A stretch of DNA of 64,000 nucleotides, taken from assembly GCA_951813855.1 (NCBI GenBank), contig OX638380.1, forward strand, positions 2,050,876-2,114,875, read 5' to 3'. The position numbers and the translations under genes were made by a program. Of this stretch, positions 1 to 64,000 are shown piece after piece. Below the pieces are notes generated by a model, which was given only the letters and a program-made list of their open reading frames with translations, did no database searches and was not told the DNA's origin. The first letter of the stretch is position 1, and each line of letters starts with the position of its first letter. The stretch comes from an uncultured Verrucomicrobiae bacterium. Its GTDB lineage: Bacteria > Verrucomicrobiota > Verrucomicrobiia > Limisphaerales > AAA164-E04.

Positions 1-2
1 TC

Positions 3-1040
3 TGGCATGCAGCTGATGTCGAGAGTTTTTTGATCAATGGCGGAGATCCCGATACCGTGGAGAATCAACGCTGGACGTTATTGCACTGGTCAATCTGGGA
101 AGAGGAAACGGAAATCGTGCGTTTACTGTTAGCGTCCGGTGCCAACCCCGATGCAAGAGACGACGGCAGCTGGACTCCCCTGCATTGGGCGGTTTGGAGC
201 GATCAAGCGGAAATTGTTAGGATGTTGTTAACGGCGGGTGCCGACCCCGACGCTAGTTACTCGGATCAATACAATTCCCTCAACGTGATTATTTCCCGAT
301 ATGCCAGAAATCAAAATGACGGAACAAAGAAAATGATGAGATTATTGATAGAAGCCGGAGCCGACCCCAACACAACGCATGCTGAATATGGTTCCCTTCT
401 CTATCAGGCAGTTGCACGAAACGATAAGGAATCTTTGGTTTATTTACTGGAAAAAAACGCTTCTCCGAACAGTGATTTATTCCCGCCCTTGGCGGTCGTC
501 GACGATCTTGATACCGCAAGCTTTTTGCTGGAAGCGGGAGCCGACCCCACGAGTGGACTAATCCCGGCAATCAAAAAAAGGAAGGTATCCTTGGCACATC
601 TACTGATGGATTCTGGAATTAATCCTAATGTAACAGACTCAGGTGGCCAGACTCCACTTCATGCCATCGTTCAATCTGAATGGCCTACCGGAGAAGCCAG
701 CGAACTTATCCAAAGACTGTCGAGACTCGGTGCCGATTTTAACAGCCGAGATCATTGGGGACGCACTCCCCTGTATTTAGTGTCAAGACGTAATTCGGAT
801 TCCAGAATCGTTTCCCTTCTCCTGGATCACGGAGCGTTAGAAGCCGCTCCCCTGATAACTATTTCATTGAACAATCAAAATAACGTTGTAATCGAATATC
901 ACGGTATTCTTCATTCCAGCGACAGTCTCACCGGCCCTTACGAACGAGTCGATAAAGCCGAATCTCCCTATACCTATGCCCCCGGCGGAAATACCATCAA
1001 ATTTTTTGCGGTGTTTTTCGATACGAGGGGGACTGAGTAA
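3..1040 (+). CDS. Ankyrin repeat protein (5' partial) with a C-terminal non-ankyrin domain
   Basis: Multiple ANK motifs (WTLLHW, GADPDA, GQTPLHA, GRTPLY). The frame is open back to position 3, so the start lies outside the window. The last ~55 aa match the C-terminus of 16085..17566. Confidence 0.9.
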   Translation, partial: WHAADVESFLINGGDPDTVENQRWTLLHWSIWEEETEIVRLLLASGANPDARDDGSWTPLHWAVWSDQAEIVRMLLTAGADPDASYSDQYNSLNVIISRYARNQNDGTKKMMRLLIEAGADPNTTHAEYGSLLYQAVARNDKESLVYLLEKNASPNSDLFPPLAVVDDLDTASFLLEAGADPTSGLIPAIKKRKVSLAHLLMDSGINPNVTDSGGQTPLHAIVQSEWPTGEASELIQRLSRLGADFNSRDHWGRTPLYLVSRRNSDSRIVSLLLDHGALEAAPLITISLNNQNNVVIEYHGILHSSDSLTGPYERVDKAESPYTYAPGGNTIKFFAVFFDTRGTE

Positions 1041-1077
1041 GACAAAATCCCAATTGCCTCCCCATGAAACCGTAATA

Positions 1078-1210
1078 TCAATCTTTGCAAAAGTATTATC
1101 ATAACTAAACAGTAATAAATATGTGGAAATTGTTGAAAATAATATCATCTTATTTGCAATTTTTTTTTGCACTAGAGGTGTCTATAATGACGTGATAGGC
1201 CAATCAACTA
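1078..1210 (+). mobile_element. IS630-family left-end remnant
   Basis: TA-TCAATCTTTGCAAAAGTATTATCATAA matches the left TIR of the intact IS630 at 54292. Downstream TGTCTATAATGACGTG matches TGTCTATAAAGACGTG before the IS630 start codon. Confidence 0.7.
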
Positions 1211-1262
1211 CCCCCCCCCCTGTACCATTTTGGGGCTTGAGAGGAGTAGACCTACCGCCCAG

Positions 1263-1298
1263 TTCCTCCCCGACCCCCCGCGGGGGGTCGGGGAGGAA
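1263..1298. repeat. Perfect 36-bp palindrome in the IS110 left end
   Basis: TTCCTCCCCGACCCCCCG followed directly by its exact reverse complement CGGGGGGTCGGGGAGGAA. Confidence 0.9.
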
Positions 1299-1530
1299 AA
1301 TCTGTCGAATCCAATTGATTCGTGATACTCATGACTTTTCGTTCGAAACGAACGGAATCGGGCCGCAAATCGAGAGTTACCTTACGCCCCCTGTGCCTTG
1401 GAGCACCTGGGGGGACTTGTGCCTCGATTTGTTGGCCACGATCAATGCCCAGTAGAAAGTTTGCGTCTTGGAACGCCAGTACAGGGATTGGCAATCGTCG
1501 TGGCGGCTCGGCACTGACAGCAACCAAATT

Positions 1531-2839
1531 ATGGATCACTATCACTACACCGTAGGAATCGATTGGGGATCGACGAACCATCAGATTTCCCTCATCGATG
1601 CTCAAGGCAAATTATGCGGCGAACGATCCTTCCCGCATGGCGGCCAGGGCCTGCGTGATTCAACCCAATGGATCAAAACTGCCACGAACGCCGCACCGCA
1701 TCAGATCGGGATCGCCATCGAGGTGCCTCACGGCCCGGTCGTGGAAACCATGATGGAATCCGAATTCAAGGTCCACGCCATCAACCCCAAGCAACTGGAT
1801 CGCTTCCGGGATCGGTTTTCTCCCGCCGGTGCCAAGGACGACCGTCGGGACGCTCGAGTGCTCGGAGACGCCCTCAGGACGGACCCGCAGGCTTTGCATC
1901 AACTCAATCCCACCAGCCCTCATATCGTCGTGCTCCGTGATTTATCGCGAACGGCCGAAGATCTCACCGCCTCGAAAACGCAGTTCACCAATAAGATCAA
2001 ACAGCATCTCTGGCGCTATTTCCCCCAGTTTCTGGAATTGGAGCCGGATTTGTCCAAGTCTTGGATCCGCGAACTCTGGGAACGCATTTCCACTCCCGAA
2101 AAAGCCCAACGAATCCGCGTCGGCACCGTAGCCAAACTGCTCGCCCGGCATAAAGTCAGGAAAATCTCCGCCGAGCAAATCCTCAAGATACTGCGGCAAC
2201 CGGCGGCAACCGGCGGTGACCGTCGCCGAGGGTACCGTCGAGGGAGCCATGGGGGCGATCAAAACCGCCTTCAAACAACTGGCCGTGACCATGGAAGAAC
2301 TCAATGCCACGCTGCTGCAGATGGACGAGACGACCGAGAAACTGGCGGTTTCCCTGCAAGCCAACGATCAAGCCAGTTCCCTCGAGGAGGGATCGCCGAC
2401 AACGGACCAGACTCCGGCTCTCAATCAGGATATCGCCATTCTCAGATCAATTCCAGGGGTAGGTCGAATCGTGCTTGGCATCCTGTTGGCCGAAGCTTTT
2501 CATCTGTTCGAAAAACGTGATCGAGCGGCCCTGCGCTGCCTCACCGGAATCGCTCCCGTGACCCGACGCTCCGGTAAACAACATTTCGTGGTTCGACGAA
2601 TGGCGGCTCACCCCCGGCTGCGGGATGCCATGTATCACTGGGCCAGGGTGGCCGTCCAAAGAGACCCGATCAGCAAACGCAAATATGCCGCGCTTCGCCA
2701 ACGGGGACATAAACATGCTCGAGCCTTAAGAAGCGTCGCTGATCGGCTCATCTCCGTCGCTTGTGCCATGCTGCAAAACGGTTCCCTCTACGATCCTTCG
2801 CTGGAACAGGCAACCGCCTCTAACCGATCGAATGACTGA
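1531..2839 (+). pseudogene. IS110 transposase, frameshifted
   Basis: DEDD RuvC-like N-terminus (GIDWG, IAIE, KDDRRDA) and C-terminal Transposase_20-like region (IPGVG, GIAPVTRRSGK) lie in different frames. A 10-bp duplication GCGGCAACCG x2 (2193-2212) explains the shift. Confidence 0.9.
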
Positions 2840-3243
2840 TGCCAACCGATTCCGGATCATCATCCCATCAATCTCGGCTCACCATGGGCCTCGGCAATAA
2901 CCCAAGCCAACGGCATTCGATGAAACGGACTGCCGGCACCTGCAGCATACCAGCCAATCCGCGATAGCAATCGCCTGATGTTAGCTCTATCCGAAAATCT
3001 GAAAATCGGGCTGAAAAACCCCTTGAAAATGGTAGAAAGTCCCCCCTCAATCCGCTCGCCTCGTCAGAATATCTGGTTTGCCGCAATATGAATTAATCGA
3101 ACGTTTGAAACGAGTAACCTAAATCCAAATCTGGCCTCCAACTGAATCGGCCACCGAATGAAATTCAGGAAGGTTTCTGGGTGCTCCGGTGCACCCGACT
3201 GATCGCGATTCGATTTCGACGGACGACCGATGAACCGGCAGGT

Positions 3244-5988
3244 TCAGTCCGGTGACAAAGGAGTGATGCGCACCGGGCAAACCTTGAGTTCCGCCGTTTC
3301 GGTAATCGGATCGTAACCGGAACCGGTAAGCACATTAATGGGAACGTCGTTGAAGCTAAAACTCGCGAACACCGTGCCCCGGGGAGAGCGATCGGTAAGG
3401 TTGACCTGAATTTTGATGCTGCCCCTGGCACTGCTCAATTCGCACCAATCGCCTTCACCCAGACTCCAATCGCGAGCGTCCTCAGGATGAACCTCGAGCG
3501 CTTCCTGAGCCAAGAGATAACTGATGCCTTGGGCTCGACCGGTCTGGGTGCGCGTATGGTAAGCCTGAAGGCGGCGGCCGGTAGTCAACCACACTGGAAA
3601 CTCCTTGGAAATCGTTTCCGCCGGATCACGGTAACTGATGATGCGGAAGAGCCCGCGACCGTTCTTGAATTTTCCTTCATGCAGCACTGGAGTTCCCGGG
3701 TGACTCTTGTCCGGAACCGGCCAATGATATTCGCCCTGATCGATCCGTTCCCAGTCCAGCCCGGCATAAATCGGCGAGACGCTGCATAACTCGTTGAATA
3801 CCTCTTTAGCCGATTCGAACTCGAACCCGGGAACGCCCAGTCGTTGCGCGATGCGACTGATTATCCACCAATCGGGACGAGCCTGGCCAACCGGAGGAAC
3901 GGCGGCCCTAAGTCGTTGAACTCTTCTTTCGGTATTGGTGCAAACGCCGTCGGTTTCGCCCCAAGCCGTCGCCGGCAACACCACGTCGGCTAGTTCGGAA
4001 GTTTCGGTCGGAAAAATATCGATAACGACCAGATGGTCCAACGAACGAAGCGCCCGTTCGCAATGCGCCCGGTCTGGGTCGGAAACCAAAGTGTTCTCGC
4101 CGTCGATCAACATGGCCCGGATAGATTCGCCGCACCGATTAAGCGCCGTCACTTTGGTGATTCCTTTGGCCGGATCGATTTCCCGACCGTAAAGCTTGCG
4201 GAACTTTTCCTGAAACACCGGATCGGTCACGGGCTGAAATCCGGGATAATTGGACGGCACGGCTCCTGAGTCTCCGGCGCCCTGAATGTTGTTCTGTCCG
4301 CGCATCGGATTGATCCCGGTACCTTCCCGGCCGACGTGGCCAGTCATCAACGCCAAATTGCAAAGACTCTGCACGTTGTCCACGCCGCAGATATGTTCGG
4401 TAATGCCCAAGGTGTAGTAGATGGCCGCCCGCTCGGCTTTTCCGTACCAGATGGCCGCCCGCTCGATATCCGCCGCCGGCACTTCGGTAATTTCCTCGGC
4501 CCACTCCGGCGTGAATTCTCGGATATGCTCCAAAAACTCTTCTCCTCCCGCCGTGCGATCGGCGATGAATTCAGGATCGATCAGATTTTCCCGGGCGATG
4601 ACCTGACTCATGGCCAACAACAGAGCGACGTCCGAGCCGACCCGAATCGGTAAATAGAGATCGGCCATCTCCGCCAACGGGATTCTTCGAGGGTCGGCGA
4701 CGATCATCCGGGAGCCCCGGCGAAGCGCCTTCTTCACTCGGGTAGCGGCCACCGGATGGCACTCGGTCATGTTGGTGCCGATGCAAAAAAACACGTCGGG
4801 CTTTTCCATATCCGCCAGAGGATTGGACATAGCTCCCCTGCCGATCGTGGCTGCCAGACCGGCAACCGTAGGCGCGTGTCAAGCACGGCTGCAATTGTCG
4901 ATCTGGTTGGTGCCGAAGCCGGCGCGAACGAATTTCTGCATCAGGTAATCGGCTTCGGAAGGCGTTCGCCCCGAAGCGATTCCATACACGGCACGTTCGC
5001 CGTAGCGGTCGACGACCCGGCGAAAACCTCCAGCCGCGAGATCCAAAGCTTCTTCCCAATCGGTTTCGTGAAGACGACCGTCGGCCCGACGTACCAGCGG
5101 CATCGACAATCGCTCCTTATGCTGGACGAAATCGAAGGCGAATTGCCCCTTGATGCAGAGCGCTCCTTGATTGGCCGGACCGTCCATCGCCGGTTGAACG
5201 CCCACCAAACGATCGCCCTTGGTTAACGCGTCTACCGAACACCCCACCCCGCAATAAGGACAAATCGTACGGGTTTTCTCGATCGCTCCGGGTAACGATT
5301 CGGCACGCATCGCCTTCCGGTCGCCCAACGCTCCGGTCGGACAGGTCTGAACGCATTGACCGCAAAAGGTGCAGGCCGATTCCTTCAGATTTCCGGCAAA
5401 CTCGGTGATAATCTGAGTGCTGAATCCTCGTCCGGCGATATTGATGGCGTGATCGCCTTCTTGTTCGGCGCAGACACGCACGCAACGATAACAAGAGATG
5501 CAACGATCGTAATCGCGCAGGATAAACGGATTGTCGTCCTCGAACCGCGACCGCCCCGATTGCCGTCCCCGAAACCGTCCTTTGGTCACTCCGTAACGGT
5601 CAGCCAAATCGGAAAACTCCCGGGAAGCGTAACCGCGCAAGGGATCGACCGCTTCGTCCGGGTTCTCCGAAGCGACCATTTCGAGCAAGATCTTCCGATA
5701 ATCCTCCAGTTCCTCGGTATCGGTCCGCACCGCCATGCCCGGGGTAGCCTTGACCGTGCAGGAAGCTACCGGATGGCGCGCTCCTTCGACTCGAACCAGA
5801 CAAAGACGACAACCGCCGAAAGGCTCCAAGCGCGGGTCGTAACAAAGCGTAGGAATCGACTTGCCGCAACGACTGGCGACTTCGTAAACGGTCTCCCCCG
5901 GATCAAAGGCAACCTGCTCCCCATCCAAAGTCATCCGATGGGTCCGACCGGCAGTAGATCGATTCGTCTCGGAAATGACGGAGACCAT
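3244..5988 (-). CDS. fdhF: Selenocysteine-containing formate dehydrogenase alpha subunit (Mo/W-bisPGD) with N-terminal Fe-S domains
   Basis: ORFs 4879..5988 and 3244..4830 are in one frame, joined by a TGA at 4879-4881 in NCSRA-U-HAPTVAGL, the FdhF active-site position. Also CPYCGVGC cluster motif, LCIKG and RGQNNIQG. Confidence 0.93.
4849..4867 (-). promoter_or_regulatory. Bacterial SECIS element
   Basis: GGUUGCC-GGUCU-GGCAGCC stem-loop starting 11 nt after the UGA, closely resembling the E. coli fdhF SECIS. Confidence 0.85.
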
Positions 5989-6006
5989 GGCTGTTACCCT
6001 ACCTTT

Positions 6007-7680
6007 TCAGCTATCCCGCTGCACGTGTTTTCTGACTTGCCGGGGAAAGTGCTTGATCAGACTTCGGGTGATGTTCGGCGCCGCCATTCCCAGACCGCAA
6101 GCGCTGGCTGCCATCATGACCGATTCCAGATCGGCCACCTCCTTGTTCCACGATTCCCAATCGTCCGGACCACCTCCGTTATCCAACCGTTCAGTCAGCC
6201 GCTCGGTTCCGATGCGGCAAGGAAAGCACTTGCCGCAAGATTCTTCCGCGAAAAAAGCCATGGCGTCGTGAGCGGCGGACACCATGTCGCGCGTCTCGTC
6301 GTAAACGATAATCCCGCCCGCTCCCAGAAATGAACCCTTGCTGCGAATCGAAGGTTCATCCAGCGTGACCTCCAGATCGTCTCCCGCCAAATAACCGCCG
6401 GAAAGTCCCGCCATGGTCACCGCTTGAACGGCCCGACCGGCCGGCACGCCTCCCGCCCAGTCGTAGAGCAACGTTTTCAACGGCAACCCGAAGGGCACTT
6501 CGTAATTGCCCGGCCGGCAAATGTCTCCGGAAAGACTGATAAGCTTGGTGCCCGCGAATTCCCCTAGTCCCAAACCCCGGTACCAATCGGCTCCGCGCCG
6601 AAGGATCGGTGCCACGGCGGCTAGCGTCTCCACGTTATTGACCACGGTTGGGAGATTGTCGTAACCATGAGTCACCGGAAAAGGTGGGCGGTTACGCGGA
6701 AACGGATGTTTGCCCTCCAGGGAATTTAACAACGATCCTTCTTCTCCGCAAATATAAGCTCCAGCGCCGCGACGCAGCCAGAGTCGAAAACTGAAATCCC
6801 GGCCGCCGATTCCATCGCCGAGCCAACCGGCGTTCTCGGCTTCTTCGATAGCCCGTTGCAACCGATCGAAAATCTGCGGATATTCGTAACGCAAATAGAT
6901 GAAGCCCCGAACCGCGCCCGTAGCGTAAGCCGCGATCAACATTCCCTCGATCACGGCATGCGGATCGTAATCCAGAACAGCTCGGTCCTTGAAACATCCG
7001 GGCTCGCCTTCGTCGGCGTTGCAAACGATCGTTTTGGGTTCGCCCGGAGCGTCCGCGACCGCCTTCCATTTATTTCCGGTCGGAAATCCCGCTCCGCCCC
7101 GTCCCGCTAGTCGACTGGCGACGATCAGTTCGTTCACTTCGCCTGGGGTTAGAGAGGTCAACGCCTTTTCGATCGCTTGATAGCCGCCTCCCCGGCAATA
7201 ACCTGCCAAGGTGTTTCGTCCGGGTTCTCGGATGGCGGCGAACACACACTCTTCCTGATTGCCGGGATTAGGATCCGGGAGCGGTGTCGGCCGATTTTCG
7301 AGCGAGCCGTCGGACCGTCCAACCAACGCCCGCTTCCCCTGCAATACCGGGATCGGATCGTCGCATCGGCCGGCACAAGCCATGGCGCTCCCGCCCTCGA
7401 GCGAACGGACCAATCGGTCACCGCCCCGCAAACGGCAAACAGCCCCCGTGCAAATCCGCGGCGCGGTTTGACCGGGCGGAGCCAACAAAAAATGATGATA
7501 GAACGTGACCGTGCCGTACAGCTCGGCCAACGGAATCTTCAGCGCCGCCGAAACGTCGCGAATGACCTCGGCGCTCAACCAGCCGTCACGATCGTGAAAA
7601 GCATGGAGAACCGGAAGCAACGGAGCAGGTTCCTCCCTCCACTGATCGATGATCGCCTGATTACCCGCCGCCGTATCCAC
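6007..7680 (-). CDS. NuoE-NuoF-like fused diaphorase subunit of an NAD-dependent formate dehydrogenase
   Basis: N-terminal 2Fe-2S Cys pairs (CTGAVC, CAGRC); LAGRGGAGFPTG, NADEGEPG, GAGAYICGEEGSLLNSLEG, ESCGKCFPCRIG motifs; directly upstream of the FDH alpha gene. Confidence 0.92.
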   Translation of the reverse strand: MDTAAGNQAIIDQWREEPAPLLPVLHAFHDRDGWLSAEVIRDVSAALKIPLAELYGTVTFYHHFLLAPPGQTAPRICTGAVCRLRGGDRLVRSLEGGSAMACAGRCDDPIPVLQGKRALVGRSDGSLENRPTPLPDPNPGNQEECVFAAIREPGRNTLAGYCRGGGYQAIEKALTSLTPGEVNELIVASRLAGRGGAGFPTGNKWKAVADAPGEPKTIVCNADEGEPGCFKDRAVLDYDPHAVIEGMLIAAYATGAVRGFIYLRYEYPQIFDRLQRAIEEAENAGWLGDGIGGRDFSFRLWLRRGAGAYICGEEGSLLNSLEGKHPFPRNRPPFPVTHGYDNLPTVVNNVETLAAVAPILRRGADWYRGLGLGEFAGTKLISLSGDICRPGNYEVPFGLPLKTLLYDWAGGVPAGRAVQAVTMAGLSGGYLAGDDLEVTLDEPSIRSKGSFLGAGGIIVYDETRDMVSAAHDAMAFFAEESCGKCFPCRIGTERLTERLDNGGGPDDWESWNKEVADLESVMMAASACGLGMAAPNITRSLIKHFPRQVRKHVQRDS

Positions 7681-7972
7681 CGGTTCAAAAAAGGTGAGGC
7701 CGCATCGTGACAGCCTGCCCGATCGATCGCAAGCCCATTCCGGGTTCGCCGCCTCGGATTACGGACCCATTTTGCCGCCAGTCTGAAATCGGGAATGCCC
7801 GACCGTTCCGACCGCTTGACTCGGCGGAAGATACTTTCGGTCCGCTGACAGTTCGAACACGATACCAAGCCGAGTTCGTACCGCCGCCGATCCAATGACA
7901 AAAACCAAGCTTGGCCCGGATCGAAAGTTCCAAGCCAAGCTCGCGTAATTTGCCTGCCCAGCAACCCGCCGA

Positions 7973-10096
7973 TCAACGTTCGGAGCGATTCTTGACCGCC
8001 GCGGCTTTAGCGGAAGGATTCTTGATCAACAGCTTGATCACGTCCATTTCCTGTTCGAGGTCCCGATCGCCTAGGGCAGTCATTTCCGCATTGAAGTGCT
8101 TGCGAAACTTTTTGAATTCCTTGCGGAAAGGTTGAGACACGTACAAGGGGATCGAACGCCGTTCCCACTGCCCCAACGAGGGCCGAGGACCGTGTCCCGG
8201 CCAAATGGCGATTCTGCCCTCTTTCGGTTCGGGTTCGGGTCTCGGCCGCCAAAGAATGGGACGCACCACCGGCCGTTCGTTTTCATAACTATACCGTTCC
8301 TCCTGAATCCAACTTCTCAAGAGATTAGCGTATTGAACCAACAGCACTCCTTTACGGATCCCGGAATGATCGAAATGCGTCTCGGTTTCCCGGCGCATTT
8401 TCACTTCCGATCGATTGTCGAATTTCTTCCCCTTCCGATTTTCATAACCGACCGCCAGCTTTAGAGTCTGATTCTTTACGGCCTCGTTGCGCGACAGTTT
8501 CAACAGGATCAAGCCCCCGCGAGTCTTCCCCTCCTCCGTAGGCGAAGGAAAGAGGGTGTTGACCCGGAACACTTCCCCGGTAGCCGTATCGGCTTCGGGA
8601 GAACCGTACACCTTTTCGATGCTCCAGCCCTTGCCCGCAAGTTTTAGCCGAAGATCGAACACCAGCGGCGTCACCATGTAGTCGAAATACTCGTCCAAGC
8701 GTTTGACGAACTCCTTGGGCGAGTGAACCGAATAGTAATTGGCGCCGCGATTCTTGGTGATGCTCTGAATCAAATCGGAATTAAAATCGACGCCCACGCC
8801 GATTACCGTCGAATAAATGCCCCGAGCGGCGTTGTCTTCGATCATGCCGAACAGTCCTTCCCGGCGGGTTTCCCCTTGGTTGGGCATGGCATCGGTGACG
8901 AAGATAATCCGATTCTCGCTGACTTGCGGATCGATCTTTCCCAGTTCGGAAAATTGCCGGGTCGCCAGCTTCATTCCGGCCGACATTTGCGTACCGGAAG
9001 AGGCTCGGAGGGCCTTGATTCGTTTCCGCAGCGCCTTCATATCGAGACTGTCGACTTTGGCCAGGGGCTGGATCGTCCGAGCCTCGTTGTTGAACGTGAC
9101 GATCGCGACGCGATCGTCCGGTTGCAGATGCTTCGTCAAGGCGGTCGCCGCCCGGATCGCCACCTGGATTTTCGCCGTTTCCGCTTCTTCCTCGCTCAGT
9201 TCGCGGCGCATCCGGCCGTCGTAATGGTACCGGTTGAAGGCGCTTTTCATGGAACCGGAAACGTCCATCACCAAGACGAGATTCAATTGCTTTCGCTCGA
9301 ACTCGTCCTCCTGAACTCCCGAATTAAGTCCCACCGAAAGGTAACGCTCGATTTCCCCGGAAAGCGGGTTTTTGACGACGGCTTCGGAGTATGAAGCGCA
9401 AAACAACTGATCACAGGGCTCTTCCTCGCCGGTTTCGAAAAAATAGTCATAGAACAGGCCTTCGAAGGTCACGTCGTCGGTCATCGGCAAATAGTCGTTC
9501 TCGATATTCTGGCGAAAATTGCCGACATCCTTCGCGCCGCCTACCGCAAACCCCAGCGACGCGGACTTGGCGCTAGGCGCCGCCGCCGCATCGAGGGAAA
9601 AAGACCTGCGCTGCAACTGCAAACTTTCCGCCTTGAACCGGGGCGCGGGCTGGCGTCCCAAGCGTTCGTTCAACGAAGCCCTTCCCCGCGCAGCGTCCGT
9701 TTCCGGGACCAACGGCTGCGCCAGCTGCAAGGCATCCGACACCTCGCCCGAGCGATCGGCGAAATCGGTCAAGTTCAAACCGACCAGATTCGCGCCGGTT
9801 AGTTTCGCGCCTTCCAGATTCGCACCCTCGAGGCGAGCCGCCCGTAAATCGGCACCTCTCAAATCGGCACCCCGGAGATTAGCTTGGCGCAGGTCGGCGC
9901 CCGATAAATCCGCGTCCCTCAAATCGGCGCCCGACAGATCCGCACCCACCAAGTTGGTCGAAGAAAGATCCCTTCCCGAGAAATCGACGCCCGACAAATC
10001 CTGGGCGGTGGTTCCGCTTAAGCACCACATGGCACAGCCGACCACCCACGTTCCCCAAACCCTCCGGTTCCAACCCAACCAATCAATCCCTTCCAT
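7973..10096 (-). CDS. Secreted pentapeptide-repeat plus von Willebrand factor A domain protein
   Basis: Signal-like N-terminus, ~15 A(D/N)Lxx pentapeptides and a MIDAS motif (MDVSGS...GT...FVTD). Start moved to the ATG at 10096 (purine-rich RBS) because the longer ORF overlaps iscU antisense. Confidence 0.82.
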
Positions 10097-10366
10097 TGTC
10101 GTTCCTTTCCTCACCAGATACTGACATTTGATCCGTCTTTCGATCCTAAGACAATCTCGTTTCCAATTACTTAGACGCATCAATCGGAAAAATGTTAGCC
10201 GATCGATTCCTTCGCCGGGCGGCCTCCTCCCTGGATCTCCTTCCGGGACCGGAGCGATTCCGGATCGGCGATCCCGGGCGCTGGCCATTTTTTCTCGCCC
10301 CGAAAGCGTCCGTACTCCACCATGACGAGAGACGGGAACGTCCGCAACCCTTCGGTGCCGACTGTC

Positions 10367-10861
10367 ATGAACGACGACTTTCAGAAACGCGTGGAGCAAT
10401 CCATCAAAAACCCCCAAAACATGGGGGAGATGGCCGACGCCGACGCCGTGGGGTCCAGCGGCAGCCCCGGGTGCGGCGACATGATCCGGCTTTGGCTCAA
10501 ATATCGAACCGACCAGGGAAAAAAAGTCATCGATCGAGCTACCTTTCAGTCTTTCGGTTGCGAAACGGCAATTGCCGCGGCCAGCCTGGCTACGGAGTTG
10601 ATCCGGGGGAAATCTCCGGAAGAAGCGGCTCGAATGCCCGGCACCGAACTCGCCGCCGAATTGGGTCCCCTCCCGCCCACCAAAATCCATTGCACTCAAC
10701 TAGTCGAGGACGCGCTGCGCGCCGCCTTGAAAGGACATTCCGAACCGACCGCCGAAACTCCCAAGGCCCAGCCCGCTAGTCTCTCGGATAGCCTCAACCC
10801 TCAATCCCTGCCGGAATCCGGACGCAAACTCGTCTTCCTGGATCAAGATCCGAAGCGATAG
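10367..10861 (+). CDS. IscU/NifU-N family Fe-S cluster scaffold protein
   Basis: [22 protein letters not shown] motifs. Confidence 0.88.
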
Positions 10862-10904
10862 CTTATTCTTGAATATCCGCCGGTTCGGGGACAATCTGCC
10901 GCTT

Positions 10905-11978
10905 ATGACCAGTTCGATGCCTGTTCGGTTCCGCGCCCTCCTTGCCGCAGCTTTTTCCGCGGCGCTCGGAATCTCCGCTTTCGCCGCCAATCCTCAGGTC
11001 ACGATGAAGACGACGCTCGGGGATATCGTGCTGGAGTTGGATGAAGAAAAAGCGCCGATCTCCACGCTGAATTTTTTAGAATACGCCCAAAGCAAATTCT
11101 ATGAGGGCACGGTTTTCCACCGCGTCATGCCGATTTTCATGATCCAAGGCGGCGGCTTTACGAAAGACATCGACAAAAAAGAAGAAGGCCTGCGGCTCCC
11201 GATCAAAAACGAATGGAAAAACGGCCTCAAAAACGTCAGAGGCACCATCGCCATGGCTCGGACCGGCGAACCCGATTCCGCGACTTCCCAATTCTACATC
11301 AACGTGGTCGACAACGCTTCTTTGGACGAGCCTCGGGGCGGCGCCGCTTACGCCGTATTCGGGAAAGTGATCAAGGGCATGGAAACGGTCGACGCCATTC
11401 GCGATACCGAAACCCGGATCCATCCCAAGTACCCGGGAGGCAAAGTCGTTCCGGTAGTGCCGGTCGTCATCGAATCGGTCACGTTGAAGGCCCCCTACGA
11501 CCTCACGGCGCTCAAGAAAAAAGTCGAAGAGATCCGTCAAGCCGCCGCCGCTTCCGCAACCCAAAGAATCGCCGACAACGAAGTCTTTCTGAAGGAAAAC
11601 GCCCAGAAGCCGAACGTCATCACCACCGCTACCGGGCTGCAATACGAGATTCTCGAAACCGGCAACGACCGCAAACCCGAACTCACCGACACGGTAAAGG
11701 TTCACTATCGGGGAATGCTGATCGACGGCACAGAGTTCGACAGTTCTTATCAACGGAACCGACCGTTAACTTTCGGGGTCAACCAAGTGATCCCCGGTTG
11801 GGCCGAGGCGTTGCAGTTAATTTCCGAAGGGAGCAAGGTCAAATTGGTTTTACCTCCTGATCTGGCCTACGGCGAAGCGGGCGTCGGCGATGTAATTCCC
11901 CCCAATTCCACTTTGATTTTCGAACTGGAGTTGCTGCAAATCACTTCGCGGCCGCCGGACGAAAACGCCCAACCGTGA
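10905..11978 (+). CDS. Exported dual peptidyl-prolyl isomerase: cyclophilin plus FKBP fusion
   Basis: Signal peptide; cyclophilin motifs (FHRV, MIQGGG, GTIAMAR, SQFYIN); FKBP motifs (VKVHYRG, FDSSY, VIPGW, LAYG, IPPNSTLIFELEL). Confidence 0.92.
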   Translation: MTSSMPVRFRALLAAAFSAALGISAFAANPQVTMKTTLGDIVLELDEEKAPISTLNFLEYAQSKFYEGTVFHRVMPIFMIQGGGFTKDIDKKEEGLRLPIKNEWKNGLKNVRGTIAMARTGEPDSATSQFYINVVDNASLDEPRGGAAYAVFGKVIKGMETVDAIRDTETRIHPKYPGGKVVPVVPVVIESVTLKAPYDLTALKKKVEEIRQAAAASATQRIADNEVFLKENAQKPNVITTATGLQYEILETGNDRKPELTDTVKVHYRGMLIDGTEFDSSYQRNRPLTFGVNQVIPGWAEALQLISEGSKVKLVLPPDLAYGEAGVGDVIPPNSTLIFELELLQITSRPPDENAQP

Positions 11979-12847
11979 ATCCCTGCCGAAGCGCCATACT
12001 AGGAGCCGTTCTCGCCCTGCTTTGGTGCCCGGAACCGCGAGCGGCCGCGGATCAGGTTCCGCCGGTGCGCGCTTCCTTGATTTGCGAACAGAACGCCGTC
12101 GTTCCCGGCCAGACGTTCACCGTCGCCTTGCGGCTGCGGATGGCTCCCGGCTACCACACGTATTGGCGCAACGCCGGAACGATCGGCCTGCCGACATCGA
12201 TTCGCTGGACGCTCCCCGCCGGTTTCAAAGCCGGCCCAATCCAATGGCCCCGGCCGCAAATTCATCACATGGCGGACTACCGGGTCTGGGGCTACCAAAA
12301 CGAATCTCTGCTCTTGGTCGACATTACTCCGCCCCCTGATCTCCCGCTCGGGCATCCAACGAAACTGATAGCCGACGCCAGTTGGATGGCATGCAAAAAC
12401 CTGTGTCATCCGGGCTTTCGGCAGTTGGTGTTGACCCTGCCCGTCGCCGAGCGGAGGTCGCTTCATCCGGCACGAAACACTCAATTCGATCGAGTTCGCC
12501 GCCAGCAACCCGTCGCCCTGCCCGAATGGCAACTGTCCTGCGTTCGCAACGGCGCGAATTACCGGCTATCGATCGTCTCCGCCCGCCCGATTCCGCAAGC
12601 CGATATCCGGTCGGGCGCCATCGAATTTTTCGGTTTTGACCGACAGATCAGTTCCGCCCTGCCGCAGACGATTCGCCGCCTGCCTAACGGCTGGGAATTG
12701 ACCCTGCGCCAGGAAGAGTTCACTCCGGAACGAACAGACCGGCTTACCGGCATCCTGGTGTCCGAGCGAGGTTGGAAGACCGAAGAGCCGCAACGCCCGC
12801 TGCTGGTCGATATTCCGATCGAAACCTCATCGGCGACCGACCGTTGA
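11975..12847 (+). CDS. DsbD N-terminal-like domain protein (exported)
   Basis: Signal peptide, GYHTYWRN-G-IGLPT-I-W motif, WMACKNLC dithiol; 4-bp overlap with the upstream gene. Confidence 0.75.
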   Translation: MNPCRSAILGAVLALLWCPEPRAAADQVPPVRASLICEQNAVVPGQTFTVALRLRMAPGYHTYWRNAGTIGLPTSIRWTLPAGFKAGPIQWPRPQIHHMADYRVWGYQNESLLLVDITPPPDLPLGHPTKLIADASWMACKNLCHPGFRQLVLTLPVAERRSLHPARNTQFDRVRRQQPVALPEWQLSCVRNGANYRLSIVSARPIPQADIRSGAIEFFGFDRQISSALPQTIRRLPNGWELTLRQEEFTPERTDRLTGILVSERGWKTEEPQRPLLVDIPIETSSATDR

Positions 12848-15156
12848 AATCGCTGTTCCGCTTCCTGATCGTCGCCGTCCTTTGCTTTGCGGGCGTCATC
12901 GGAATCTGGTTCGTCTTTCACTGGTGGCCGCCCCGCGAGGCATCCGGCGATATTCGCCCCGGGAAAATTACCGCCCCGCCCCGTCCCGATTACGAAGCCG
13001 AGGCCGCCAAATGGAATCGAACCGTCTGGGCTTCCGAAATAAAGGGGCAAAAACTGGCCGAGCGAATCTGGCGACTCTGGGACGAACTGCGTCAAAGCGA
13101 AACTCCGTTGCAAGTCTTGGCCGATCTCCCCTTCGACCAGTTGACGATCGGATCGTTTTCCTCCCCCCAAACCATCGAGCACGGAATCGTCATTCGCGAA
13201 ACTCAGGAACCCGCAACGACCTATTCGAGAAAACGATTCCAGGAATTTCTGACGCAACGGCGCCGGGAAAACATCCGGCTAGAACAGTCCCAATGGCGCC
13301 ACGAACGTTTCTGGCCCGAAAGAGACGGCGTTCCCCAATCCCGTTTTCGCTTTGTATTGCACGCTCGCCGGCCAGAGCCGGAAACCCGCTATATTCTCCG
13401 GGGTCGGCTTCGCATTCGCTGGCGCGAAACCGACGCCCGGCCCGCTATCGAAACCGTCACCGTAACCGAAGCGGAATTACTGTCCCGCAAGGGACCTCCG
13501 CCGTTCCTGAGCGTTCCCCCGATCGATATCACCCCCGACTCGGTTTACGACACGATCGAACCCAATCTCTTGATCCAGGACCTGGACCGCGACGGGCTTG
13601 CCGAAATCGTTTTACCGTCGATCAACCGCGTCTACCGGAACCAGGGGCAGGGACGATTCCGTCCCGCACCTCTACTCGAGTTCCCGATCCGCCCCATCGA
13701 TATCGGCACGCTGGCCGACTTCGACAACGACGGGTTCACCGATTTCCTCGGCGTCAACACCAAGGGACTCGCCCTATTCCGAGGTTCGGCAACCGGGACG
13801 TTCCTTTCACCGCTGTCCAGCACTCCCCTGGAATCGTTGCGGCACCCTTCGGCGCTCACTTCCGGCGATATCGATCATGACGGCGACCTCGATTTATGGC
13901 TGGCCCAGTATCGCAGTCCCTATCGCGCGGGCCAGATGCCGACTCCCTACTACCGGGCGAACGACGGTTACCCTTCCTATCTCTTGCGCAACGACGGCAC
14001 CGGCCGGTTCGTCGACGTTACCGAAGAAGCGGGTTTGACCGAACTCCGGTTTCGCCGAACCTACAGCGCTTCCCTCGTCGATCTGGAAGACGACGGCGAT
14101 CAGGATTTGGTGACGGTAAACGATTTTGCGGGACTGGATTTTTACGTGAACGACGGAACCGGCCGTTTCCGGAACGCCAGCGACGAATTGGCCGGCGACC
14201 GCTTGGGCTTTGGCATGGCCCACGCCTTCGGCGATTTCGATCGGAACGGGGAACTCGATTTATTCATGATCGGAATGAACGACGATACGGCTCGCCGACT
14301 GGACTATTTGAAGCTGACCGGCCCGCGCCCCGAGTACGCGCTCCATCGCGCTCCCATGACTTTCGGAAATCGACTTTTCTATCGTCAGGGAGCCCGTTAC
14401 CACCAACTTCCTGCCGGAAAACGCTTAGCCGAAAGCGGCTGGTCCTGGGGAGTGTCGACCGGTGATTTCGACAACGACGGAGACGAAGACATTCATATCG
14501 TGAACGGCCACATCTCCAACGCTTCCGTCCGGGATTACGCTCCAAATTTTTGGCTTTACGATATCTACTTGGGCGATTCGAACGAGAACCCCGCCCTCGA
14601 CTTCTTTTTTCAATCCCGGCAAAACGACGCCCGGCTTTCGGGAGTTTCCTTCGGCGGCCATGAACTCAACCATTTCTACTTGAATCGAGGACAAGACGGC
14701 TTTTTGGAAGTCGCCTATCTGATAGGGCTGTCGCTCCAAGTCGATTGCCGCAACTTGATCAGCGAAGATTTGGACGGGGACGGCCGACTGGAATGGCTGA
14801 CCGCCACTCTCGAAACCTGGCCCCAGTATCGGCATACGTTGCGACTATTCGCCAATTTTACCGAACCGGCCGGGCACTGGATCGGGCTTCGGGTCGTCGG
14901 CGCTCCCGAACTGCCGATCGTCGGCACTGTGGTCCAATTAAAAACTCCCAACGGCGAGCAACGGCGCCAGCTCGTTACCGGCGAGTCCTACCGTAGCCAA
15001 CATGCCAACGCCTTGCACTTCGGCATCGGGCCGCTCACGGAGGTCGACTCTCTGGAAATTCGCTGGCCCGACGGCGGCCGGCGCACTCTGGACCGTCCGG
15101 AAATCGATCGGTGGCACCAAGTCGTACACCGTCGGTCGACGACCGGGAATCAATAA
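12844..15156 (+). CDS. CRTAC1/ASPIC-UnbV family protein with FG-GAP repeats
   Basis: Repeated DFDNDG/DIDHDGDLD motifs; C-terminal GESYRSQH..LHFGIG..IRWPDG; N-terminal TM segment. Confidence 0.88.
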   Translation: MKSLFRFLIVAVLCFAGVIGIWFVFHWWPPREASGDIRPGKITAPPRPDYEAEAAKWNRTVWASEIKGQKLAERIWRLWDELRQSETPLQVLADLPFDQLTIGSFSSPQTIEHGIVIRETQEPATTYSRKRFQEFLTQRRRENIRLEQSQWRHERFWPERDGVPQSRFRFVLHARRPEPETRYILRGRLRIRWRETDARPAIETVTVTEAELLSRKGPPPFLSVPPIDITPDSVYDTIEPNLLIQDLDRDGLAEIVLPSINRVYRNQGQGRFRPAPLLEFPIRPIDIGTLADFDNDGFTDFLGVNTKGLALFRGSATGTFLSPLSSTPLESLRHPSALTSGDIDHDGDLDLWLAQYRSPYRAGQMPTPYYRANDGYPSYLLRNDGTGRFVDVTEEAGLTELRFRRTYSASLVDLEDDGDQDLVTVNDFAGLDFYVNDGTGRFRNASDELAGDRLGFGMAHAFGDFDRNGELDLFMIGMNDDTARRLDYLKLTGPRPEYALHRAPMTFGNRLFYRQGARYHQLPAGKRLAESGWSWGVSTGDFDNDGDEDIHIVNGHISNASVRDYAPNFWLYDIYLGDSNENPALDFFFQSRQNDARLSGVSFGGHELNHFYLNRGQDGFLEVAYLIGLSLQVDCRNLISEDLDGDGRLEWLTATLETWPQYRHTLRLFANFTEPAGHWIGLRVVGAPELPIVGTVVQLKTPNGEQRRQLVTGESYRSQHANALHFGIGPLTEVDSLEIRWPDGGRRTLDRPEIDRWHQVVHRRSTTGNQ

Positions 15157-15207
15157 AACAGTTGGACCGGACTTCCGGAACGGTCTGGCAAAAATCCCTT
15201 GTTTTTC

Positions 15208-15560
15208 GTAACTGACCAGGTGACCGGGGCCTACCTTTTTCCCGGTAAAAACGGTGATTGTCGTCCCGGGAAAGACCAGAGCGAAGGCCTCGCAATCAAT
15301 CAGTCATCAGTTTGCCGGCCAACTCTTCCGAGGAAATTCGCAAGGTCGATAAGACATTCCATCCCGGTTTTCAGTCGTGCTGACCAATCCGCGCTCCGCC
15401 AGATTTTTCGTGAAGGGAATCGCCCAGTCGAATACGGAACTGAGCGTGCCCTCTCGCTTCTCTTGCAACCGCTCAACCAGATTATGACCGGGGCGTTTTT
15501 TCGGCGGCCCCGCTTGCCGAACAGCGATGAGTCCGTTACTCGATGGGCTAGATGGCACCG
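15208..15560 (-). mobile_element. Degenerate IS66 remnant (transposase C-terminus and terminal repeat)
   Basis: GTAACTGACCAGGTGACCG at 15208 resembles the IS66 TIR GTAACTGTTCAGGTGCCG. The minus frame encodes KKRPGHNLVERLQEKREGTLSSVFDWAIPFTKNLAERGL, homologous to the IS66 C-terminus at ~61.9 kb. Confidence 0.8.
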
Positions 15561-15823
15561 CCGGGGACACTGCGTCCGACAACCTACCGGACCTGAATTT
15601 CCGAGTGCCATTCGGCATCTACGGGGACCGGTTCCCCCACAATCGGGACAGACAGTGGAATGTCGCACCTCAACGTGGTCCGATCGGGAAACAACAAGTT
15701 CTGCCTATTGTTCAATAAGCACTTGTGATAAATGGGCAGAACTAGGTCGACGGACTATCGCCAGCAGCCCAAAAGAAATCGAAACGCTTGATTTGGCCCG
15801 CGACCTTCCATTACAGAAACTGA

Positions 15824-16036
15824 TTCTCCCGATATTCGCTTCGTGAGACACGAACAGGTACGGTCGCCATCACAGACGCTACGCTTGCTTCGGAATTTGA
15901 TATCAAGGCGTTGGATGCCGACAAAAACGAAGGCAACTCAGAAGCTCCCCACACTGAGGTGACGGCCATTGCGGCGGGATTCGCTTACGCAGCAGCATTG
16001 AAATCTGACGGTTCCGTTGTCGCTTGGGGAAAATGA
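15824..16036 (+). pseudogene. Fragment of a Calx-beta/RCC1-repeat gene
   Basis: A start-less frame encodes FDIKALDADKNEGNS (Calx-beta start) and EVTAIAAGFAYAAALKSDGSVVAWGK (one RCC1 blade). Confidence 0.7.
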
Positions 16037-16084
16037 AATTACAACCTACTCATCAGATTCTGTCCGACAAGATCGACGGGCACT

Positions 16085-17566
16085 CTAACGGGAAATAAAA
16101 AACATCGAGTCCCTGTCGGGCGACACCAGAAAAGGCGAATTTGCGGCGGCGACCGGAACGAATCGTTCGGTCACGCTCTTGCTGGCATATAACGATCCAG
16201 AGTACTCAATTATCATGAAGCCGTCGCTGTTAAGCGACACCGAGATTGGACGGGACGGCAGCAACGTATCGTCGTTTCGAATGATTCCTTGGGCCTTGGC
16301 CAAAATCTCCCCGCTTCGCTTCGTTTCTCCCTCGATGACCTGATGCAAGGCTACGAAAAATAATTCGTCAGGTTCGATTTGAAGATCGCCTTTCACGTTA
16401 ACGATCAAGGATTTCGTTTTTTCCCCGGCTTCAAGGGAAACGATCTGTCCGTCCCCGGATTGAATTTCGACGAACAGGTTAAAGTCCAACTCCGCCGAGA
16501 TAGCGGCGACATTGTTCGGGACTTCAAAACCCTGGTCCCACTGTTCGAAATCGGCGTCGCCCCAAATTATCACCGTGCGATCGCTTTTTAAGGCGAGACT
16601 ATGGCGTTTACCCGCCAAGATAGCGATGACATCGCTCAGTCCCTCCGGCACCTGGAGTTGTCCGAAATCGTTCCTGCCCCACGCCACCACGGTGCCGTCC
16701 TGTTTCAGAGCGAGACTAAATCCTTCGCCGGCCGGGATCGCCTTCACGTCCGATAATCCCTCCGGCACCTGGAGTTGATGAAAAACTTTCAGTCCCCAAG
16801 CTATCACCGTGCCTTCCCGTGTTAGAGCGAGGTTGTGCCATCTGCCCGCCGAGATAGCGACGATGCCGGTCAATCCCTCGGGCACTTGAAGTTGTCCATA
16901 ATCGTCATCTCCCCATGCCACCACCGTGCCGTCTTTTTGTAACGCGAGACTCACGATGTTTCCTGCCGAAACGTCGGTAACGTAGCGCAATCCCTCGGGT
17001 ACCTCGAGGCGTCCGTGATCCCCGTCGCCCCACGCCACCACCGTGCCGTCTTTTTGTAACGCGAGGCTGTGCCAAAATCCCGCTGAGACCACGACGACAT
17101 CACTAATCCCTCGAGGCACTTGAAGGGGTTCGTCGTCGGAAGAACCCCAAGTCACGACCTTTCCGTCGCTAGTCAAAGCCAAACCATGAAATTTACCGGC
17201 CGGGATAGCGGCGATTTCGCCCCGAACCTGGGGCGCCTGGTGTCGCTCTGATCCGGTTTTGCTCCAAACCCGAATGTGCGACAGCCGATCCGATTCCAGC
17301 GAAAAATCTTCGAAATCGGCCAGGTTTTTTTCCCGACCCAAATTATCGAGAACCAACCGCAGTCGGACCGCTTCGGTCAGGTCCTCGGTCCGATTGACCT
17401 GAAAACTAAAAGCCGTTAAACCCTCGTGTCCCTCATACTTATCGGCTTCGTAAGGGATCAGGCTCCAGTCGGCAACCGCGCCGGAATAAATTTCCAAAGC
17501 CAAAACGCCAATTTGTAACCGCACGATTGCCAGCAAATGAAGAACCAGGGTTCGACAATTGGTCAT
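16085..17566 (-). CDS. Secreted RCC1/BLIP-II-like repeat protein with a split Calx-beta domain and shared C-terminal domain
   Basis: Six full ~39-aa repeats (AISAG..HSLAL..DGTVVAWG) plus one partial; Calx-beta halves (EADKYEGHEG..FSFQV.R and EAGEKTK..VKGD...EPDE.F...GIIRNDD) flank them. Confidence 0.88.
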   Translation of the reverse strand: MTNCRTLVLHLLAIVRLQIGVLALEIYSGAVADWSLIPYEADKYEGHEGLTAFSFQVNRTEDLTEAVRLRLVLDNLGREKNLADFEDFSLESDRLSHIRVWSKTGSERHQAPQVRGEIAAIPAGKFHGLALTSDGKVVTWGSSDDEPLQVPRGISDVVVVSAGFWHSLALQKDGTVVAWGDGDHGRLEVPEGLRYVTDVSAGNIVSLALQKDGTVVAWGDDDYGQLQVPEGLTGIVAISAGRWHNLALTREGTVIAWGLKVFHQLQVPEGLSDVKAIPAGEGFSLALKQDGTVVAWGRNDFGQLQVPEGLSDVIAILAGKRHSLALKSDRTVIIWGDADFEQWDQGFEVPNNVAAISAELDFNLFVEIQSGDGQIVSLEAGEKTKSLIVNVKGDLQIEPDELFFVALHQVIEGETKRSGEILAKAQGIIRNDDTLLPSRPISVSLNSDGFMIIEYSGSLYASKSVTERFVPVAAANSPFLVSPDRDSMFFISR

Positions 17567-18292
17567 GATGGTAACGATTTAAACGCTTCCGTGATTTTAG
17601 ACAATCTCAAGATCAAAGCGTCGCAGTCGGCGAAACCACGGTTCGAATGCCACGAAACGGCGAAGCAAGACATGTCTCTGATCGCTTGAAATCATAACGC
17701 CGGAGACGACACCCTCGCCATCTTATTCCCGCCTCCGCAAGCGGATCGACCACCACGCCGAAAACCGCTGTAAAGCTCCTAATCTCTCGTTCCGGCCAAT
17801 CCGTCAATTATGGATCAACCGATGCGTAAAATCCCTTGTCGCCTAAGCCTCACCCGCACGATACGGACGAACCCCCGGCAAAATCCCAATCATCCCACCG
17901 ATCAGTTTTCGTTGTTTTCCGTCATGGCCGACAACGCGGCACACCGGATTGCGGCCCAAGGAAACCACTGACGGCCTCTAGGTTAAAACGAAAAACGGAA
18001 ACAAAATCCGAACCGACCTCGAACGAAGCCGATCGCGGTTAGGGCCAGACGCGGAAACGGTCATTAAACACGCCAAAGAAGAACAGGCTACGCCACTTCG
18101 CCCTTCCTCGATCAGATCATTGATGAAGCCGAAAAGCAACGACAATATCGCCCGGATTCGACAAAATCAGGTGGTGTCCCGCAGCGATCACCCGGCCAAC
18201 GACCCTCCACGAAACCAAGGAACTAATCGGCCCGAAGACTCGGCGCCAACATGCCGTGCGGCTACCAGACGCCGGCCACGCATCCCAGACCG

Positions 18293-19069
18293 TCAATCGT
18301 CGGCGCCGAATCGATAGAGCCGAGAAAGACGAAGGGCATGCTCGTCATATGCCGATTCAAAAAGACGCTTCGCCGATTCCGCTCCCGCGACTACTTCCGC
18401 GGTCAGCACTTTGGGGGGTTGACCGTGTTCCACCAAAAGCTGAGCCACTTCCGCCTTGATCGCGTTGACGATTAAACAGCCGCCGACGGTCGAACCCGGA
18501 GCCACCGGCTGCGACAATCCGGGAACGTCCGTCATCGCGTCACCGACCGGGGCGCCGGTATCCAACACCAAATCGGCGCAATCGATTAATTTACGGCCCT
18601 GCGAAGAACGGCTCTTCGACGCCCGAGCGTGGTCCAGACTCACCAAAGCTACCACCTTGATGCCCCGCTTCCGGAATTCCTCGGCCACCTCGACCGGCAC
18701 CAGACTGCAACCGCTGGAAGAAACTATCAGCGCCGAATCCTCTTCGCTCAACCGGTAATTCCGCAGGATTTTCTCCGCCAAGCCGGAAACGTTTTCCAAA
18801 AACATCGCCTGGCGTTGGCCGTTGGCTCCGACTACGCCGTTGTGAAAGGTCAGCGATAATTCCACGATCGGATTAAATCCCGGAAAAGAACCATAACGGG
18901 GCCACATCTCCTCGACCATGATCCGGCTATGTCCCGAACCGAACAAGTGGACCATCCGCCCCGACAAAACGGAGGCAGCGAACCACTCGGCCGCCTGACG
19001 GATCTCCGCTTCTTGAGCGGCGACCCGATCCAGCAAACACCGGGCCCGGTCGACGTACCTAACGGTCAT
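18293..19069 (-). CDS. SIS (sugar isomerase) domain protein
   Basis: VHLFGSGHS, LIVSSSG, ADLVLDTGAPVGDA, PGSTVGG motifs. Confidence 0.82.
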   Translation of the reverse strand: MTVRYVDRARCLLDRVAAQEAEIRQAAEWFAASVLSGRMVHLFGSGHSRIMVEEMWPRYGSFPGFNPIVELSLTFHNGVVGANGQRQAMFLENVSGLAEKILRNYRLSEEDSALIVSSSGCSLVPVEVAEEFRKRGIKVVALVSLDHARASKSRSSQGRKLIDCADLVLDTGAPVGDAMTDVPGLSQPVAPGSTVGGCLIVNAIKAEVAQLLVEHGQPPKVLTAEVVAGAESAKRLFESAYDEHALRLSRLYRFGADD

Positions 19070-19372
19070 ACTCGTTGCCACGGGGCGGTTATTCGCCCAG
19101 ACCTGCCGGAATGTCAAGCGAGCCCCAGCCGAACTCGATAGTTCGCCGGACTTCGAATCGGCCGGACCGGTCCCGATCGTTCAATGATCCGTTCGCTCCC
19201 GACGGCGACGATCGGAACCGACTTTTTCGTCGTCCTCTCCAACGGCCACGACCACGCCAGACGTTTCACGCTCCCGAAAAATATCGACCGTTCGACCGAC
19301 AAATCGAGCCGGAATCGGGATTCCGATTGACGAACCCGCCGACGTGCCGCTACCCTGCCTTCCGCAGTCGCC

Positions 19373-19762
19373 ATGCTCGCTTCTCGTATCAAGCAGAAAC
19401 CCGAATCGATTCCCGGTTTTCGAATCGGGGACGAACGATTAATCAAGCTGACGACCAACGCCGGACGAAAAATCGATTCTTTGCTGAACAAGCAAGGCCG
19501 CCCTCAGGGGGTGTTGCGAGTCGCCGTTATCGGCGGAGGTTGTTCCGGGCTCCAATACAAAATGGATTTACAGGACGCTCCCGCCAACCGGGATATTATG
19601 GTCGAATCGGCCGGCATCCGCGTCGTCGTCGATCCCAAAAGCGCCCTCTACGTCACCGGCTCGGAACTTGACTTCATCGAAGCCTTCACGGACGGCGGAT
19701 TCAAAGTCAACAATCCCAATGCCGCCTCCAGTTGCTCTTGCGGCGAAAGCTTCAGCGCCTGA
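19373..19762 (+). CDS. HesB/IscA/ErpA family Fe-S cluster carrier
   Basis: GGGCSGLQY, FKVNNPNA, SCSCGESFS. Confidence 0.93.
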   Translation: MLASRIKQKPESIPGFRIGDERLIKLTTNAGRKIDSLLNKQGRPQGVLRVAVIGGGCSGLQYKMDLQDAPANRDIMVESAGIRVVVDPKSALYVTGSELDFIEAFTDGGFKVNNPNAASSCSCGESFSA

Positions 19763-19773
19763 GCCTGTCGTCC

Positions 19774-20379
19774 ATGTCCTCGGACCGAGGGAACGCCACG
19801 ACCCAAGACCGATTCGCGGTCTTGGCCATGCCACGAGTTCCTTGGCTTGATTCCCGGCAACTCAAAGACCGCTATTTGGAACTGGCCAAAAAACCGGTTT
19901 CTCCTGCCGAACTGGAAGCGGTCAACGACGCTTGGCGCGTCCTCAAGGACGACGTCGCCAGACTCGCCCATTTTCTCGAACTGGAAACCGGAAAGGACGT
20001 TCGCCAGGAACGGGAAGCTCCCCGCCATCTCATCGACCTGTTCATGAAGCTAGGGCCCCTTTTCAATCAGGCCGACCGGCTCGTTCGCTCGATTCAAGAA
20101 GCCACCACTCCGATTCTGAAGGCCGAAAGCTATCTCTCCGCGCAAAGCCTGAGCCGAGAACTATCCGAAGCCGCCGAAGAACTGACCCGGCTCATCGAGC
20201 GTCAAGCAGACCGGCTCCGGCTGGCGCACCAAAACTGGCTCGAACTTTCTGCCGAGGACGATGCGACGGCTCGAGAGTCCTTTCTAAAAGAACTTGGCGA
20301 CATTTGCCGCTCTCTGGCCTTTTTACGACGATGGCAAAACCAACTCGCCGAAAAACAATTCGCCTTGACTCCCGGTTAA
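19774..20379 (+). CDS. HscB-like co-chaperone with a degenerate J-domain
   Basis: Follows iscA; RFAVLAMPRVPWLD...LKDRY...AVNDAWRVL...RLAHFLEL pattern; no HPD motif. Confidence 0.65.
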   Translation: MSSDRGNATTQDRFAVLAMPRVPWLDSRQLKDRYLELAKKPVSPAELEAVNDAWRVLKDDVARLAHFLELETGKDVRQEREAPRHLIDLFMKLGPLFNQADRLVRSIQEATTPILKAESYLSAQSLSRELSEAAEELTRLIERQADRLRLAHQNWLELSAEDDATARESFLKELGDICRSLAFLRRWQNQLAEKQFALTPG

Positions 20380-20541
20380 GCCGGCGACGCAGGGTTTTTT
20401 CACGCTAATCGCTAGAGGCCCGTGTCACCGATTTCGGGACATATTCGCTTTTTCCCTTCACCAGAGAGCCGAAACTTTAGCGCCTTCGAAATGGGAAAAT
20501 AAAGCTGGCTTTTTCACTCTCTGGTCGTTATTTGGTTCCTC

Positions 20542-22329
20542 ATGGACGCCAAAATCAACCTCAAGCTGGTGACCGTTCGATTGGTGAAGAGCAGTGAGCG
20601 AAGACGCTGGGATTCGCTGATGGATCAGAACCATCGCTTGGGTTTCAAAGGCTTTGCCGGACGCGGTCTGCGTTATGTTGCCGAGTACCGAGGCCGGTGG
20701 TTGGCGTTAGCCGGCTGGCAAAGCGGAGTGTTCAAGTGTCGCCCGCGAGACAAGTGGCTCGGGTGGAAAAAACGAGAGCAGTTTCGTCGGCTGCATTTGA
20801 TTGCCAACAATACCCGATTCCTCCTGCTTACCGAGCGGGGCGAAGTGCACAATCTGGGGAGCTGCGTCATGGCCAAAATGCTGCGCCGTTTGAGTGCCGA
20901 TTGGCAACGGACCTGGGGTCATCCGCTGGAATTGGCCGAAACTTTCGTCGATCCCCGACACTTCGCGGGCACGATCTATCGCGCGGGGAATTGGCGGGCG
21001 GTAGGGCAATCGCAAGGCTACGCTCGCAGCAACGGACGCTATACCGCCCGGCACAATATAAAGAAGGAAAGGTACGTTTATCCCTTGCGACCCCAAGCCT
21101 GTTCCCGATTAAGGAAGCGTCAGGACGATCCGTCTTGGGGTCCCCAGGTGCAGCGGGTAGAAACGTCCCCGAAACAGTTGAAATCATTGGTGCAACTGCT
21201 CGCGGAAATGGCTGATTTTCGCCGGGCACAAGGACGCAAACATCGGCTGGAAATGGTCCTCGCTATCTGCATCTTAGCTCGATTGGCCGGCAAGGTCGGC
21301 CCCTTGGCGACTTCGCGTTACGCCCAAAAAATGACGCAAAACCAATTGCAGACTCTCGGGGCGTGACGCAACGCCAAGGACCGTTACGTAGCCCCGTCTC
21401 TCGCGACGATTCACCGGGTCATGACCGAGACGGATCCGGAAGCGTTGCAAACGGTAACTCACCGCTGGGTAACGGCACAATTGACTCGACAACCCCTGGA
21501 AGCCTTGGCTGCTGACGGGAAGCGGATCAACGGAGCTAATCGCAACAGCAAAGACCATTTCGAGACCGTCATCCTCGTGCGCCATCAAGATGCGGTACCC
21601 ATCGCCGTTCGCATTTGCCGAGACCAAGGCGGCGAACAGGCGGCGATGGCGGCTCTCTTGGAGGATGTCGATATCCGAGGAGCCATCATTACGATCGATG
21701 CGCTCCATACTAACCGAGTCATGGCCGATGCCATCGTGTTGGTTAACAGAGCCCATTTTCTCTTCACGGTTAAAGAGAATAACCCCGAACTCTCTCAATT
21801 TTTGACCAGCCTGGATTGGGATCGAGTGGCCCAGGACCGGTTCACCGAAAAACCGGAGAAAGGACATGGCCGCATCGATCAACGGAGCATTCAAACCTAT
21901 GAACCCCTTCCCGGAGCCGTCAAATTACCGCATGTCCTCCAAGTCTTTCGGATCCTTCGACACCGTCATCATTTGAACGGTGGGCCCGAGACCGTGGAAT
22001 ATGCTTACGGCGTCACTTCGTTGCCTCCGGAAGCTGCCGACGCTCAACGATTGTTGTCACTCAATCGGGGACATTGGACGGTAGAAAACGGCAATCACCG
22101 CCGTCGCGACGGGATTTTCGGCGAAGATGATTGTCTCATGCGAACTCGCCATGGGCCGACGAACAATGCCCTCTTCAACAACCTGGCCTTGGCGATCATT
22201 CTCCAGTCGGGATACTCTAATATGGCCGAAGCTACTGACGATTTTCAGACGAATCGGAACCAAGGGTTGCGAGCCGTCACGAAAACCACCCCGTTTAAAC
22301 GTCCGAAAAAACGTCCGAAAAAAAACTGA
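20542..22329 (+). pseudogene. DUF4338 (DruA-like)-ISAs1 family transposase fusion with an in-frame TGA
   Basis: N-terminus LIANNTRFLLL, HPLELAETFVD, GTIYRAGNW; C-terminus LAADGK, IITIDALHT, EKGHGRID, RGHWTVEN, FGED. The two ORFs share one frame, separated by TGA at 21364-21366. Confidence 0.87.
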
Positions 22330-22713
22330 CCCGACCTTCCTGATTATCGACGCTTCCTCCTTGCTGATTCGGTCGGCGAATTGATCGTTTGACCGATACT
22401 CGCACCGGTTTAGTCTCCTGTCCGGCTGAAACTCGTCTCAATCGGCAATCGCCGCCTAACTCGAAGCATAATTCGGAAAAACAGTTTTTCCGACGAATCG
22501 AAATACTCCGCTCGACACTTAAAAAAAACGATCGTCGATCAAAAATTATTAGCATGAAAAAGTCCTGGCCGGCGACGCATTCCCGGTTGCAACCTCGGCC
22601 AGAAAGTGTTACCTTCCCCCAAGCTGCGAAACTTGATTCCATTTGCGGTGTACCAATAAGACAGACCCTGCGGGATCAGGGCAATCAAGAATCAGCCACA
22701 ACGCTACATCGAC

Positions 22714-23106
22714 ATGCGCATCAGCACCTATCGCACCCGGGGGGCCTTCACCCTGTTCGAAATCATGATCGTGGTGGCCATTATCGGCCTGCTCGCCGCC
22801 ATAGCGGTCCCCAATTACATGAATTCGAGACAAAAGGCCAACCTCCTCATCATTCGCAACAATCTGCAAATGATCGATAACTTCACATTGCAGTGGGCCG
22901 TGGAAAACGGCAAACCGAATTCGGCTCAACCGACCAGGGAGGATTTAGCTCCTTTCTTCAACAAAAGCCGTTTTCCCAAACCGGTAGTCGGCGAAACCTA
23001 CGTTATCGGGACGGGCAACCAACCGGCTCAGGCCAAGTTACCTGAAGGGGAGAGCCTGCTCGGCATCACGGGATCGATTACAGCCGACAAAGAAGACGGC
23101 CAATAA
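22714..23106 (+). CDS. Type IV pilin / type II secretion pseudopilin-like protein
   Basis: Prepilin motif RGAF-TLFEIMIVVAIIGLLAAIAVP. Confidence 0.88.
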   Translation: MRISTYRTRGAFTLFEIMIVVAIIGLLAAIAVPNYMNSRQKANLLIIRNNLQMIDNFTLQWAVENGKPNSAQPTREDLAPFFNKSRFPKPVVGETYVIGTGNQPAQAKLPEGESLLGITGSITADKEDGQ

Positions 23107-23141
23107 AGCCTTTTCCCTGTCTCCCCGCCCCCTTTTGCCCG

Positions 23142-23171
23142 CGCCGGGCTCTCGCTTCCGAGAGCCCGGCG
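23142..23171. repeat. GC-rich 13-bp stem hairpin downstream of the pilin gene (possible terminator or stabiliser)
   Basis: CGCCGGGCTCTCG-CTTC-CGAGAGCCCGGCG; no U-tract on either strand. Confidence 0.55.
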
Positions 23172-23604
23172 AAAGTGCCTGAGACACGGCACCGGGCACC
23201 GCATTCGCGGCCGGCTCCCGCAGACGTCGGCAAACCACGCTGCAGCAATCCGCCCTGTCGGCACCGGACGGGCCATCGAATCGCCGCCGATACGATTGCG
23301 GAAAGACGGGCCGATGGAGTTACGCCTCTAAGGTCAGGAAGTCGAGCCGACGTCGTTACCGAAAAGACCGGAGCCGCGTTTGCGACGGATCGGCCGCGCC
23401 GACCTCGTTCGCCAAGAATTCCTTTCCCCGGCTGCAGACTGGCGGACTTCAGTTCCAAACCATGAAACCGTTCGAGTAAGAGTATGACGATTGCCCCTCC
23501 CGAAGCACCTCGGGTAACATTGGGATATGCCACGTAACGGGCTTTTTTAGTATCCCTGCGCCGGACCGACGATCCGACCGCCTTTATTAGAACCAAGCGG
23601 CAGT

Positions 23605-24054
23605 GGTATTACTCGCCACTTTATTTCGGGAAATCATGCGTTTTATTTCGCATTATTCCGGACCTAAACGCTCTGAGCCGGCGGTCGGCTGATCCATAGT
23701 GATGTTCTTTGGCCGGGACGACTCCCCAACTCCCCCCATGGTTCTGCCGTTGGAACTTCCAGCGGATCCCTTGCGCTTTCGACGCCGGCGAAAGTGGCGA
23801 TCATTCCGCCGCTCGGTTATGGCAGCGTCATCCCAACGCCCAACGACTGAGGCCTCCTGGGGCTAAAGACCGGAACGACCTGCTGCGAAGCCAATGACCC
23901 GCTCCCCGAATCTCAATCGAAATTTCTTTTCCAGGCAGTCGATTTATCAAACCGTTGGCCGTTGAGAATCGGTCGTCACTCTTGGCTGACCCACCCCAAT
24001 TAGCTCCCGGATTAAAGTGAAAAATCCGCCCGAAATAACGTGGCGAATAACACC
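23605..24054. mobile_element. Candidate MITE / internally deleted IS (450 bp)
   Basis: 26-bp inverted repeats with 23/26 identity at 23605-23630 and 24029-24054; no convincing ORF inside and no TSD seen. Confidence 0.55.
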
Positions 24055-24189
24055 CTCGCTGATTAGCTACAGGATTATTCTCTGGGTGAACTATGGGAAA
24101 AGAACCATTTCGGAGGGCGGCCTTGACGTCACGAATCATGGTTCCGGCAACAGGTCAAACCGAACGATCGTTGATCCGTCGAGTCGTCC

Positions 24190-25095
24190 CTACTCAGCCG
24201 TAAAACTCGAAGCCTGCAACAGGACCGGCCGGGGACGACTGGTCCAATGAGAAAAACCCTTCAGGCGAAAACGGTAATCGGGATTAAGTCGTTTCAACAG
24301 GGCGGCGATATCGCCGACATGCTCATCGACATGATAAGTGGTTACCGCCACTTGAGGCCGGTACCGCTCGATCGTTTCGACCGCACCCCGAATGGCCTCC
24401 AAGTCCGCTCCCTCGGCATCGATCTTGATTAAATCTTGCGGCGCCAACCGGATGCCATGATTGCTGAAGTAATCGTCTAATCTGACTGCATATGCTCCCG
24501 ATCGACCTTCGCTGTCGCGGACCAAACGTCCGGCATCCGGAGTTTCGCCGGGCGTCATCGTGACGGGGCCCGAAAAATCCGCCGCCGCTACCGGTTCCAC
24601 TGAAATCCGGTCGGCCACTCCGTTATCCACCGCTCCGCGCCAGATCAGAGTCGCCAAATCACGATCGGGTTCGAAGCATACGACTCGACCGCAACGACGT
24701 TCTTTCAAGAGCCGGAACGCGAACAATCCCTCGCAAGCTCCCACGTCGAAAACCCGGCTGTCGGACCGCAAGACGATCGGTTCGGTCGTGTAGCAATGAG
24801 GATTGCGGGAGTCGAATTCCTGCTCGATCAGAAAGTAGAGATTATTGTCTGCCCGGCCGCGCCAATAGAAACACAACTCACGACCGAGCAATTCGACGCG
24901 GGTCACTCCCTCCTCCAATGGCACGCACCAAGCCGACCGCCGTAATTTCCGGCCGGCCGCTCGCCAGGCGAACCGGGCCGGCAACACTACCCGGTCCCAT
25001 TGCATGGCGGCATCGCGCCAGGCGAAAAAACCCTCCGGTCGAAGCTGCCGCCACCAACGCCAGCAATGCCTCAATTGTCCGACCGGATTCTTCAT
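24190..25095 (-). CDS. FkbM family SAM-dependent methyltransferase
   Basis: VFDVGACEGLF, VVCFEP, LIKIDAEG; ATGA overlap with the upstream flippase. Confidence 0.88.
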   Translation of the reverse strand: MKNPVGQLRHCWRWWRQLRPEGFFAWRDAAMQWDRVVLPARFAWRAAGRKLRRSAWCVPLEEGVTRVELLGRELCFYWRGRADNNLYFLIEQEFDSRNPHCYTTEPIVLRSDSRVFDVGACEGLFAFRLLKERRCGRVVCFEPDRDLATLIWRGAVDNGVADRISVEPVAAADFSGPVTMTPGETPDAGRLVRDSEGRSGAYAVRLDDYFSNHGIRLAPQDLIKIDAEGADLEAIRGAVETIERYRPQVAVTTYHVDEHVGDIAALLKRLNPDYRFRLKGFSHWTSRPRPVLLQASSFTAE

Positions 25096-26381
25096 TTCCT
25101 TCGCCTGACGGTCGTTCTGACATACCAGAAAATCCCGGCGCAAACCAGAAAGAGCATCGCCTCGCCGATCGCATAAATCCACCCGGCCGCCAAAAAACCG
25201 TGTTCCGGAATCCACCGGCCGTAGAGGGCGCCGGAAACGGCCACCGTCGCCACGCAACCCCAAACCGCCAACCAATCCCGCCGCTCAGCCAAGATGCCCC
25301 AAACCAGAAATCCGCTGGCCATGCCCACGAACTTGCCCAGCACCATGATCGGAAAAATGCCGGCTCCCTCGGCGTCGCGATAGACGATCCGGAACAGCCA
25401 CTCGCCCAATCCCAACAAAACGACGGCGGCCAAACCGCCTAAAGCCACTCCTGCCAAGGCCAGTCCGTAAACGCGACGCTCAAAGCCGACCGAGACTTCT
25501 TGCCGCCAGGCCACGATCCGGGGATAGAAAATATAACCGAGATAACTCAGGATAAATTGCAAGGCCAGACAAGGTTGAAAACTGCGCCGGAAAATACCGC
25601 TTTCCGTATCGCCCCGCTCCGGCCCCATCAGTAACGGCATCAGTAGCAGCCCCAGGACCGTCAAACCGTTATAGGCCAAACCAAACAGCCAGACCGCCCG
25701 GCCTTCGCGAGCCAGTTCGACCGCCCGATTCCAGCAGGCGCGAGTCCAAAGAACCCGGTCGGCCGATTCGAACCGGATGCGAACCCACACCCCTACGGTC
25801 ACCACGCCGTGGACTAGCGCCAGTACGTAAATATCGCTGCCGGCGGCTTGTCCCGGACGAAATCCCAAAAAGAAAACCAAACTCACGACCAAGGTGGTCA
25901 AGGTTTGCAATCGCGAAAGGGCTACCATCCTGCCGGTCGCCTGATAGTACCATTGAAAATTCATGCCCAGGACGACGAAGTAAAGACCGCCGCTGAGCCA
26001 GGCCCAAACCGCAACCTGGGTTGGTGCCAAGACGATGACCGCCGCCGCCCAAATCAAGGCTATTCCCAAGTGCAACGCCAGGCGCGAGGTAAAAATCACC
26101 GGCAGCAATTCCGGCACTTGCCGCGTCCCGGCGGCGATGTGACGCACCGCTACCACGTCCATCCCCAACGAAAAGGTGACCTGCAGCATCATCGCCAAGG
26201 CCAGCACTTGGCCCGACACGCCCGCGTTGGCATTTCCCAGGCAATGGATCGCGTAACCGAAACCGAAAAACTGAACGATCCTCCCGACGACCGCCCAAAA
26301 CCCGGTGGAGCCGACCACATAACCGACCCGGCGAACGACCTCCGGTAACCGTCGTCCCGCCTCCTGGCGATCCGCCTTCAT
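25092..26381 (-). CDS. Wzx/MOP-type oligosaccharide flippase
   Basis: About 12 hydrophobic segments; LGMDVVAVRHIA and WYYQATGRM patterns typical of Wzx-like exporters. Confidence 0.75.
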   Translation of the reverse strand: MKADRQEAGRRLPEVVRRVGYVVGSTGFWAVVGRIVQFFGFGYAIHCLGNANAGVSGQVLALAMMLQVTFSLGMDVVAVRHIAAGTRQVPELLPVIFTSRLALHLGIALIWAAAVIVLAPTQVAVWAWLSGGLYFVVLGMNFQWYYQATGRMVALSRLQTLTTLVVSLVFFLGFRPGQAAGSDIYVLALVHGVVTVGVWVRIRFESADRVLWTRACWNRAVELAREGRAVWLFGLAYNGLTVLGLLLMPLLMGPERGDTESGIFRRSFQPCLALQFILSYLGYIFYPRIVAWRQEVSVGFERRVYGLALAGVALGGLAAVVLLGLGEWLFRIVYRDAEGAGIFPIMVLGKFVGMASGFLVWGILAERRDWLAVWGCVATVAVSGALYGRWIPEHGFLAAGWIYAIGEAMLFLVCAGIFWYVRTTVRRRK

Positions 26382-26433
26382 GCCGGCCTGCCGAAAAAAT
26401 AGGCCCGGCAGCGATCAAGCGAACGAGACGCTC

Positions 26434-27102
26434 CTAGTTCGGATCGTCGTTCCGCAGCTTTTCGTGCAGAGACGTATCCCAGTCCTTGGTAAGAAAACGA
26501 TAAATCCACTTCTGTTGGGACCGGATGCGGTGATAGGCGGACCTGAGATCCAAGATCATGGTGATTCGTCGATTAGGGCAATTGAGTTCGCCGACGTCGT
26601 GAGTCGCCACGGGCTTGAATCCCATGACCCGGGTATGAAAATCGTAGGGACTGTGAACTTCGTCTTCGAAAATATCGGTCACGTAATGGGTATAGTCGTT
26701 GGCGACCGTTTCCCGGCTGGCTTCCCGCATCAGGGCGGCCGAAGCCAGCATGTACTTGCGGTATTCCGGCACCACCGCGAACCGTCCGATTTCGGCGATC
26801 CGGTTTTCCTGCACGAAAGCCTCGACATCCAGTCCGCTGTCCAACGCCTTCATGCCGTATTCCCGGTAGAGTTCCAACGGCGGATCGTACAAGACGCGCA
26901 CGACCCCGATAGGTTGGTCCCGGACCGAAGCGACGAACCAGGAAATATTGGTCGCGGTTAAATCGGACTCCGGAAAGAAATTCCCCTCGTCCTGAATCCA
27001 GTTTTTTTCGTTAACGTAGGTCGAGAGCAAGACCTGGATAGCCATTTCGCGATCAGCCTTGCTGACCGCTCGAATAACGTGGATCTGCCGAGCCAAAGAC
27101 AT
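26434..27102 (-). CDS. GNAT acyltransferase, FeeM/N-acyl amino acid synthase-like
   Basis: PIGVVRVLYD, IAEIGRFAV..EYR, MGFKPV; starts 2 nt after the PlsC-like stop. Confidence 0.7.
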   Translation of the reverse strand: MSLARQIHVIRAVSKADREMAIQVLLSTYVNEKNWIQDEGNFFPESDLTATNISWFVASVRDQPIGVVRVLYDPPLELYREYGMKALDSGLDVEAFVQENRIAEIGRFAVVPEYRKYMLASAALMREASRETVANDYTHYVTDIFEDEVHSPYDFHTRVMGFKPVATHDVGELNCPNRRITMILDLRSAYHRIRSQQKWIYRFLTKDWDTSLHEKLRNDDPN

Positions 27103-27104
27103 GT

Positions 27105-27905
27105 CTAGGCGCTTCGACCTCTCCGGGGTTGCCAAATCTTCCCCGACAAAACGGCGATAGCTTCCATGATCCGGCGGTGATGCCGGCGAATTTCCGTAAG
27201 CCTCGGTTTTCCCTCGGAATGCGGCGGCCGGATAGGTTCGCCGATTTTAATCACGCAGGGAATAAATTCGGTCAGGGGCCGGGACGGATCGTGACCCGGA
27301 AACCGTACGCCGAGCGGCAAGATTGGCACCTGATGTCGCAAGGAAAGCATGGCGGCTCCGTTCTGCCCCGGCAGCAGACGTTCTGGATCCCGGTTGATCG
27401 TCCCCTCGGGAAACAAACCGATCGACCGGCCTGCTTCCAACACCCGGGAAGCGCGGGCAAATCCGGAATCCCGCCCCACGAACAACGGTTTGAAGACGTT
27501 GAGAAAACGTGGCTTAGCCGGTTTACGAGCCACCGTGATCACTTGGCCGAAACGATAAAAAAACCAAACGCCGGGGACGAGACAATAATTCCAGTCTGCC
27601 AGGAAATGAATCAAATTGCCCGAACGCAGATGCATCAAGATACTCGGCAAGGCGATCGCCTCCAGCTTCTGGCTATGATTGAGGACAAGAATAAAGGGAT
27701 CGTTTCCGACAAGGTAATCTTTCTCGCCCTGAATGTCCATGATCCAACGCGCCCCGAGTGAAGCGCCGAGCTTGATTACCAGGGTCGTGCCCCAGGAAGG
27801 CGAAGCCTGGCAGGAGGAACGCCAGATCTCGCTCAAGGACAGATACGGTTCCCCGCCGGAGGTCGTCGTCCGCGATGGTTCTGCTTCTGGACTGGAAAAC
27901 TTCAT
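27105..27905 (-). CDS. PlsC-family lysophospholipid acyltransferase
   Basis: LNHSQKLE (HX4E variant), IGLFPEGT, GAAMLSL, PILPLGV. Confidence 0.83.
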   Translation of the reverse strand: MKFSSPEAEPSRTTTSGGEPYLSLSEIWRSSCQASPSWGTTLVIKLGASLGARWIMDIQGEKDYLVGNDPFILVLNHSQKLEAIALPSILMHLRSGNLIHFLADWNYCLVPGVWFFYRFGQVITVARKPAKPRFLNVFKPLFVGRDSGFARASRVLEAGRSIGLFPEGTINRDPERLLPGQNGAAMLSLRHQVPILPLGVRFPGHDPSRPLTEFIPCVIKIGEPIRPPHSEGKPRLTEIRRHHRRIMEAIAVLSGKIWQPRRGRSA

Positions 27906-27977
27906 GAATTCGTCCCGATCCTGTCGGGAGCGCCTGTCGGCAGCCAAAGGCAAAACCAACACATCTTACGAGGATAT

Positions 27978-28961
27978 TCAATGGTCATCTTCCCCGGTCC
28001 GCCCGCTCAGTTCGATCAACAAAGGCCGATGATCGGAACCCGATCCGGGTCCGGTCCGTTCACTGCCGACCTGAATTTCCGGAGTCGTCAGACAATAATC
28101 CAGCGGCAAGTAAAGAGGCGGAAACGAGGCAGGCCAAGTCAATAGCAGGCCCCCGGACCGGTCACGCAACCGGGAACCGTCCAACAAGCGGGAGAAGGCG
28201 TAATTCCAGGGAGTCGTATTCAGATCGCCCGCCACCACGACCGGTTTGCCGTATTCGGCGATCTGTCCGGCCAACCAGGCTAATTGCTCGTCCCGTTCCC
28301 GGGTCCACGCGGCGCTGGAAGGCGGTACCGCGTGAACGGCAAACAGGCGAAACGAGAATTCGTCCCGAACAATATCCGCCCGGATCATCGGCACACCTTC
28401 CACGTCGTGATAAACGACAGCGGCCGCCCTCAAGGGCAGACGCGAATACAGCGCCATCCCGAAATTATCTTCCCGCGCCCGGATCAAAACGTGAGGATAA
28501 TCCCGCTTCAACGGTTCCAGTTCCTGTTCCCATCGGGGAGTGATCTCCGCCAGCGCGATCACGTCGGGTGATTCCTGGCGGATCAATTCGTAGAACGCCG
28601 CGTAGTTCCGGTTTTGACTATGAACGTTCCACCAAAGCAAGCGGACGGAAGTGCGATCGGCCGTCGGCGGAGGAGCCGCTTCACCGCCCCAATGAGGCCA
28701 CACCACCGCCAAATTGACGATCAAACCCGTTGTCGCCAAACCGCTCTTCAGCCACTCCCGGCGAATCAGATACCACCCTGTCAAAGCCGAAAACACGACG
28801 AGATACTGGAGGCGAAAATGGGAAAAAAGATCGAAGATCCACCACCACGAATCGACGAAACCGACCAAGGCCGCAACGGCCGTCACCACGGCTCCGGCGT
28901 CGAGCAGACCCCGGACGGTCACCCTCCGGCCGCGTGGTTCGTTCTTAGGTTCTTCGTCCAC
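27978..28961 (-). CDS. Membrane-anchored endonuclease/exonuclease/phosphatase family protein
   Basis: N-terminal TMs; WNV, PDVIALAE, VVAGDLNTTPW, LDYCL, GSDHRP. Confidence 0.88.
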   Translation of the reverse strand: MDEEPKNEPRGRRVTVRGLLDAGAVVTAVAALVGFVDSWWWIFDLFSHFRLQYLVVFSALTGWYLIRREWLKSGLATTGLIVNLAVVWPHWGGEAAPPPTADRTSVRLLWWNVHSQNRNYAAFYELIRQESPDVIALAEITPRWEQELEPLKRDYPHVLIRAREDNFGMALYSRLPLRAAAVVYHDVEGVPMIRADIVRDEFSFRLFAVHAVPPSSAAWTRERDEQLAWLAGQIAEYGKPVVVAGDLNTTPWNYAFSRLLDGSRLRDRSGGLLLTWPASFPPLYLPLDYCLTTPEIQVGSERTGPGSGSDHRPLLIELSGRTGEDDH

Positions 28962-29036
28962 CGGTATTCAGCGATTGATCGTTGACCCTCTTGGCCTCAT
29001 CCCGTCAGAATAGCCCGAGTATTCGCCCCCGAAGCT

Positions 29037-29720
29037 ATGCCGGTTTTGGAGATTCGCCAGTTGAAAAAGGCTTTTCCCGCCGCCGACCGAACGGTCCGTC
29101 CGATTATCGACATTCCGGAATTCGCTCTGGAATCCGAAACGGAGGCGGCGCTTCGAGGAGCCAGCGGTTGCGGCAAGACGACGTTCCTGAATCTGATCGC
29201 CGGCCTCGTCCCAGCCGATCACGGCAGTATCCGCCTCGAAGGACAAAACCTGGCGGCCCTGAGCGAAGCCGGCCGGGACCGCCTTCGAGCCGCTCGAATC
29301 GGTTACATTTTCCAAACTTTCAATCTGTTACAGGGATTCACCTGCCTGGAAAATGTCGTATTAGGCATGTCCTTCGGCCGCAAACCCGATTGGAACCGAG
29401 CCCGGAGCCTACTCCAACGCATGGATTTGGGCAACCGAATCGATTACTTGCCCCGGCAACTTTCGACCGGCCAACAACAACGAGTCGCCACCGCCCGAGC
29501 CTTGGCCAGCCGGCCGCGCCTGGTGCTGGCCGACGAACCCACCGGCAATCTGGACGCCGCCAACGCCCGCGCCGTCCTCTCCCTGATCCGGGAGTGCTGC
29601 CGGGAAAACGGAGCCGCGTTGTTGCTAACGAGTCACGACCCCGCGGTTCTGGCCCAGTTCGACACGCCGCAGGAATTCTCCGAAATCAACCGCTCGCCGA
29701 CCGAAGGAGGTGACCCTTGA
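29037..29720 (+). CDS. ABC transporter ATP-binding protein (LolD/MacB-like)
   Basis: GASGCGKT, LSTGQQQR, LADEPTGNLD, SHD. Confidence 0.93.
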   Translation: MPVLEIRQLKKAFPAADRTVRPIIDIPEFALESETEAALRGASGCGKTTFLNLIAGLVPADHGSIRLEGQNLAALSEAGRDRLRAARIGYIFQTFNLLQGFTCLENVVLGMSFGRKPDWNRARSLLQRMDLGNRIDYLPRQLSTGQQQRVATARALASRPRLVLADEPTGNLDAANARAVLSLIRECCRENGAALLLTSHDPAVLAQFDTPQEFSEINRSPTEGGDP

Positions 29721-30919
29721 CCCTTTGGCTGCTAGTCCGGCGCAGTTTGTGGCAGCACCGGCTTTCTACCGTCGTCACTGCGGCTTCGGTCGCCCTGGCC
29801 GGAGGTTTGTGGTTGTCGGTCTGGACGATCAAGGACCAGGCCAGCGATACCTTCGCCGGGCTCGATTCCGGGTTCGACGCCGTCTTGGGAGCCCGCGGCT
29901 CCTCGTTGCAACTGGTGCTCAATTCCGTCTTTCATCTGGAAGCTTCGCCGGGCAACTTGCCTCAGGAAGACTATCGGGACATTCGCGACGACGCCCGGGT
30001 CGCCGCGGCGATCCCCATCGCCGTAGGCGACAATTACCGGGGTTACCGCCTGGTCGGGGTCACGACCAACCTCTTCACCGATATCGAATACCGCCCCGGG
30101 CAGAAATACCGGACCCGCTACGGGCGATGGTTCGATCCCCGGCGCAAGGAAGCGGTAGTCGGCAGTTTCGCCGCGAGGCGCCTGAAGTTCAAACCCAGCG
30201 ACACGTTTCATCCCTATCACGGGCTCGTCTTCGACGAAAAAACCCGGCATCAGGACACTTACGTCGTCGTCGGCGTTCTCGAACCGACCAATACCCCGGC
30301 GGACCGCGTCATCTGGATCCCGTTGGCCGGCCTGCAACGCATGGACGGCCACGACCCCGCGGCCGTAAACGATCTGAGTGCCGTTTTGCTCAAACTCCGT
30401 TCAGCGCAAGCGGGTTTTCATCTGGATTTACGTTATAACAAACAGGGCAACCGCCTGACCCTGGCTTGGCCCATCGATCGAATCGTAGCGCAGCTGTTCG
30501 AGAAATTCAGCTGGTTCAGCCGAGTCCTCGAACTGATCGCCTACCTGGTCGCCCTCGTGGCCGTCGGTTCGGTCTTGACCGGCATCTACAACTCGATGAA
30601 CGGACGCCGCCGGGATATCGCCATCCTGAGAGCTCTGGGAGCCCGGCGGCGAACGATCTTCGCCGCCGTCGTGCTGGAAAGCGTCGCGATCGCCGCCTTG
30701 GGCATGGCGGCCGCTTTCCTGATTTACTGGCTCGTCTTTTCGGCGGTCGCCGCCGTGCTCCGAAGCGAAGTCGGCGTCGCGCTTTCGGCGGCGCACTGGC
30801 ATCCGGTCATGCTTTGGGCTCCGATTTCGGTTATTCTAATGAGCACCTTGGCCGGTTCGATTCCGGCAATCAAGGCGTATCGAACCAACGTTGCGGAAAA
30901 TCTGGCACCGATCTCATGA
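29717..30919 (+). CDS. FtsX/MacB-type ABC permease
   Basis: N-terminal TM, periplasmic domain with GARGSSLQLVLNSVFH, RRRDIAILRALGA and C-terminal TMs. Confidence 0.9.
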   Translation: MTLWLLVRRSLWQHRLSTVVTAASVALAGGLWLSVWTIKDQASDTFAGLDSGFDAVLGARGSSLQLVLNSVFHLEASPGNLPQEDYRDIRDDARVAAAIPIAVGDNYRGYRLVGVTTNLFTDIEYRPGQKYRTRYGRWFDPRRKEAVVGSFAARRLKFKPSDTFHPYHGLVFDEKTRHQDTYVVVGVLEPTNTPADRVIWIPLAGLQRMDGHDPAAVNDLSAVLLKLRSAQAGFHLDLRYNKQGNRLTLAWPIDRIVAQLFEKFSWFSRVLELIAYLVALVAVGSVLTGIYNSMNGRRRDIAILRALGARRRTIFAAVVLESVAIAALGMAAAFLIYWLVFSAVAAVLRSEVGVALSAAHWHPVMLWAPISVILMSTLAGSIPAIKAYRTNVAENLAPIS

Positions 30920-31386
30920 ATCCGTTTCTGACGACGCTAACCCTCGCCACCGGCTTGGCGGTAATCCTGCTGAACGGCTGCGGCAAAGCGCCCGAACCCG
31001 GCTCCCCCACCGGCGCGGCGCACGACCATCAGCCTCCCCACGGCGGCACGGCCGTGGAGCTGGGCGACCATCAGTATCAGCTGGAATTCCTCCTCGACGA
31101 ATCCGCTTCGCAACTCGAGTGCTACGTGTTGGACGGGCACATGGAAAATTTCATGCGCATCGATGCCGAACGATTGACATTGCAGTTATCGTCCGGAACG
31201 ACCATTGACCTGCTGCCGGTGGCCAGCCGAGCCACCGGCGAAAGCGTCGGCGACACCTCCCACTTTCGCGCTTCGGTCGCTCGGCCCGAAGCATGGCGTT
31301 CCTTTTCGGCCGTCTTGCCGGAAATCACCGTCAAAGGCACCCGGTTCGAGCAAATAACCGTGAACTATCCCCAAGGCGATGAATAA
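30916..31386 (+). CDS. His-motif lipoprotein, putative metal-binding
   Basis: Lipobox LLNGC, then HDHQPPHGG; coupled to flanking genes. Confidence 0.7.
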   Translation: MNPFLTTLTLATGLAVILLNGCGKAPEPGSPTGAAHDHQPPHGGTAVELGDHQYQLEFLLDESASQLECYVLDGHMENFMRIDAERLTLQLSSGTTIDLLPVASRATGESVGDTSHFRASVARPEAWRSFSAVLPEITVKGTRFEQITVNYPQGDE

Positions 31387-32077
31387 TCGGCCCCCCAGAA
31401 CCGGCTCTCCGCTTCGGCGGCTCACGTTCTCGACCGGTATCGTGTTGCTGGCCGCCTGCTCGCCTTCCCCGGAAATTTTCACCGGGTACGATCCGGATTT
31501 GACGATCCAGGGAGAATTGATCGAACCCCTTCCCTCCGAGATCGAGACAGGGGCCGCAGCCGTCACGACCGGCGACGTTTCGCAAGACTCTCCCCTGCCC
31601 CCCGAAAATGCCGGGGGCGACGAACCTGCCGCCCCGCCGCCCCCGATCGTCACCGCCGACGGCTGGAAGGAACTCACTTTCGATTACTTGGCCTCTTGGG
31701 AATATCAATTACCGGAAGACATGACCCAGCCGGTACCGGGAGAAGCCGAAGGCGCTTCCGAGCGCATCCCGGAAGACATCCGGGAATTGGACCGTCAAGA
31801 CGTCGCCATCAAGGGATTCATGCTGCCGCTGAAAGTCGAGGAAGGCAAAGTCACCGAATTTCTGATCATGCGCGATCAATCCATGTGCTGCTACGGCACC
31901 GTGCCTCGAATCAACGAATGGATCAGCGTTCGCATGGAGAAACAAGGCGTCAGGGCGATCATGGACGAAGCGGTCACCATGTTCGGCAAATTGCGGGTCG
32001 GAGAATTCCGGGAAGACGGTTATCTCGTAGGCATCTACGAAATGGACGGAGATCGAATGACCGGTCCGGAAGAATAA
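31379..32077 (+). CDS. DUF3299 family lipoprotein
   Basis: Lipobox LLAAC; VAIKGFMLPL, FLIM....CCYG.VP..NEWI pattern. Confidence 0.8.
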   Translation: MNNRPPRTGSPLRRLTFSTGIVLLAACSPSPEIFTGYDPDLTIQGELIEPLPSEIETGAAAVTTGDVSQDSPLPPENAGGDEPAAPPPPIVTADGWKELTFDYLASWEYQLPEDMTQPVPGEAEGASERIPEDIRELDRQDVAIKGFMLPLKVEEGKVTEFLIMRDQSMCCYGTVPRINEWISVRMEKQGVRAIMDEAVTMFGKLRVGEFREDGYLVGIYEMDGDRMTGPEE

Positions 32078-32218
32078 CCGGCGCCGGCGTCCGAACGATT
32101 CGAACGCCGGCATTTTCCGCTACGAAAAGAGGATGAGAGCGCCGCAAACGCGCACGCTCCCCTTGGTTGGAAACCGCGGCGGCTCGGCCGCGAAAACCCG
32201 AACGATTAGGTTGAGTTC

Positions 32219-33787
32219 CTATTCCTCTTTTTTCCCGATATTCAAGTCGACCGTTCGATAGCCACCCCGAGCCCTAAAAAACAAGGCCAGCAAGCCATAA
32301 GCGACCAGCATTGCCACCGGAAAGACCACCACTTTGCGCAAGGAAAACTGGCGAGCTTCCTTAATGGTGTCTAGCAACTCCGTAGCCTTCGGCTCACCCA
32401 AAGCCTTCCGTTTATCGTCATCGACCGCCGTATATTCACCCAGAACATACGAGTTGGTTTTCGAAACCTGAGCATAATCCTCCGGGGCTATCCGGTTCCT
32501 TGACTCATCCTCTTGCAACTGGCCGATAAACGGGAGGCCGACAACTCCGACTGTCAACATGCCGATGCCGGCAATCGCATTGAGAGTCAACGCTCCGCCC
32601 TTGGGACACTGCTCGGACACCACTCCCAGCATGGTAGGCCAAAAAAAGGTTTTTCCGAATCCGTAAAGCGTGGCAAAAATGAACAAAGCCCAAATGCTTT
32701 GGACGGTCGCCAGATAAAACAGCCCGAGAATAGCCAAGGCCGATGAAGCCATCAACAGTCCGATCGGCGTCAGCCTTGCCACAATCGGACCCGAAAACCA
32801 AAATCTTAATACGGCCATTATGGCCGAAGTATAAACCAGCGCCCAAAGTGGATTAAATTTATTGGCTTCCAACGGAGCCTTCAAGATACCGGTAATCGCT
32901 CCATCCGCGCCAATTTCAGTAGTCGCCAAAGGCATCATGATCAGGCAGAGGAAAAACAGAATCGGCCGCCCGACCGATCGGCAATACATCCAGTAAACTA
33001 CCGAAGAAACTATGATCAATCCCCAAATTAAATAAGCAGGCCAACTGAACACTTCTCCCAGTTGATGGAAAATCAAAACGGATGCCAGCAACGCTCCCAA
33101 CACGCCGAATTCCGCCAACATCTCCTTGTGGCTCGTACCGGAAGCGACTCGTTCGTTCTCGGGAAAGTCTACTTGCAGCAACATGATCAAGAACACGACC
33201 GCCGGCAACGCGATCAAATAAATCATGATCGTCCAATTCCCCGCGATGAACCCACTCAAGCCAATCGTCAACAAACCGCCCAGCACCAAGCCTCCGGGCC
33301 AGCCAGCATGCAAAATATTAAGCCATTTCGTCTTTTCCTTGCGGTACATGGTAGCTACAATCGGGTTGATATACGCCTCCACGGTGCCGTTACCCAAACC
33401 TAGAATAACCGATCCCCAATAGAGCAAAGGATAGGCGAGATCCTGCCGCTCCGCTAATTCCGTCCCCTCAACCCCTTGAATCAGATAATAAGCGAATAAC
33501 GCCATGGCGGTATAAACTACGTAACAACAGAAACTGAACAGCATGGCGATCTTATAGCCGATCCGATCGATAATCAGGCTGAAGACGATAATGCTGATAG
33601 CAAAGGGCCAGATCCCCGCACCGAAAAGTTTTAGAGCTACGACTTTATCCAAGTCAAAATCAACCGACCATTGACCGTTAACCAGAAAAGTCCGGGTGAT
33701 GAAGGCGAAAGCGGTCGTAACCAAGGCGATAAAACACCCCCAGAACAAAAGTTGATTACTGCGGGAATTAGGATTTTCTTCACTCAT
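32219..33787 (-). CDS. MFS transporter (sugar-type)
   Basis: About 12 TMs; IDRIGYK, GLGNGTVEAYINP, KTFFWPTMLG. Confidence 0.88.
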   Translation of the reverse strand: MSEENPNSRSNQLLFWGCFIALVTTAFAFITRTFLVNGQWSVDFDLDKVVALKLFGAGIWPFAISIIVFSLIIDRIGYKIAMLFSFCCYVVYTAMALFAYYLIQGVEGTELAERQDLAYPLLYWGSVILGLGNGTVEAYINPIVATMYRKEKTKWLNILHAGWPGGLVLGGLLTIGLSGFIAGNWTIMIYLIALPAVVFLIMLLQVDFPENERVASGTSHKEMLAEFGVLGALLASVLIFHQLGEVFSWPAYLIWGLIIVSSVVYWMYCRSVGRPILFFLCLIMMPLATTEIGADGAITGILKAPLEANKFNPLWALVYTSAIMAVLRFWFSGPIVARLTPIGLLMASSALAILGLFYLATVQSIWALFIFATLYGFGKTFFWPTMLGVVSEQCPKGGALTLNAIAGIGMLTVGVVGLPFIGQLQEDESRNRIAPEDYAQVSKTNSYVLGEYTAVDDDKRKALGEPKATELLDTIKEARQFSLRKVVVFPVAMLVAYGLLALFFRARGGYRTVDLNIGKKEE

Positions 33788-33825
33788 GCTGCAACAAAGG
33801 ATTCTCGATTGAGGGATGTGTCGAC

Positions 33826-34938
33826 CTATAACGTGAACTCGGGCAATCTCGTGACTTTACCTTGCTCCAAAGCGCTCTGGTGAGCGCAAATACCGACGCA
33901 GGTCCAGTTGGCGGCGGTCCGGGCATTGGGCCAAGGATCCCGGTCCTCGGCCAAAGCGCTCAAAAATTCGTGAACCATGTGAGGATGGCTGCCGCCGTGT
34001 CCGCCGCCTTGGACGAAGGAAAGATGATCGGCGTCCTCGATGGTTTGGGTGAATTTACGAATCGGTTCGGGGAGCAAGTGGGCGAAATCGGGGATCTCGA
34101 CTCGCTCGGGAATTTCCGCTTCCGGCCGTTTGGCGACGTGCAGGATATGCGGCTCGTTCTCCACCAACGTCCATTCGAAGCTCTTCTTGCTGCCGTACAC
34201 GTCAATGCTTTCCCGATACTGCCGGGCCACGTCGTAGAGAAACCGCCAAATATGGGCCGCCAAATCGCTGTTCTGAAATTTGATATGGCAACTTTCGACG
34301 GCGAACCGGTTGCCGCTTCGCCCGGCGATCTCCTCGCGAACCGTCCCGCTGCCGAAACAACTGACGGATTCGGCTTTGCCGTCGACCAGTCCCAAACACG
34401 GCGCGACCACGTGAGTCGCGTAATGCATCGGGATCATGTCTTTCCAGTAGTCGGGCCAACCGTCCATGTCCTGGGGATGGCTGGCGGCGATATACTGCAA
34501 CTTGCCCAGCTCCCCCCGGCGGTACAAATCCCGCACGTAGAGAAACTCCCGGCTGTACACGACCGTCTCGGCCATCATGTATTTCAGCCCGGTTTCGTCG
34601 ACGGCCCGGCAGATTTCCCGGCACTCGTCGACAGTGGTCGCCATCGGCACCGTACACATGACGTGTTTCCCCGCCCGGAGGGCCTTGAGGGACTGAGCCG
34701 CGTGGTCGGGAATCGGAGAATTGATGTGGACCGCGTCGATTTCCGGATCGCGGAGCAATTGCTCGTAATCGGTGTACCGCTTGGCGATGCCGCACTGATC
34801 GGCCACCCGATGCAATTCCTCCGAATTCCGCCGGCAAAGGGCGACCAACTCCGCGGCGGGATGGGCCTGATGGATCGGAATGAATTCGGCCCCGAATCCC
34901 AGTCCGATTACGGCAATCCTGAACTTCTTGTCACTCAT
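33826..34938 (-). CDS. Gfo/Idh/MocA family oxidoreductase
   Basis: IAVIGLGFG, IDAVHINSP..DH, GKHVMCTVP. Confidence 0.9.
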   Translation of the reverse strand: MSDKKFRIAVIGLGFGAEFIPIHQAHPAAELVALCRRNSEELHRVADQCGIAKRYTDYEQLLRDPEIDAVHINSPIPDHAAQSLKALRAGKHVMCTVPMATTVDECREICRAVDETGLKYMMAETVVYSREFLYVRDLYRRGELGKLQYIAASHPQDMDGWPDYWKDMIPMHYATHVVAPCLGLVDGKAESVSCFGSGTVREEIAGRSGNRFAVESCHIKFQNSDLAAHIWRFLYDVARQYRESIDVYGSKKSFEWTLVENEPHILHVAKRPEAEIPERVEIPDFAHLLPEPIRKFTQTIEDADHLSFVQGGGHGGSHPHMVHEFLSALAEDRDPWPNARTAANWTCVGICAHQSALEQGKVTRLPEFTL

Positions 34939-35086
34939 GTCAAACTCATCGGCCACCCCGCAATCAAATTACGGGAGCCGGCAATTACGACGCAACGGGA
35001 ACGAAACGGGGATTCGACACTCGGAACCGGTTCTTGTCAAACCCTTATCCGAAAATTCGAACGCCGCCTTCCGGCGTTCCGAACGC

Positions 35087-35326
35087 TCATCCCAACCCGG
35101 CGTGAGAACCGTCGCAATAGGGTGGTTTGGCGGTGCGCTTGCAGGCGCACCAAGCGAGCCGCTTCGTTTCCTCGACGACCTCCTTGCGGGGAGAAAATTC
35201 CGTGCCCTTGTGGGAACCGTCGCAAAACGGCTGACTGGCCGAACGGCCGCAACTGCACCACCAGTAGGTGCCGGGTTCGGTTTCGCTGACGACAGGGAAA
35301 TTCTGGGGACACTCCGGGCTAGCCAT
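35087..35326 (-). CDS. CDGSH iron-sulfur domain protein (two motifs)
   Basis: CSCGRSASQPFCDGSH and CACKRTAKPPYCDGSH. Confidence 0.92.
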   Translation of the reverse strand: MASPECPQNFPVVSETEPGTYWWCSCGRSASQPFCDGSHKGTEFSPRKEVVEETKRLAWCACKRTAKPPYCDGSHAGLG

Positions 35327-35462
35327 ATGCGGAGAGCGTACCCCCGAAACGGAGAATCCGGCAATTCCGATCTCGTAATTATTCGACTTTCAGGCTAGGT
35401 TGGGTTCGCTGGCAAGGATCGCTCGCCCTAACCGGTTCGACTCCCTTTCGCCTGGCGCACCC

Positions 35463-36488
35463 ATGCAAACCGCAGTTGACACCTGGACGAATTCGACGAC
35501 GGCCCCGACTTCGGCTCGCCTGCTCGAAATCTTCCGCTCGATGATGACGGCGCGGCTGTTGGACGAGAAACTGGCGGCCCTGTATCGAGCCGGCAAAATT
35601 CACGGCGGAGTGTTCTTGGGCAAGGGCCAGGAAGCGCTTAGCGCCGCATTGGGACAAGCCTTGCGCCGCACCGATGTTTTCGCGCCCTTGATCCGTGACG
35701 GAGCCGGCCGGCTCGCCTTCGGCGAGACCGTCGTGGAAGCGCTGCGCAGTTGTTTGGGCTCGCCTCAGGGCCCCATGCGTTCCCGAGACGGCAACGTGCA
35801 TCGAGGCCGTCCCCGGGACGGCTATCTCCCGATGATCAGCCATTTGGGCGCCATGATTTCAGTGGTGGGAGGCATGCTGTTGTCGCGGCGCCTGCGGGGC
35901 CGGCGAGGCGATATCGGGGCTACGTGCATCGGTGACGGCGGCGTCTCGACCGGAGCATTCCATGAAGCCGTCAATCTAGCCGCCGTCGAAAAACTCCCCT
36001 TGGTGATCGTCGTCGCCAATAACCATTACGCTTACTCGACGCCCATCGAAAAACAAACCGCTTGCCGATCGCTGGTCGATAAAGCCGTCGGTTACGGCGT
36101 CCAAGGCCACACGGCCGACGGCACCGATATCGTCGATTGCTGCAAGGTAATCGGTGAAGCCGTAAATCGCGCCCGGGCAGGCGAAGGCCCCCAATTGGTA
36201 GTGGCCGAATTGCTGCGGCTCTGCGGCCACGGAGAACACGACGACGCCAACTACATCGACCGCCGGCTCAAAGAAACCACGATCGGCCGCGATTGCCTGG
36301 ATGTGGCCCGGGAAACTCTGCAAGAACGCAACATTATGGACGCGGAAGCCATCGCTCAACTCAGGGCCGAAATCACTCGGGAAATCGAATCCGCCGTTCA
36401 ACAGGTTATCAAGGAAGGAGGACCGGATCCCTTCGCTCACGACTGGTGCGCCCTGGCCACCCGCCGCCTCGCCGATCCTCCTTTGTAA
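35463..36488 (+). CDS. 2-oxoacid dehydrogenase E1 alpha subunit
   Basis: TPP motif GDG...FHEAVN...NNHYAYST; RLCGHGEHDD. Confidence 0.9.
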   Translation: MQTAVDTWTNSTTAPTSARLLEIFRSMMTARLLDEKLAALYRAGKIHGGVFLGKGQEALSAALGQALRRTDVFAPLIRDGAGRLAFGETVVEALRSCLGSPQGPMRSRDGNVHRGRPRDGYLPMISHLGAMISVVGGMLLSRRLRGRRGDIGATCIGDGGVSTGAFHEAVNLAAVEKLPLVIVVANNHYAYSTPIEKQTACRSLVDKAVGYGVQGHTADGTDIVDCCKVIGEAVNRARAGEGPQLVVAELLRLCGHGEHDDANYIDRRLKETTIGRDCLDVARETLQERNIMDAEAIAQLRAEITREIESAVQQVIKEGGPDPFAHDWCALATRRLADPPL

Positions 36489-36493
36489 TCACC

Positions 36494-37459
36494 ATGTCGA
36501 TCACCTACCTGAACGCCATACGCGAGGCGCAACGGCATTTGCTGGAGACCGATCAACGGGTACTGATTTACGGACAGGACGTCGGTCTGTTCGGCGGCGC
36601 CTTCAAAGCGACCAAAGGGTTGGCCGAAGTTTTTCCCGACCGGGTAATGGACGCTCCGATCAGCGAAGACGCCATCGTCGGCACGGCCATCGGCGCTGCG
36701 ATCGAAGGACTGCGGCCGATCGTGGAAATGCAATTTGCGGATTTTTCGACGGTCGGATTCAATCAGATCGCCAATAACGCCGGAGCGTTTTTCTGGCGCA
36801 CCGGCGTGCCGGTGCCTCTCACCGTCCGGCTGCCCAGCGGCGGCACCTCCGGTGGCGGGCCGTTTCATTCGCAAAGCCTCGAAGCCGTTTACGCCCACTA
36901 TCCGGGACTGGTCGTCATGACGCCCGCCACCGTCTCCGACGCCTACTCCATGCTGATCGAAGCGGTAACGATCGACGATCCGGTCATCTTTTGCGAACAC
37001 AAGTATCTGTACTATCATCTCAAGGCCGATACGCTGGAACCGGAAACGTTGCCGGCCGGGAAAGCGCGAATCGCCCGAACGGGACGCGACGCGACCGTCG
37101 TCACTTACAGCGCGATGCTGCATGAAGTTCTCGAAGTCGCCAAAGAACTGGCCAACGAAGACGTCGAATTGGAGATTATCGATTTACGCACCGTCAAACC
37201 GTTAGATACCGATACCGTCATCGCCTCGGTCGCCCGCACCGGGCGCTTGCTCTGCGCCGCCGAAGCTTGGCCTTGGGGAGGCGTTTCGGCCGAGATCATC
37301 GCTCGAATCGCCAACGAAGGATTTCATCTGCTGGACGCGCCGCCGAGGCGCGTCAACGCCAAGGACACGCCGATCCCCTACCACCCCGACCTTTGGTCCA
37401 TTCATCGCCCGGCCGCCCGCAGCATCCTGCTCGCCGTCCGGGAATTATTGAGAATCTGA
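36494..37459 (+). CDS. 2-oxoacid dehydrogenase E1 beta subunit
   Basis: GQDVG..GG.F, DAPISED, EMQFADF, HSQSLE, IDLRT.KPLD. Confidence 0.92.
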   Translation: MSITYLNAIREAQRHLLETDQRVLIYGQDVGLFGGAFKATKGLAEVFPDRVMDAPISEDAIVGTAIGAAIEGLRPIVEMQFADFSTVGFNQIANNAGAFFWRTGVPVPLTVRLPSGGTSGGGPFHSQSLEAVYAHYPGLVVMTPATVSDAYSMLIEAVTIDDPVIFCEHKYLYYHLKADTLEPETLPAGKARIARTGRDATVVTYSAMLHEVLEVAKELANEDVELEIIDLRTVKPLDTDTVIASVARTGRLLCAAEAWPWGGVSAEIIARIANEGFHLLDAPPRRVNAKDTPIPYHPDLWSIHRPAARSILLAVRELLRI

Positions 37460-37478
37460 CTTCCAGCCGCCCCGCTCT

Positions 37479-38669
37479 ATGCAGCAAATTGCCATCATCA
37501 TGCCGCAATTAGGCGAATCCATCGCCGAGGCGACCATCGTCGATTTCCTGGTACAGGAAGGCGATCCGGTCGAAACCGATCAGGACATTATCGAAGTCGA
37601 AACCAATAAGGCCACGATGAACGTGACGGCGCCCGCCGCCGGCGTCATCCGAAAATACACGGCCCAGGTTGACGAAAGCTACGCCGTCGGCGCCACCCTG
37701 GGCTACATCGAAACCGACCGGAGCGAGGACGCCGAACCGCCCCAGGCTCCCCCGGCCGAACGAGCACCGCTTCCCGAACCGGCGCCCCCGAGCAGCGAGG
37801 AAACGAAACCCCGGGAAGTCAAACCGACCATCAATAAACTCCCGGTGCCGGCCGACAATTTCGGCGCTTCCTATCTCTCCCCCCGGCTAAAGGCCCGCAT
37901 GCAGGAATTGGCGTTGCGCAGCGCCGATTTGGCCGGCGTGGCCGGTTCGGGCGCCGGCGGCAGAGTCACCGTGCAAGATTTCGAGAAGTTCATTTCCGAA
38001 CTGGAAAAAACCCGGCTGAGCCGAGCTTCCTCCATGCGGGTCGCCGTGGCGGACGCCATGTGCCGCAGTTGGACCCGCCCCCTGGCGACCGTCGGCTTAT
38101 CGGTCCCGCTGGAAGCCATGCTCCAGCATCGCAAACAATTATCTCCCCGGCCGGGGCCTACGCTCTACGCCATTCGCGCCTTGGCTTTGGCCCTGGGCGA
38201 AAACAGCACGCCGGCCGGCCGGTTGATCGGCCGCAATATCGCCCATCCGTCCTCGATCGATATCGGATTTGCGGTGGAAGCCGAAGACGGAGTGCTCGTC
38301 CCGATCTTGCGCCAAGCCGATCGCGAACCGCTTTCGAGCATGACGCCCCGATATCAGGAACTGATGACCTTGGCCAAGGAACGGCGGCTGACCCCGGACG
38401 CCATGGGAAACTCCGTGGCTACCGTCACCAATTTCGGCACTTTCGGCCTTACTTGGGCCACCCCGATTCCGCTGCCGGAACAGACTTTGGTGCTGGGCAT
38501 GGGCGCCGGGCGCAAACAACCTTTCTGGGACGAAACCCAAGGCGCGTTCGTTCCTCGAACCGAGGCCTATTTGACTCTGAGCTTCGACCATCGCGTGCTC
38601 GACGGCGGAGCGGCCGGCCGCTTGCTGGCGAAAGTTTCCGCGTTGTTCCAACGGCCGGAAGAACTGTAG
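37479..38669 (+). CDS. 2-oxoacid dehydrogenase E2 (dihydrolipoamide acyltransferase)
   Basis: Lipoyl ETNKA, subunit-binding GSGAGGRVTVQD, catalytic FDHRVLDG. Confidence 0.9.
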   Translation: MQQIAIIMPQLGESIAEATIVDFLVQEGDPVETDQDIIEVETNKATMNVTAPAAGVIRKYTAQVDESYAVGATLGYIETDRSEDAEPPQAPPAERAPLPEPAPPSSEETKPREVKPTINKLPVPADNFGASYLSPRLKARMQELALRSADLAGVAGSGAGGRVTVQDFEKFISELEKTRLSRASSMRVAVADAMCRSWTRPLATVGLSVPLEAMLQHRKQLSPRPGPTLYAIRALALALGENSTPAGRLIGRNIAHPSSIDIGFAVEAEDGVLVPILRQADREPLSSMTPRYQELMTLAKERRLTPDAMGNSVATVTNFGTFGLTWATPIPLPEQTLVLGMGAGRKQPFWDETQGAFVPRTEAYLTLSFDHRVLDGGAAGRLLAKVSALFQRPEEL

Positions 38670-38676
38670 GCCGCGC

Positions 38677-40515
38677 CTATTTGGCGAGAACCTTCTGCAA
38701 CAGGGTGTTGAGCCGGCCGACCAGTTCCCGGGGATCCTCCACCAGGCCGGCCGCCATGCGGGCGTTGTCGAAAAGTTGTTCGGCCGCCACCTTGGCCAAA
38801 GGTTCGTCGGCACCCCTGACCGCGTGCAGGCGCTTGATCACGTCATGCCGGGGATTGATTTCCAAGTGATATTTCGCCGCTCCCGTTTCTTGGTTTAACG
38901 ACTTCATCAAGCGCCGCATATTGGCCGTCATCGCCGGTTCGGAATCCACGACGATCGCCGGACTGTTCACCAATCTGCCGGAAGTCTTGATTTCCTCCAC
39001 CCGCTCTCCCAGAGTTTCCTTGAGCCACTTGCTGAGCTCCGCCACCTTCTCCTCGCTCAACGGTTCGCCCGCGACGTTCTCGACCTCGAGCTCGCTTCGT
39101 TCGACCGCGCAGAGTTTCTTTTCCTCGAACTCGCCCAGATGTTCCATCGCCACTTCGTCCCAGGGATCGAACAGGAACAGCGTTTCGAGTTTCCGATTCT
39201 GAAGCGCTTCCCGGTAGGGACTCTGTTCGGCCGTCTCGCGCGAGGGAGCGTAAAGATAGTAGATCTCCTTCTGATCCTCGGCCATGCGTTTGACGTAATC
39301 GGCCAACGAAGTCATCTGGCCCTTTTCCAAAGCCGAAGACTCGTAACGCAACAATTTGCCCAACTCTTTCCGGTGCGTGAAATCGGAGATGACGCCTTCC
39401 TTGAGAAACCGCTGATACTCTCGATAGATCAGGTCGAATTGGGCGGCGTCCTTGCGGCTTAAATCTTCCAGATACTTCAAAAAGCGGGAGGTGATGACCT
39501 TGTTCAGCTTTTGCAACAGGGAAGAATCCTGCATCGACTCCCGGGAAATGTTCAACGGCAAGTCCTCGCTGTCGACCACGCCCTGGAGAAACCGAAGCCA
39601 TTCGGGAAACAGGTCTTTCGCCTTGGCCTCGATCAGAATCTTCCGGCAATACAGATTGACTCCCGATTCGCTCCGGCCGATCCCCAGGTTTTCGATGTTC
39701 CGGGCCGGGACGAACAACAACGTGTTGATGGCCAACGGAGCGTCCGCCGAGAAGTGAAGCCGCCCCAGCGGTTCCTGTTGGTCGTGCCCGATGAATCGAT
39801 AAAACTCCTTGTACTCCTCATCCTTGATCTCGTTCTTGTTCCGCACCCAGATCGCCGAGACGGTGTTCGCCACCTCTCCGTTCAGTTCGATCGGAAAGGA
39901 CACGAAATTCGAATAACGCTTCAGGATATTTTCCACCCGGGATCCTTGAGCGAACTCTTTCTCCGCTTCCCTCAACTTGACCAACACCCGAGTCCCGCGA
40001 CTCCAGTCCGCCGCCTTTTCGATGCGGTAGGAACCGCGGCCGTCCGAAGTCCAGCATTGCCCTTCGGCATTGGGGTGCCACGAGCGCGTCCAGACCTTCA
40101 CTTCTTCGGCCACCATGAAAGCGCTGTAAAACCCGACGCCGAATTGTCCGATCAAACTGGCATCCGCCTGCTTGTCTTTCTGTTCCGAAATTTGTTTGAG
40201 AAACGCCTTGGAACCGGAATGGGCGATAGTGCCGAGATTTTCCACCAGTTCTTCCCGAGTCATGCCGATGCCGGTATCGGTGATGGAAATGGTGCCGGCC
40301 ACGTCGTCGGTCGCCACCTTGATTTTGGGTTCCACCTCCGGTTCGAAAACCTGTTGCCCCGAGGTCATCTGGAAACGATGCTTCTCGCAGGCGTCGGCGG
40401 CGTTGGAAACCAGTTCCCTAATGAAGATCTCTTTATCCGTGTACAGGGAATGAATGACGATATCCAGCAGTTGCTGAATCTCGGCTTGAAAAACGTGTTC
40501 TTCCGCTTCGCTCAT
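38677..40515 (-). CDS. htpG: Molecular chaperone HtpG (Hsp90)
   Basis: EIFIRELVSNAADA, DTGIGMT, LGTIAHSG, IGQFGVGFYS, LPLNISRE. Confidence 0.97.
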   Translation of the reverse strand: MSEAEEHVFQAEIQQLLDIVIHSLYTDKEIFIRELVSNAADACEKHRFQMTSGQQVFEPEVEPKIKVATDDVAGTISITDTGIGMTREELVENLGTIAHSGSKAFLKQISEQKDKQADASLIGQFGVGFYSAFMVAEEVKVWTRSWHPNAEGQCWTSDGRGSYRIEKAADWSRGTRVLVKLREAEKEFAQGSRVENILKRYSNFVSFPIELNGEVANTVSAIWVRNKNEIKDEEYKEFYRFIGHDQQEPLGRLHFSADAPLAINTLLFVPARNIENLGIGRSESGVNLYCRKILIEAKAKDLFPEWLRFLQGVVDSEDLPLNISRESMQDSSLLQKLNKVITSRFLKYLEDLSRKDAAQFDLIYREYQRFLKEGVISDFTHRKELGKLLRYESSALEKGQMTSLADYVKRMAEDQKEIYYLYAPSRETAEQSPYREALQNRKLETLFLFDPWDEVAMEHLGEFEEKKLCAVERSELEVENVAGEPLSEEKVAELSKWLKETLGERVEEIKTSGRLVNSPAIVVDSEPAMTANMRRLMKSLNQETGAAKYHLEINPRHDVIKRLHAVRGADEPLAKVAAEQLFDNARMAAGLVEDPRELVGRLNTLLQKVLAK

Positions 40516-40685
40516 AGGGGGGCAATAAATAGTAATTATCCCTTTTATTCGTCAAGGGAGGGATAGCGAATCGAATCCGGAACAGCCCGGCCTCGCCGGC
40601 AACGGAACGCCCGGACCGGACGAACCCTCAGACCGAATGCGGCAACGAGAAGAATCCGGCTTCGCCGTTCGGCCAAGCCGCTTGG

Positions 40686-40931
40686 TCACTGTCTTTCGTA
40701 CTCTCCTTTTCCCGTTCTTTTCAGTACGGAGAACCCGGCCTTTTTAGCGTCGGAAATCGACAACGGTTTGAGTTTGACGGGGGAAAAGAAGGGAGAAATC
40801 AGTTTCTTCACCTTACGCTTGCACAAGGGGCAATGCTTCAAGGGACGCGCGGAAAGAGGACGATTCAACGTAAACTTGCCGCCGCATACCTGGCAGTCGC
40901 CTTCCTCCAATTCGTATTCGTACAATGGCAT
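40686..40931 (-). CDS. FmdB family zinc-ribbon protein
   Basis: MPLYEY...CQVC...CPLC...KKLIS. Confidence 0.85.
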   Translation of the reverse strand: MPLYEYELEEGDCQVCGGKFTLNRPLSARPLKHCPLCKRKVKKLISPFFSPVKLKPLSISDAKKAGFSVLKRTGKGEYERQ

Positions 40932-40935
40932 ATCC

Positions 40936-41316
40936 TTACGACCCGCCGTTCCCGGAATCCGGCTTCGACCGGCGTCCGTCGCGAACGGCTCGGCGAAAAC
41001 GCAGAATCAACCAAAGTTGAACCTGCAGAATGCCGAAAGCAACCCAGTCTTCGAACCGGAACGGCAGAATCGTCACGACCTCCCGGATCCGGTCCAGCCC
41101 GATAATCGCAACGCTGCCTACCGAAGGAACGATCCAGATCACCGACATCGTCCGATAAAAGTGAATCCTTTTTGCCGCCGAATCGACTTCCTGGCCGGCG
41201 TCGGTTGGCTTCACTTGATCCCGTATTGTCTCACTCTGCCCATTCTCGAACGCTCGGGATTGCCCTGTCAAGTCTGCGGAACGGATAACGGCCGACCAAA
41301 AACATCCCTTCGCCAT
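40936..41316 (-). CDS. Hypothetical small membrane protein
   Basis: Two hydrophobic stretches, same strand and 4 nt upstream of the FmdB gene; no family recognised. Confidence 0.3.
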   Translation of the reverse strand: MAKGCFWSAVIRSADLTGQSRAFENGQSETIRDQVKPTDAGQEVDSAAKRIHFYRTMSVIWIVPSVGSVAIIGLDRIREVVTILPFRFEDWVAFGILQVQLWLILRFRRAVRDGRRSKPDSGNGGS

Positions 41317-41624
41317 CGATTCGACGATTACGAAAGCGGTCGGAACCGACCGGCGGCCTAACCATTACAAGTGATCGCCGGCAGTTGCCGCTGGGGCCGA
41401 CCGATCACGGAAAAAGGGCTCCGAACGACCGGTTCCATTCCATCCGGACGGAACGCGACCGACCTTTCGCCCGAGAGTCGCCATGCCTAACCCGGTCGAA
41501 AAAAAATCCCGCATCTCGGAACGCTCCGGGGCAACCGGAAACGATTCCCCCCTTCCCTAATTGCTGCCTGCCCGACGAAGCACTCCTGCCGGCGAACGGT
41601 TGATCCTCTCCGGCAACAGGCGCC

Positions 41625-42909
41625 TTATCGAGAGTCTGAGGAAGCAGCTGCCTCTCTGCTAGCCAGGCCGCTGAACCAGGCCGCTGAACCAGGCCCGCAG
41701 TCCCGGCACCGGACAGCAATAGATATGGTGTTCCCGCTCATGAAGAACTCCGCAGTGATTCAGATGTTCCCAGAGATCGAAGGACGACATTCCCGCCGGG
41801 ATTTGCCAACTTGCCGGCCCTTCGGGGCAAGCCATTTTCTCGATCACATCGCATACGTACGGCAGAGGCAACCCGGTATCCGGGATGCATTCCAAAACCG
41901 CCGCCACCAAAGACCCGGTGGTTTTCAGTTCGCGACTCTGATATCGGTCGAAACTGTCTTCTTGATAACTTGCCGCCCGCTTCCTCACCTCCTCGCGATC
42001 GACCGCGGCCAGGTTGCCGTCGGTCCGCATCAATTCCCCGAACAGGGCGGCGGTTTCGCAATGAAGATGCTGAGGCCATCCCCCCGACCGTTCCACGATC
42101 TCGGCGGCCAAGCCGTCCCGGTCGTCAGGAGTATGGAGAATCCCGCATTTCTCGAGCGTTTGTTTTACGTAAAGCCGAATTTCGTCCGGCGCCAAGACGC
42201 CCAAGACCGGATTGTGATAGAGGGTCAGCCGGTCGATTCCGGCTCCTCGCAGAGCTTCCCGGGATCTTTCCGAGCCGAGGTAAATCGAAACGATGGGCAA
42301 GGAATGATAACCGAGATGCAACGCAAGGAGAGTATCGCCATGTTCTTCCTCGGTTACGTCATGAATATCTTCGACCACCAAGCATAAAAGCCGTTACCAC
42401 GTTCCCGGAGCTCGAAAATCCTCCAAATCCCTTAATTGCATCAACGATTCGTCAACTCTCCGATGACGCGATTTTCGAAAAAACTCCTGAAGATAATCTA
42501 ATCCTTAATCTAATCCTGCGGTGAAAAAATTGCGCCGTTCCCGCCGAATCCTGGTAATCTGATGCTGTTCGATGCCGGCCGCAATCGAACAGGCCATTTT
42601 CTGCCGATCCGCGAAAGTTTTCAAATCCAGCGGCAGAAATACGGGACTGTCGGGCTCGTCGGCCCAACGCTCTTCGAGATGAGCCAACAAAGAAGTCTTG
42701 CCGGAGCCCGGCCCACCCCCGATCACGATGGTGTAACCGGGAGTATCCCTCGGAGACGCTTTATTTCTCCGGTTATCTGTGATCACCCGGCGCCAGGAAC
42801 TCTCGACGAGTTCGATCACATGCTGCCGCCCCACGAAAACCGGCGGATTAATCCAGTTTCGCGGGACGGCGTATTTTTTCACCAAGTCCATATCGGGTCC
42901 AGCGGGCAT
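41625..42909 (-). pseudogene. P-loop (AAA_16-like) ATPase pseudogene
   Basis: FVGR, Walker A GGPGSGKT, Walker B-like LVVEDIH, GGWPQHL. Single frame with TAA stops at 42505-42507 and 42394-42396, plus a 13-bp duplication near the 3' end. Confidence 0.78.
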
Positions 42910-43189
42910 ATCGTGTTCCTTTCGTTTTTCCTTTTTTAAATCCGATCGACACCAATACCGGTTCCCGAGCGCTTCAGGTAGATTATAGTCGCCGCGGCCG
43001 TTTTTTCGGAACGATTCCTCCAGATTTGGCGCCGGCCGGAACCTGGCGCGATGAATTCCTTAATTGGGCGGCGCCCCTTCCCTCGACTCCGACGCCGGCC
43101 CGTCGATCATAACCGGTGAACCCGTCCCCTTCCGGCGGTGATTCAAACGAAACTTGCCCAACCACTCGGCCTAACTAGACTCTCCCGCC

Positions 43190-44203
43190 GTGTCTTGGAA
43201 AACTCTGATCACCGCGCGCACGTTCGAAAAAGTGGGAAAATCCGCGTTGGATCTGCTCCGGGAAAACGATTGCGAAGCGGTTATCCCCCCTCGATTCGGC
43301 CCCTGGACGGAAACCGAAATAATCCGGGAACTCGACGGGATCGATGCCGTCCTGTGCAGTCCCGACGTTTATTCGCGAACCGTCATCCGCAGTTCGAACG
43401 CCGCCGGATTGAAAATCATTTCCCGCTGGGGAGTCGGATACGATTCGATCGATGTGCCGGCCGCGTCGGAAGCGGGGATTGTCGTCGCCTACACCCCGGG
43501 CATGCTGGACGAAGCGGTCGCCGACTACACTTTCGCCCTGTTGCTTTCCCTCGCCCGGCCGATCGGAATCGCGGACCAAACTCTGAAGGCGGGCCGTTGG
43601 CAACCTCGTTGGGGGATCGATGTCTTCGGCAAAACTCTGGGCATTATCGGCTACGGCAGAATCGGGCGGGCCGTCGCCCGCCGCGCCCGGGGATTCGACA
43701 TGCGCCTGCTGATTAACGACCTTGCCGATACTCCCTCGCCTCAGGAACCGAAGGTGGAATTCACCTCACTGCCGCGCTTGCTCGAAGAGAGCGATATCGT
43801 CACCCTGCACGCTTCCCTTACCTCCGACAACCGCGGCATGATGGACGAAACGGCCTTCCGGCGGATGAAGTCCGGCGCTTTCTTCATCAACACCGCCCGA
43901 GGCGGCCATGTCGACGAAACGGCCTTGATACGAGCCTTGAGCGAAGGCTGGATCCGGGGAGCCGCTGTCGATGTCTTTTCCGAAGAACCGTTGCCTCCCC
44001 GTCATCCCCTGCTTTCGGCTCCCAATCTGATCCTTACCCCCCATCAAGCGCCCAACGCGATCGAAACCGGAGAACTGATTTCCCTGACCGCCGCCCAAGC
44101 CATCGTCGATCTCAAACACGGCAAGGCGCCCCAGACGGTACTCAACCCCGAAGTCCTTCGCTCCGCCGCGTTGCGAACGCCAATCGACTCCCAGGCGACA
44201 TGA
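43190..44203 (+). CDS. D-2-hydroxyacid (phosphoglycerate-like) dehydrogenase
   Basis: GVGYDSID, GIIGYGRIG, INTARG, DVFSEEP, LTPH. Confidence 0.9.
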   Translation: MSWKTLITARTFEKVGKSALDLLRENDCEAVIPPRFGPWTETEIIRELDGIDAVLCSPDVYSRTVIRSSNAAGLKIISRWGVGYDSIDVPAASEAGIVVAYTPGMLDEAVADYTFALLLSLARPIGIADQTLKAGRWQPRWGIDVFGKTLGIIGYGRIGRAVARRARGFDMRLLINDLADTPSPQEPKVEFTSLPRLLEESDIVTLHASLTSDNRGMMDETAFRRMKSGAFFINTARGGHVDETALIRALSEGWIRGAAVDVFSEEPLPPRHPLLSAPNLILTPHQAPNAIETGELISLTAAQAIVDLKHGKAPQTVLNPEVLRSAALRTPIDSQAT

Positions 44204-44994
44204 AACAGAATCCCGTCAAGGCCAAACTCCGGAAAGGCCAACCCAGCATCGGAACCTGGCTCTCGCTCCCCGATCCCACTTCAGCTCAATTAATGGCGCA
44301 GCTTCCTTTCGACTGGCTCACTCTCAATATCGAACACATGCCCATCGGCGTCGAAACCGCGGCCCTGAGCTACTCGGCCATCGCCGCCGCCGGAACGGTA
44401 CCGTTGGCTCGTCCCGCCTGGAATACCGGGGAAAACGTCAAACGAGCTTTAGACAATGGAGCCTGGGGAGTCGTCATTCCCATGGTCTGCTCGCGAGAGG
44501 AGGCCGAACGAGCGGTCGCCAGCGCCTTTTACGCCCCGCTCGGAGATCGCTCGGTCGGAGGCATGCTTCACGCCTTGTCCTTTCAGGCCGAACCCGACGA
44601 ATATTACGAAAAGGCCAACCGCGAGATTTTGCTCGTCGTCCAAATCGAACATGTCAAGGCCGTCGAAAACATTCGAGAAATCCTTTCGGTCCCCGGCATC
44701 GACGCCTGTTTCATCGGGCCCAACGACCTGCTCAAGTCCATGGGAAAAAAACCGGCTTGGAACAGCGAAGAACCGGAATTCCTGGCTGCCCTGAAACACA
44801 TCAAAAGCGCCGCTCAGGAACAAGGCGTGGCCGCCGGTATTCATGTGGATTCCGCCGCCTCGGCGCGTTCCTCCCTGGCCGACGGATTTCAATTTCTGGC
44901 GATCGCCAGCGAAGCGGGCATGATGTTGGCCAAAGGCAAGGAGATCCTGGAATCTCTGAATCTGGGAACGACCGCGGCGGTCGCCAAGTACTGA
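44200..44994 (+). CDS. HpcH/HpaI family aldolase
   Basis: FDWLTLNIEH, ALDNGAWGVVIPM, VQIE, FIGPNDL. Confidence 0.9.
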   Translation: MKQNPVKAKLRKGQPSIGTWLSLPDPTSAQLMAQLPFDWLTLNIEHMPIGVETAALSYSAIAAAGTVPLARPAWNTGENVKRALDNGAWGVVIPMVCSREEAERAVASAFYAPLGDRSVGGMLHALSFQAEPDEYYEKANREILLVVQIEHVKAVENIREILSVPGIDACFIGPNDLLKSMGKKPAWNSEEPEFLAALKHIKSAAQEQGVAAGIHVDSAASARSSLADGFQFLAIASEAGMMLAKGKEILESLNLGTTAAVAKY

Positions 44995-45026
44995 CGGTCA
45001 TTCGCCGGTTCGACCCGAAGAACGTA

Positions 45027-46412
45027 TCATTCCTTCGCCTCCTCGATTCGCTCCGGAGAATCGTTTTCGACTTGAGGCTCTTCCGGTTCGGCCGGTTCCG
45101 GAGGTCCGGACCAATCCCGCCTCCTCCAGACATAACGGAACATCAGTGTCCGCAACGCGGCCGTTAACGGAATGGCCAGAACGCCCCCGGTAATTCCGCC
45201 CATTAACGTGGTTCCCGCCATAATGGCGATGATCACGGTCAGCGGATGAAGCCCGACCCGGTCGCCGATAATCTTGGGCGATATCACGAGTCCCTCCAGG
45301 GTTTGAACGAACACGAAAACCCCCAACGTCAGGACGGGTTGCAAGACGATCCCGAATTTGGGATCGATCACCGCAATGGTCAGAGCCGGAATAATGCTCA
45401 ACATGACTCCGAGATAAGGCACGATGCTCAACAGGCCGGCCATGAATCCCAACAAGACGGCGTAAGGCAACCCGATGAGGGAAAATCCGATCATTAACAG
45501 AATCCCCACGCACATGGCCACCAGCACTTGAGAACGGAAGAAGACGATCAACGAATCGTTGATCGAGCGAAGGACGAACACGAGTTCCACCTTCATTCGC
45601 GATTCCCTGATCGGCAGATAATCCGTCCAATTGTCCTGAATGCCCTTCTTTTCCGTCAGGAAATAAAAGACGTAAACCGGAATCAAAGCGAAACCAGCCA
45701 GCAAGCCGAACCAGGACAGGGTGCGGCTCAACTGATTCTGAAACCAAATCCCGATTTTCCCCAGATTATCCCCCAGCCAAGCGGACACGTTGAGAATGGT
45801 GTCGCCGTCCAGAATCATTCCCTCCTGTTCTCCCGGCACCGCCACAGGTTCAGCTATTCTCAAATAATCGGGCAGCGCCGCCGGATCCGACCGGTTCGTC
45901 AAAGGATCCGGCGGCCCGGCCAATTCCGGCACCGCCTCCCCGTCCGGAAAGAATCCGGTCACGAATTCCAGCAATTGATGAATCTTGTTTCTTACCTCGT
46001 TGAGGCCCTGCGATTGAAACGAAGGCCGTTCGAGAAAACGGTTTACCTTGTCGCTCAACACTTTCTGGTATTTCGGCAGTCTTTCGACCAACGTGTTGGC
46101 GTCGGCCGCCAACCGGGGGATGGCCGCTGCCAGCAACCCCGCCTGAAACAGCACGGCCAAGAAGAAAACCAGAATGATCGACCAACTGCGGGGAATGTTG
46201 CGGCGCTGAAAAAAATCGACGATCGGATCGAGTAAATAGGCGATGATCCCGGCTACCGCCAAGGGCAACAACACGGAAGTCAATTGCTTGGCTACCAACC
46301 CGAGCCCGACAAAGATCAACGCCGTAAGTGCCAAAATAATCGCCACGGCCAAGGCGGTGGCGGCCGTCCACATGATCTTCCCCTGAGCCTCGGAAGGAGC
46401 GGGAAACTTCAC
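45027..46412 (-). CDS. AI-2E family transporter
   Basis: IAYLLDP.V, PYLG, VQTLEG..ISPKIIG..VGLHP, LAIPL.A. Confidence 0.9.
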   Translation of the reverse strand: MKFPAPSEAQGKIMWTAATALAVAIILALTALIFVGLGLVAKQLTSVLLPLAVAGIIAYLLDPIVDFFQRRNIPRSWSIILVFFLAVLFQAGLLAAAIPRLAADANTLVERLPKYQKVLSDKVNRFLERPSFQSQGLNEVRNKIHQLLEFVTGFFPDGEAVPELAGPPDPLTNRSDPAALPDYLRIAEPVAVPGEQEGMILDGDTILNVSAWLGDNLGKIGIWFQNQLSRTLSWFGLLAGFALIPVYVFYFLTEKKGIQDNWTDYLPIRESRMKVELVFVLRSINDSLIVFFRSQVLVAMCVGILLMIGFSLIGLPYAVLLGFMAGLLSIVPYLGVMLSIIPALTIAVIDPKFGIVLQPVLTLGVFVFVQTLEGLVISPKIIGDRVGLHPLTVIIAIMAGTTLMGGITGGVLAIPLTAALRTLMFRYVWRRRDWSGPPEPAEPEEPQVENDSPERIEEAKE

Positions 46413-46485
46413 TCGCCCTCCTTTCCCCCGGCGGCCGACCGGTTCGCCGGCGGCTCAAGGCGACAACGGGTTTTTACGGAATTCG

Positions 46486-47367
46486 TCATTGGGACAACGC
46501 GGAATAGATCGACCGTTTCCGTCTAGAGCCGCCTGACCTTTTGCCGAGTTTCCGGGACTTTTCCGACGCGGCCCGCACGGCGCTCATGATCGTGCCGCGG
46601 AACGCTCCCTTTTCCAATTCGTGAATTCCATCGATGGTCGTGCCTCCGGGACTGGCCACGACATCCTTCAAGCAAGCCGTATGCTGGCCGCCTTCCAACA
46701 CCATTTTGGCGCTGCCTAACACGGTTTGAGCCGCCAAGCGATTGGCGACCTCCCGGGGAAGGCCGCTAGCCACACCGCCGTCGGCCATCGCCTCGATCAT
46801 TTGAAATACGAAAGCCGGACCGCTGCCGCTGAGGCCGGTAACCGCATCCAGGAGAGACTCGGGAACCTTCGTTGCGATGCCGACTGCGTTCAGCAACTTT
46901 TCGGCCAAAAGCGCATCCGACTCCTTAGCATAACTACCCAAGGCATATCCGGCCGCACCGGCCCCCACCATCGCCGGAGCGTTGGGCATGACCCGGATCA
47001 CCCTGATGCCGACATTCAAATCCCGTTCGAGAACTTCCAGCGATACTCCGGCCGCGATCGAAAGCAACAAATGAGAATCCGTCAGTTTTGCCGCCAAGGC
47101 CAACAAAGCCTCCCTCACCTTGTCCGATTTAACGGCCAAGACGATGACATCCGCCTTATCGGCGACCTCCGGAGCGTCGTTCAGCGTGCGTCCTTCGCCG
47201 ACCACTGCCGCAAACGCCCGGCATGCTTCGGGAACCGGATCGTAACCGACAATCCGGTCAGCCGCTACCCAGCCGCTGGCGAGCAGGCCCCGAGCTAAAG
47301 CCTGAGCCATTTTCCCCGTGCCGATAAATCCCACTCTCGCCTCGTCCCGCATCGATTCGTCAGGCAT
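46486..47367 (-). CDS. proC: Pyrroline-5-carboxylate reductase
   Basis: GFIGTGKMA, RVMPNAP, VTGLSGSGPAF, VASPGGTT. Confidence 0.95.
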   Translation of the reverse strand: MPDESMRDEARVGFIGTGKMAQALARGLLASGWVAADRIVGYDPVPEACRAFAAVVGEGRTLNDAPEVADKADVIVLAVKSDKVREALLALAAKLTDSHLLLSIAAGVSLEVLERDLNVGIRVIRVMPNAPAMVGAGAAGYALGSYAKESDALLAEKLLNAVGIATKVPESLLDAVTGLSGSGPAFVFQMIEAMADGGVASGLPREVANRLAAQTVLGSAKMVLEGGQHTACLKDVVASPGGTTIDGIHELEKGAFRGTIMSAVRAASEKSRKLGKRSGGSRRKRSIYSALSQ

Positions 47368-48042
47368 CTAAATCATCATTCTCCTATCTGGCCAATCTGA
47401 AAGAGACGACCTGAAGCCTGGCGCCCGCCAACGATAGGCCGGTCATTTCGAAACGTCTGCGCCGAACGGTAACTCACCCTCAGCCCGGTATTCGAGTTTA
47501 AACTCGGACTAACGCCCCCGGCATCCGCGGGAAGCGGATTGCCGTTCCCCGGAAATCGAGCCCGGCGTTCCCCAGGCAAGCCGGCGATAATCACCGGCGA
47601 AACCGGCACCAATTTCAATTCGTGCTTCGAACGAGATCATGCCTCGAACCAACGATCATTCACCGGTAACCCCTTCAAGGGCGCCGAACCGAATCCGCCT
47701 CGAATGATCCGGAACAATCGAACCACGAATTAAAGGGATTCGAAACGTCGTGGCTCCCAACGAGAACCGCCGAGCAGGGATCGACCGGATTTCGAGCAAT
47801 CCGGTCAGATTCCGCCCGAACGAACCGCCCGCCCCGGGCATGAGCTATCCTCGAACCGATCAAGGACGCTTGTCCTTTAGCCTCCGATCGCCGGAAAGGT
47901 TCCCCGGCCGGCCAACTGTTGGCTTGACAAATCCATTAATAGTGATATACGTGCTGATCGACGGTTCGTATCGGCCGACTCGTCGGATTACCCATCAAAA
48001 TCCGGTTTGCCTGGAGGATAACCGGAGAAAACATCAAGATTC

Positions 48043-49185
48043 ATGAAATCTTCGACTCAAACGCTCGTTACGCTGCTCTTTTCGATCCTCCTCTGGGTTC
48101 CGTCGTCCCACGCCGAAGACCCCGTCGTCATTCGCAATTCGGATATGTTTAACCAAGTAGGCCAGTATTATCGAGCCTACCTCAACGCCAGAGGAGACAG
48201 CCTGCTTTCCGGAACCAGGGAAACCGTACCGGTCCGCCAACTGATCGGCGAACCCGGCGGGCCCCATCTCTGGGATTTCTCCGAAGGTCCTACCGACGAT
48301 ACGATCCGGGTGGATTACGTTAATCCTCAAGGCACGGTGCCGGGCCACTTTTTTCCGAATATCGAATTTGCCGAACGCATGCAATTCGAATCCAACGGCG
48401 AAACCAAATGGCTGATGATCGAGCAGAAACCCTTGATCGGGCGGAAAGTCTACGGTTTTTTCGACCCCACCTGGGACGATTTGGGAGTCGTGTTCAACAC
48501 TGCGATCGTCGATTTTCCCGATCCCATGCGTTACGGCGACAAATGGTCTACCACGGTAGCGTTTCAATCGGCGCTTTCGGTGCTGGGGTTCGAAACTCCG
48601 GTGAGATATACTAGCGTGTCCGAATTCGAAGTGGACGGCTGGGGCTATATCAATCTCCCCGAGCTAGGTTTCGGCGACGTTCTCCGGGTCAACGAAAAAG
48701 TCACTGCCACCCAAGCGATCCGGTCGGATTTCTTTCCCTCCACCGGAGACGGCGATGGTGAGGACAACGTCAGTTTTACCGACCTAGGCAAAACCATTCA
48801 CCGCAATCTCTATTTCTTCCGCCCCGGCTTCGGTCTGGTCGCCGAGATCCATTCGACCACTTCCGAGGCCGATCCCGGCTCGAGTTTTTCCGACGCGCTG
48901 TTCTTCAGCCGCATGTTCGAAACCAACCGGGAACCGTCCGTCGGTTGCCAGGAACCTCAGGCCGCGGGCAATTTAGTTCTGTCCTATAATGCCGGACGAG
49001 TCCTGCTGAAATGGGACACGGCCGATTGCACCGACTCCTACCGCGTCGAGTACTCTTCTCGAGGAGGCGTTCCCGGATCTTGGAACCTTCTGGAATCGAC
49101 CCAAAGTACTTTCATCGTGGACAATCAAGCCTTACAGGACGCATCCCGGATTTACCGAGTAATCTCCGTTCTATCTCAACCCTGA
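48043..49185 (+). CDS. Secreted hypothetical protein with a C-terminal beta-rich (FN3-like) domain
   Basis: Signal peptide (..VPSSHA); C-terminus LVL..LKW..YRVEYS..W..L..RIYRV. Confidence 0.75.
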
Positions 49186-49207
49186 TCAATCTCCTAAGCG
49201 ACCGGCC

Positions 49208-50092
49208 GTGAAGGTGAGTTTCCCGTCCAGAAAACTTCAAGAACGCAGTCAGCGTTTCGCGCCGGGATTCACGCTGATCGAATTGCTGGTGGTCATCGCC
49301 ATCATCGCTATCTTGGCCGGGTTGCTGCTGCCCGCTCTGTCTTCGGCGAAATCCGCGGGAAAGGAAACCCTGTGCAAGAGTAATCTGAAACAGATCGGTT
49401 TGGGGCTGGTCATGCACGTTCACGACCACGAAACCTATCCCATTTACCATTTCGACCCCTCGGTTTCGTTGACCACCATGTACTGGGAAGAAAGTTTAGC
49501 GCCCTATACGAACGCCCGTTGGACCAATCGCTTGTACCGCTGCCCCGATTACGACGGGTTGACCATCATGGGCTACGACGAAGGGGTCACTCTGGGCAGT
49601 TACGGCTACAACGCCAACGGCGTTAAGTGGCCGACATGGACTCCCAGCCACCTGGGCTTGGGAGGTCCGCTGGCCAAGGCTGATCTAATTGATAGCACCC
49701 CCCATGATATTCCCTCGAATCGCTTCCGCCTGAAAGCTTCCGAAGTGAAAAGTCCCAGCGAGATGATCGCCTTGGGAGACGCCAATCTCGTACCACATAA
49801 GGCCGAAGACATCGAGGATACCTATGGCCAAAAGGTCAACCGCGACACTCACGACGGTTGGGGATTGCTGGATATCAGCCTCAGAAACCGCTGGCAGCTC
49901 AGCAACTATCCGTCGAGCGCGGGGTTGATCCAAGCCACGAAGAAACGACACCGGGGACGATACAATGTGGGTTTCTGCGACGGTCATATCGAAGGCCTGG
50001 ACCGTTCCAGACTGTTCGCTACAGACCAGAGTACCCTCCGACGATGGAACAACGACAACCTGCCGCACCCCGAGCTGCTGCAGTGGAAATAG
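49208..50092 (+). CDS. Prepilin-type N-terminal / DUF1559-like H-X9-DG protein
   Basis: [46 protein letters not shown]. Confidence 0.9.
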
Positions 50093-50108
50093 GCTCAATC
50101 CGGAGTCG

Positions 50109-50987
50109 ATGATTCCCCGGAAACGGTCGCGCCGCATTTTTAAAATGATCGGCCTGTTGCTGGCGCCCATCGTGCTATACGGACTCTTTCGCCTATTCGA
50201 GTACGTCCAAGTCTTTCAACCCTATCCTGAACACAACGCTTTCCCCCAGTTGATCCACGATTCGCCGCAGGATATTTATTTCCCGAATTCCGACGGCCAG
50301 CAACTCAACGGCTGGTTTTTCACCGCGACCGCTTCCTCGCCTTGGAACGATTGGGCCGTGTTGATCTCGCACGGAAACGGCGGCAACATCTCGCACCGCC
50401 TCGACCTGTATGAACTTTGGATGAAGGAAGGATTCAACGTCTTGGCTTACGATTACCGCGGTTACGGAAAAAGCGAAGGCCGCCCTTCCGAGCAAGGAAC
50501 TTATCGGGATGCCGTCAGCGCGCATCTCTGGCTCACCCAACAGGGTTTTTCGCCTGATCGAATCATCGCCCTGGGCGAATCGTTAGGCGGCGGCGTGGCG
50601 ACGGAACTGGCTTTGAGAAAACCGGTGGGCGGTCTCGTCTTGCAAAGCACGTTCACCAGCATCGCCGACCTCGGCAAGGAAATCTTCCCTTGGTTGCCGG
50701 TAAGGACGTTGAATACCATCAAGTACACGACTCGTGAGAAACTGCCCTCCGTGAATCTCCCCACGTTGATTCTTCATAGCCGGGAGGACACCATGATCCC
50801 GTTCAGCCACGCCCAAAGAAATCTCGAAGCCATTAACGGCCCCAAGCTTCTCGGCGAAATCACCGGCAATCACAACGACCCGCTCTCCTTCACTTCGCAG
50901 CCGTATCTCCGGCACATTCGAGCGTACAAGGAGTTGCTTTCCGCTCGTCTCGTTGGCGAGCGGTCCGCTCCGGCGACGGAGCAATAA
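50109..50987 (+). CDS. Alpha/beta hydrolase (ABHD-like) with an N-terminal TM
   Basis: HGNGGN, YDYRGYG.SEG, GESLGG, final H in GNHND. Confidence 0.9.
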   Translation: MIPRKRSRRIFKMIGLLLAPIVLYGLFRLFEYVQVFQPYPEHNAFPQLIHDSPQDIYFPNSDGQQLNGWFFTATASSPWNDWAVLISHGNGGNISHRLDLYELWMKEGFNVLAYDYRGYGKSEGRPSEQGTYRDAVSAHLWLTQQGFSPDRIIALGESLGGGVATELALRKPVGGLVLQSTFTSIADLGKEIFPWLPVRTLNTIKYTTREKLPSVNLPTLILHSREDTMIPFSHAQRNLEAINGPKLLGEITGNHNDPLSFTSQPYLRHIRAYKELLSARLVGERSAPATEQ

Positions 50988-51260
50988 CGGATGCGTTCGG
51001 AAGGAGAAACGCCCTGACGGTTCGGATCCCCCGACGCGATTCCTAAACGTCGAAGCTAATCCCGGGACGACCAGGATCGGATTCGTTGTCGCTGTCCGGA
51101 TCAATCGGCAAGGGAAACGGCAGCTTTCGAGCCGAGAATAACGGAACGGGAAAAGCCGATCACCAGGAAACCCGAGTCGGCCCGCCTGCGATCGCTTCGG
51201 TTAGTTCCCTGTGTTGCGAAGCGTTTCCCGATACCGCGGCAACGAGGCCAGCCGAATAAA

Positions 51261-51345
51261 TGGTGCGCGAGAGAGGACTCGAACCTCCACGCCCGTAGAC
51301 ATCAGATCCTAAATCTGACGCGTCTGCCAATTCCGCCACCCGCGC
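51261..51345 (-). tRNA. tRNA-Leu (anticodon TAG)
   Basis: GCGCGGG acceptor stem, D-loop GGAATTGGCAGAC, anticodon arm TCAGA-TTTAGGA-TCTGA, long variable arm, GGTTCGAGTCC, encoded CCA. Confidence 0.96.
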
Positions 51346-51507
51346 ATTCTGGAGGTACCGATTACCACCGACCGGTTTCAAAGACAAGTCAAACCCTGGC
51401 CCAAGTTTGTCAATCTTGTCTGGAAAGCGCGTATTTCCCAAGGAATTCGATCATTTTAAAAACCGTAGGACACTACTGTTGTTTCCCGGATTATTTTGGT
51501 GAAAATC

Positions 51508-53507
51508 GTAACTGTTCAGGTGCCGAAAAAGGTTGAATTATCTGAACGCAACGGCCTGATTCTATTTCAATCCAAACTTCGCCAGCAACTGATCAGGAGA
51601 TGACATGACCGTTTCGACGAGATCCAAACTCTGCTTTTTCGCTGTGTTCACGATGCTGCACAAGCCGGCATAATCCTTGGCCCCTTGATACGTGCGAAAA
51701 CACCCAGAGATTTTCTGGCGAACTTTTATCATGCGCAAATCGTTTTCCGCTTGATTATTCGTGAAGGGGACATCCGGATCCGTCAGGAATCGCGAGGTGT
51801 CTTCCTTGTACTCCTGTAGCCTCACCGCTAGATTGTGCCCTTTCCGTTTCTTCTGCTTGCCTCGGTTTTCTGTTTCAGCGGTGGAAGGGATTCATAGTGC
51901 TGAATCGCTTGATCCAGGATTTGATCGTATTCCTCCAACATCCCACGCAGTTCTGGAAAATCGTCGGGATCTCCCCCTTTTTCCTTCTTTTTCCACCGAT
52001 TCATCCGGAGCAGAAGTTGTGGCATCTGTTCCGCCCATTTTTCTTTCGGATTGAGGTCCGACACCAGCTGAAGTTCTCTCAGGTGATGAGCGTTGCACAG
52101 GGCATGCTTCACTCCCTCAACCTTGTAATACGGTTTCCAGTGGTCGTGCACCAGGCAACCCCAAGGTTTCGGGAACATTTCTCCGCGTTTTTCGGATATC
52201 CGAAAAACCGTCAGGCACCAGGTGGCGGCTACGTGAAGCCAATGGAGCCTGCCGTTCACCCGAAAACCAGTCTCGTCCAGATTCTTGACCTTGCTGTCCT
52301 GACAGATCTTTTCCTCGAGTTTCTCGACTACGGGTTCCAAGCGTTGAGCCATTTTGCGGCACATCGTCGTTACCGTGCCCTCGGATATCCTGATCTTGAG
52401 GAAGAGTTCCAGAATTCTCACGATCTTGTTGACGGGCAACTGAATCTCCGGGTGCAAGATGCAGACCATCGCCATGAACTCTGGCCCATACGGTACCGGA
52501 GCTCTCACCGATTCCGGATATGGGGCCCGAGTTATTCCCTGGCAACAAGGACAATGCTCTTCAAGCGCCCGGTGCTCGATCACATGCACTTTGCCGTCCT
52601 TCAGATCAATGATCTGACGGCTGCTGTTATTCCCCGTCAAGTCATCGCCAACCAGCTTCGAGCCACAGTGGCGGCAGGTCTTCGGGGAGTGGTTGACGAT
52701 TAGATCCGGATCAGTTCTTGAGTGACAGGTATGTCGCTGATGGCCGACTTGGCCGCCAGGTTTCTTCCCAGACTTTTCTCTGAGGCTCCGGTTGCGATCG
52801 ACGGCAGGCTTTTTCGCCAATCCGTCCGATGAGGGAGGCTTGCTGCTGTTGCTGCTGTTCTGTTTCAGGCGGCGGTTGGCTTCATCCAGTGCCTGTTGAA
52901 GCGAGGCGATCTCTTCAGCCGCCTGATCGGTGGTGTCGTCTTTCTGCGCCTCGGAACACCCCTGTGATTCGTTCTGTTTCTTCGAAGATGGCTCCTGACT
53001 GACCTCCTGATCTCCGCGTTCGTTCTGACTCAACTTGTGGCGCAACTCAGCCAATTGCTTATGCAACTCAGCCAACTGCTCATCTCGTTCGGCCAATTGC
53101 TTATCTTTTTCGGCCAACTGCCCACGTAGCTTGGTCAATTCATCGCGCAGGTCGTTGAACCGAGAGACGTACCACTGTTTGTCGGATCCGAACAAATGAG
53201 AACGGCACGGATGAGTGTCCCCAACAGAAGCATCAGATTTGCCTTTGAGGTTTTCCCCCACGGCCTTATGGTACCTCCGATATCCGAAAAAGTCAAACTT
53301 TTTTCCAAAATCGGATTCTCGATCCACTGACGGCCCCATCTCTGGATCCTAGGAACGCCCAACTGGAGATTCTCAGCCTTCGTATGTTTCTGACCTTTCG
53401 CACCAGAAAAACCTCTCGATGGACAGGTGCACCATTCGGGGTTTGCCGACCCCCAACGGTTGGCTCTAATGCGTCAGATCAGGAAATTCCGGCACCTGAA
53501 TAGTTAC
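51508..53507 (-). mobile_element. IS66-family element type A (single-ORF), no TSD
   Basis: 18-bp TIRs GTAACTGTTCAGGTGCCG / CGGCACCTGAATAGTTAC with 1 mismatch. Confidence 0.9.
51562..53339 (-). pseudogene. IS66 transposase, frameshifted near 51865
   Basis: NSSKPPSSD, LDETGFR, LCNAHHLREL; the C-terminus GHNLAVRL...PFTNNQAENDLR is in another frame. Confidence 0.88.
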
Positions 53508-53623
53508 GAGGATTGCTGGAAGTCGACTCTGTTTGATTTGCAGAAACGCTCGCCATGATACATAATCGCACGGTTCGAGCGTTTTTGCAAGGAAAATTGA
53601 ATTTCGGATACGTAGGCAGTTAC
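53508..53623 (-). mobile_element. 116-bp left-end fragment of IS66 type B
   Basis: The reverse complement aligns, with few mismatches, to 60313 onward, including the TIR GTAACTGCCTACGTAT. Confidence 0.88.
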
Positions 53624-53712
53624 CATTTTCCCGTTTTTCAAGTAACTCCACCTAGCTAATCCAGGCTAGGTGGAATCGCAGATTCAGATCATTTAGCCCA
53701 TATGGAATATAC

Positions 53713-53946
53713 TCACCAGCCCATCCACCAACGGAACATACTGGGAGCGTAGATATCGACAAGAATATCGACAAGGTTTTTCACTCCCAGGATCAGAATA
53801 CCAATAATCATTATCCACATAGGAACACAAATAATAAAAGAAACAATCTTAAAAAGAACATCAAACCACTTCTCCCATCGGGAGGCAGTCCGGTGGCAGT
53901 GGTGGTTTCTTGCGTTCATTATCGGAGCCATCCGTCTGTCAGCCAT
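53713..53946 (-). CDS. Small membrane protein (candidate immunity protein)
   Basis: 77 aa with a long hydrophobic segment; overlaps the 3' end of the upstream AT-richer gene. Confidence 0.5.
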   Translation of the reverse strand: MADRRMAPIMNARNHHCHRTASRWEKWFDVLFKIVSFIICVPMWIMIIGILILGVKNLVDILVDIYAPSMFRWWMGW

Positions 53947-54293
53947 TCAAAAAATCCCGGTTCATTTTTCTCGTAAGGAGGAAACGGGATTCTGCCATCT
54001 TGAATCATTTGATATTCAAGCGTTGAACGAGAATCAGGCGCAACAATACCGCAAGGCGGAGGTCCTAAATGATTTATCTTGTTCGAACGTTCAGTAACAC
54101 AATCCAAAATTTCCGATATTGCGCCATCCATTGTCAAGCCGTCTTCGTGCATGCAAATAGCGAAATCGCTGCCAATTTCAATGAGGCCTATACCTAAACC
54201 AAGAAACATACCTTTTTTTACAGATTGGTTTTGAATCCGTTTTCTAGTAAGAAAATTCGAGAACGAATTCGCTTTATTTGGAGATTTCTTATA

Positions 54294-55446
54294 TCAATCT
54301 TTGCAAAAGTAATGTCATAATTGATCAGGAATTTATTAATCCGAAAAATGAAAAATATTTATTTTTTTTTGCAACGTTTTTTGTATTGAGAATGTCTATA
54401 AAGACGTGAACGATAAACCAACTCAATCTTCTCGTAATCACTATACCTATGAACTACGAACAACTGCGGTAGAAGCTGTTAAAAATGGCTCAACCGTAGC
54501 TGAAGTTGTCAGTGTAATGGGTATGTCTGCACGCACAGTATTTCGCTGGCTTGTTTGGTTTTCGACTGGGAGTTACGAAGGACTCAAAGACAATCCTAAA
54601 TCAGGACGTCCCCGTAAGATTACAGAAGAAATGGCTCAATGGTTATACAACGCGGTGACTATGGGAAATCCCAAGCAATTTCAATTCGACTTTTGCCTGT
54701 GGAGTCTCAAAACCATGCAAGTGTTATTGAAACAACAATTCGGGGTGTCGGTTCACGTTTCCACCATCAGTCGATTGCTTCATTCTATGGGATTAACTCC
54801 CCAGCGCCCCATCCACAAGTCTTACAAACAAAACCAGAAGAAAATCAAACGGTATCTGGAGATGTTTCCAGGCTTGAAACAACGAGCTGAGCAAGAGAAT
54901 GCCCTAATTCTCTTTTTGGATGAAGCGTCAGTCCGAGCTGATTATCATCGAGGAACCACTTGGTCTCGAATCGGTGTCACGCCGGTAGTTCGAGATGCCG
55001 GGGATCGCTATTCGATTAAACTAGTTTCAGCCATATCCGCTGACGGGCGGATGATATTTAACATTTTCAAAGGAAAAATGAATGCCCAGCGTTTTTGTGA
55101 GTTTTTATCGAAACTCTCTAAGGATGTGGGACGGAAAATAATTGTTGTTTGTGATAACGCCAGCTATCATACAGCAGATTATACCCAAGAGTTCGTAGCC
55201 GAAAACGATAGTATTGAAATGAAATATCTTCCTCCATACAGCCCTGAATTAAATCCCGATGAGCAGGTTTGGAACCATTTAAAGCAAAGATTAGCTAAAA
55301 TAATGATACCCAACAAAAAGACGATGCAACAGAAAATTCAAAACATTATGCAATCCATCCAAAAGAAAATGGGAATGGTCCAATCATACTTTAAATTGGA
55401 TGATACTCGATATATAATTACATGACATTACTTTTGCAATGATTGA
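54294..55446 (+). mobile_element. IS630-family element with TA duplication
   Basis: About 25-bp TIRs TCAATC(T/A)TTGCAAAAGTAATGTCAT, flanked by TA at 54292-54293 and 55447-55448. Confidence 0.92.
54406..55425 (+). CDS. IS630 family transposase (intact)
   Basis: N-terminal HTH, SGRP.K, FLDEA, VCDNASYH, LPPYSPELNPDEQVW. Confidence 0.93.
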   Translation: MNDKPTQSSRNHYTYELRTTAVEAVKNGSTVAEVVSVMGMSARTVFRWLVWFSTGSYEGLKDNPKSGRPRKITEEMAQWLYNAVTMGNPKQFQFDFCLWSLKTMQVLLKQQFGVSVHVSTISRLLHSMGLTPQRPIHKSYKQNQKKIKRYLEMFPGLKQRAEQENALILFLDEASVRADYHRGTTWSRIGVTPVVRDAGDRYSIKLVSAISADGRMIFNIFKGKMNAQRFCEFLSKLSKDVGRKIIVVCDNASYHTADYTQEFVAENDSIEMKYLPPYSPELNPDEQVWNHLKQRLAKIMIPNKKTMQQKIQNIMQSIQKKMGMVQSYFKLDDTRYIIT

Positions 55447-55936
55447 TATTCAGCAAAATCTTCTCCCAAATTAAGTTCCCCTTGGATGAGTTCTCCTGGA
55501 ACGCTTTGAATTCGTCCATAGGCCTCCGGCACAGGCAATCCGCTGGGAGCGTAATACCATATATTCACGTCTTCCAGAGTATAGACGGTCCCTGCCAATA
55601 CAGATTCCGTATATGTCACGGCATAGTATTCGTCAAACCCACCGAGTGTCCAAATCAGCGTTTCCCCAGTGGGCAACTCCCAGTGAACTTTCCCATCATC
55701 CCAAAACTGATCGTATAAATCATCTTTTGTTATATCGAGCGATATTCCAAACTGATCACATAACGCGTTGGTGTCAGCTATTAATTCGTCCAATGTGATT
55801 CCCTGAGGGCCCATGAAGGAAGCATCAGAAATCCAGTCAGGCGCTGGGCCGATAGAATCCAATTGTGGCGGAGTATATGTGAGAGTTGCAACTTCTCCGC
55901 CGAAATCGGCGACCAACAAGTCTCGCAAAGCGCTTT

Positions 55937-55963
55937 GTAACTATTCAGGTACCGAAAAAAGTT
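55937..55963. mobile_element. Orphan IS66 type A terminal inverted repeat
   Basis: GTAACTATTCAGGTACCGAAAAAAGTT resembles GTAACTGTTCAGGTGCCGAAAAAGGTT at 51508. Confidence 0.8.
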
Positions 55964-56128
55964 AGCGATTCCCACTGAAAACAGTTCAGCTTGAGTCCCA
56001 TTTGGGGCCTCCGGGAATCGAAAAATTTCAGGTGATCGGTCTCTTCCATGGACTCTCCTAGGTAATCGTGCAGCCAATACCTCGGTGCTCACCCCATGGA
56101 CAAATGGAACCCAAGCCAAGCCGCCCAG

Positions 56129-56950
56129 ACTAGCGGAAGCCGTTTGATTCGGCAAGCTCTTTCCTCGCCGTCTCGGCGCTGAAATCCTAAAGTGCGATCC
56201 ACCAGCTCCCGGCCACGGCGAACGAGAGTCCACCCGGCGACCTTCCCCAACGCAGAAGAACTCGCCGCGGACAGCGTCGATGGCGGGTCGGGATTCTATC
56301 CTAGTCGCCGTCGAATTCATCAGGCCCCGCACACTAGCGGAAACCGTTTGATTCGGCAAGCTCTTTCTTCGCCGTCTCGGCGGCGAAATCCCGGAGCGCG
56401 AACCACCAGCTCCCGGCCACGGCGAACGAGAGTCCACCCGGCGACCTTCCCCAACACAGGAAAACTCGCTGCGGACAACGTCGATGACGGGTCGGGATTC
56501 CATCTTGGTCGCCGTCGAATTCATCAGGCCCCGCACACTAGCGGAAGCCGTTTGATTCGGCAGGCCCTTTCCTCGCCGTCTCGGCGCTGAAATCCCAAAG
56601 TGCGAACCACCAGCTCCCGGCCACGGCGAACGAGAGTCCGCCCGGCGACCTTCTCCAACGCAGAAGAACTCGCCGCGAACAGCGTCGATGGCGGGTCGGG
56701 ATTCTATCCTGGTCGCCGTCGAATTCATCAGGCCCCGCACACTAGCGGAAGCCGTTTGATTCGGCAAGCCCTTTCTTCGCCGTCTCGACGCCGAAATCCT
56801 GGAGCGCGAACCACCAGCTCCCGGCCACGGCGAACGAGAGTCCACCCGACGACCTTCCCCAACGCAGAAGAACTCGCCGCGGACGGCGTCGATGGCGAGT
56901 CGGGATTCTATCCTGGTCGCCGTCGAATTCATCAGGCCCCGCACACTAGC
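56129..56950. repeat. Tandem array of four diverged 204-bp units
   Basis: ACTAGC marker at 56129, 56333, 56537, 56741 and 56945 (exact 204-bp period); units are highly similar but not identical. Confidence 0.95.
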
Positions 56951-56951
56951 C

Positions 56952-59396
56952 CTACCGAGTAGACATAAAATTACATGGCAATGGCTTTTTTGCCTGCCTC
57001 AAAACCTGCCTTATACGCTGCTTCGTATACCTCGGCACACTTGGCGCCGTAGCCGTAGCGATGTCCCAAACTCGCTCCCGAAAGCTTCGTATAGCCATAC
57101 CACATGATTTGATTTCCGGGTTCGGTATCATGCTTGCGACCGCGGTAGCCTCCCAGCTCGGCTACCAACCGAACCGCGTTGCCCAACTCATTCGGCAATT
57201 TCATCTTGAGTGCCAAGGCGTAGTGCTTTAGAAAACTCAGTTCCTCATCGCTGAACATTAATTTCGGATCGCAATCAGGCACTTGGCGACCCAAGAGCGT
57301 CATCACCATGATACGCCAAGCGATCACGGCATTGATCGCGATGGCTCGTTGTAATCTGCTGGCGGTACGGAACATCAAGTATTCGGCTTTGCATCCCGAT
57401 TTGAGGACTCGAAAAAAATCCTCGATCCGCCAACGTTGATTATAAAACCTCACCATTTCGGCGGCTTTTTCGGCATCTTTGACTTCCACGCTAGTCAATA
57501 AGTACCACTGGAGGGGTTTTTCCTCTTCGGGCGGGTCGGTTTCCTCAACATGAACGGCGGAGAGCCGGACCGGATCGGCCTGGAGATATGTTTTCGTCGC
57601 GGGCAGCGTCACGTGACAGAACCGCAACACGCAGCGCGCCACTCGCTTCTTCCGCGTCGGTCGAGCTGCCTTGCGGCTGGATTTCGGGCGTTCCGTCAGA
57701 CCGTCGACTTCAAGGCTCAAATGATCCGCGGGCCGTTGCCGTTTGATAGTGGCGAATAGTTTCGCTTCTTCAGGCTTTAATTTTCGGTCGTGTCGGGCTC
57801 GCACCAGTAGTTCCGTTCGAGGGCGTTGACGCTGAGCGTGAAATAATTCGAACATGTCCGCCTCGCGATCGCACACCGAGATAACCTGCGTTCGGCGAGT
57901 CAGTTGACTCGCCGCGTCGGCGCAATCTTTCCAGCCAGCCAACCAACGTTGTGAGGCCAAGCGTTCTGATTGGGCGGCGACTTCGGGTGTCGGATCAAAT
58001 CCCAAGCGCAACAGCCCCAAAGGCAGACCTTGATCGGTGACCGCCAAAGTAGCGTGAAGATGCAGGCCGAAGGCCTTGGCCTGGGTTTGATTCTGCCCGA
58101 TAAGGCTTAAGTCTTCGCACCCGGGGCGAGTGGTGAAATTGAAATCGGTGCCGTCTTGAATCGCCAGCACCGTCTTTTGACCGCGCATGCGTCGCAGGCT
58201 GCGTTCCCGATGTGGCGCCAAGATGTTGGGCACCGTGACCTCCGAGGTCTCCGGTTGCTCAATCAAACGATAATAGCCGCAGATCGCCGCTTCGTCGCTC
58301 TGGTCGTTGGCATTGATGGCTCGCCCCGGATACTCCGCCAGCAGCGAAGCGCTTTTGATCAGTCGGGCTGTCAAGCGCTGATCCCCCAACCTGGCTTCTC
58401 CAAACTCATTCGCGGCCCATTCTTCTGAATTCAGTCCCGCTCCGATCGGCAGCGTGGCCGCCAGCTCAACCCGGGGAACTCCCAGGCGCCGGCGCCAATC
58501 GCGCCGCAAGGGTCTCACGAATATCCGCTTGACCGTTTTTTGGCGAAGGTTTTTTCGATCCTGCCGTCCTCGCCCGGCCGTCTTCCCGACCAAGATGAAA
58601 TTAGCGGCCTTGAGACAGGTTCCTTGGTAACCCTCGTCCAGATAGGTTTCCACCAGCCAAGGTTCTTGATTGTAGCGGGTTTGGAATTCCTCGGGTAGCC
58701 GGCGCAGCAGAGTTCCTAGCAGGTGACTCGCCAGATTCCGGCAGCGGACCCTGGAGCGGATCAAGAATCGATTCAGGCAAACCATTCGATCAAGCTGAGC
58801 CTTTCGCACCGACTCCGACCAGGCTATCCAGTGATCCCGCGCCCGAACTTTCAAGGCCGCGGCGGCAAAGCCGGCGGCCCCCAAATAGCCATGCTCCGAA
58901 TGGAACAGATAGCGCAGTTGCTGACCGGCGAAAGTCGCGATCCCCTGGGGATGCTCTCGAGCGATCAGGGTGTTCCAAATGGCTCGATCCTCCGAAGTTT
59001 CAACCCAGATAATATTGAGATTCCGAACGGCCTTCAACTTGTCCGGAACCGCTTCGGGTTCCGGAATCGCCTGAGCTAACAAGCGCGGCCCCGAGGACTT
59101 CACCGACGGCTGAGCGTCCGGCAATCGGATCTCCGGGTGGTTCGACGCCAACGTTCTCAGCACCTTCAAACAACCGGCGACCTGAAGCCGGCCACCTCGA
59201 TTTCTAAAATCGAAAGTTTCGCAAACCCGGCGTCCGAAAGCATTCCGGCTCGTGAAAGTTTCAGCCGCTAAGAGGCCAATGATCCTTGATTGCGCCTCGG
59301 CGGTTTTCAAAACCAGATTGATGTTCCCTCGTTTCACACCCCGAAATTACTCGAAGTGAATCCCATTGTCCAGATCTTTTTTTATCTACACGGTAG
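56952..59396 (-). mobile_element. IS4-family element with an 8-bp target duplication
   Basis: Imperfect TIRs CTACCGAGTAGACATAAAA / TTTTATCTACACGGTAG; CACTAGCC at 56944-56951 and 59397-59404. Confidence 0.9.
56971..59337 (-). CDS. DUF4338 (DruA-like)-IS4/Tn5-like transposase fusion (intact)
   Basis: N-terminus QQLRYL, VCLNRFLI, NLASHLL, VETYLD, GTCLKAANF; C-terminus WAANEFG...GDQRLTARL, IQDGT, VCDREAD, RWRIEDFFRVLKSGC. Confidence 0.9.
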   Translation of the reverse strand: MKRGNINLVLKTAEAQSRIIGLLAAETFTSRNAFGRRVCETFDFRNRGGRLQVAGCLKVLRTLASNHPEIRLPDAQPSVKSSGPRLLAQAIPEPEAVPDKLKAVRNLNIIWVETSEDRAIWNTLIAREHPQGIATFAGQQLRYLFHSEHGYLGAAGFAAAALKVRARDHWIAWSESVRKAQLDRMVCLNRFLIRSRVRCRNLASHLLGTLLRRLPEEFQTRYNQEPWLVETYLDEGYQGTCLKAANFILVGKTAGRGRQDRKNLRQKTVKRIFVRPLRRDWRRRLGVPRVELAATLPIGAGLNSEEWAANEFGEARLGDQRLTARLIKSASLLAEYPGRAINANDQSDEAAICGYYRLIEQPETSEVTVPNILAPHRERSLRRMRGQKTVLAIQDGTDFNFTTRPGCEDLSLIGQNQTQAKAFGLHLHATLAVTDQGLPLGLLRLGFDPTPEVAAQSERLASQRWLAGWKDCADAASQLTRRTQVISVCDREADMFELFHAQRQRPRTELLVRARHDRKLKPEEAKLFATIKRQRPADHLSLEVDGLTERPKSSRKAARPTRKKRVARCVLRFCHVTLPATKTYLQADPVRLSAVHVEETDPPEEEKPLQWYLLTSVEVKDAEKAAEMVRFYNQRWRIEDFFRVLKSGCKAEYLMFRTASRLQRAIAINAVIAWRIMVMTLLGRQVPDCDPKLMFSDEELSFLKHYALALKMKLPNELGNAVRLVAELGGYRGRKHDTEPGNQIMWYGYTKLSGASLGHRYGYGAKCAEVYEAAYKAGFEAGKKAIAM

Positions 59397-59620
59397 CACT
59401 AGCCCGCAAATCTCACCAGCCCCTAAAGCATAAAAATTGGTAACCCCGAATGGCGAACATCCATTTCCGATCTCGTGGACATGGACTCCCAATCGAAGGT
59501 TCTTGGTCGAACTACTCCCAAATGGCATCCATCCAGTCCTTCGAGAGATTTTTCCGATGCGAAAGGCCAGGATCATCCGAAGGCGGAGAATCCCCAGTCG
59601 AGCGTTCTTAGGATCCAGAG

Positions 59621-60283
59621 ATGGCTCCGTCAGTGGATCGAGAATCCGATTTCGGGAAAAAGTTTGACTGTCTCGTATATCGGGGGTATGAAATGGACGT
59701 GAGGGGAAGCCTCAAAGGCAAATCAGATGGCTCTGTCGGGAACACTCAACCGTGCCGTTCTCATTTGTTCGAGTCCGACAAACAGTGGCACGTCTCTCGG
59801 TTCAGCGACCTGCGCGATGAATTGACCGAGCTACGTGAGCAGTTGGCCGAACGAGATATGCAGTTGGCTGATTTGCGCCACAAGTTGAGTCAGGACGAAC
59901 GCGGAGGTCAGGAGGTCAGTCAGGAGCCCTCTTCGAAGAAACCGAACGAATCACAGGGGTGTTCCGAGTCGCAGAAAGACGCCGACTCCGATCAGGCGGA
60001 TGAAGAGATCGCCCTGATTCGGCAAGCGCTGGATGAAGCCAACCGCCGCCTGAAACAGAACAGCAGCAACAGCGGCAAGCCTCCCTCATCGGACGGATTG
60101 GCTAAAAAGCCTGTCGCCGATCGCAACCGGAGCCTCAGAGAAAAGTCTGGAAAGAAACCTGGCGGACAGGCCGGCCATCAGGGACATACCTGCCAACCGA
60201 GAACTGATCCGGATCAAATCGTCAACCACTTCCCGGATACCTGCCGCCACTGTGGCTCGAAGCTGGTTGGGGCTCTCGCCTAA
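59621..60283 (+). pseudogene. 3'-truncated IS66 type A transposase
   Basis: Near-copy of the N-terminus of 51828..53339; homology stops at ~60268. Confidence 0.85.
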
Positions 60284-60312
60284 ATAACATATTTGTTCAA
60301 ATGATTAAATCT

Positions 60313-62214
60313 GTAACTGCCTACGTATCCGATATTCAATTTTCCTTGCGGAAACGCTCGAACCGTGCTATTATGGGTCATGGCGAGCGTTTCTGCAAAT
60401 CAAACAGAATCGACTTCCAGCAATCCTCAAACGAAACCGGCTCGGGGGATCAATCTCTTTCTATTCTTATTCCAGCAGTTTCCGCTGCTGAAATCAAAAA
60501 TCAAGGAGTTGCGGCAGCGAATTCAGGAACTTCTTCGCCGGAATCGAGAATTGGAACTTTTGGTCCAGCGGCAAAAGGATCAGATCACCGAATTGAAGGA
60601 GGAAAAAGTCCGCTGGGAGAATGGTAACGCCGCGGCAACTATTCCAGACGGCGCTTCGACGTTCCCTTCCGAATCGGCAACCGCCGAACGGTCCGACGGT
60701 GCCGCTTCCGGGGAGAAAAAGCTCCAGGAACAATTAGAGGAGCAGCTCGCCTTGGTTGGCGAATTAACGGAAACCATCACGGAGTTAAAGCAACAAGCCG
60801 CCAAGGACAGTAGCAACAGCAGCAAGCCGCCTTCTTCGGATGGGTTGAAAAAGAAAAACGCCACCGTCAACGGCCAACCTAAACGCCAGTGCGAAAAGAA
60901 ACCGTTAGGTGGCCAACCCGGACATCAAGGCCGGACCATGGAACAAGGTTCGCATCCGGATCATCACCAGGATCGGTACCCGGAGGTCTGCCCGCATTGC
61001 GGGGAAACTCTCGAGTCAGATACCGAATGGGATTCGACTTGCGAGAAGCGACAAGTTCTGGACGAGAATGAGACGAATCGCCAACTGGAATACACGGAGT
61101 ATCGAGCTCACAGTTGCTCTTGTCCGAAATGCGGCAAGCGGGTCAAGGCCGCCTTTCCCAAGGGAGTTGACGGGCCGATCCAGTTCGGCCCGATTTTGAC
61201 CGCGAAAGTGATCTATCTGCGGGTCGCTCAATTCCTGCCCGAGCGGCGAGTCGTGGACATTATGCGCGTGCTTTTGAAGGTCGACCTCTCCTCAGCCACG
61301 GTCAAGAAGATGTGTCAACGGGCGGCGAAACTGATCGCTCAAGTGCTCCAGGAACTGGAGCGACAGGTGGCGCAAGGAACCGAGACCAAGCATCTGGACG
61401 AGACTGGTTTTCGCATCGGCGGTCGCCTTTGGTGGCTGCACGTCATGAGCACTCTGACCCTGACGTGCTATCGCATTTCGCCCACCCGCGGCGCCATGTT
61501 TGAGTCCCTCCAGGGACGAGTGGTTCATGACTGCATGCCTTCCTATGCGAAAATGACGGATCTTATTCATGGGTACTGCAATGCTCATCTATTGCGGGAA
61601 TTGCAAGCGGTCATGGAACAAGGCGAGAATTGGGCTCAAAAAATGCATCGGTTCCTGCTACTGCTGGAACGATACGTTCGGCGAGCAAAATATCGCGCCG
61701 CTCAAGCCGGCAATCGAGGTTCGCCCCTCGTTTCGGATGAGATCTGGGAAAAAATCGATCGCCGATATGGTGAATTGTTGGCGCTGGCGATAACCTATCA
61801 TGAGGAGAATCCACTGGTATCTTCTCGTAAGCGCGGCAGGAAGAAACGACGCCCCGGTCATAATCTAGCGTTACGGCTCCAGGATAAAAAAGAGGATTTC
61901 CTTCGGTTTGTGAGGGATTGGAGCATCCCTTTTACCAACAATTTGGCCGAACGCGACTTGAGAATGATGAAACTCTGCATGAAAATCTTCGGATGCTTTC
62001 GCACCGAAGCAGGCGCTCGAGATTTCGTCGCTCTGTACAGCGTCATCAGCACTGCCAAAAAAAGAGGGTGGGAAATCATCCAAACTCTGGCACTTTCCGC
62101 ACAAGAACTGACCGTTAAGTTGCAGGCCGCCTAACTTTGCCAGGGTTGAACCGGCACTCACGAACTAATGGGTCATTCTTGTCAAAAAAAGGCATCCCAT
62201 ACGTAGGCAGTTAC
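60313..62214 (+). mobile_element. IS66-family element type B, complete
   Basis: Perfect 16-bp TIR GTAACTGCCTACGTAT; 8-bp TSD TTAAATCT at 60305-60312 and 62215-62222. Confidence 0.95.
60365..62134 (+). CDS. IS66 family transposase (single ORF, intact)
   Basis: Coiled-coil, NSSKPPSSD, zinc-finger CPHC/CPKC, HLDETG, CNAHLLREL, PFTNNLAERDLR. Confidence 0.93.
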   Translation: MLLWVMASVSANQTESTSSNPQTKPARGINLFLFLFQQFPLLKSKIKELRQRIQELLRRNRELELLVQRQKDQITELKEEKVRWENGNAAATIPDGASTFPSESATAERSDGAASGEKKLQEQLEEQLALVGELTETITELKQQAAKDSSNSSKPPSSDGLKKKNATVNGQPKRQCEKKPLGGQPGHQGRTMEQGSHPDHHQDRYPEVCPHCGETLESDTEWDSTCEKRQVLDENETNRQLEYTEYRAHSCSCPKCGKRVKAAFPKGVDGPIQFGPILTAKVIYLRVAQFLPERRVVDIMRVLLKVDLSSATVKKMCQRAAKLIAQVLQELERQVAQGTETKHLDETGFRIGGRLWWLHVMSTLTLTCYRISPTRGAMFESLQGRVVHDCMPSYAKMTDLIHGYCNAHLLRELQAVMEQGENWAQKMHRFLLLLERYVRRAKYRAAQAGNRGSPLVSDEIWEKIDRRYGELLALAITYHEENPLVSSRKRGRKKRRPGHNLALRLQDKKEDFLRFVRDWSIPFTNNLAERDLRMMKLCMKIFGCFRTEAGARDFVALYSVISTAKKRGWEIIQTLALSAQELTVKLQAA

Positions 62215-62441
62215 TTAAATCTTTTATCAGAATTTCATTCTGACATGTTAATGGACGGATAATCTCTCTGGTAATCTAAAAACTGATTTCGATGGTTTAT
62301 TTAAAGCTGGAAGTTATCAACCCATTTAGATCGATTCAATGGTTTTTGAGAGGCTTGATGACGGGAAATCTTAGTTTCCAATCCTTTGACAACCAACGAA
62401 TTAGAATTAATTAGTGTCTGGTCCAAAAGGGACGATTTTTC

Positions 62442-64000
62442 GTAACTGCCTACGTATGGGATGCCTTTTTTTGACAAGAATGACCCATTAGTTCGTGAGT
62501 GCCGGTTCAACCCTGGCAAAGTTAGGCGGCCTGCAACTTAACGGTCAGTTCTTGTGCGGAAAGTGCCAGAGTTTGGATGATTTCCCACCCTCTTTTTTTG
62601 GCAGTGCTGATGACGCTGTACAGAGCGACGAAATCTCGAGCGCCTGCTTCGGTGCGAAAGCATCCGAAGATTTTCATGCAGAGTTTCATCATTCTCAAGT
62701 CGCGTTCGGCCAAATTGTTGGTAAAAGGGATGCTCCAATCCCTCACAAACCGAAGGAAATCCTCTTTTTTATCCTGGAGCCGTAACGCCAGATTATGACC
62801 GGGGCGTCGTTTCTTCCTGCCGCGCTTACGAGAAGATACCAGTGGATTCTCCTCATGATAGGTTATCGCCAGCGCCAACAATTCACCATATCGGCGATCG
62901 ATTTTTTCCCAGATCTCATCCGAAACGAGGGGCGAACCTCGATTGCCGGCTTGAGCGGCGCGATATTTTGCTCGCCGAACGTATCATTCCAGCAGTAGCA
63001 GGAACCGATGCATTTTTTGAGCCCAATTCTCGCCTTGTTCCATGACCGCTTGCAATTCCCGCAATAGATGAGCATTGCAGTACCCATGAATAAGATCCGT
63101 CATTTTCGCATAGGAAGGCATGCAGTCATGAACCACTCGTCCCTGGAGGGACTCAAACATGGCGCCGCGGGTGGGCGAAATGCGATAGCACGTCAGGGTC
63201 AGAGTGCTCATGACGTGCAGCCACCAAAGGCGACCGCCGATGCGAAAACCAGTCTCGTCCAGATGCTTGGTCTCGGTTCCTTGCGCCACCTGTCGCTCCA
63301 GTTCCTGGAGCACTTGAGCGATCAGTTTCGCCGCCCGTTGACACATCTTCTTGACCGTGGCTGAGGAGAGGTCGACCTTCAAAAGCACGCGCATAATGTC
63401 CACGACTCGCCGCTCGGGTAGGAATTGAGCGACCCGCAGATAGATCACTTTCGCGGTCAAAATCGGGCCGAACTGGATCGGCCCGTCAACTCCCTTGGGA
63501 AAGGCGGCCTTGACCCGCTTGCCGCATTTCGGACAAGAGCAACTGTGAGCTCGATACTCCGTGTATTCCAGTTGGCGATTCGTCTCATTCTCGTCCAGAA
63601 CTTGTCGCTTCTCGCAAGTCGAATCCCATTCGGTATCTGACTCGAGAGTTTCCCCGCAATGCGGGCAGACCTCCGGGTACCGATCCTGGTGATGATCCGG
63701 ATGCGAACCTTGTTCCATGGTCCGGCCTTGATGTCCGGGTTGGCCACCTAACGGTTTCTTTTCGCACTGGCGTTTAGGTTGGCCGTTGACGGTGGCGTTT
63801 TTCTTTTTCAACCCATCCGAAGAAGGCGGCTTGCTGCTGTTGCTACTGTCCTTGGCGGCTTGTTGCTTTAACTCCGTGATGGTTTCCGTTAATTCGCCAA
63901 CCAAGGCGAGCTGCTCCTCTAATTGTTCCTGGAGCTTTTTCTCCCCGGAAGCGGCACCGTCGGACCGTTCGGCGGTTGCCGATTCGGAAGGGAACGTCGA
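62442..64000 (-). mobile_element. Second, inverted copy of IS66 type B (runs off the window); transposase has a nonsense codon
   Basis: Reverse-complement copy of 60313..62214. CGA to TGA at 62984-62986; two silent differences seen (~62789 and 63419). Confidence 0.93.

Follow-up and report, generated by a model that had tools for sequence, protein, structure and literature searches.

The window analyzed here is a 64,000-nucleotide stretch of DNA from an uncultured Verrucomicrobiae bacterium. It encodes an ankyrin-repeat protein and an RCC1 propeller protein, which carry unrelated passengers and have a C-terminal module of ~55 residues (the tail) in common. The features on which the analysis turns are as follows.

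3..845, plus strand: ankyrin-repeat passenger, the C-terminal 281 aa of a 457-aa protein whose N-terminus lies outside the window (Pfam Ank/Ank_2/Ank_4, E 1e-31 to 1e-36).
846..1010, plus strand: C-terminal tail module of the ankyrin protein (PLITISL...IKFFA), matching family HMM positions 2-56 with 74.5 bits.
1011..1040, plus strand: atypical extension after the canonical module end (V FFDTRGTE) and TAA stop, disordered in the model (pLDDT ~55).
12772..15156, plus strand: FG-GAP_3 / UnbV_ASPIC protein by Pfam, the convergent neighbour of the RCC1-tail gene, included as context.
16088..16255, minus strand: C-terminal tail module of the RCC1 protein (RPISVSL...MFFISR), matching family HMM positions 2-57 with 69.9 bits.
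16529..17221, minus strand: RCC1-like beta-propeller repeats, the passenger, residues 116-346 (Pfam WD40_RLD 2e-49, RCC1_2 1.6e-48).
17477..17566, minus strand: N-terminal hydrophobic segment of the RCC1 protein (MTNCRTLVLHLLAIVRLQIGVLALEIYSGA), a probable signal peptide or signal anchor by a hydropathy heuristic (mean KD 2.6).

The ankyrin reading frame is open at the window start, stops at 1038-1040 and has the C-terminal reading ...APLITISLNNQNNVVIEYHGILHSSDSLTGPYERVDKAESPYTYAPGGNTIKFFAVFFDTRGTE*. The RCC1 reading frame (16085..17566, minus strand; stop codon 16085-16087) reads ...SRPISVSLNSDGFMIIEYSGSLYASKSVTERFVPVAAANSPFLVSPDRDSMFFISR* at its C-terminus, and its tail runs right up to the stop codon, with FFISR as a canonical family ending. 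Its N-terminal segment is atypical in having an Arg mid-segment. Pfam gives solid support for two of the domains named in the original prediction, the RCC1-like propeller and the ankyrin repeats; the 'Calx-beta' label is weak, with a match at E=0.063 that falls below the cut-off. The 'terminal FF' that both proteins had been said to share does not describe their ends, which are FFISR in the RCC1 protein and FFDTRGTE in the ankyrin protein. Exact look-up of the RCC1 protein and of a further protein, P0004, returned no record, and close strain variants were examined instead; the RCC1 variant, P0002, is shorter by one 39-aa blade.

The shared tail itself is present on both proteins where it had been placed. 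Pairwise BLASTP with compositional adjustment aligned the two with 21/62 identical residues (34%, E=6e-11), and an HMM built from 56 tails of other organisms, with the window's own two tails excluded, recovered the ankyrin tail at E=2e-20 and the RCC1 tail at E=2e-19. A resemblance through chance or compositional bias, for which nothing speaks beyond the shortness of the module, has a negligible probability against these values and the more than 130 independent family members described below; at the level of sequence the homology is genuine and confirmed, and chance is already refuted. The same HMM found no third member among 931 six-frame ORFs of the window, where the next best score was E=0.6. 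The protein at 48043..49185, once thought to carry a more distant version of the tail, obtained no score with two HMMs and an hhalign probability of 4.9%, and was rejected.

Word-index homology searches with the tails returned nothing, or 7 short fragments; it was an exhaustive HMMER search of the full library, using a profile of the two sequences, that found the family. As the original prediction anticipated, the family is large (178 cluster representatives at E<=1e-3, with ~137 true members among the best 150) and its module is C-terminal. In 128 of the best 150 representatives the protein ends no more than 10 aa past the match, and of the 47 genomic ORFs whose end is intact, 45 reach the stop within 0-2 residues of the last profile position. 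Seven matches among the best 150 stop more than 30 aa short of the protein end; false positives make up four of them, and another is a protein of the tandem type with a further divergent terminal copy. Two true members, P0021 and P0126, have the module at an internal position. The family consensus is I-S-V-x-L-x-DG-x-VVIEY-x-G-T-L-x-S-A-x-SVTGP[YFW]-x-x-V-x-GA-x-SP[YF]-x-V-x-P-(5 residues)-F[FY]-[IR]-A-x-stop. Its final aromatic pair stands 3-6 residues from the protein end in 122/125 members, and typical endings are IAE or IAR. Some proteins have 2-5 homologous modules in tandem, joined by Pro-rich linkers (two copies in P0003, several in P0006, P0058 and P0144).

Verrucomicrobiota account for all 41 genome loci and for each of the named clusters. 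The family thus looks lineage-specific, as had been proposed, although restriction to this phylum stays unproven because the genome scan used a narrow subfamily alignment and subfamily-specific patterns, which bias the taxonomic picture. With these narrow patterns, a Pedosphaera MAG gave at least 8 loci and MAG HM.1 at least 10. P0004, a further tail protein of the source genome, is composed of signal peptide, Ig, Big_5, LamG and tail; a close strain has the tail on a neighbouring LamG protein of 688 aa as well. Judged from these sequences, the source genome has at least two ordinary LamG-type members besides the ankyrin and RCC1 proteins.

The usual order in family members is a Sec signal peptide, an extracellular-type passenger, a linker enriched in Gly, Ala and Pro, the tail, and the stop codon. 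Among 40 complete genomic ORFs, signal peptides were assigned to 34 by a hydropathy heuristic and to ~38 by eye; the expectation that tails sit on signal-peptide proteins is therefore borne out for the family and fails for the ankyrin protein. Passengers do differ as predicted, being mostly PA14, LamG and Ig domains, with CBM9, F5/8C and cadherin-like domains also found. The RCC1 propeller protein conforms to this order. What does not hold is the idea of a tag dedicated to eukaryote-like repeat proteins, since Ank or RCC1 passengers among the best 150 family matches occur only in the source organism's own two proteins, and export into a host is wholly speculative. In 38 full-length members no NCBIfam domain with a link to sorting was found, 'choice-of-anchor' domains included. 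Matches to TafC, ZirU and Amuc_1099 in full-length members were far under the cut-off, and the single TafC match that was located fell inside a passenger. Searches of RNA runs gave no clearly RNA-labelled run containing tail genes.

Around the 41 loci, the recurrent neighbours of tail genes encode FG-GAP/ASPIC proteins, TPR proteins, sulfatases and S9 peptidases; GDSL lipase genes were also met. The FG-GAP/ASPIC family, represented in the window at 12772..15156, flanks tail genes in 16/41 loci. The co-occurring secretion machinery that a sorting tag led us to look for did not appear: no secretion, processing or translocation machinery recurred beside tail genes (41 loci, ~500 kb of flanks), and no SprA/Sov, PorV, PorU or PorK-N was found in the window or in these flanks.

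AlphaFold2 models of the ankyrin tail (pLDDT 85.8, 5-6 beta strands) and of the RCC1 tail (pLDDT 88.2, core >94, the better of the two) predict a genuine, autonomously folding domain of ~55 residues, a small fn3/Ig-like beta-sandwich. Its sequence is absent from every curated library we scanned (Pfam, NCBIfam) and has no match in the PDB. When 58 tails were compared with Pfam-A and NCBIfam (E<=1), none matched an Ig/fn3/Big or T9SS model, barring one marginal Big_6 match (E=0.043, 1/58); a match to a known internal domain such as Ig/FN3, one of the outcomes named beforehand as fatal to the tag idea, did not turn up. Neither of the two window proteins matched a T9SS sorting domain in Pfam or NCBIfam. 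A PDB sequence-profile search likewise gave no match, and no Akkermansia chain at E<=10; its best entry, clitocypin, aligned out of order and was discarded as spurious. In a targeted literature search we found no account of the tail domain, only a remark on Akkermansia to which we return below.

What might such a domain do? The reading we prefer, to which we give even chances, is that the tail acts after Sec as an envelope-targeting or surface-retention domain. Sec would export the protein, the tail would then be recognized at the cell envelope, and the recognized tail would either guide its protein onto or through the outer membrane or keep it on the cell surface, much as C-terminal domains for sorting or anchoring do. 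The terminal position, the signal peptides, the diverse extracellular passengers, the many paralogues and the Akkermansia precedent are the basis for this reading. We counted against it the lack of recurrent machinery, the two internal members, the ankyrin protein without a signal peptide and the tandem copies, arrays of 2-5 being unusual for a pure export signal. A more tentative proposal is that Verrucomicrobiota may have a C-terminal-domain-dependent pathway of their own for outer-membrane export or surface attachment, analogous and not homologous to T9SS, with the tail as its recognition signal. If so, the tail predicts the phylum's surface proteome, and the source organism displays the RCC1 propeller, perhaps also the ankyrin protein, on its own surface.

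Tandem copies and internal members are what one would sooner expect of a binding or spacer domain than of a signal purely for export. As a less likely alternative to the targeting reading, the tail could be an fn3/Ig-like terminal domain of a generic kind, structural or ligand-binding, serving as a stalk, a cap or a carbohydrate- or protein-binding unit with no sorting role. With both tail models Foldseek returned generic fn3/Ig-like matches, all at E>0.4, among them titin Fn3, a Clostridium Fn3-like protein and cytokine receptors (TM 0.35-0.49); the most conserved residues (G, L, GP, V, A, SP, FF) resemble core or turn positions, and the Pro-rich linkers and the lack of dedicated machinery nearby point the same way. 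Such a role sits poorly with the strictly terminal placement, the flexible linkers to unrelated passengers, the number of paralogues per genome and the near-complete lack of matches to Ig/fn3/Big models.

The ankyrin protein is an outlier against the family architecture. A full-length, near-identical protein of 457 aa, P0001, begins MLRSQSDVQLELAK... and has no signal peptide. Its gene could not encode one, since the reading frame is closed by a TAA 39 nt before the TTG start. The final ankyrin repeat abuts the tail directly, without a linker, and the protein extends 8 residues beyond the canonical family end. On these three grounds the ankyrin tail may be a recent product of domain shuffling, possibly non-functional or re-purposed. 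For this tail only, we entertain as a minority view that it is a non-functional or decaying relic, left when recent recombination put the 3′ end of a gene with a tail onto the gene of an intracellular ankyrin protein. In favour of a relic are the same three peculiarities, an IS110 transposase 430 nt downstream of the gene in a transposase-rich window, and the lack of any further Ank-tail protein in the best 150 family matches. Decay is harder to reconcile with a tail that scores 67-75 bits and keeps all of the most conserved positions, or with a gene that is intact and whose tail is identical in several metagenome samples.

Homology to the T9SS CTD is very improbable. The tail would then be a divergent homologue of the Bacteroidota domain, exported via a T9SS-like machine, and it shares with T9SS substrates the combination of Sec signal peptide, varied passenger and terminal beta-sandwich. 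By TM-score the top PDB match of the ankyrin-tail model was the RgpB CTD (5hfs_A; TM 0.60/0.60, prob 0.63, E>1), and the T9SS CTD is a seven-stranded Ig-like beta-sandwich (PMC4804311); the Akkermansia case described below speaks for this view too. With the better RCC1-tail model, however, 5hfs fell to rank 15 (TM 0.43, E>1), and we judge the likeness of the modeled tail to the T9SS CTD fold weak and not reproducible across the two models. T9SS is, moreover, confined to the Bacteroidota/FCB group in the abstracts found. The analogy to the T9SS CTD drawn in the original prediction stands as regards a terminal domain on signal-peptide proteins, with the ankyrin protein as an exception.

Conserved C-terminal tags have led to machinery before: LPXTG to sortase, PEP-CTERM to exosortase and the CTD to T9SS. 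Besides Akkermansia, the Verrucomicrobiota include marine bacteria that are abundant and degrade polysaccharides, and we know of no established route by which their many large lectin-like and glycan-degrading proteins are placed on the surface. A strictly terminal family that is abundant per genome and lies outside Pfam and NCBIfam offers a handle for phylogenetic profiling of partner machinery, for prediction of surface proteomes from MAGs and for reporter experiments. If the tail is merely structural, it is a useful new domain family and no more.

Among known systems, SLH, LysM and other cell-wall-binding repeats resemble the tail in being terminal, exported, lineage-specific, combined with varied passengers and occasionally duplicated in tandem, but they have neither a sequence nor a fold relationship to it. 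Substrates of type I secretion lack a signal peptide and are usually RTX proteins, whereas members of the tail family almost always bear a Sec signal peptide and have no RTX domains, the ankyrin protein being the exception as to signal peptides. The outer-membrane beta-signal of autotransporters belongs to a C-terminal barrel with an aromatic at the last position, in contrast to a sandwich of ~55 aa with aromatics 3-6 residues before the end. PEP-CTERM, the exosortase signal, consists of a short motif, a transmembrane helix and a basic (Arg/Lys) cluster and is common in Verrucomicrobiota. Both it and the tail mark the C-terminus of secreted proteins, are lineage-enriched and occur many times per genome; the tail differs in its predicted nature of a folded, soluble beta domain, with no PEP motif, hydrophobic helix or NCBIfam match. 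Ordinary Ig/fn3 spacers occur at any position in a protein. The fn3 and Big_x domains share with the tail the general fold class and, among its relatives, the tandem arrays; the tail differs in matching no sequence profile, in having about half the usual length and in being strictly terminal.

The T9SS CTD (RgpB CTD, PDB 5HFS; Por_Secre_tail / TIGR04183) is alike in its place at the extreme C-terminus of Sec signal-peptide proteins, its many unrelated passengers and its many paralogues per genome, and in being a small all-beta sandwich behind a flexible linker. The tail is shorter, with 5-6 predicted strands against 7, belongs to another phylum, matches no T9SS sequence model, has no significant structural match and has relatives in tandem. 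No tandem T9SS CTDs are known. The nearest parallel by lineage comes from a 2026 study in which the last domain of the Akkermansia muciniphila sulfatase Amuc0953 resembles the T9SS CTD in an AF3 model, and whose authors suggest that a 'comparable system' may exist in Akkermansia (PMC13524802). Likened to the tail proteins by description only, Amuc0953 is a verrucomicrobial, surface-located enzyme with a final small beta domain proposed as a signal.

The ankyrin-repeat protein and the RCC1-like beta-propeller protein of the window end in a common C-terminal module of about 55 residues (the tail; 846-1010, + strand, and 16088-16255, − strand). The genes considered here are:

Open from base 3 to the stop codon at 1038-1040, + strand: ankyrin-repeat protein, C-terminal 345 aa (Pfam Ank families, E down to 1e-36)
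3244-5988, − strand: formate-dehydrogenase-like molybdopterin oxidoreductase alpha subunit, two in-frame ORFs with a single TGA at 4879-4881
7973-10699, − strand: pentapeptide-repeat and von Willebrand factor A protein, 908 aa, adjoining a cyclophilin-FKBP fusion PPIase and a DsbD_N protein
12772-15156, + strand: FG-GAP_3 and UnbV_ASPIC ('CRTAC1-like') gene, convergent with the RCC1-tail gene
16085..17566, − strand: RCC1-like beta-propeller protein, 493 aa (WD40_RLD, 2e-49; RCC1_2, 1.6e-48)

The ankyrin protein terminates in ...APLITISLNNQNNVVIEYHGILHSSDSLTGPYERVDKAESPYTYAPGGNTIKFFAVFFDTRGTE and the RCC1 protein in ...SRPISVSLNSDGFMIIEYSGSLYASKSVTERFVPVAAANSPFLVSPDRDSMFFISR. Their tails align with 34% identity and no internal gaps (BLASTP E=6e-11). 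An HMM trained on 56 tails, all from other organisms, recovered both from the 931 six-frame ORFs of the window (E=2e-20 and 2e-19), with the runner-up at E=0.6. Together, the BLASTP and leave-out HMM scores indicate that the similarity is real and far beyond chance, as the original prediction had proposed. Several of its details did not hold: neither protein ends in the terminal FF ascribed to both, and the Calx-beta label on the RCC1 protein falls under threshold (E=0.063). The secreted protein at 48043-49185 (+), put forward as a distant relative, was rejected, with no HMM score and an hhalign probability of 4.9%. This protein carries a signal peptide and has no Pfam or NCBIfam match, and its C-terminus (..LLKWDT..YRVEYSS..GSWNLLE...) resembles an fn3-type module.

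With the two-sequence tail profile as sole query, HMMER was run exhaustively over 1.84 billion cluster representatives and matched 178 proteins at E<=1e-3. A single strong match (>=25 bits) was present in 137 of the best 150; the rest are NHL-repeat or other false positives and tandem-type relatives with lower-scoring individual copies. The consensus, I-S-V-x-L-x-DG-x-VVIEY-x-GTL-x-SA-x-SVTGP[YFW]-x-x-V-x-GA-x-SP[YF]-x-V-x-P-(5 residues)-F[FY]-[IR]-A-[ERDQ]-stop, is preceded by a Gly/Ala/Pro-enriched linker and includes invariant G, L and P residues and G, V, A and S residues conserved at >=90%. The expectation that matches would nearly always be C-terminal was borne out: among the best 150, the match ends <=10 residues from the C-terminus in 128 and <=30 residues in 143, and 122 of 125 members stop 3-6 residues past the final aromatic pair. 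Four of the 7 matches lying >30 residues from the C-terminus are false positives. P0144, a tandem-type protein, ends in a further divergent tail copy, and P0021 and P0126 contain the only true internal tails in the best 150. No Pfam or NCBIfam model spans the tail in the window proteins or in 58 diverse members (E<=1), and only spurious matches came out of a profile search against the whole set of PDB sequences.

A genome scan with narrow, subfamily-specific patterns located the tail at 41 loci, from related MAGs and not independent, all of them Verrucomicrobiota (Pedosphaera sp. MAGs, SCGC AAA164-E04 and others); with these patterns, single MAGs held up to 8-10 or more loci. Named members retrieved through cluster look-ups were likewise all Verrucomicrobiota (Verrucomicrobiales, Limisphaerales). 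The loci contain 49 tail-bearing ORFs, 47 with an intact 3′ end, and for 45 of these 47 only 0-2 residues separate the final position of the profile from the stop codon. Sec signal peptides were called by a hydropathy/charge heuristic and by eye, not by SignalP: 34 of the 40 ORFs whose 5′ end is complete passed the heuristic, and in 4 of the remainder a signal peptide is obvious on inspection (as in MQRTNRFSVLSGLLGTALAFSANA). By Pfam assignment, the passengers are of extracellular, lectin or adhesin type; the domains in 38 full-length members include PA14 (15) and Laminin_G_3 (14), along with Ig_3/I-set, Big_5, GLEYA, CBM9, F5/8 type C, pentaxin and fn3. The other 148 of the best 150 matches include no ankyrin or RCC1 passenger, and eukaryote-like passengers are therefore, within the best 150, peculiar to the window's organism. 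Of the predicted sorting tag, what stands is thus a genuine C-terminal module, strict in its position, restricted to one lineage and borne by proteins with signal peptides; its dedication to eukaryote-like proteins does not stand.

The secretion machinery expected to co-occur with the tail did not emerge, as no candidate recurs beside tail genes in the 41 loci. The recurrent neighbors are FG-GAP_3/UnbV_ASPIC genes (16/41 loci), TPR proteins, sulfatases, S9 peptidases and GDSL lipases. In those 16 loci (L008, L012, L027, L030, L032, L035, L036 and others), FG-GAP_3 and UnbV_ASPIC genes flank tail-bearing LamG/PA14 genes, usually co-directionally with gaps of 100-300 bp and often with a TPR gene; the arrangement may represent a conserved cluster of surface-protein genes. 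Elsewhere in the window, the TGA at 4879-4881 falls within the motif NCSRA-TGA-HAPTVAGL, at the active-site Cys/Sec position of the oxidoreductase alpha subunit, and so is probably a selenocysteine codon, not the mark of a pseudogene.

The tails were modeled with AlphaFold2 from the family alignment, in both cases confidently, and compared with the PDB using Foldseek. The ankyrin model (pLDDT 85.8) has strands at 5-9, 15-19, 22-26, 34-35, 43-45 and 53-57, with its last 8 residues disordered; the RCC1 model reached pLDDT 88.2, with a core above 94. Neither gave a significant PDB match (best E=0.4). The RgpB T9SS CTD, 5hfs_A, had the top TM-score with the ankyrin model (0.60/0.60, prob 0.63), ahead of fn3, titin and ERAP1 domains; with the RCC1 model, the better of the two, fn3 domains headed the list and 5hfs came at rank 15. 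The predicted fold is a small fn3/Ig-like beta-sandwich.

The results show directly that the tail is a folded domain closing varied Sec-exported extracellular passengers at their very C-terminus, with many paralogues per genome and so far in one phylum. We propose, with about even confidence, that it would be recognized at the envelope after Sec export and would then serve outer-membrane export and/or surface retention. The main competing explanation, a generic terminal fn3-like domain with a structural or binding role, is possible but less probable. P0003 has two homologous modules in tandem, and P0006, P0058 and P0144 have multi-copy arrays; such tandem copies count against a pure export signal and are commoner in binding or anchor repeats or structural spacers. 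The failure of any candidate machinery to recur beside tail genes counts the same way. Membership of the fn3/Ig families fails each sequence-based defining feature tested.

The RCC1 protein has the canonical family ending, FFISR-stop, and an N-terminal hydrophobic segment (MTNCRTLVLHLLAIVRLQIGVLALEIYSGA), its core interrupted by Arg, which probably acts as a signal peptide or anchor. Its propeller blade number (16529-17221, −) differs between strains; metagenome variants (P0002/L003-L006) have exactly one 39-aa repeat fewer (454 vs 493 aa) and are otherwise ~99% identical. The ankyrin protein is an atypical, anomalous member. Its full length, taken from a near-identical strain variant, is 457 aa; an in-frame TAA lies 39 nt upstream of its TTG start, with no other possible start between the two in the AT-rich leader, and the N-terminus (MLRSQSDVQLELAKAVQDSDATRV...) is without a hydrophobic segment. 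No linker separates the last ankyrin repeat from the tail, 8 residues extend past the canonical tail end, and an IS110 transposase lies just downstream. For this protein only, a recent and possibly non-functional fusion is a real possibility, though at less than even odds, and is compatible with any reading of the tail's role. The organism has ordinary tail members too, since its 4.89-Mb chromosome encodes P0004 (1153 aa; signal peptide, Ig, Big_5, LamG and tail) and, in a close strain, an adjoining 688-aa LamG protein is also tail-bearing.

At ~1210-1300, in the gap separating the ankyrin gene from the IS110 transposase, a C-run precedes a G/C-rich inverted repeat (cctccccgaccccccgcggggggtcggggagg) that could be a terminator or an IS element end. 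Transposases are dense in the window (1468-2520, 20542-22329, 51828-53339, 56971-59337 and 60365-62134) and include, besides IS110, two IS66-family genes and a Tn5-like transposase fused to a DruA-like domain; the two ORFs at 20542-22329 are presumed transposase-related from sequence alone. This density suggests a genome with active mobile elements.

The T9SS CTD is a seven-stranded Ig-like sandwich (PMC4804311). Specific kinship of the tail to it is unsupported, the Foldseek matches being nonsignificant and the TM-score of 5hfs dropping to 0.43 with the RCC1 model, and true homology is very improbable. Assignment as a T9SS CTD, PEP-CTERM, T1SS signal or OMP beta-signal likewise fails each sequence-based defining feature tested, and targeted literature searches found no description of the family. 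The tail adds to the known C-terminal beta-sandwich tags of secreted proteins a phylum and a sequence family that had not been described, and its architecture works like that of the T9SS CTD and of SLH or LysM terminal anchor modules.

Follow-up and report, generated by a model that had tools for sequence, protein, structure and literature searches.

A typical MITE is AT-rich, shorter than 300 bp and bordered by TSDs. In the IS66 family the TSD is 8 bp, and transposase-mediated adjacent deletion leaves deletions that begin precisely at the end of an element. BIMEs have a period of about 80 bp, are built from REPs of 35-40 bp in alternating orientation and are linked to RAYT (IS200/IS605-like) transposases. 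The BOX elements of Streptococcus pneumoniae and S. suis are modular interspersed repeats of the form boxA-boxB(n)-boxC (PMC3049150). Their count of internal boxB modules is variable and two families of end modules occur around one internal module, the boxAC and boxEF families of S. suis sharing that module, and both transcription and regulatory effects of BOX have been demonstrated (PMC3049150). A search of the literature for IS66-derived MITEs with internal tandem repeats found no paper.

The subject of this report is a tandem array of 204-bp units in a 64,000-nucleotide stretch of DNA from an uncultured Verrucomicrobiae bacterium, the whole of which is referred to below as the window. The array is probably the internal module, variable in its number of units, of a non-autonomous element that has many copies and IS66-type ends. 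In its architecture this element is MITE-like and modular in the manner of BOX, and on the same architectural grounds the BOX element is its closest described analogue.

The array and its surroundings

The initial annotation recorded an indel-free 204-bp period between an IS66 end and an IS4 element, and this description was borne out. Tandem Repeats Finder reports a single tandem array at 56129-56950 with a period of 204, 4.0 copies, 91% matches and 0% indels, and a gapless alignment of its four units gives a mean column identity of 96%. An IS66-type inverted repeat stands to the left at 55937-55962 and an IS4-family element lies directly to the right. The units are head-to-tail 204-mers without unique spacers, in agreement with the earlier statement that the array is not CRISPR. 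The unit count of four rests on the assembly of the window, the short-read contigs being too short to span the array. Between 51.5 and 64 kb the window consists of nested insertion sequences, and the features that concern the array are these:

51508..53507, minus strand: IS66-family copy 'A' (IS66-A), transposase at 51828-53339, Pfam DDE_Tnp_IS66, zf-IS66 and DUF6444
53508-53623: fragment of IS66 type B
54291-55449: IS630
55937..55962, plus strand: IS66-type terminal inverted repeat GTAACTATTCAGGTACCGAAAAAAGT, the element's outer end, matching the end of IS66-A
55937..56128, plus strand: terminal module ('term') of 192 bp, which adjoins units in L001, L002, L004 and L007 at 89-93% identity
56129..56332, plus strand: unit 1 (A-type), adjoining the terminal module and with 99% identity to L001:5989-6192
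56333..56536, plus strand: unit 2 (B-type), from the unit alignment
56537..56740, plus strand: unit 3 (A-type), identical to unit 1 at 196/204 positions
56741..56950, plus strand: unit 4 (mosaic), A-like except for a B-type segment of 46 bp, together with the array's final 6 nt
56952..59396, minus strand: IS4-family insertion with 8-bp TSD CACTAGCC at 56944-56951 and 59397-59404
59405..59441, plus strand: remnant of the element's distal arm, ending at 59441/59442
59442..60312, plus strand: IS66-A' (5'-truncated, diverged), 86-89% identical to the reverse complement of 52648-53427, and identified by Pfam
60313-62214: IS66-B1, with a clean 8-bp TSD, TTAAATCT
62442 (start): second, inverted copy of IS66-B

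The terminal repeat at 55937-55962 differs from the IS66-A end at 51508-51533 by 2 mismatches in 26 nt and also matches 53487-53507 in inverted orientation. The likeness of the element to IS66-A ends after 27 nt, with 24 of the 27 terminal nucleotides in common. With unit, terminal module and distal remnant as queries, blastn and tblastx searches of the rest of the window matched only this 27-nt repeat, and none of the window's three IS66 types contains the 204-bp units. The GC content of the element is 63%, against 56% for the window. Within the terminal module the first 83 bp are the long terminal inverted repeat (TIR) of complete copies and the last 72 bp (56057-56128) are common to a second element family. 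IS66-A, whose terminal repeats match those of the element, is a candidate source of transposase for the type-1 elements; the window copy may be decayed, since the match to its DDE domain ends at profile position 214 of 284. IS66-B1 has a canonical 8-bp TSD, so IS66 elements are active here, now or recently.

The IS4-family insertion had been placed exactly at the start of a fifth unit, which proved to be mistaken. Removal in silico of the insertion and of one TSD copy joins ...CACACTAGCC to CGCAAATCTCACC..., which is not unit sequence; IS4 therefore struck the array at its distal junction, and a fifth unit is absent. The IS4-family transposase (56971-59337) has DruA-like (N-terminal), Tnp_DNA_bind, DDE_Tnp_1 and Tn5-dimerisation domains in Pfam, and read depth gives about 9 copies of this insertion sequence per genome. 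On its far side, contigs from runs X1 and X5 that share 59405..59441 diverge from the window after 59438, and contigs that share window sequence from 59442 on carry different sequence before 59442. IS66-A' is a neighbour that lies outside the element and is itself interrupted at 60313 by IS66-B1. The copy in the window is a wreck, with one TIR left, IS4 on its distal junction and a distal arm cut by a truncated IS66.

The A-B-A-B substructure seen in the initial annotation holds for a segment of about 46 bp, in which units 1 and 3, and units 2 and 4, agree at 42/46 positions and the cross pairs at 38/46, but not for the remaining 158 columns, where units 1, 3 and 4 are alike (152-154/158) and unit 2 is the outlier. 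This makes unit 4 a mosaic and points to gene conversion or unequal exchange, not to the one clean 408-bp higher-order duplication that had been proposed. No larger sub-repeat was detected inside the 204-bp unit by self-alignment. In most loci the unit closest to the terminal module is A-type, and both A-type and B-type variants are present in independent runs and metagenomes. The long sequence blocks quoted in the initial annotation do occur, each exactly four times in the 64-kb window and nowhere else in it, against 0 in shuffles, but the picture of invariant blocks flanking variable segments was lost once 16 units from seven loci were aligned. In that alignment a permutation test on window variance does not distinguish the variation along the unit from a uniform one (p about 0.5), and the longest invariant run is 11 (p = 0.08).

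Copies at other loci and in other strains

With the translated open frame of the array as query 16 predicted 'proteins' were recovered in relatives, those designated P0001, P0003 and P0006 from one 4.89-Mb NCBI genome and the rest from ENA metagenome contigs (L001-L007 and L032-L036). The related contigs also encode UnbV_ASPIC/FG-GAP proteins and sulfatases, a gene content that would suit Planctomycetota as well. The 204-bp unit was found in close relatives at nine or more further loci, or distinct flanks, and in L001, L002/L003, L004 and L007 the units directly adjoin the 192-bp terminal module with its IS66-type repeat. The number of units beside that module differs widely: 1 + 0.56 in L001, 1.7 in L002, 3 or more in L004, 4.2 in L007 and 4 in the window. 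One locus (L002:8123-8842) holds a complete copy of 720 bp with 83-bp TIRs, no transposase and, as its only ORF, the spurious one of the array. Its parts run in the order 83-bp TIR, about 96 bp, 1.7 units and terminal module with the inverted 83-bp TIR; with such TIRs and no transposase it is MITE-like in appearance.

A second family, in L005, L006, L035 and L036, shares the units and, of the terminal module, the 72 bp nearest to them; beyond these it has an end of its own, a different 64 bp, ...CCGCTAATCAATTAC. In L036 this second-family end is continued by the IS66-B repeat, TACGTAGGCAGTTAC, of which the final 12-15 nt are present. The terminal repeats thus match insertion sequences of the same genome, the end at 55937 resembling IS66-A and the type-2 end in L036 resembling IS66-B. 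A junction in read contigs at window position 56057 places the second family in the source organism too. In four sequencing runs of that organism (X1, X2, X5 and X6) the terminal module and units reach a k-mer depth 11-43 times that of an adjacent unique gene, which implies tens of element copies per genome (about 10-40). The earlier suggestion that the array is cargo of a non-autonomous IS66 derivative was essentially right, the array being joined to an IS66-ended module, at many loci, with one copy seen complete and free of transposase.

The two complete copies examined for TSDs both lie within rearranged IS-rich DNA. No TSD was found around L002:8123-8842, where the flanks are ATTCGTGG and GGCAATTA, or around the complete copy in L035, where they are GTCGCAAA and ACCCGAGT, and no empty site was recovered among the loci compared. 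Membership of the MITEs is incomplete for these two reasons. Searches further afield gave little. An exact 21-mer from the unit had no match among GTDB species representatives, in IMG/VR or in JGI metagenomes. The matches of a degenerate 23-mer were isolated chance ones, in high-GC Actinobacteria and similar genomes, and plasmid and phage collections had no match to the unit. The repeat family appears to be confined to one lineage, on a bacterial chromosome of 56% GC.

A direct comparison between strains is afforded by L001, where flanks of 98-99% identity mark the same position on the chromosome as in the window. Against 4 units of the element in the window, L001 has 1 + 0.56. A gene of 570 aa is intact in L001 and starts 5 nt beyond the TIR; its counterpart in the window is split by IS630 and is without its first 850 bp, the deletion beginning exactly at the TIR. 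We infer that this 850-bp deletion is the product of transposase-mediated adjacent deletion. The gene is intact in X1 and X2 but the window junction is found in X5 and X6, and the locus is therefore polymorphic among strains.

Taken as an element with IS66-type ends, a complete type-1 copy would consist of an 83-bp TIR, about 96 bp, a variable number of 204-bp units and the 192-bp terminal module, the last of these holding the inverted 83-bp TIR. An IS66-family transposase would move the elements in trans by recognising the common terminal stretch of about 26 nt. Unit number would then change quickly through unequal recombination or slippage between units, and gene conversion would yield mosaics such as unit 4, while the units themselves would be non-coding and evolve in a near-neutral manner apart from three short hairpin cores in each. 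Counting against this explanation are the lack of a TSD at the complete copies and of an empty site, and the possibly defective IS66-A transposase. Also weighing against it are the constraint on the hexamer CGGCGA, the co-orientation of the adjacent gene in 9/9 loci and the retention of the unit under two end types, all of which bear on the first of the alternatives.

Alternative readings of the units

The alternative that survives best, itself unlikely, is a functional nucleic-acid module made up of the units, whether as structured RNA or as a platform for single-strand DNA or protein binding, and carried as cargo of the IS66-type ends. With three hairpins per unit on CGGCG(A) cores, the module would then influence the co-oriented gene beside it; it might serve as an attenuator, as a stabiliser or as an array that titrates a protein. 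Support for it comes from the hexamer CGGCGA/TCGCCG, which occurs 5 times per unit against 0.5 expected in shuffles. The density of the hexamer is 23 per kb inside the array and 2.5 per kb outside, an enrichment of about nine-fold. The 30 columns of the hexamer are less diverse than the rest of the unit (0.046 against 0.126, p = 0.003 in a post-hoc test), which points to some constraint and to units that are not fully neutral. These hexamers are the cores of three hairpins per unit that persist in every fold, at minus-strand columns 22-28/112-118, 65-71/93-97 and 155-159/163-167. A role for CGGCGA as an IS66 transposase site was considered and rejected, the motif being absent from IS66-A and from the terminal module. 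The functional module also gains from the finding of the same units under two different end types and from the next called gene beyond the TIR, which lies on the minus strand of the array, and so is co-oriented with it, in 9/9 independent loci. Co-orientation may reflect function or insertion bias, and it may also stem from ascertainment, since a called ORF was what led to each of the loci.

Against a functional module stand most of the RNA results, which also bear on the structured ncRNA array suggested by the initial annotation. With Rfam at gathering thresholds only a tRNA elsewhere in the window was found, and at E up to 10 there were two matches at chance level; no Rfam family thus corresponds to the unit. 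RNAalifold on 16 units showed compensatory change in 0/46 pairs on the plus strand (covariation term +0.53 kcal/mol) and in 2/61 pairs, each in a single sequence, on the minus strand (-1.32 kcal/mol), so that double changes are essentially absent from either strand, in tests whose power is limited by units diverged by about 10-20%. When five more divergent units were included (19-unit run) the predicted 3' half of the fold was altered, and the minus strand then had compensatory change in 5/55 pairs, in single sequences, with a covariation term of -0.64 kcal/mol. In controls on pair counts the plus strand was at the level of shuffles. On the minus strand one-sided changes mostly keep G-U pairs, and the counts were marginal, 9/500 shuffles reaching the percent paired and 25/500 the covariation score, a range that by the tool's own warning can arise without structure. 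Folding energies gave the opposite result, with a modest advantage over shuffles on the plus strand (z = -2.5 with two units and -1.8 with one) and none on the minus strand (z = +0.4 and -0.2). The plus strand thus folds better but without covariation and the minus strand has a G-U hint without a fold, and therefore the hints conflict by strand; folding and covariation on both strands yielded no coherent signal.

A weak terminator-like hairpin is present on the minus strand in every unit, which would suit an RNA, but a promoter scan gave no sigma-70-like site and the only two RNA runs found, which are very small (39 and 55 million letters) and so weak evidence, had no contig on the array. Units are also routinely truncated, frameshifted or fractional. 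A structured ncRNA is not supported by these results.

A more specific proposal, and one we think quite improbable, is that the 204-bp unit, with its three hairpins on a conserved CGGCG(A) core, is a mobile regulatory cassette, active as a transcript or by binding a protein, spread upstream of genes by the IS66-type ends and tuning the co-oriented gene downstream by the number of units. If true, this would be a copy-number-variable mobile regulatory cassette of a kind undescribed for IS66 derivatives. The claim hinges on functional hairpin cores and on co-orientation and is unsupported by present evidence.

A further alternative is a protein. The initial annotation was correct that one minus-strand frame (55781-56944) stays open for 387 aa through all four units, and it offered an Arg/Ser-rich repeat protein as one explanation. 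In its fullest form this would be a 68-residue Arg/Ser/Gly-rich repeat protein, favoured by a period divisible by three, by the same frame being open in the four units and in most relatives and by a recurrent 3-nt deletion that preserves the frame. At 63% GC, however, about one frame in ten is estimated to stay open for 68 codons by chance alone. The open frame has a pN/pS of 0.73 over 15 units, which is not below that of the five other frames with their 9-40 stops; the range over all six frames is 0.59-1.14, and purifying selection is evident in none of them. Variable columns are spread over the three codon phases as 37/28/27, without an excess at third positions. P0003 is frameshifted, 1-nt deletions occur in the L002 units, and the ORF, whose start and stop are not constant, continues across the terminal module and TIR into flanking DNA. 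Pfam had no match to the array ORF, and an exhaustive HMMER search of 1.84 billion representative proteins gave 11 matches, nine of them translations of the same DNA family and two unrelated ones of low complexity. P0019 and P0020 were rejected as relatives of the array frame, being unrelated low-complexity repeats. The protein is consequently very unlikely, and the suggestion has been dropped.

It is scarcely credible that the array is a purely local satellite or assembly artefact unlinked to a mobile element, for although short-read contigs cannot span it, the same terminal module accompanies it at nine or more independent loci, its depth is tens of times that of single-copy sequence and A-type and B-type variants recur in independent runs and metagenomes. 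The earlier mention of a satellite was apt as regards the unstable repeat number, but not as regards a single local array, as the unit recurs at many loci.

Significance and comparison with known systems

The element with IS66-type ends represents a repeat family that is new but belongs to a known kind, and it is fairly ordinary selfish DNA. An unannotated repeat of 0.8 kb is explained by it as a mobile element at the level of a family, which can be masked or annotated in this lineage. It also provides an example from outside the streptococci of a modular interspersed repeat in which a variable-number internal module is common to two end types. Such arrays are hotspots of strain-to-strain rearrangement, and the window locus alone shows a change in unit number, an adjacent deletion of 850 bp and insertions of IS4 and IS630. 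They also break short-read assemblies. The element accounts for the local instability of the genome.

IS66-family members of the ISBst12-like single-ORF kind resemble the element in that their termini begin GTAA, but it has no transposase and no likeness to them beyond the terminal repeat. With the BIMEs and REP clusters of enterobacteria it has in common tandem palindromic units, alternating types and a short conserved palindrome core, whereas the link there is to RAYT and the ends here are of IS66 type. The trans-mobilised MITEs (Nezha, Correia/NEMIS and RUP) are closer, being small and without transposase, with TIRs that match an IS of the same genome, and like the present element they are multi-copy, mostly intergenic and have the potential for secondary structure. 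Small size without a transposase, IS-matching terminal repeats and many dispersed copies were all found here, and a TSD of 8 bp, the size for IS66, was not found around the complete copies. The element differs from typical MITEs in being GC-rich, as well as in having no TSD at those two copies, and the internal array extends its copies to lengths of 720 bp to more than 1.2 kb.

The likeness to BOX goes furthest. In both there are end modules with terminal inverted repeats resembling a resident IS, and in both the tandem internal modules vary in number, with length at the same locus shifting rapidly between strains; here 0.56 to 4.2 units are found beside the same terminal module. Two families of end modules occur in each case, boxAC and boxEF there and the type-1 and type-2 ends here, and in each there are many copies per genome, often nested with IS elements. 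The likeness meant here is one of architecture. The boxB module is 45 bp and the unit described here is 204 bp with three hairpins, and the present element is GC-rich, has ends like those of the IS66 family and occupies the GC-rich genome of an unrelated bacterial host.

A hexamer repeated within the units

Every unit of the array at 56129-56950 contains five occurrences of CGGCGA/TCGCCG, at minus-strand unit columns 23, 66, 93, 112 and 163. This is an enrichment of ~10-fold over the expectation from shuffles and of 9-fold over the window background, and conservation is higher in the hexamer columns than in the remainder of the unit. The hexamers form the cores of three hairpins per unit. IS66-A (the IS66 copy at 51508-53507) and the 192-bp terminal module adjoining the units both lack the hexamer.

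Ends of the element and neighbouring genes

On several metagenome contigs, units are broken off by the end of another element. In L006:1-437 and L036:1-568 a unit truncated at column 13 adjoins the 3' end of another IS66 element (transposase C-terminus ...PTNNRAERVLRP..., element end AACCCGCTGATCAATTAC), and in L001, which derives from the same chromosomal site as the window, a unit truncated at column 89 adjoins the terminal inverted repeat (TIR) of type-1, the family of the window copy. The recurrence of such breaks suggests that elements nest into existing repeats.

The distal arm of the element carries a perfect 17-nt internal inverted repeat, GCTTGTGTCCCATTTGG ... CCAAATGGGACACAAGC (L002:8185-8240, L007:2450-2510), placed just inside the 83-bp TIR. 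Its counterpart in the window, at 55989, is the break point of many read contigs. At one common site the distal arm runs one way in L002 (about 9840-9960) and the other way in L007 (from 2399).

Next to the TIR lie the pieces of a disrupted gene, for which no Pfam match was found:

53919-54209 and 55428-55928, minus strand, pieces of one 570-aa gene (intact version L001:6681-8393)

L001 and two sequencing runs of the source organism (X1 and X2) carry an intact copy. The window copy is interrupted by an IS630 (54291-55449) and has lost its first 850 bp in a deletion that begins precisely at the TIR of the element (55937).

The orientation of neighbouring genes was scored at L001, L002, L004, L005, L006, L007, L032, L035, L036 and the window, and at all nine independent loci (9/9) the next called gene beyond the TIR had the orientation of the array's minus strand. 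Biased insertion or orientation could account for this, as could an effect on the gene downstream or ascertainment via ORF calling.

Insertion sequences around the array

Two further features of the surroundings are:

51264-51345, minus strand, tRNA gene (Rfam, 54 bits)
56952-59396, minus strand, IS4-family element (transposase 56971-59337, 788 aa)

The left-hand boundary of the IS cluster is ~160 bp away from the tRNA gene, and the entire IS nest may mark out a variable region next to a tRNA. Within IS66-A, the transposase gene has a 21-bp (7-codon) tandem repeat of ~4 copies (53026-53130) in its N-terminal part, upstream of the DUF6444, zf-IS66 and DDE_Tnp_IS66 matches, which is probably a heptad-like coiled-coil segment. 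This copy may be defective, because the DDE match ends at profile position 214 of 284.

The second IS66 type, IS66-B, has two copies in inverted orientation (60656-62219 and 62437-64000), which share 1564 nt or more at 100% identity and have a spacer of only 217 bp. The pair is a near-perfect large palindrome, which is a misassembly risk and could also drive inversion or deletion. One of the two, B1 (60313-62214), has a clean 8-bp target site duplication, TTAAATCT.

The IS4-family element is present at ~9 copies per genome, as estimated from read depth. In its transposase the N-terminal domain is DruA-like (PF14236, E = 1e-24) and is followed by Tnp_DNA_bind, DDE_Tnp_1 and Tn5-dimerisation domains, and the same pairing of DruA with Tnp_DNA_bind was also called at L002:14878-16245.
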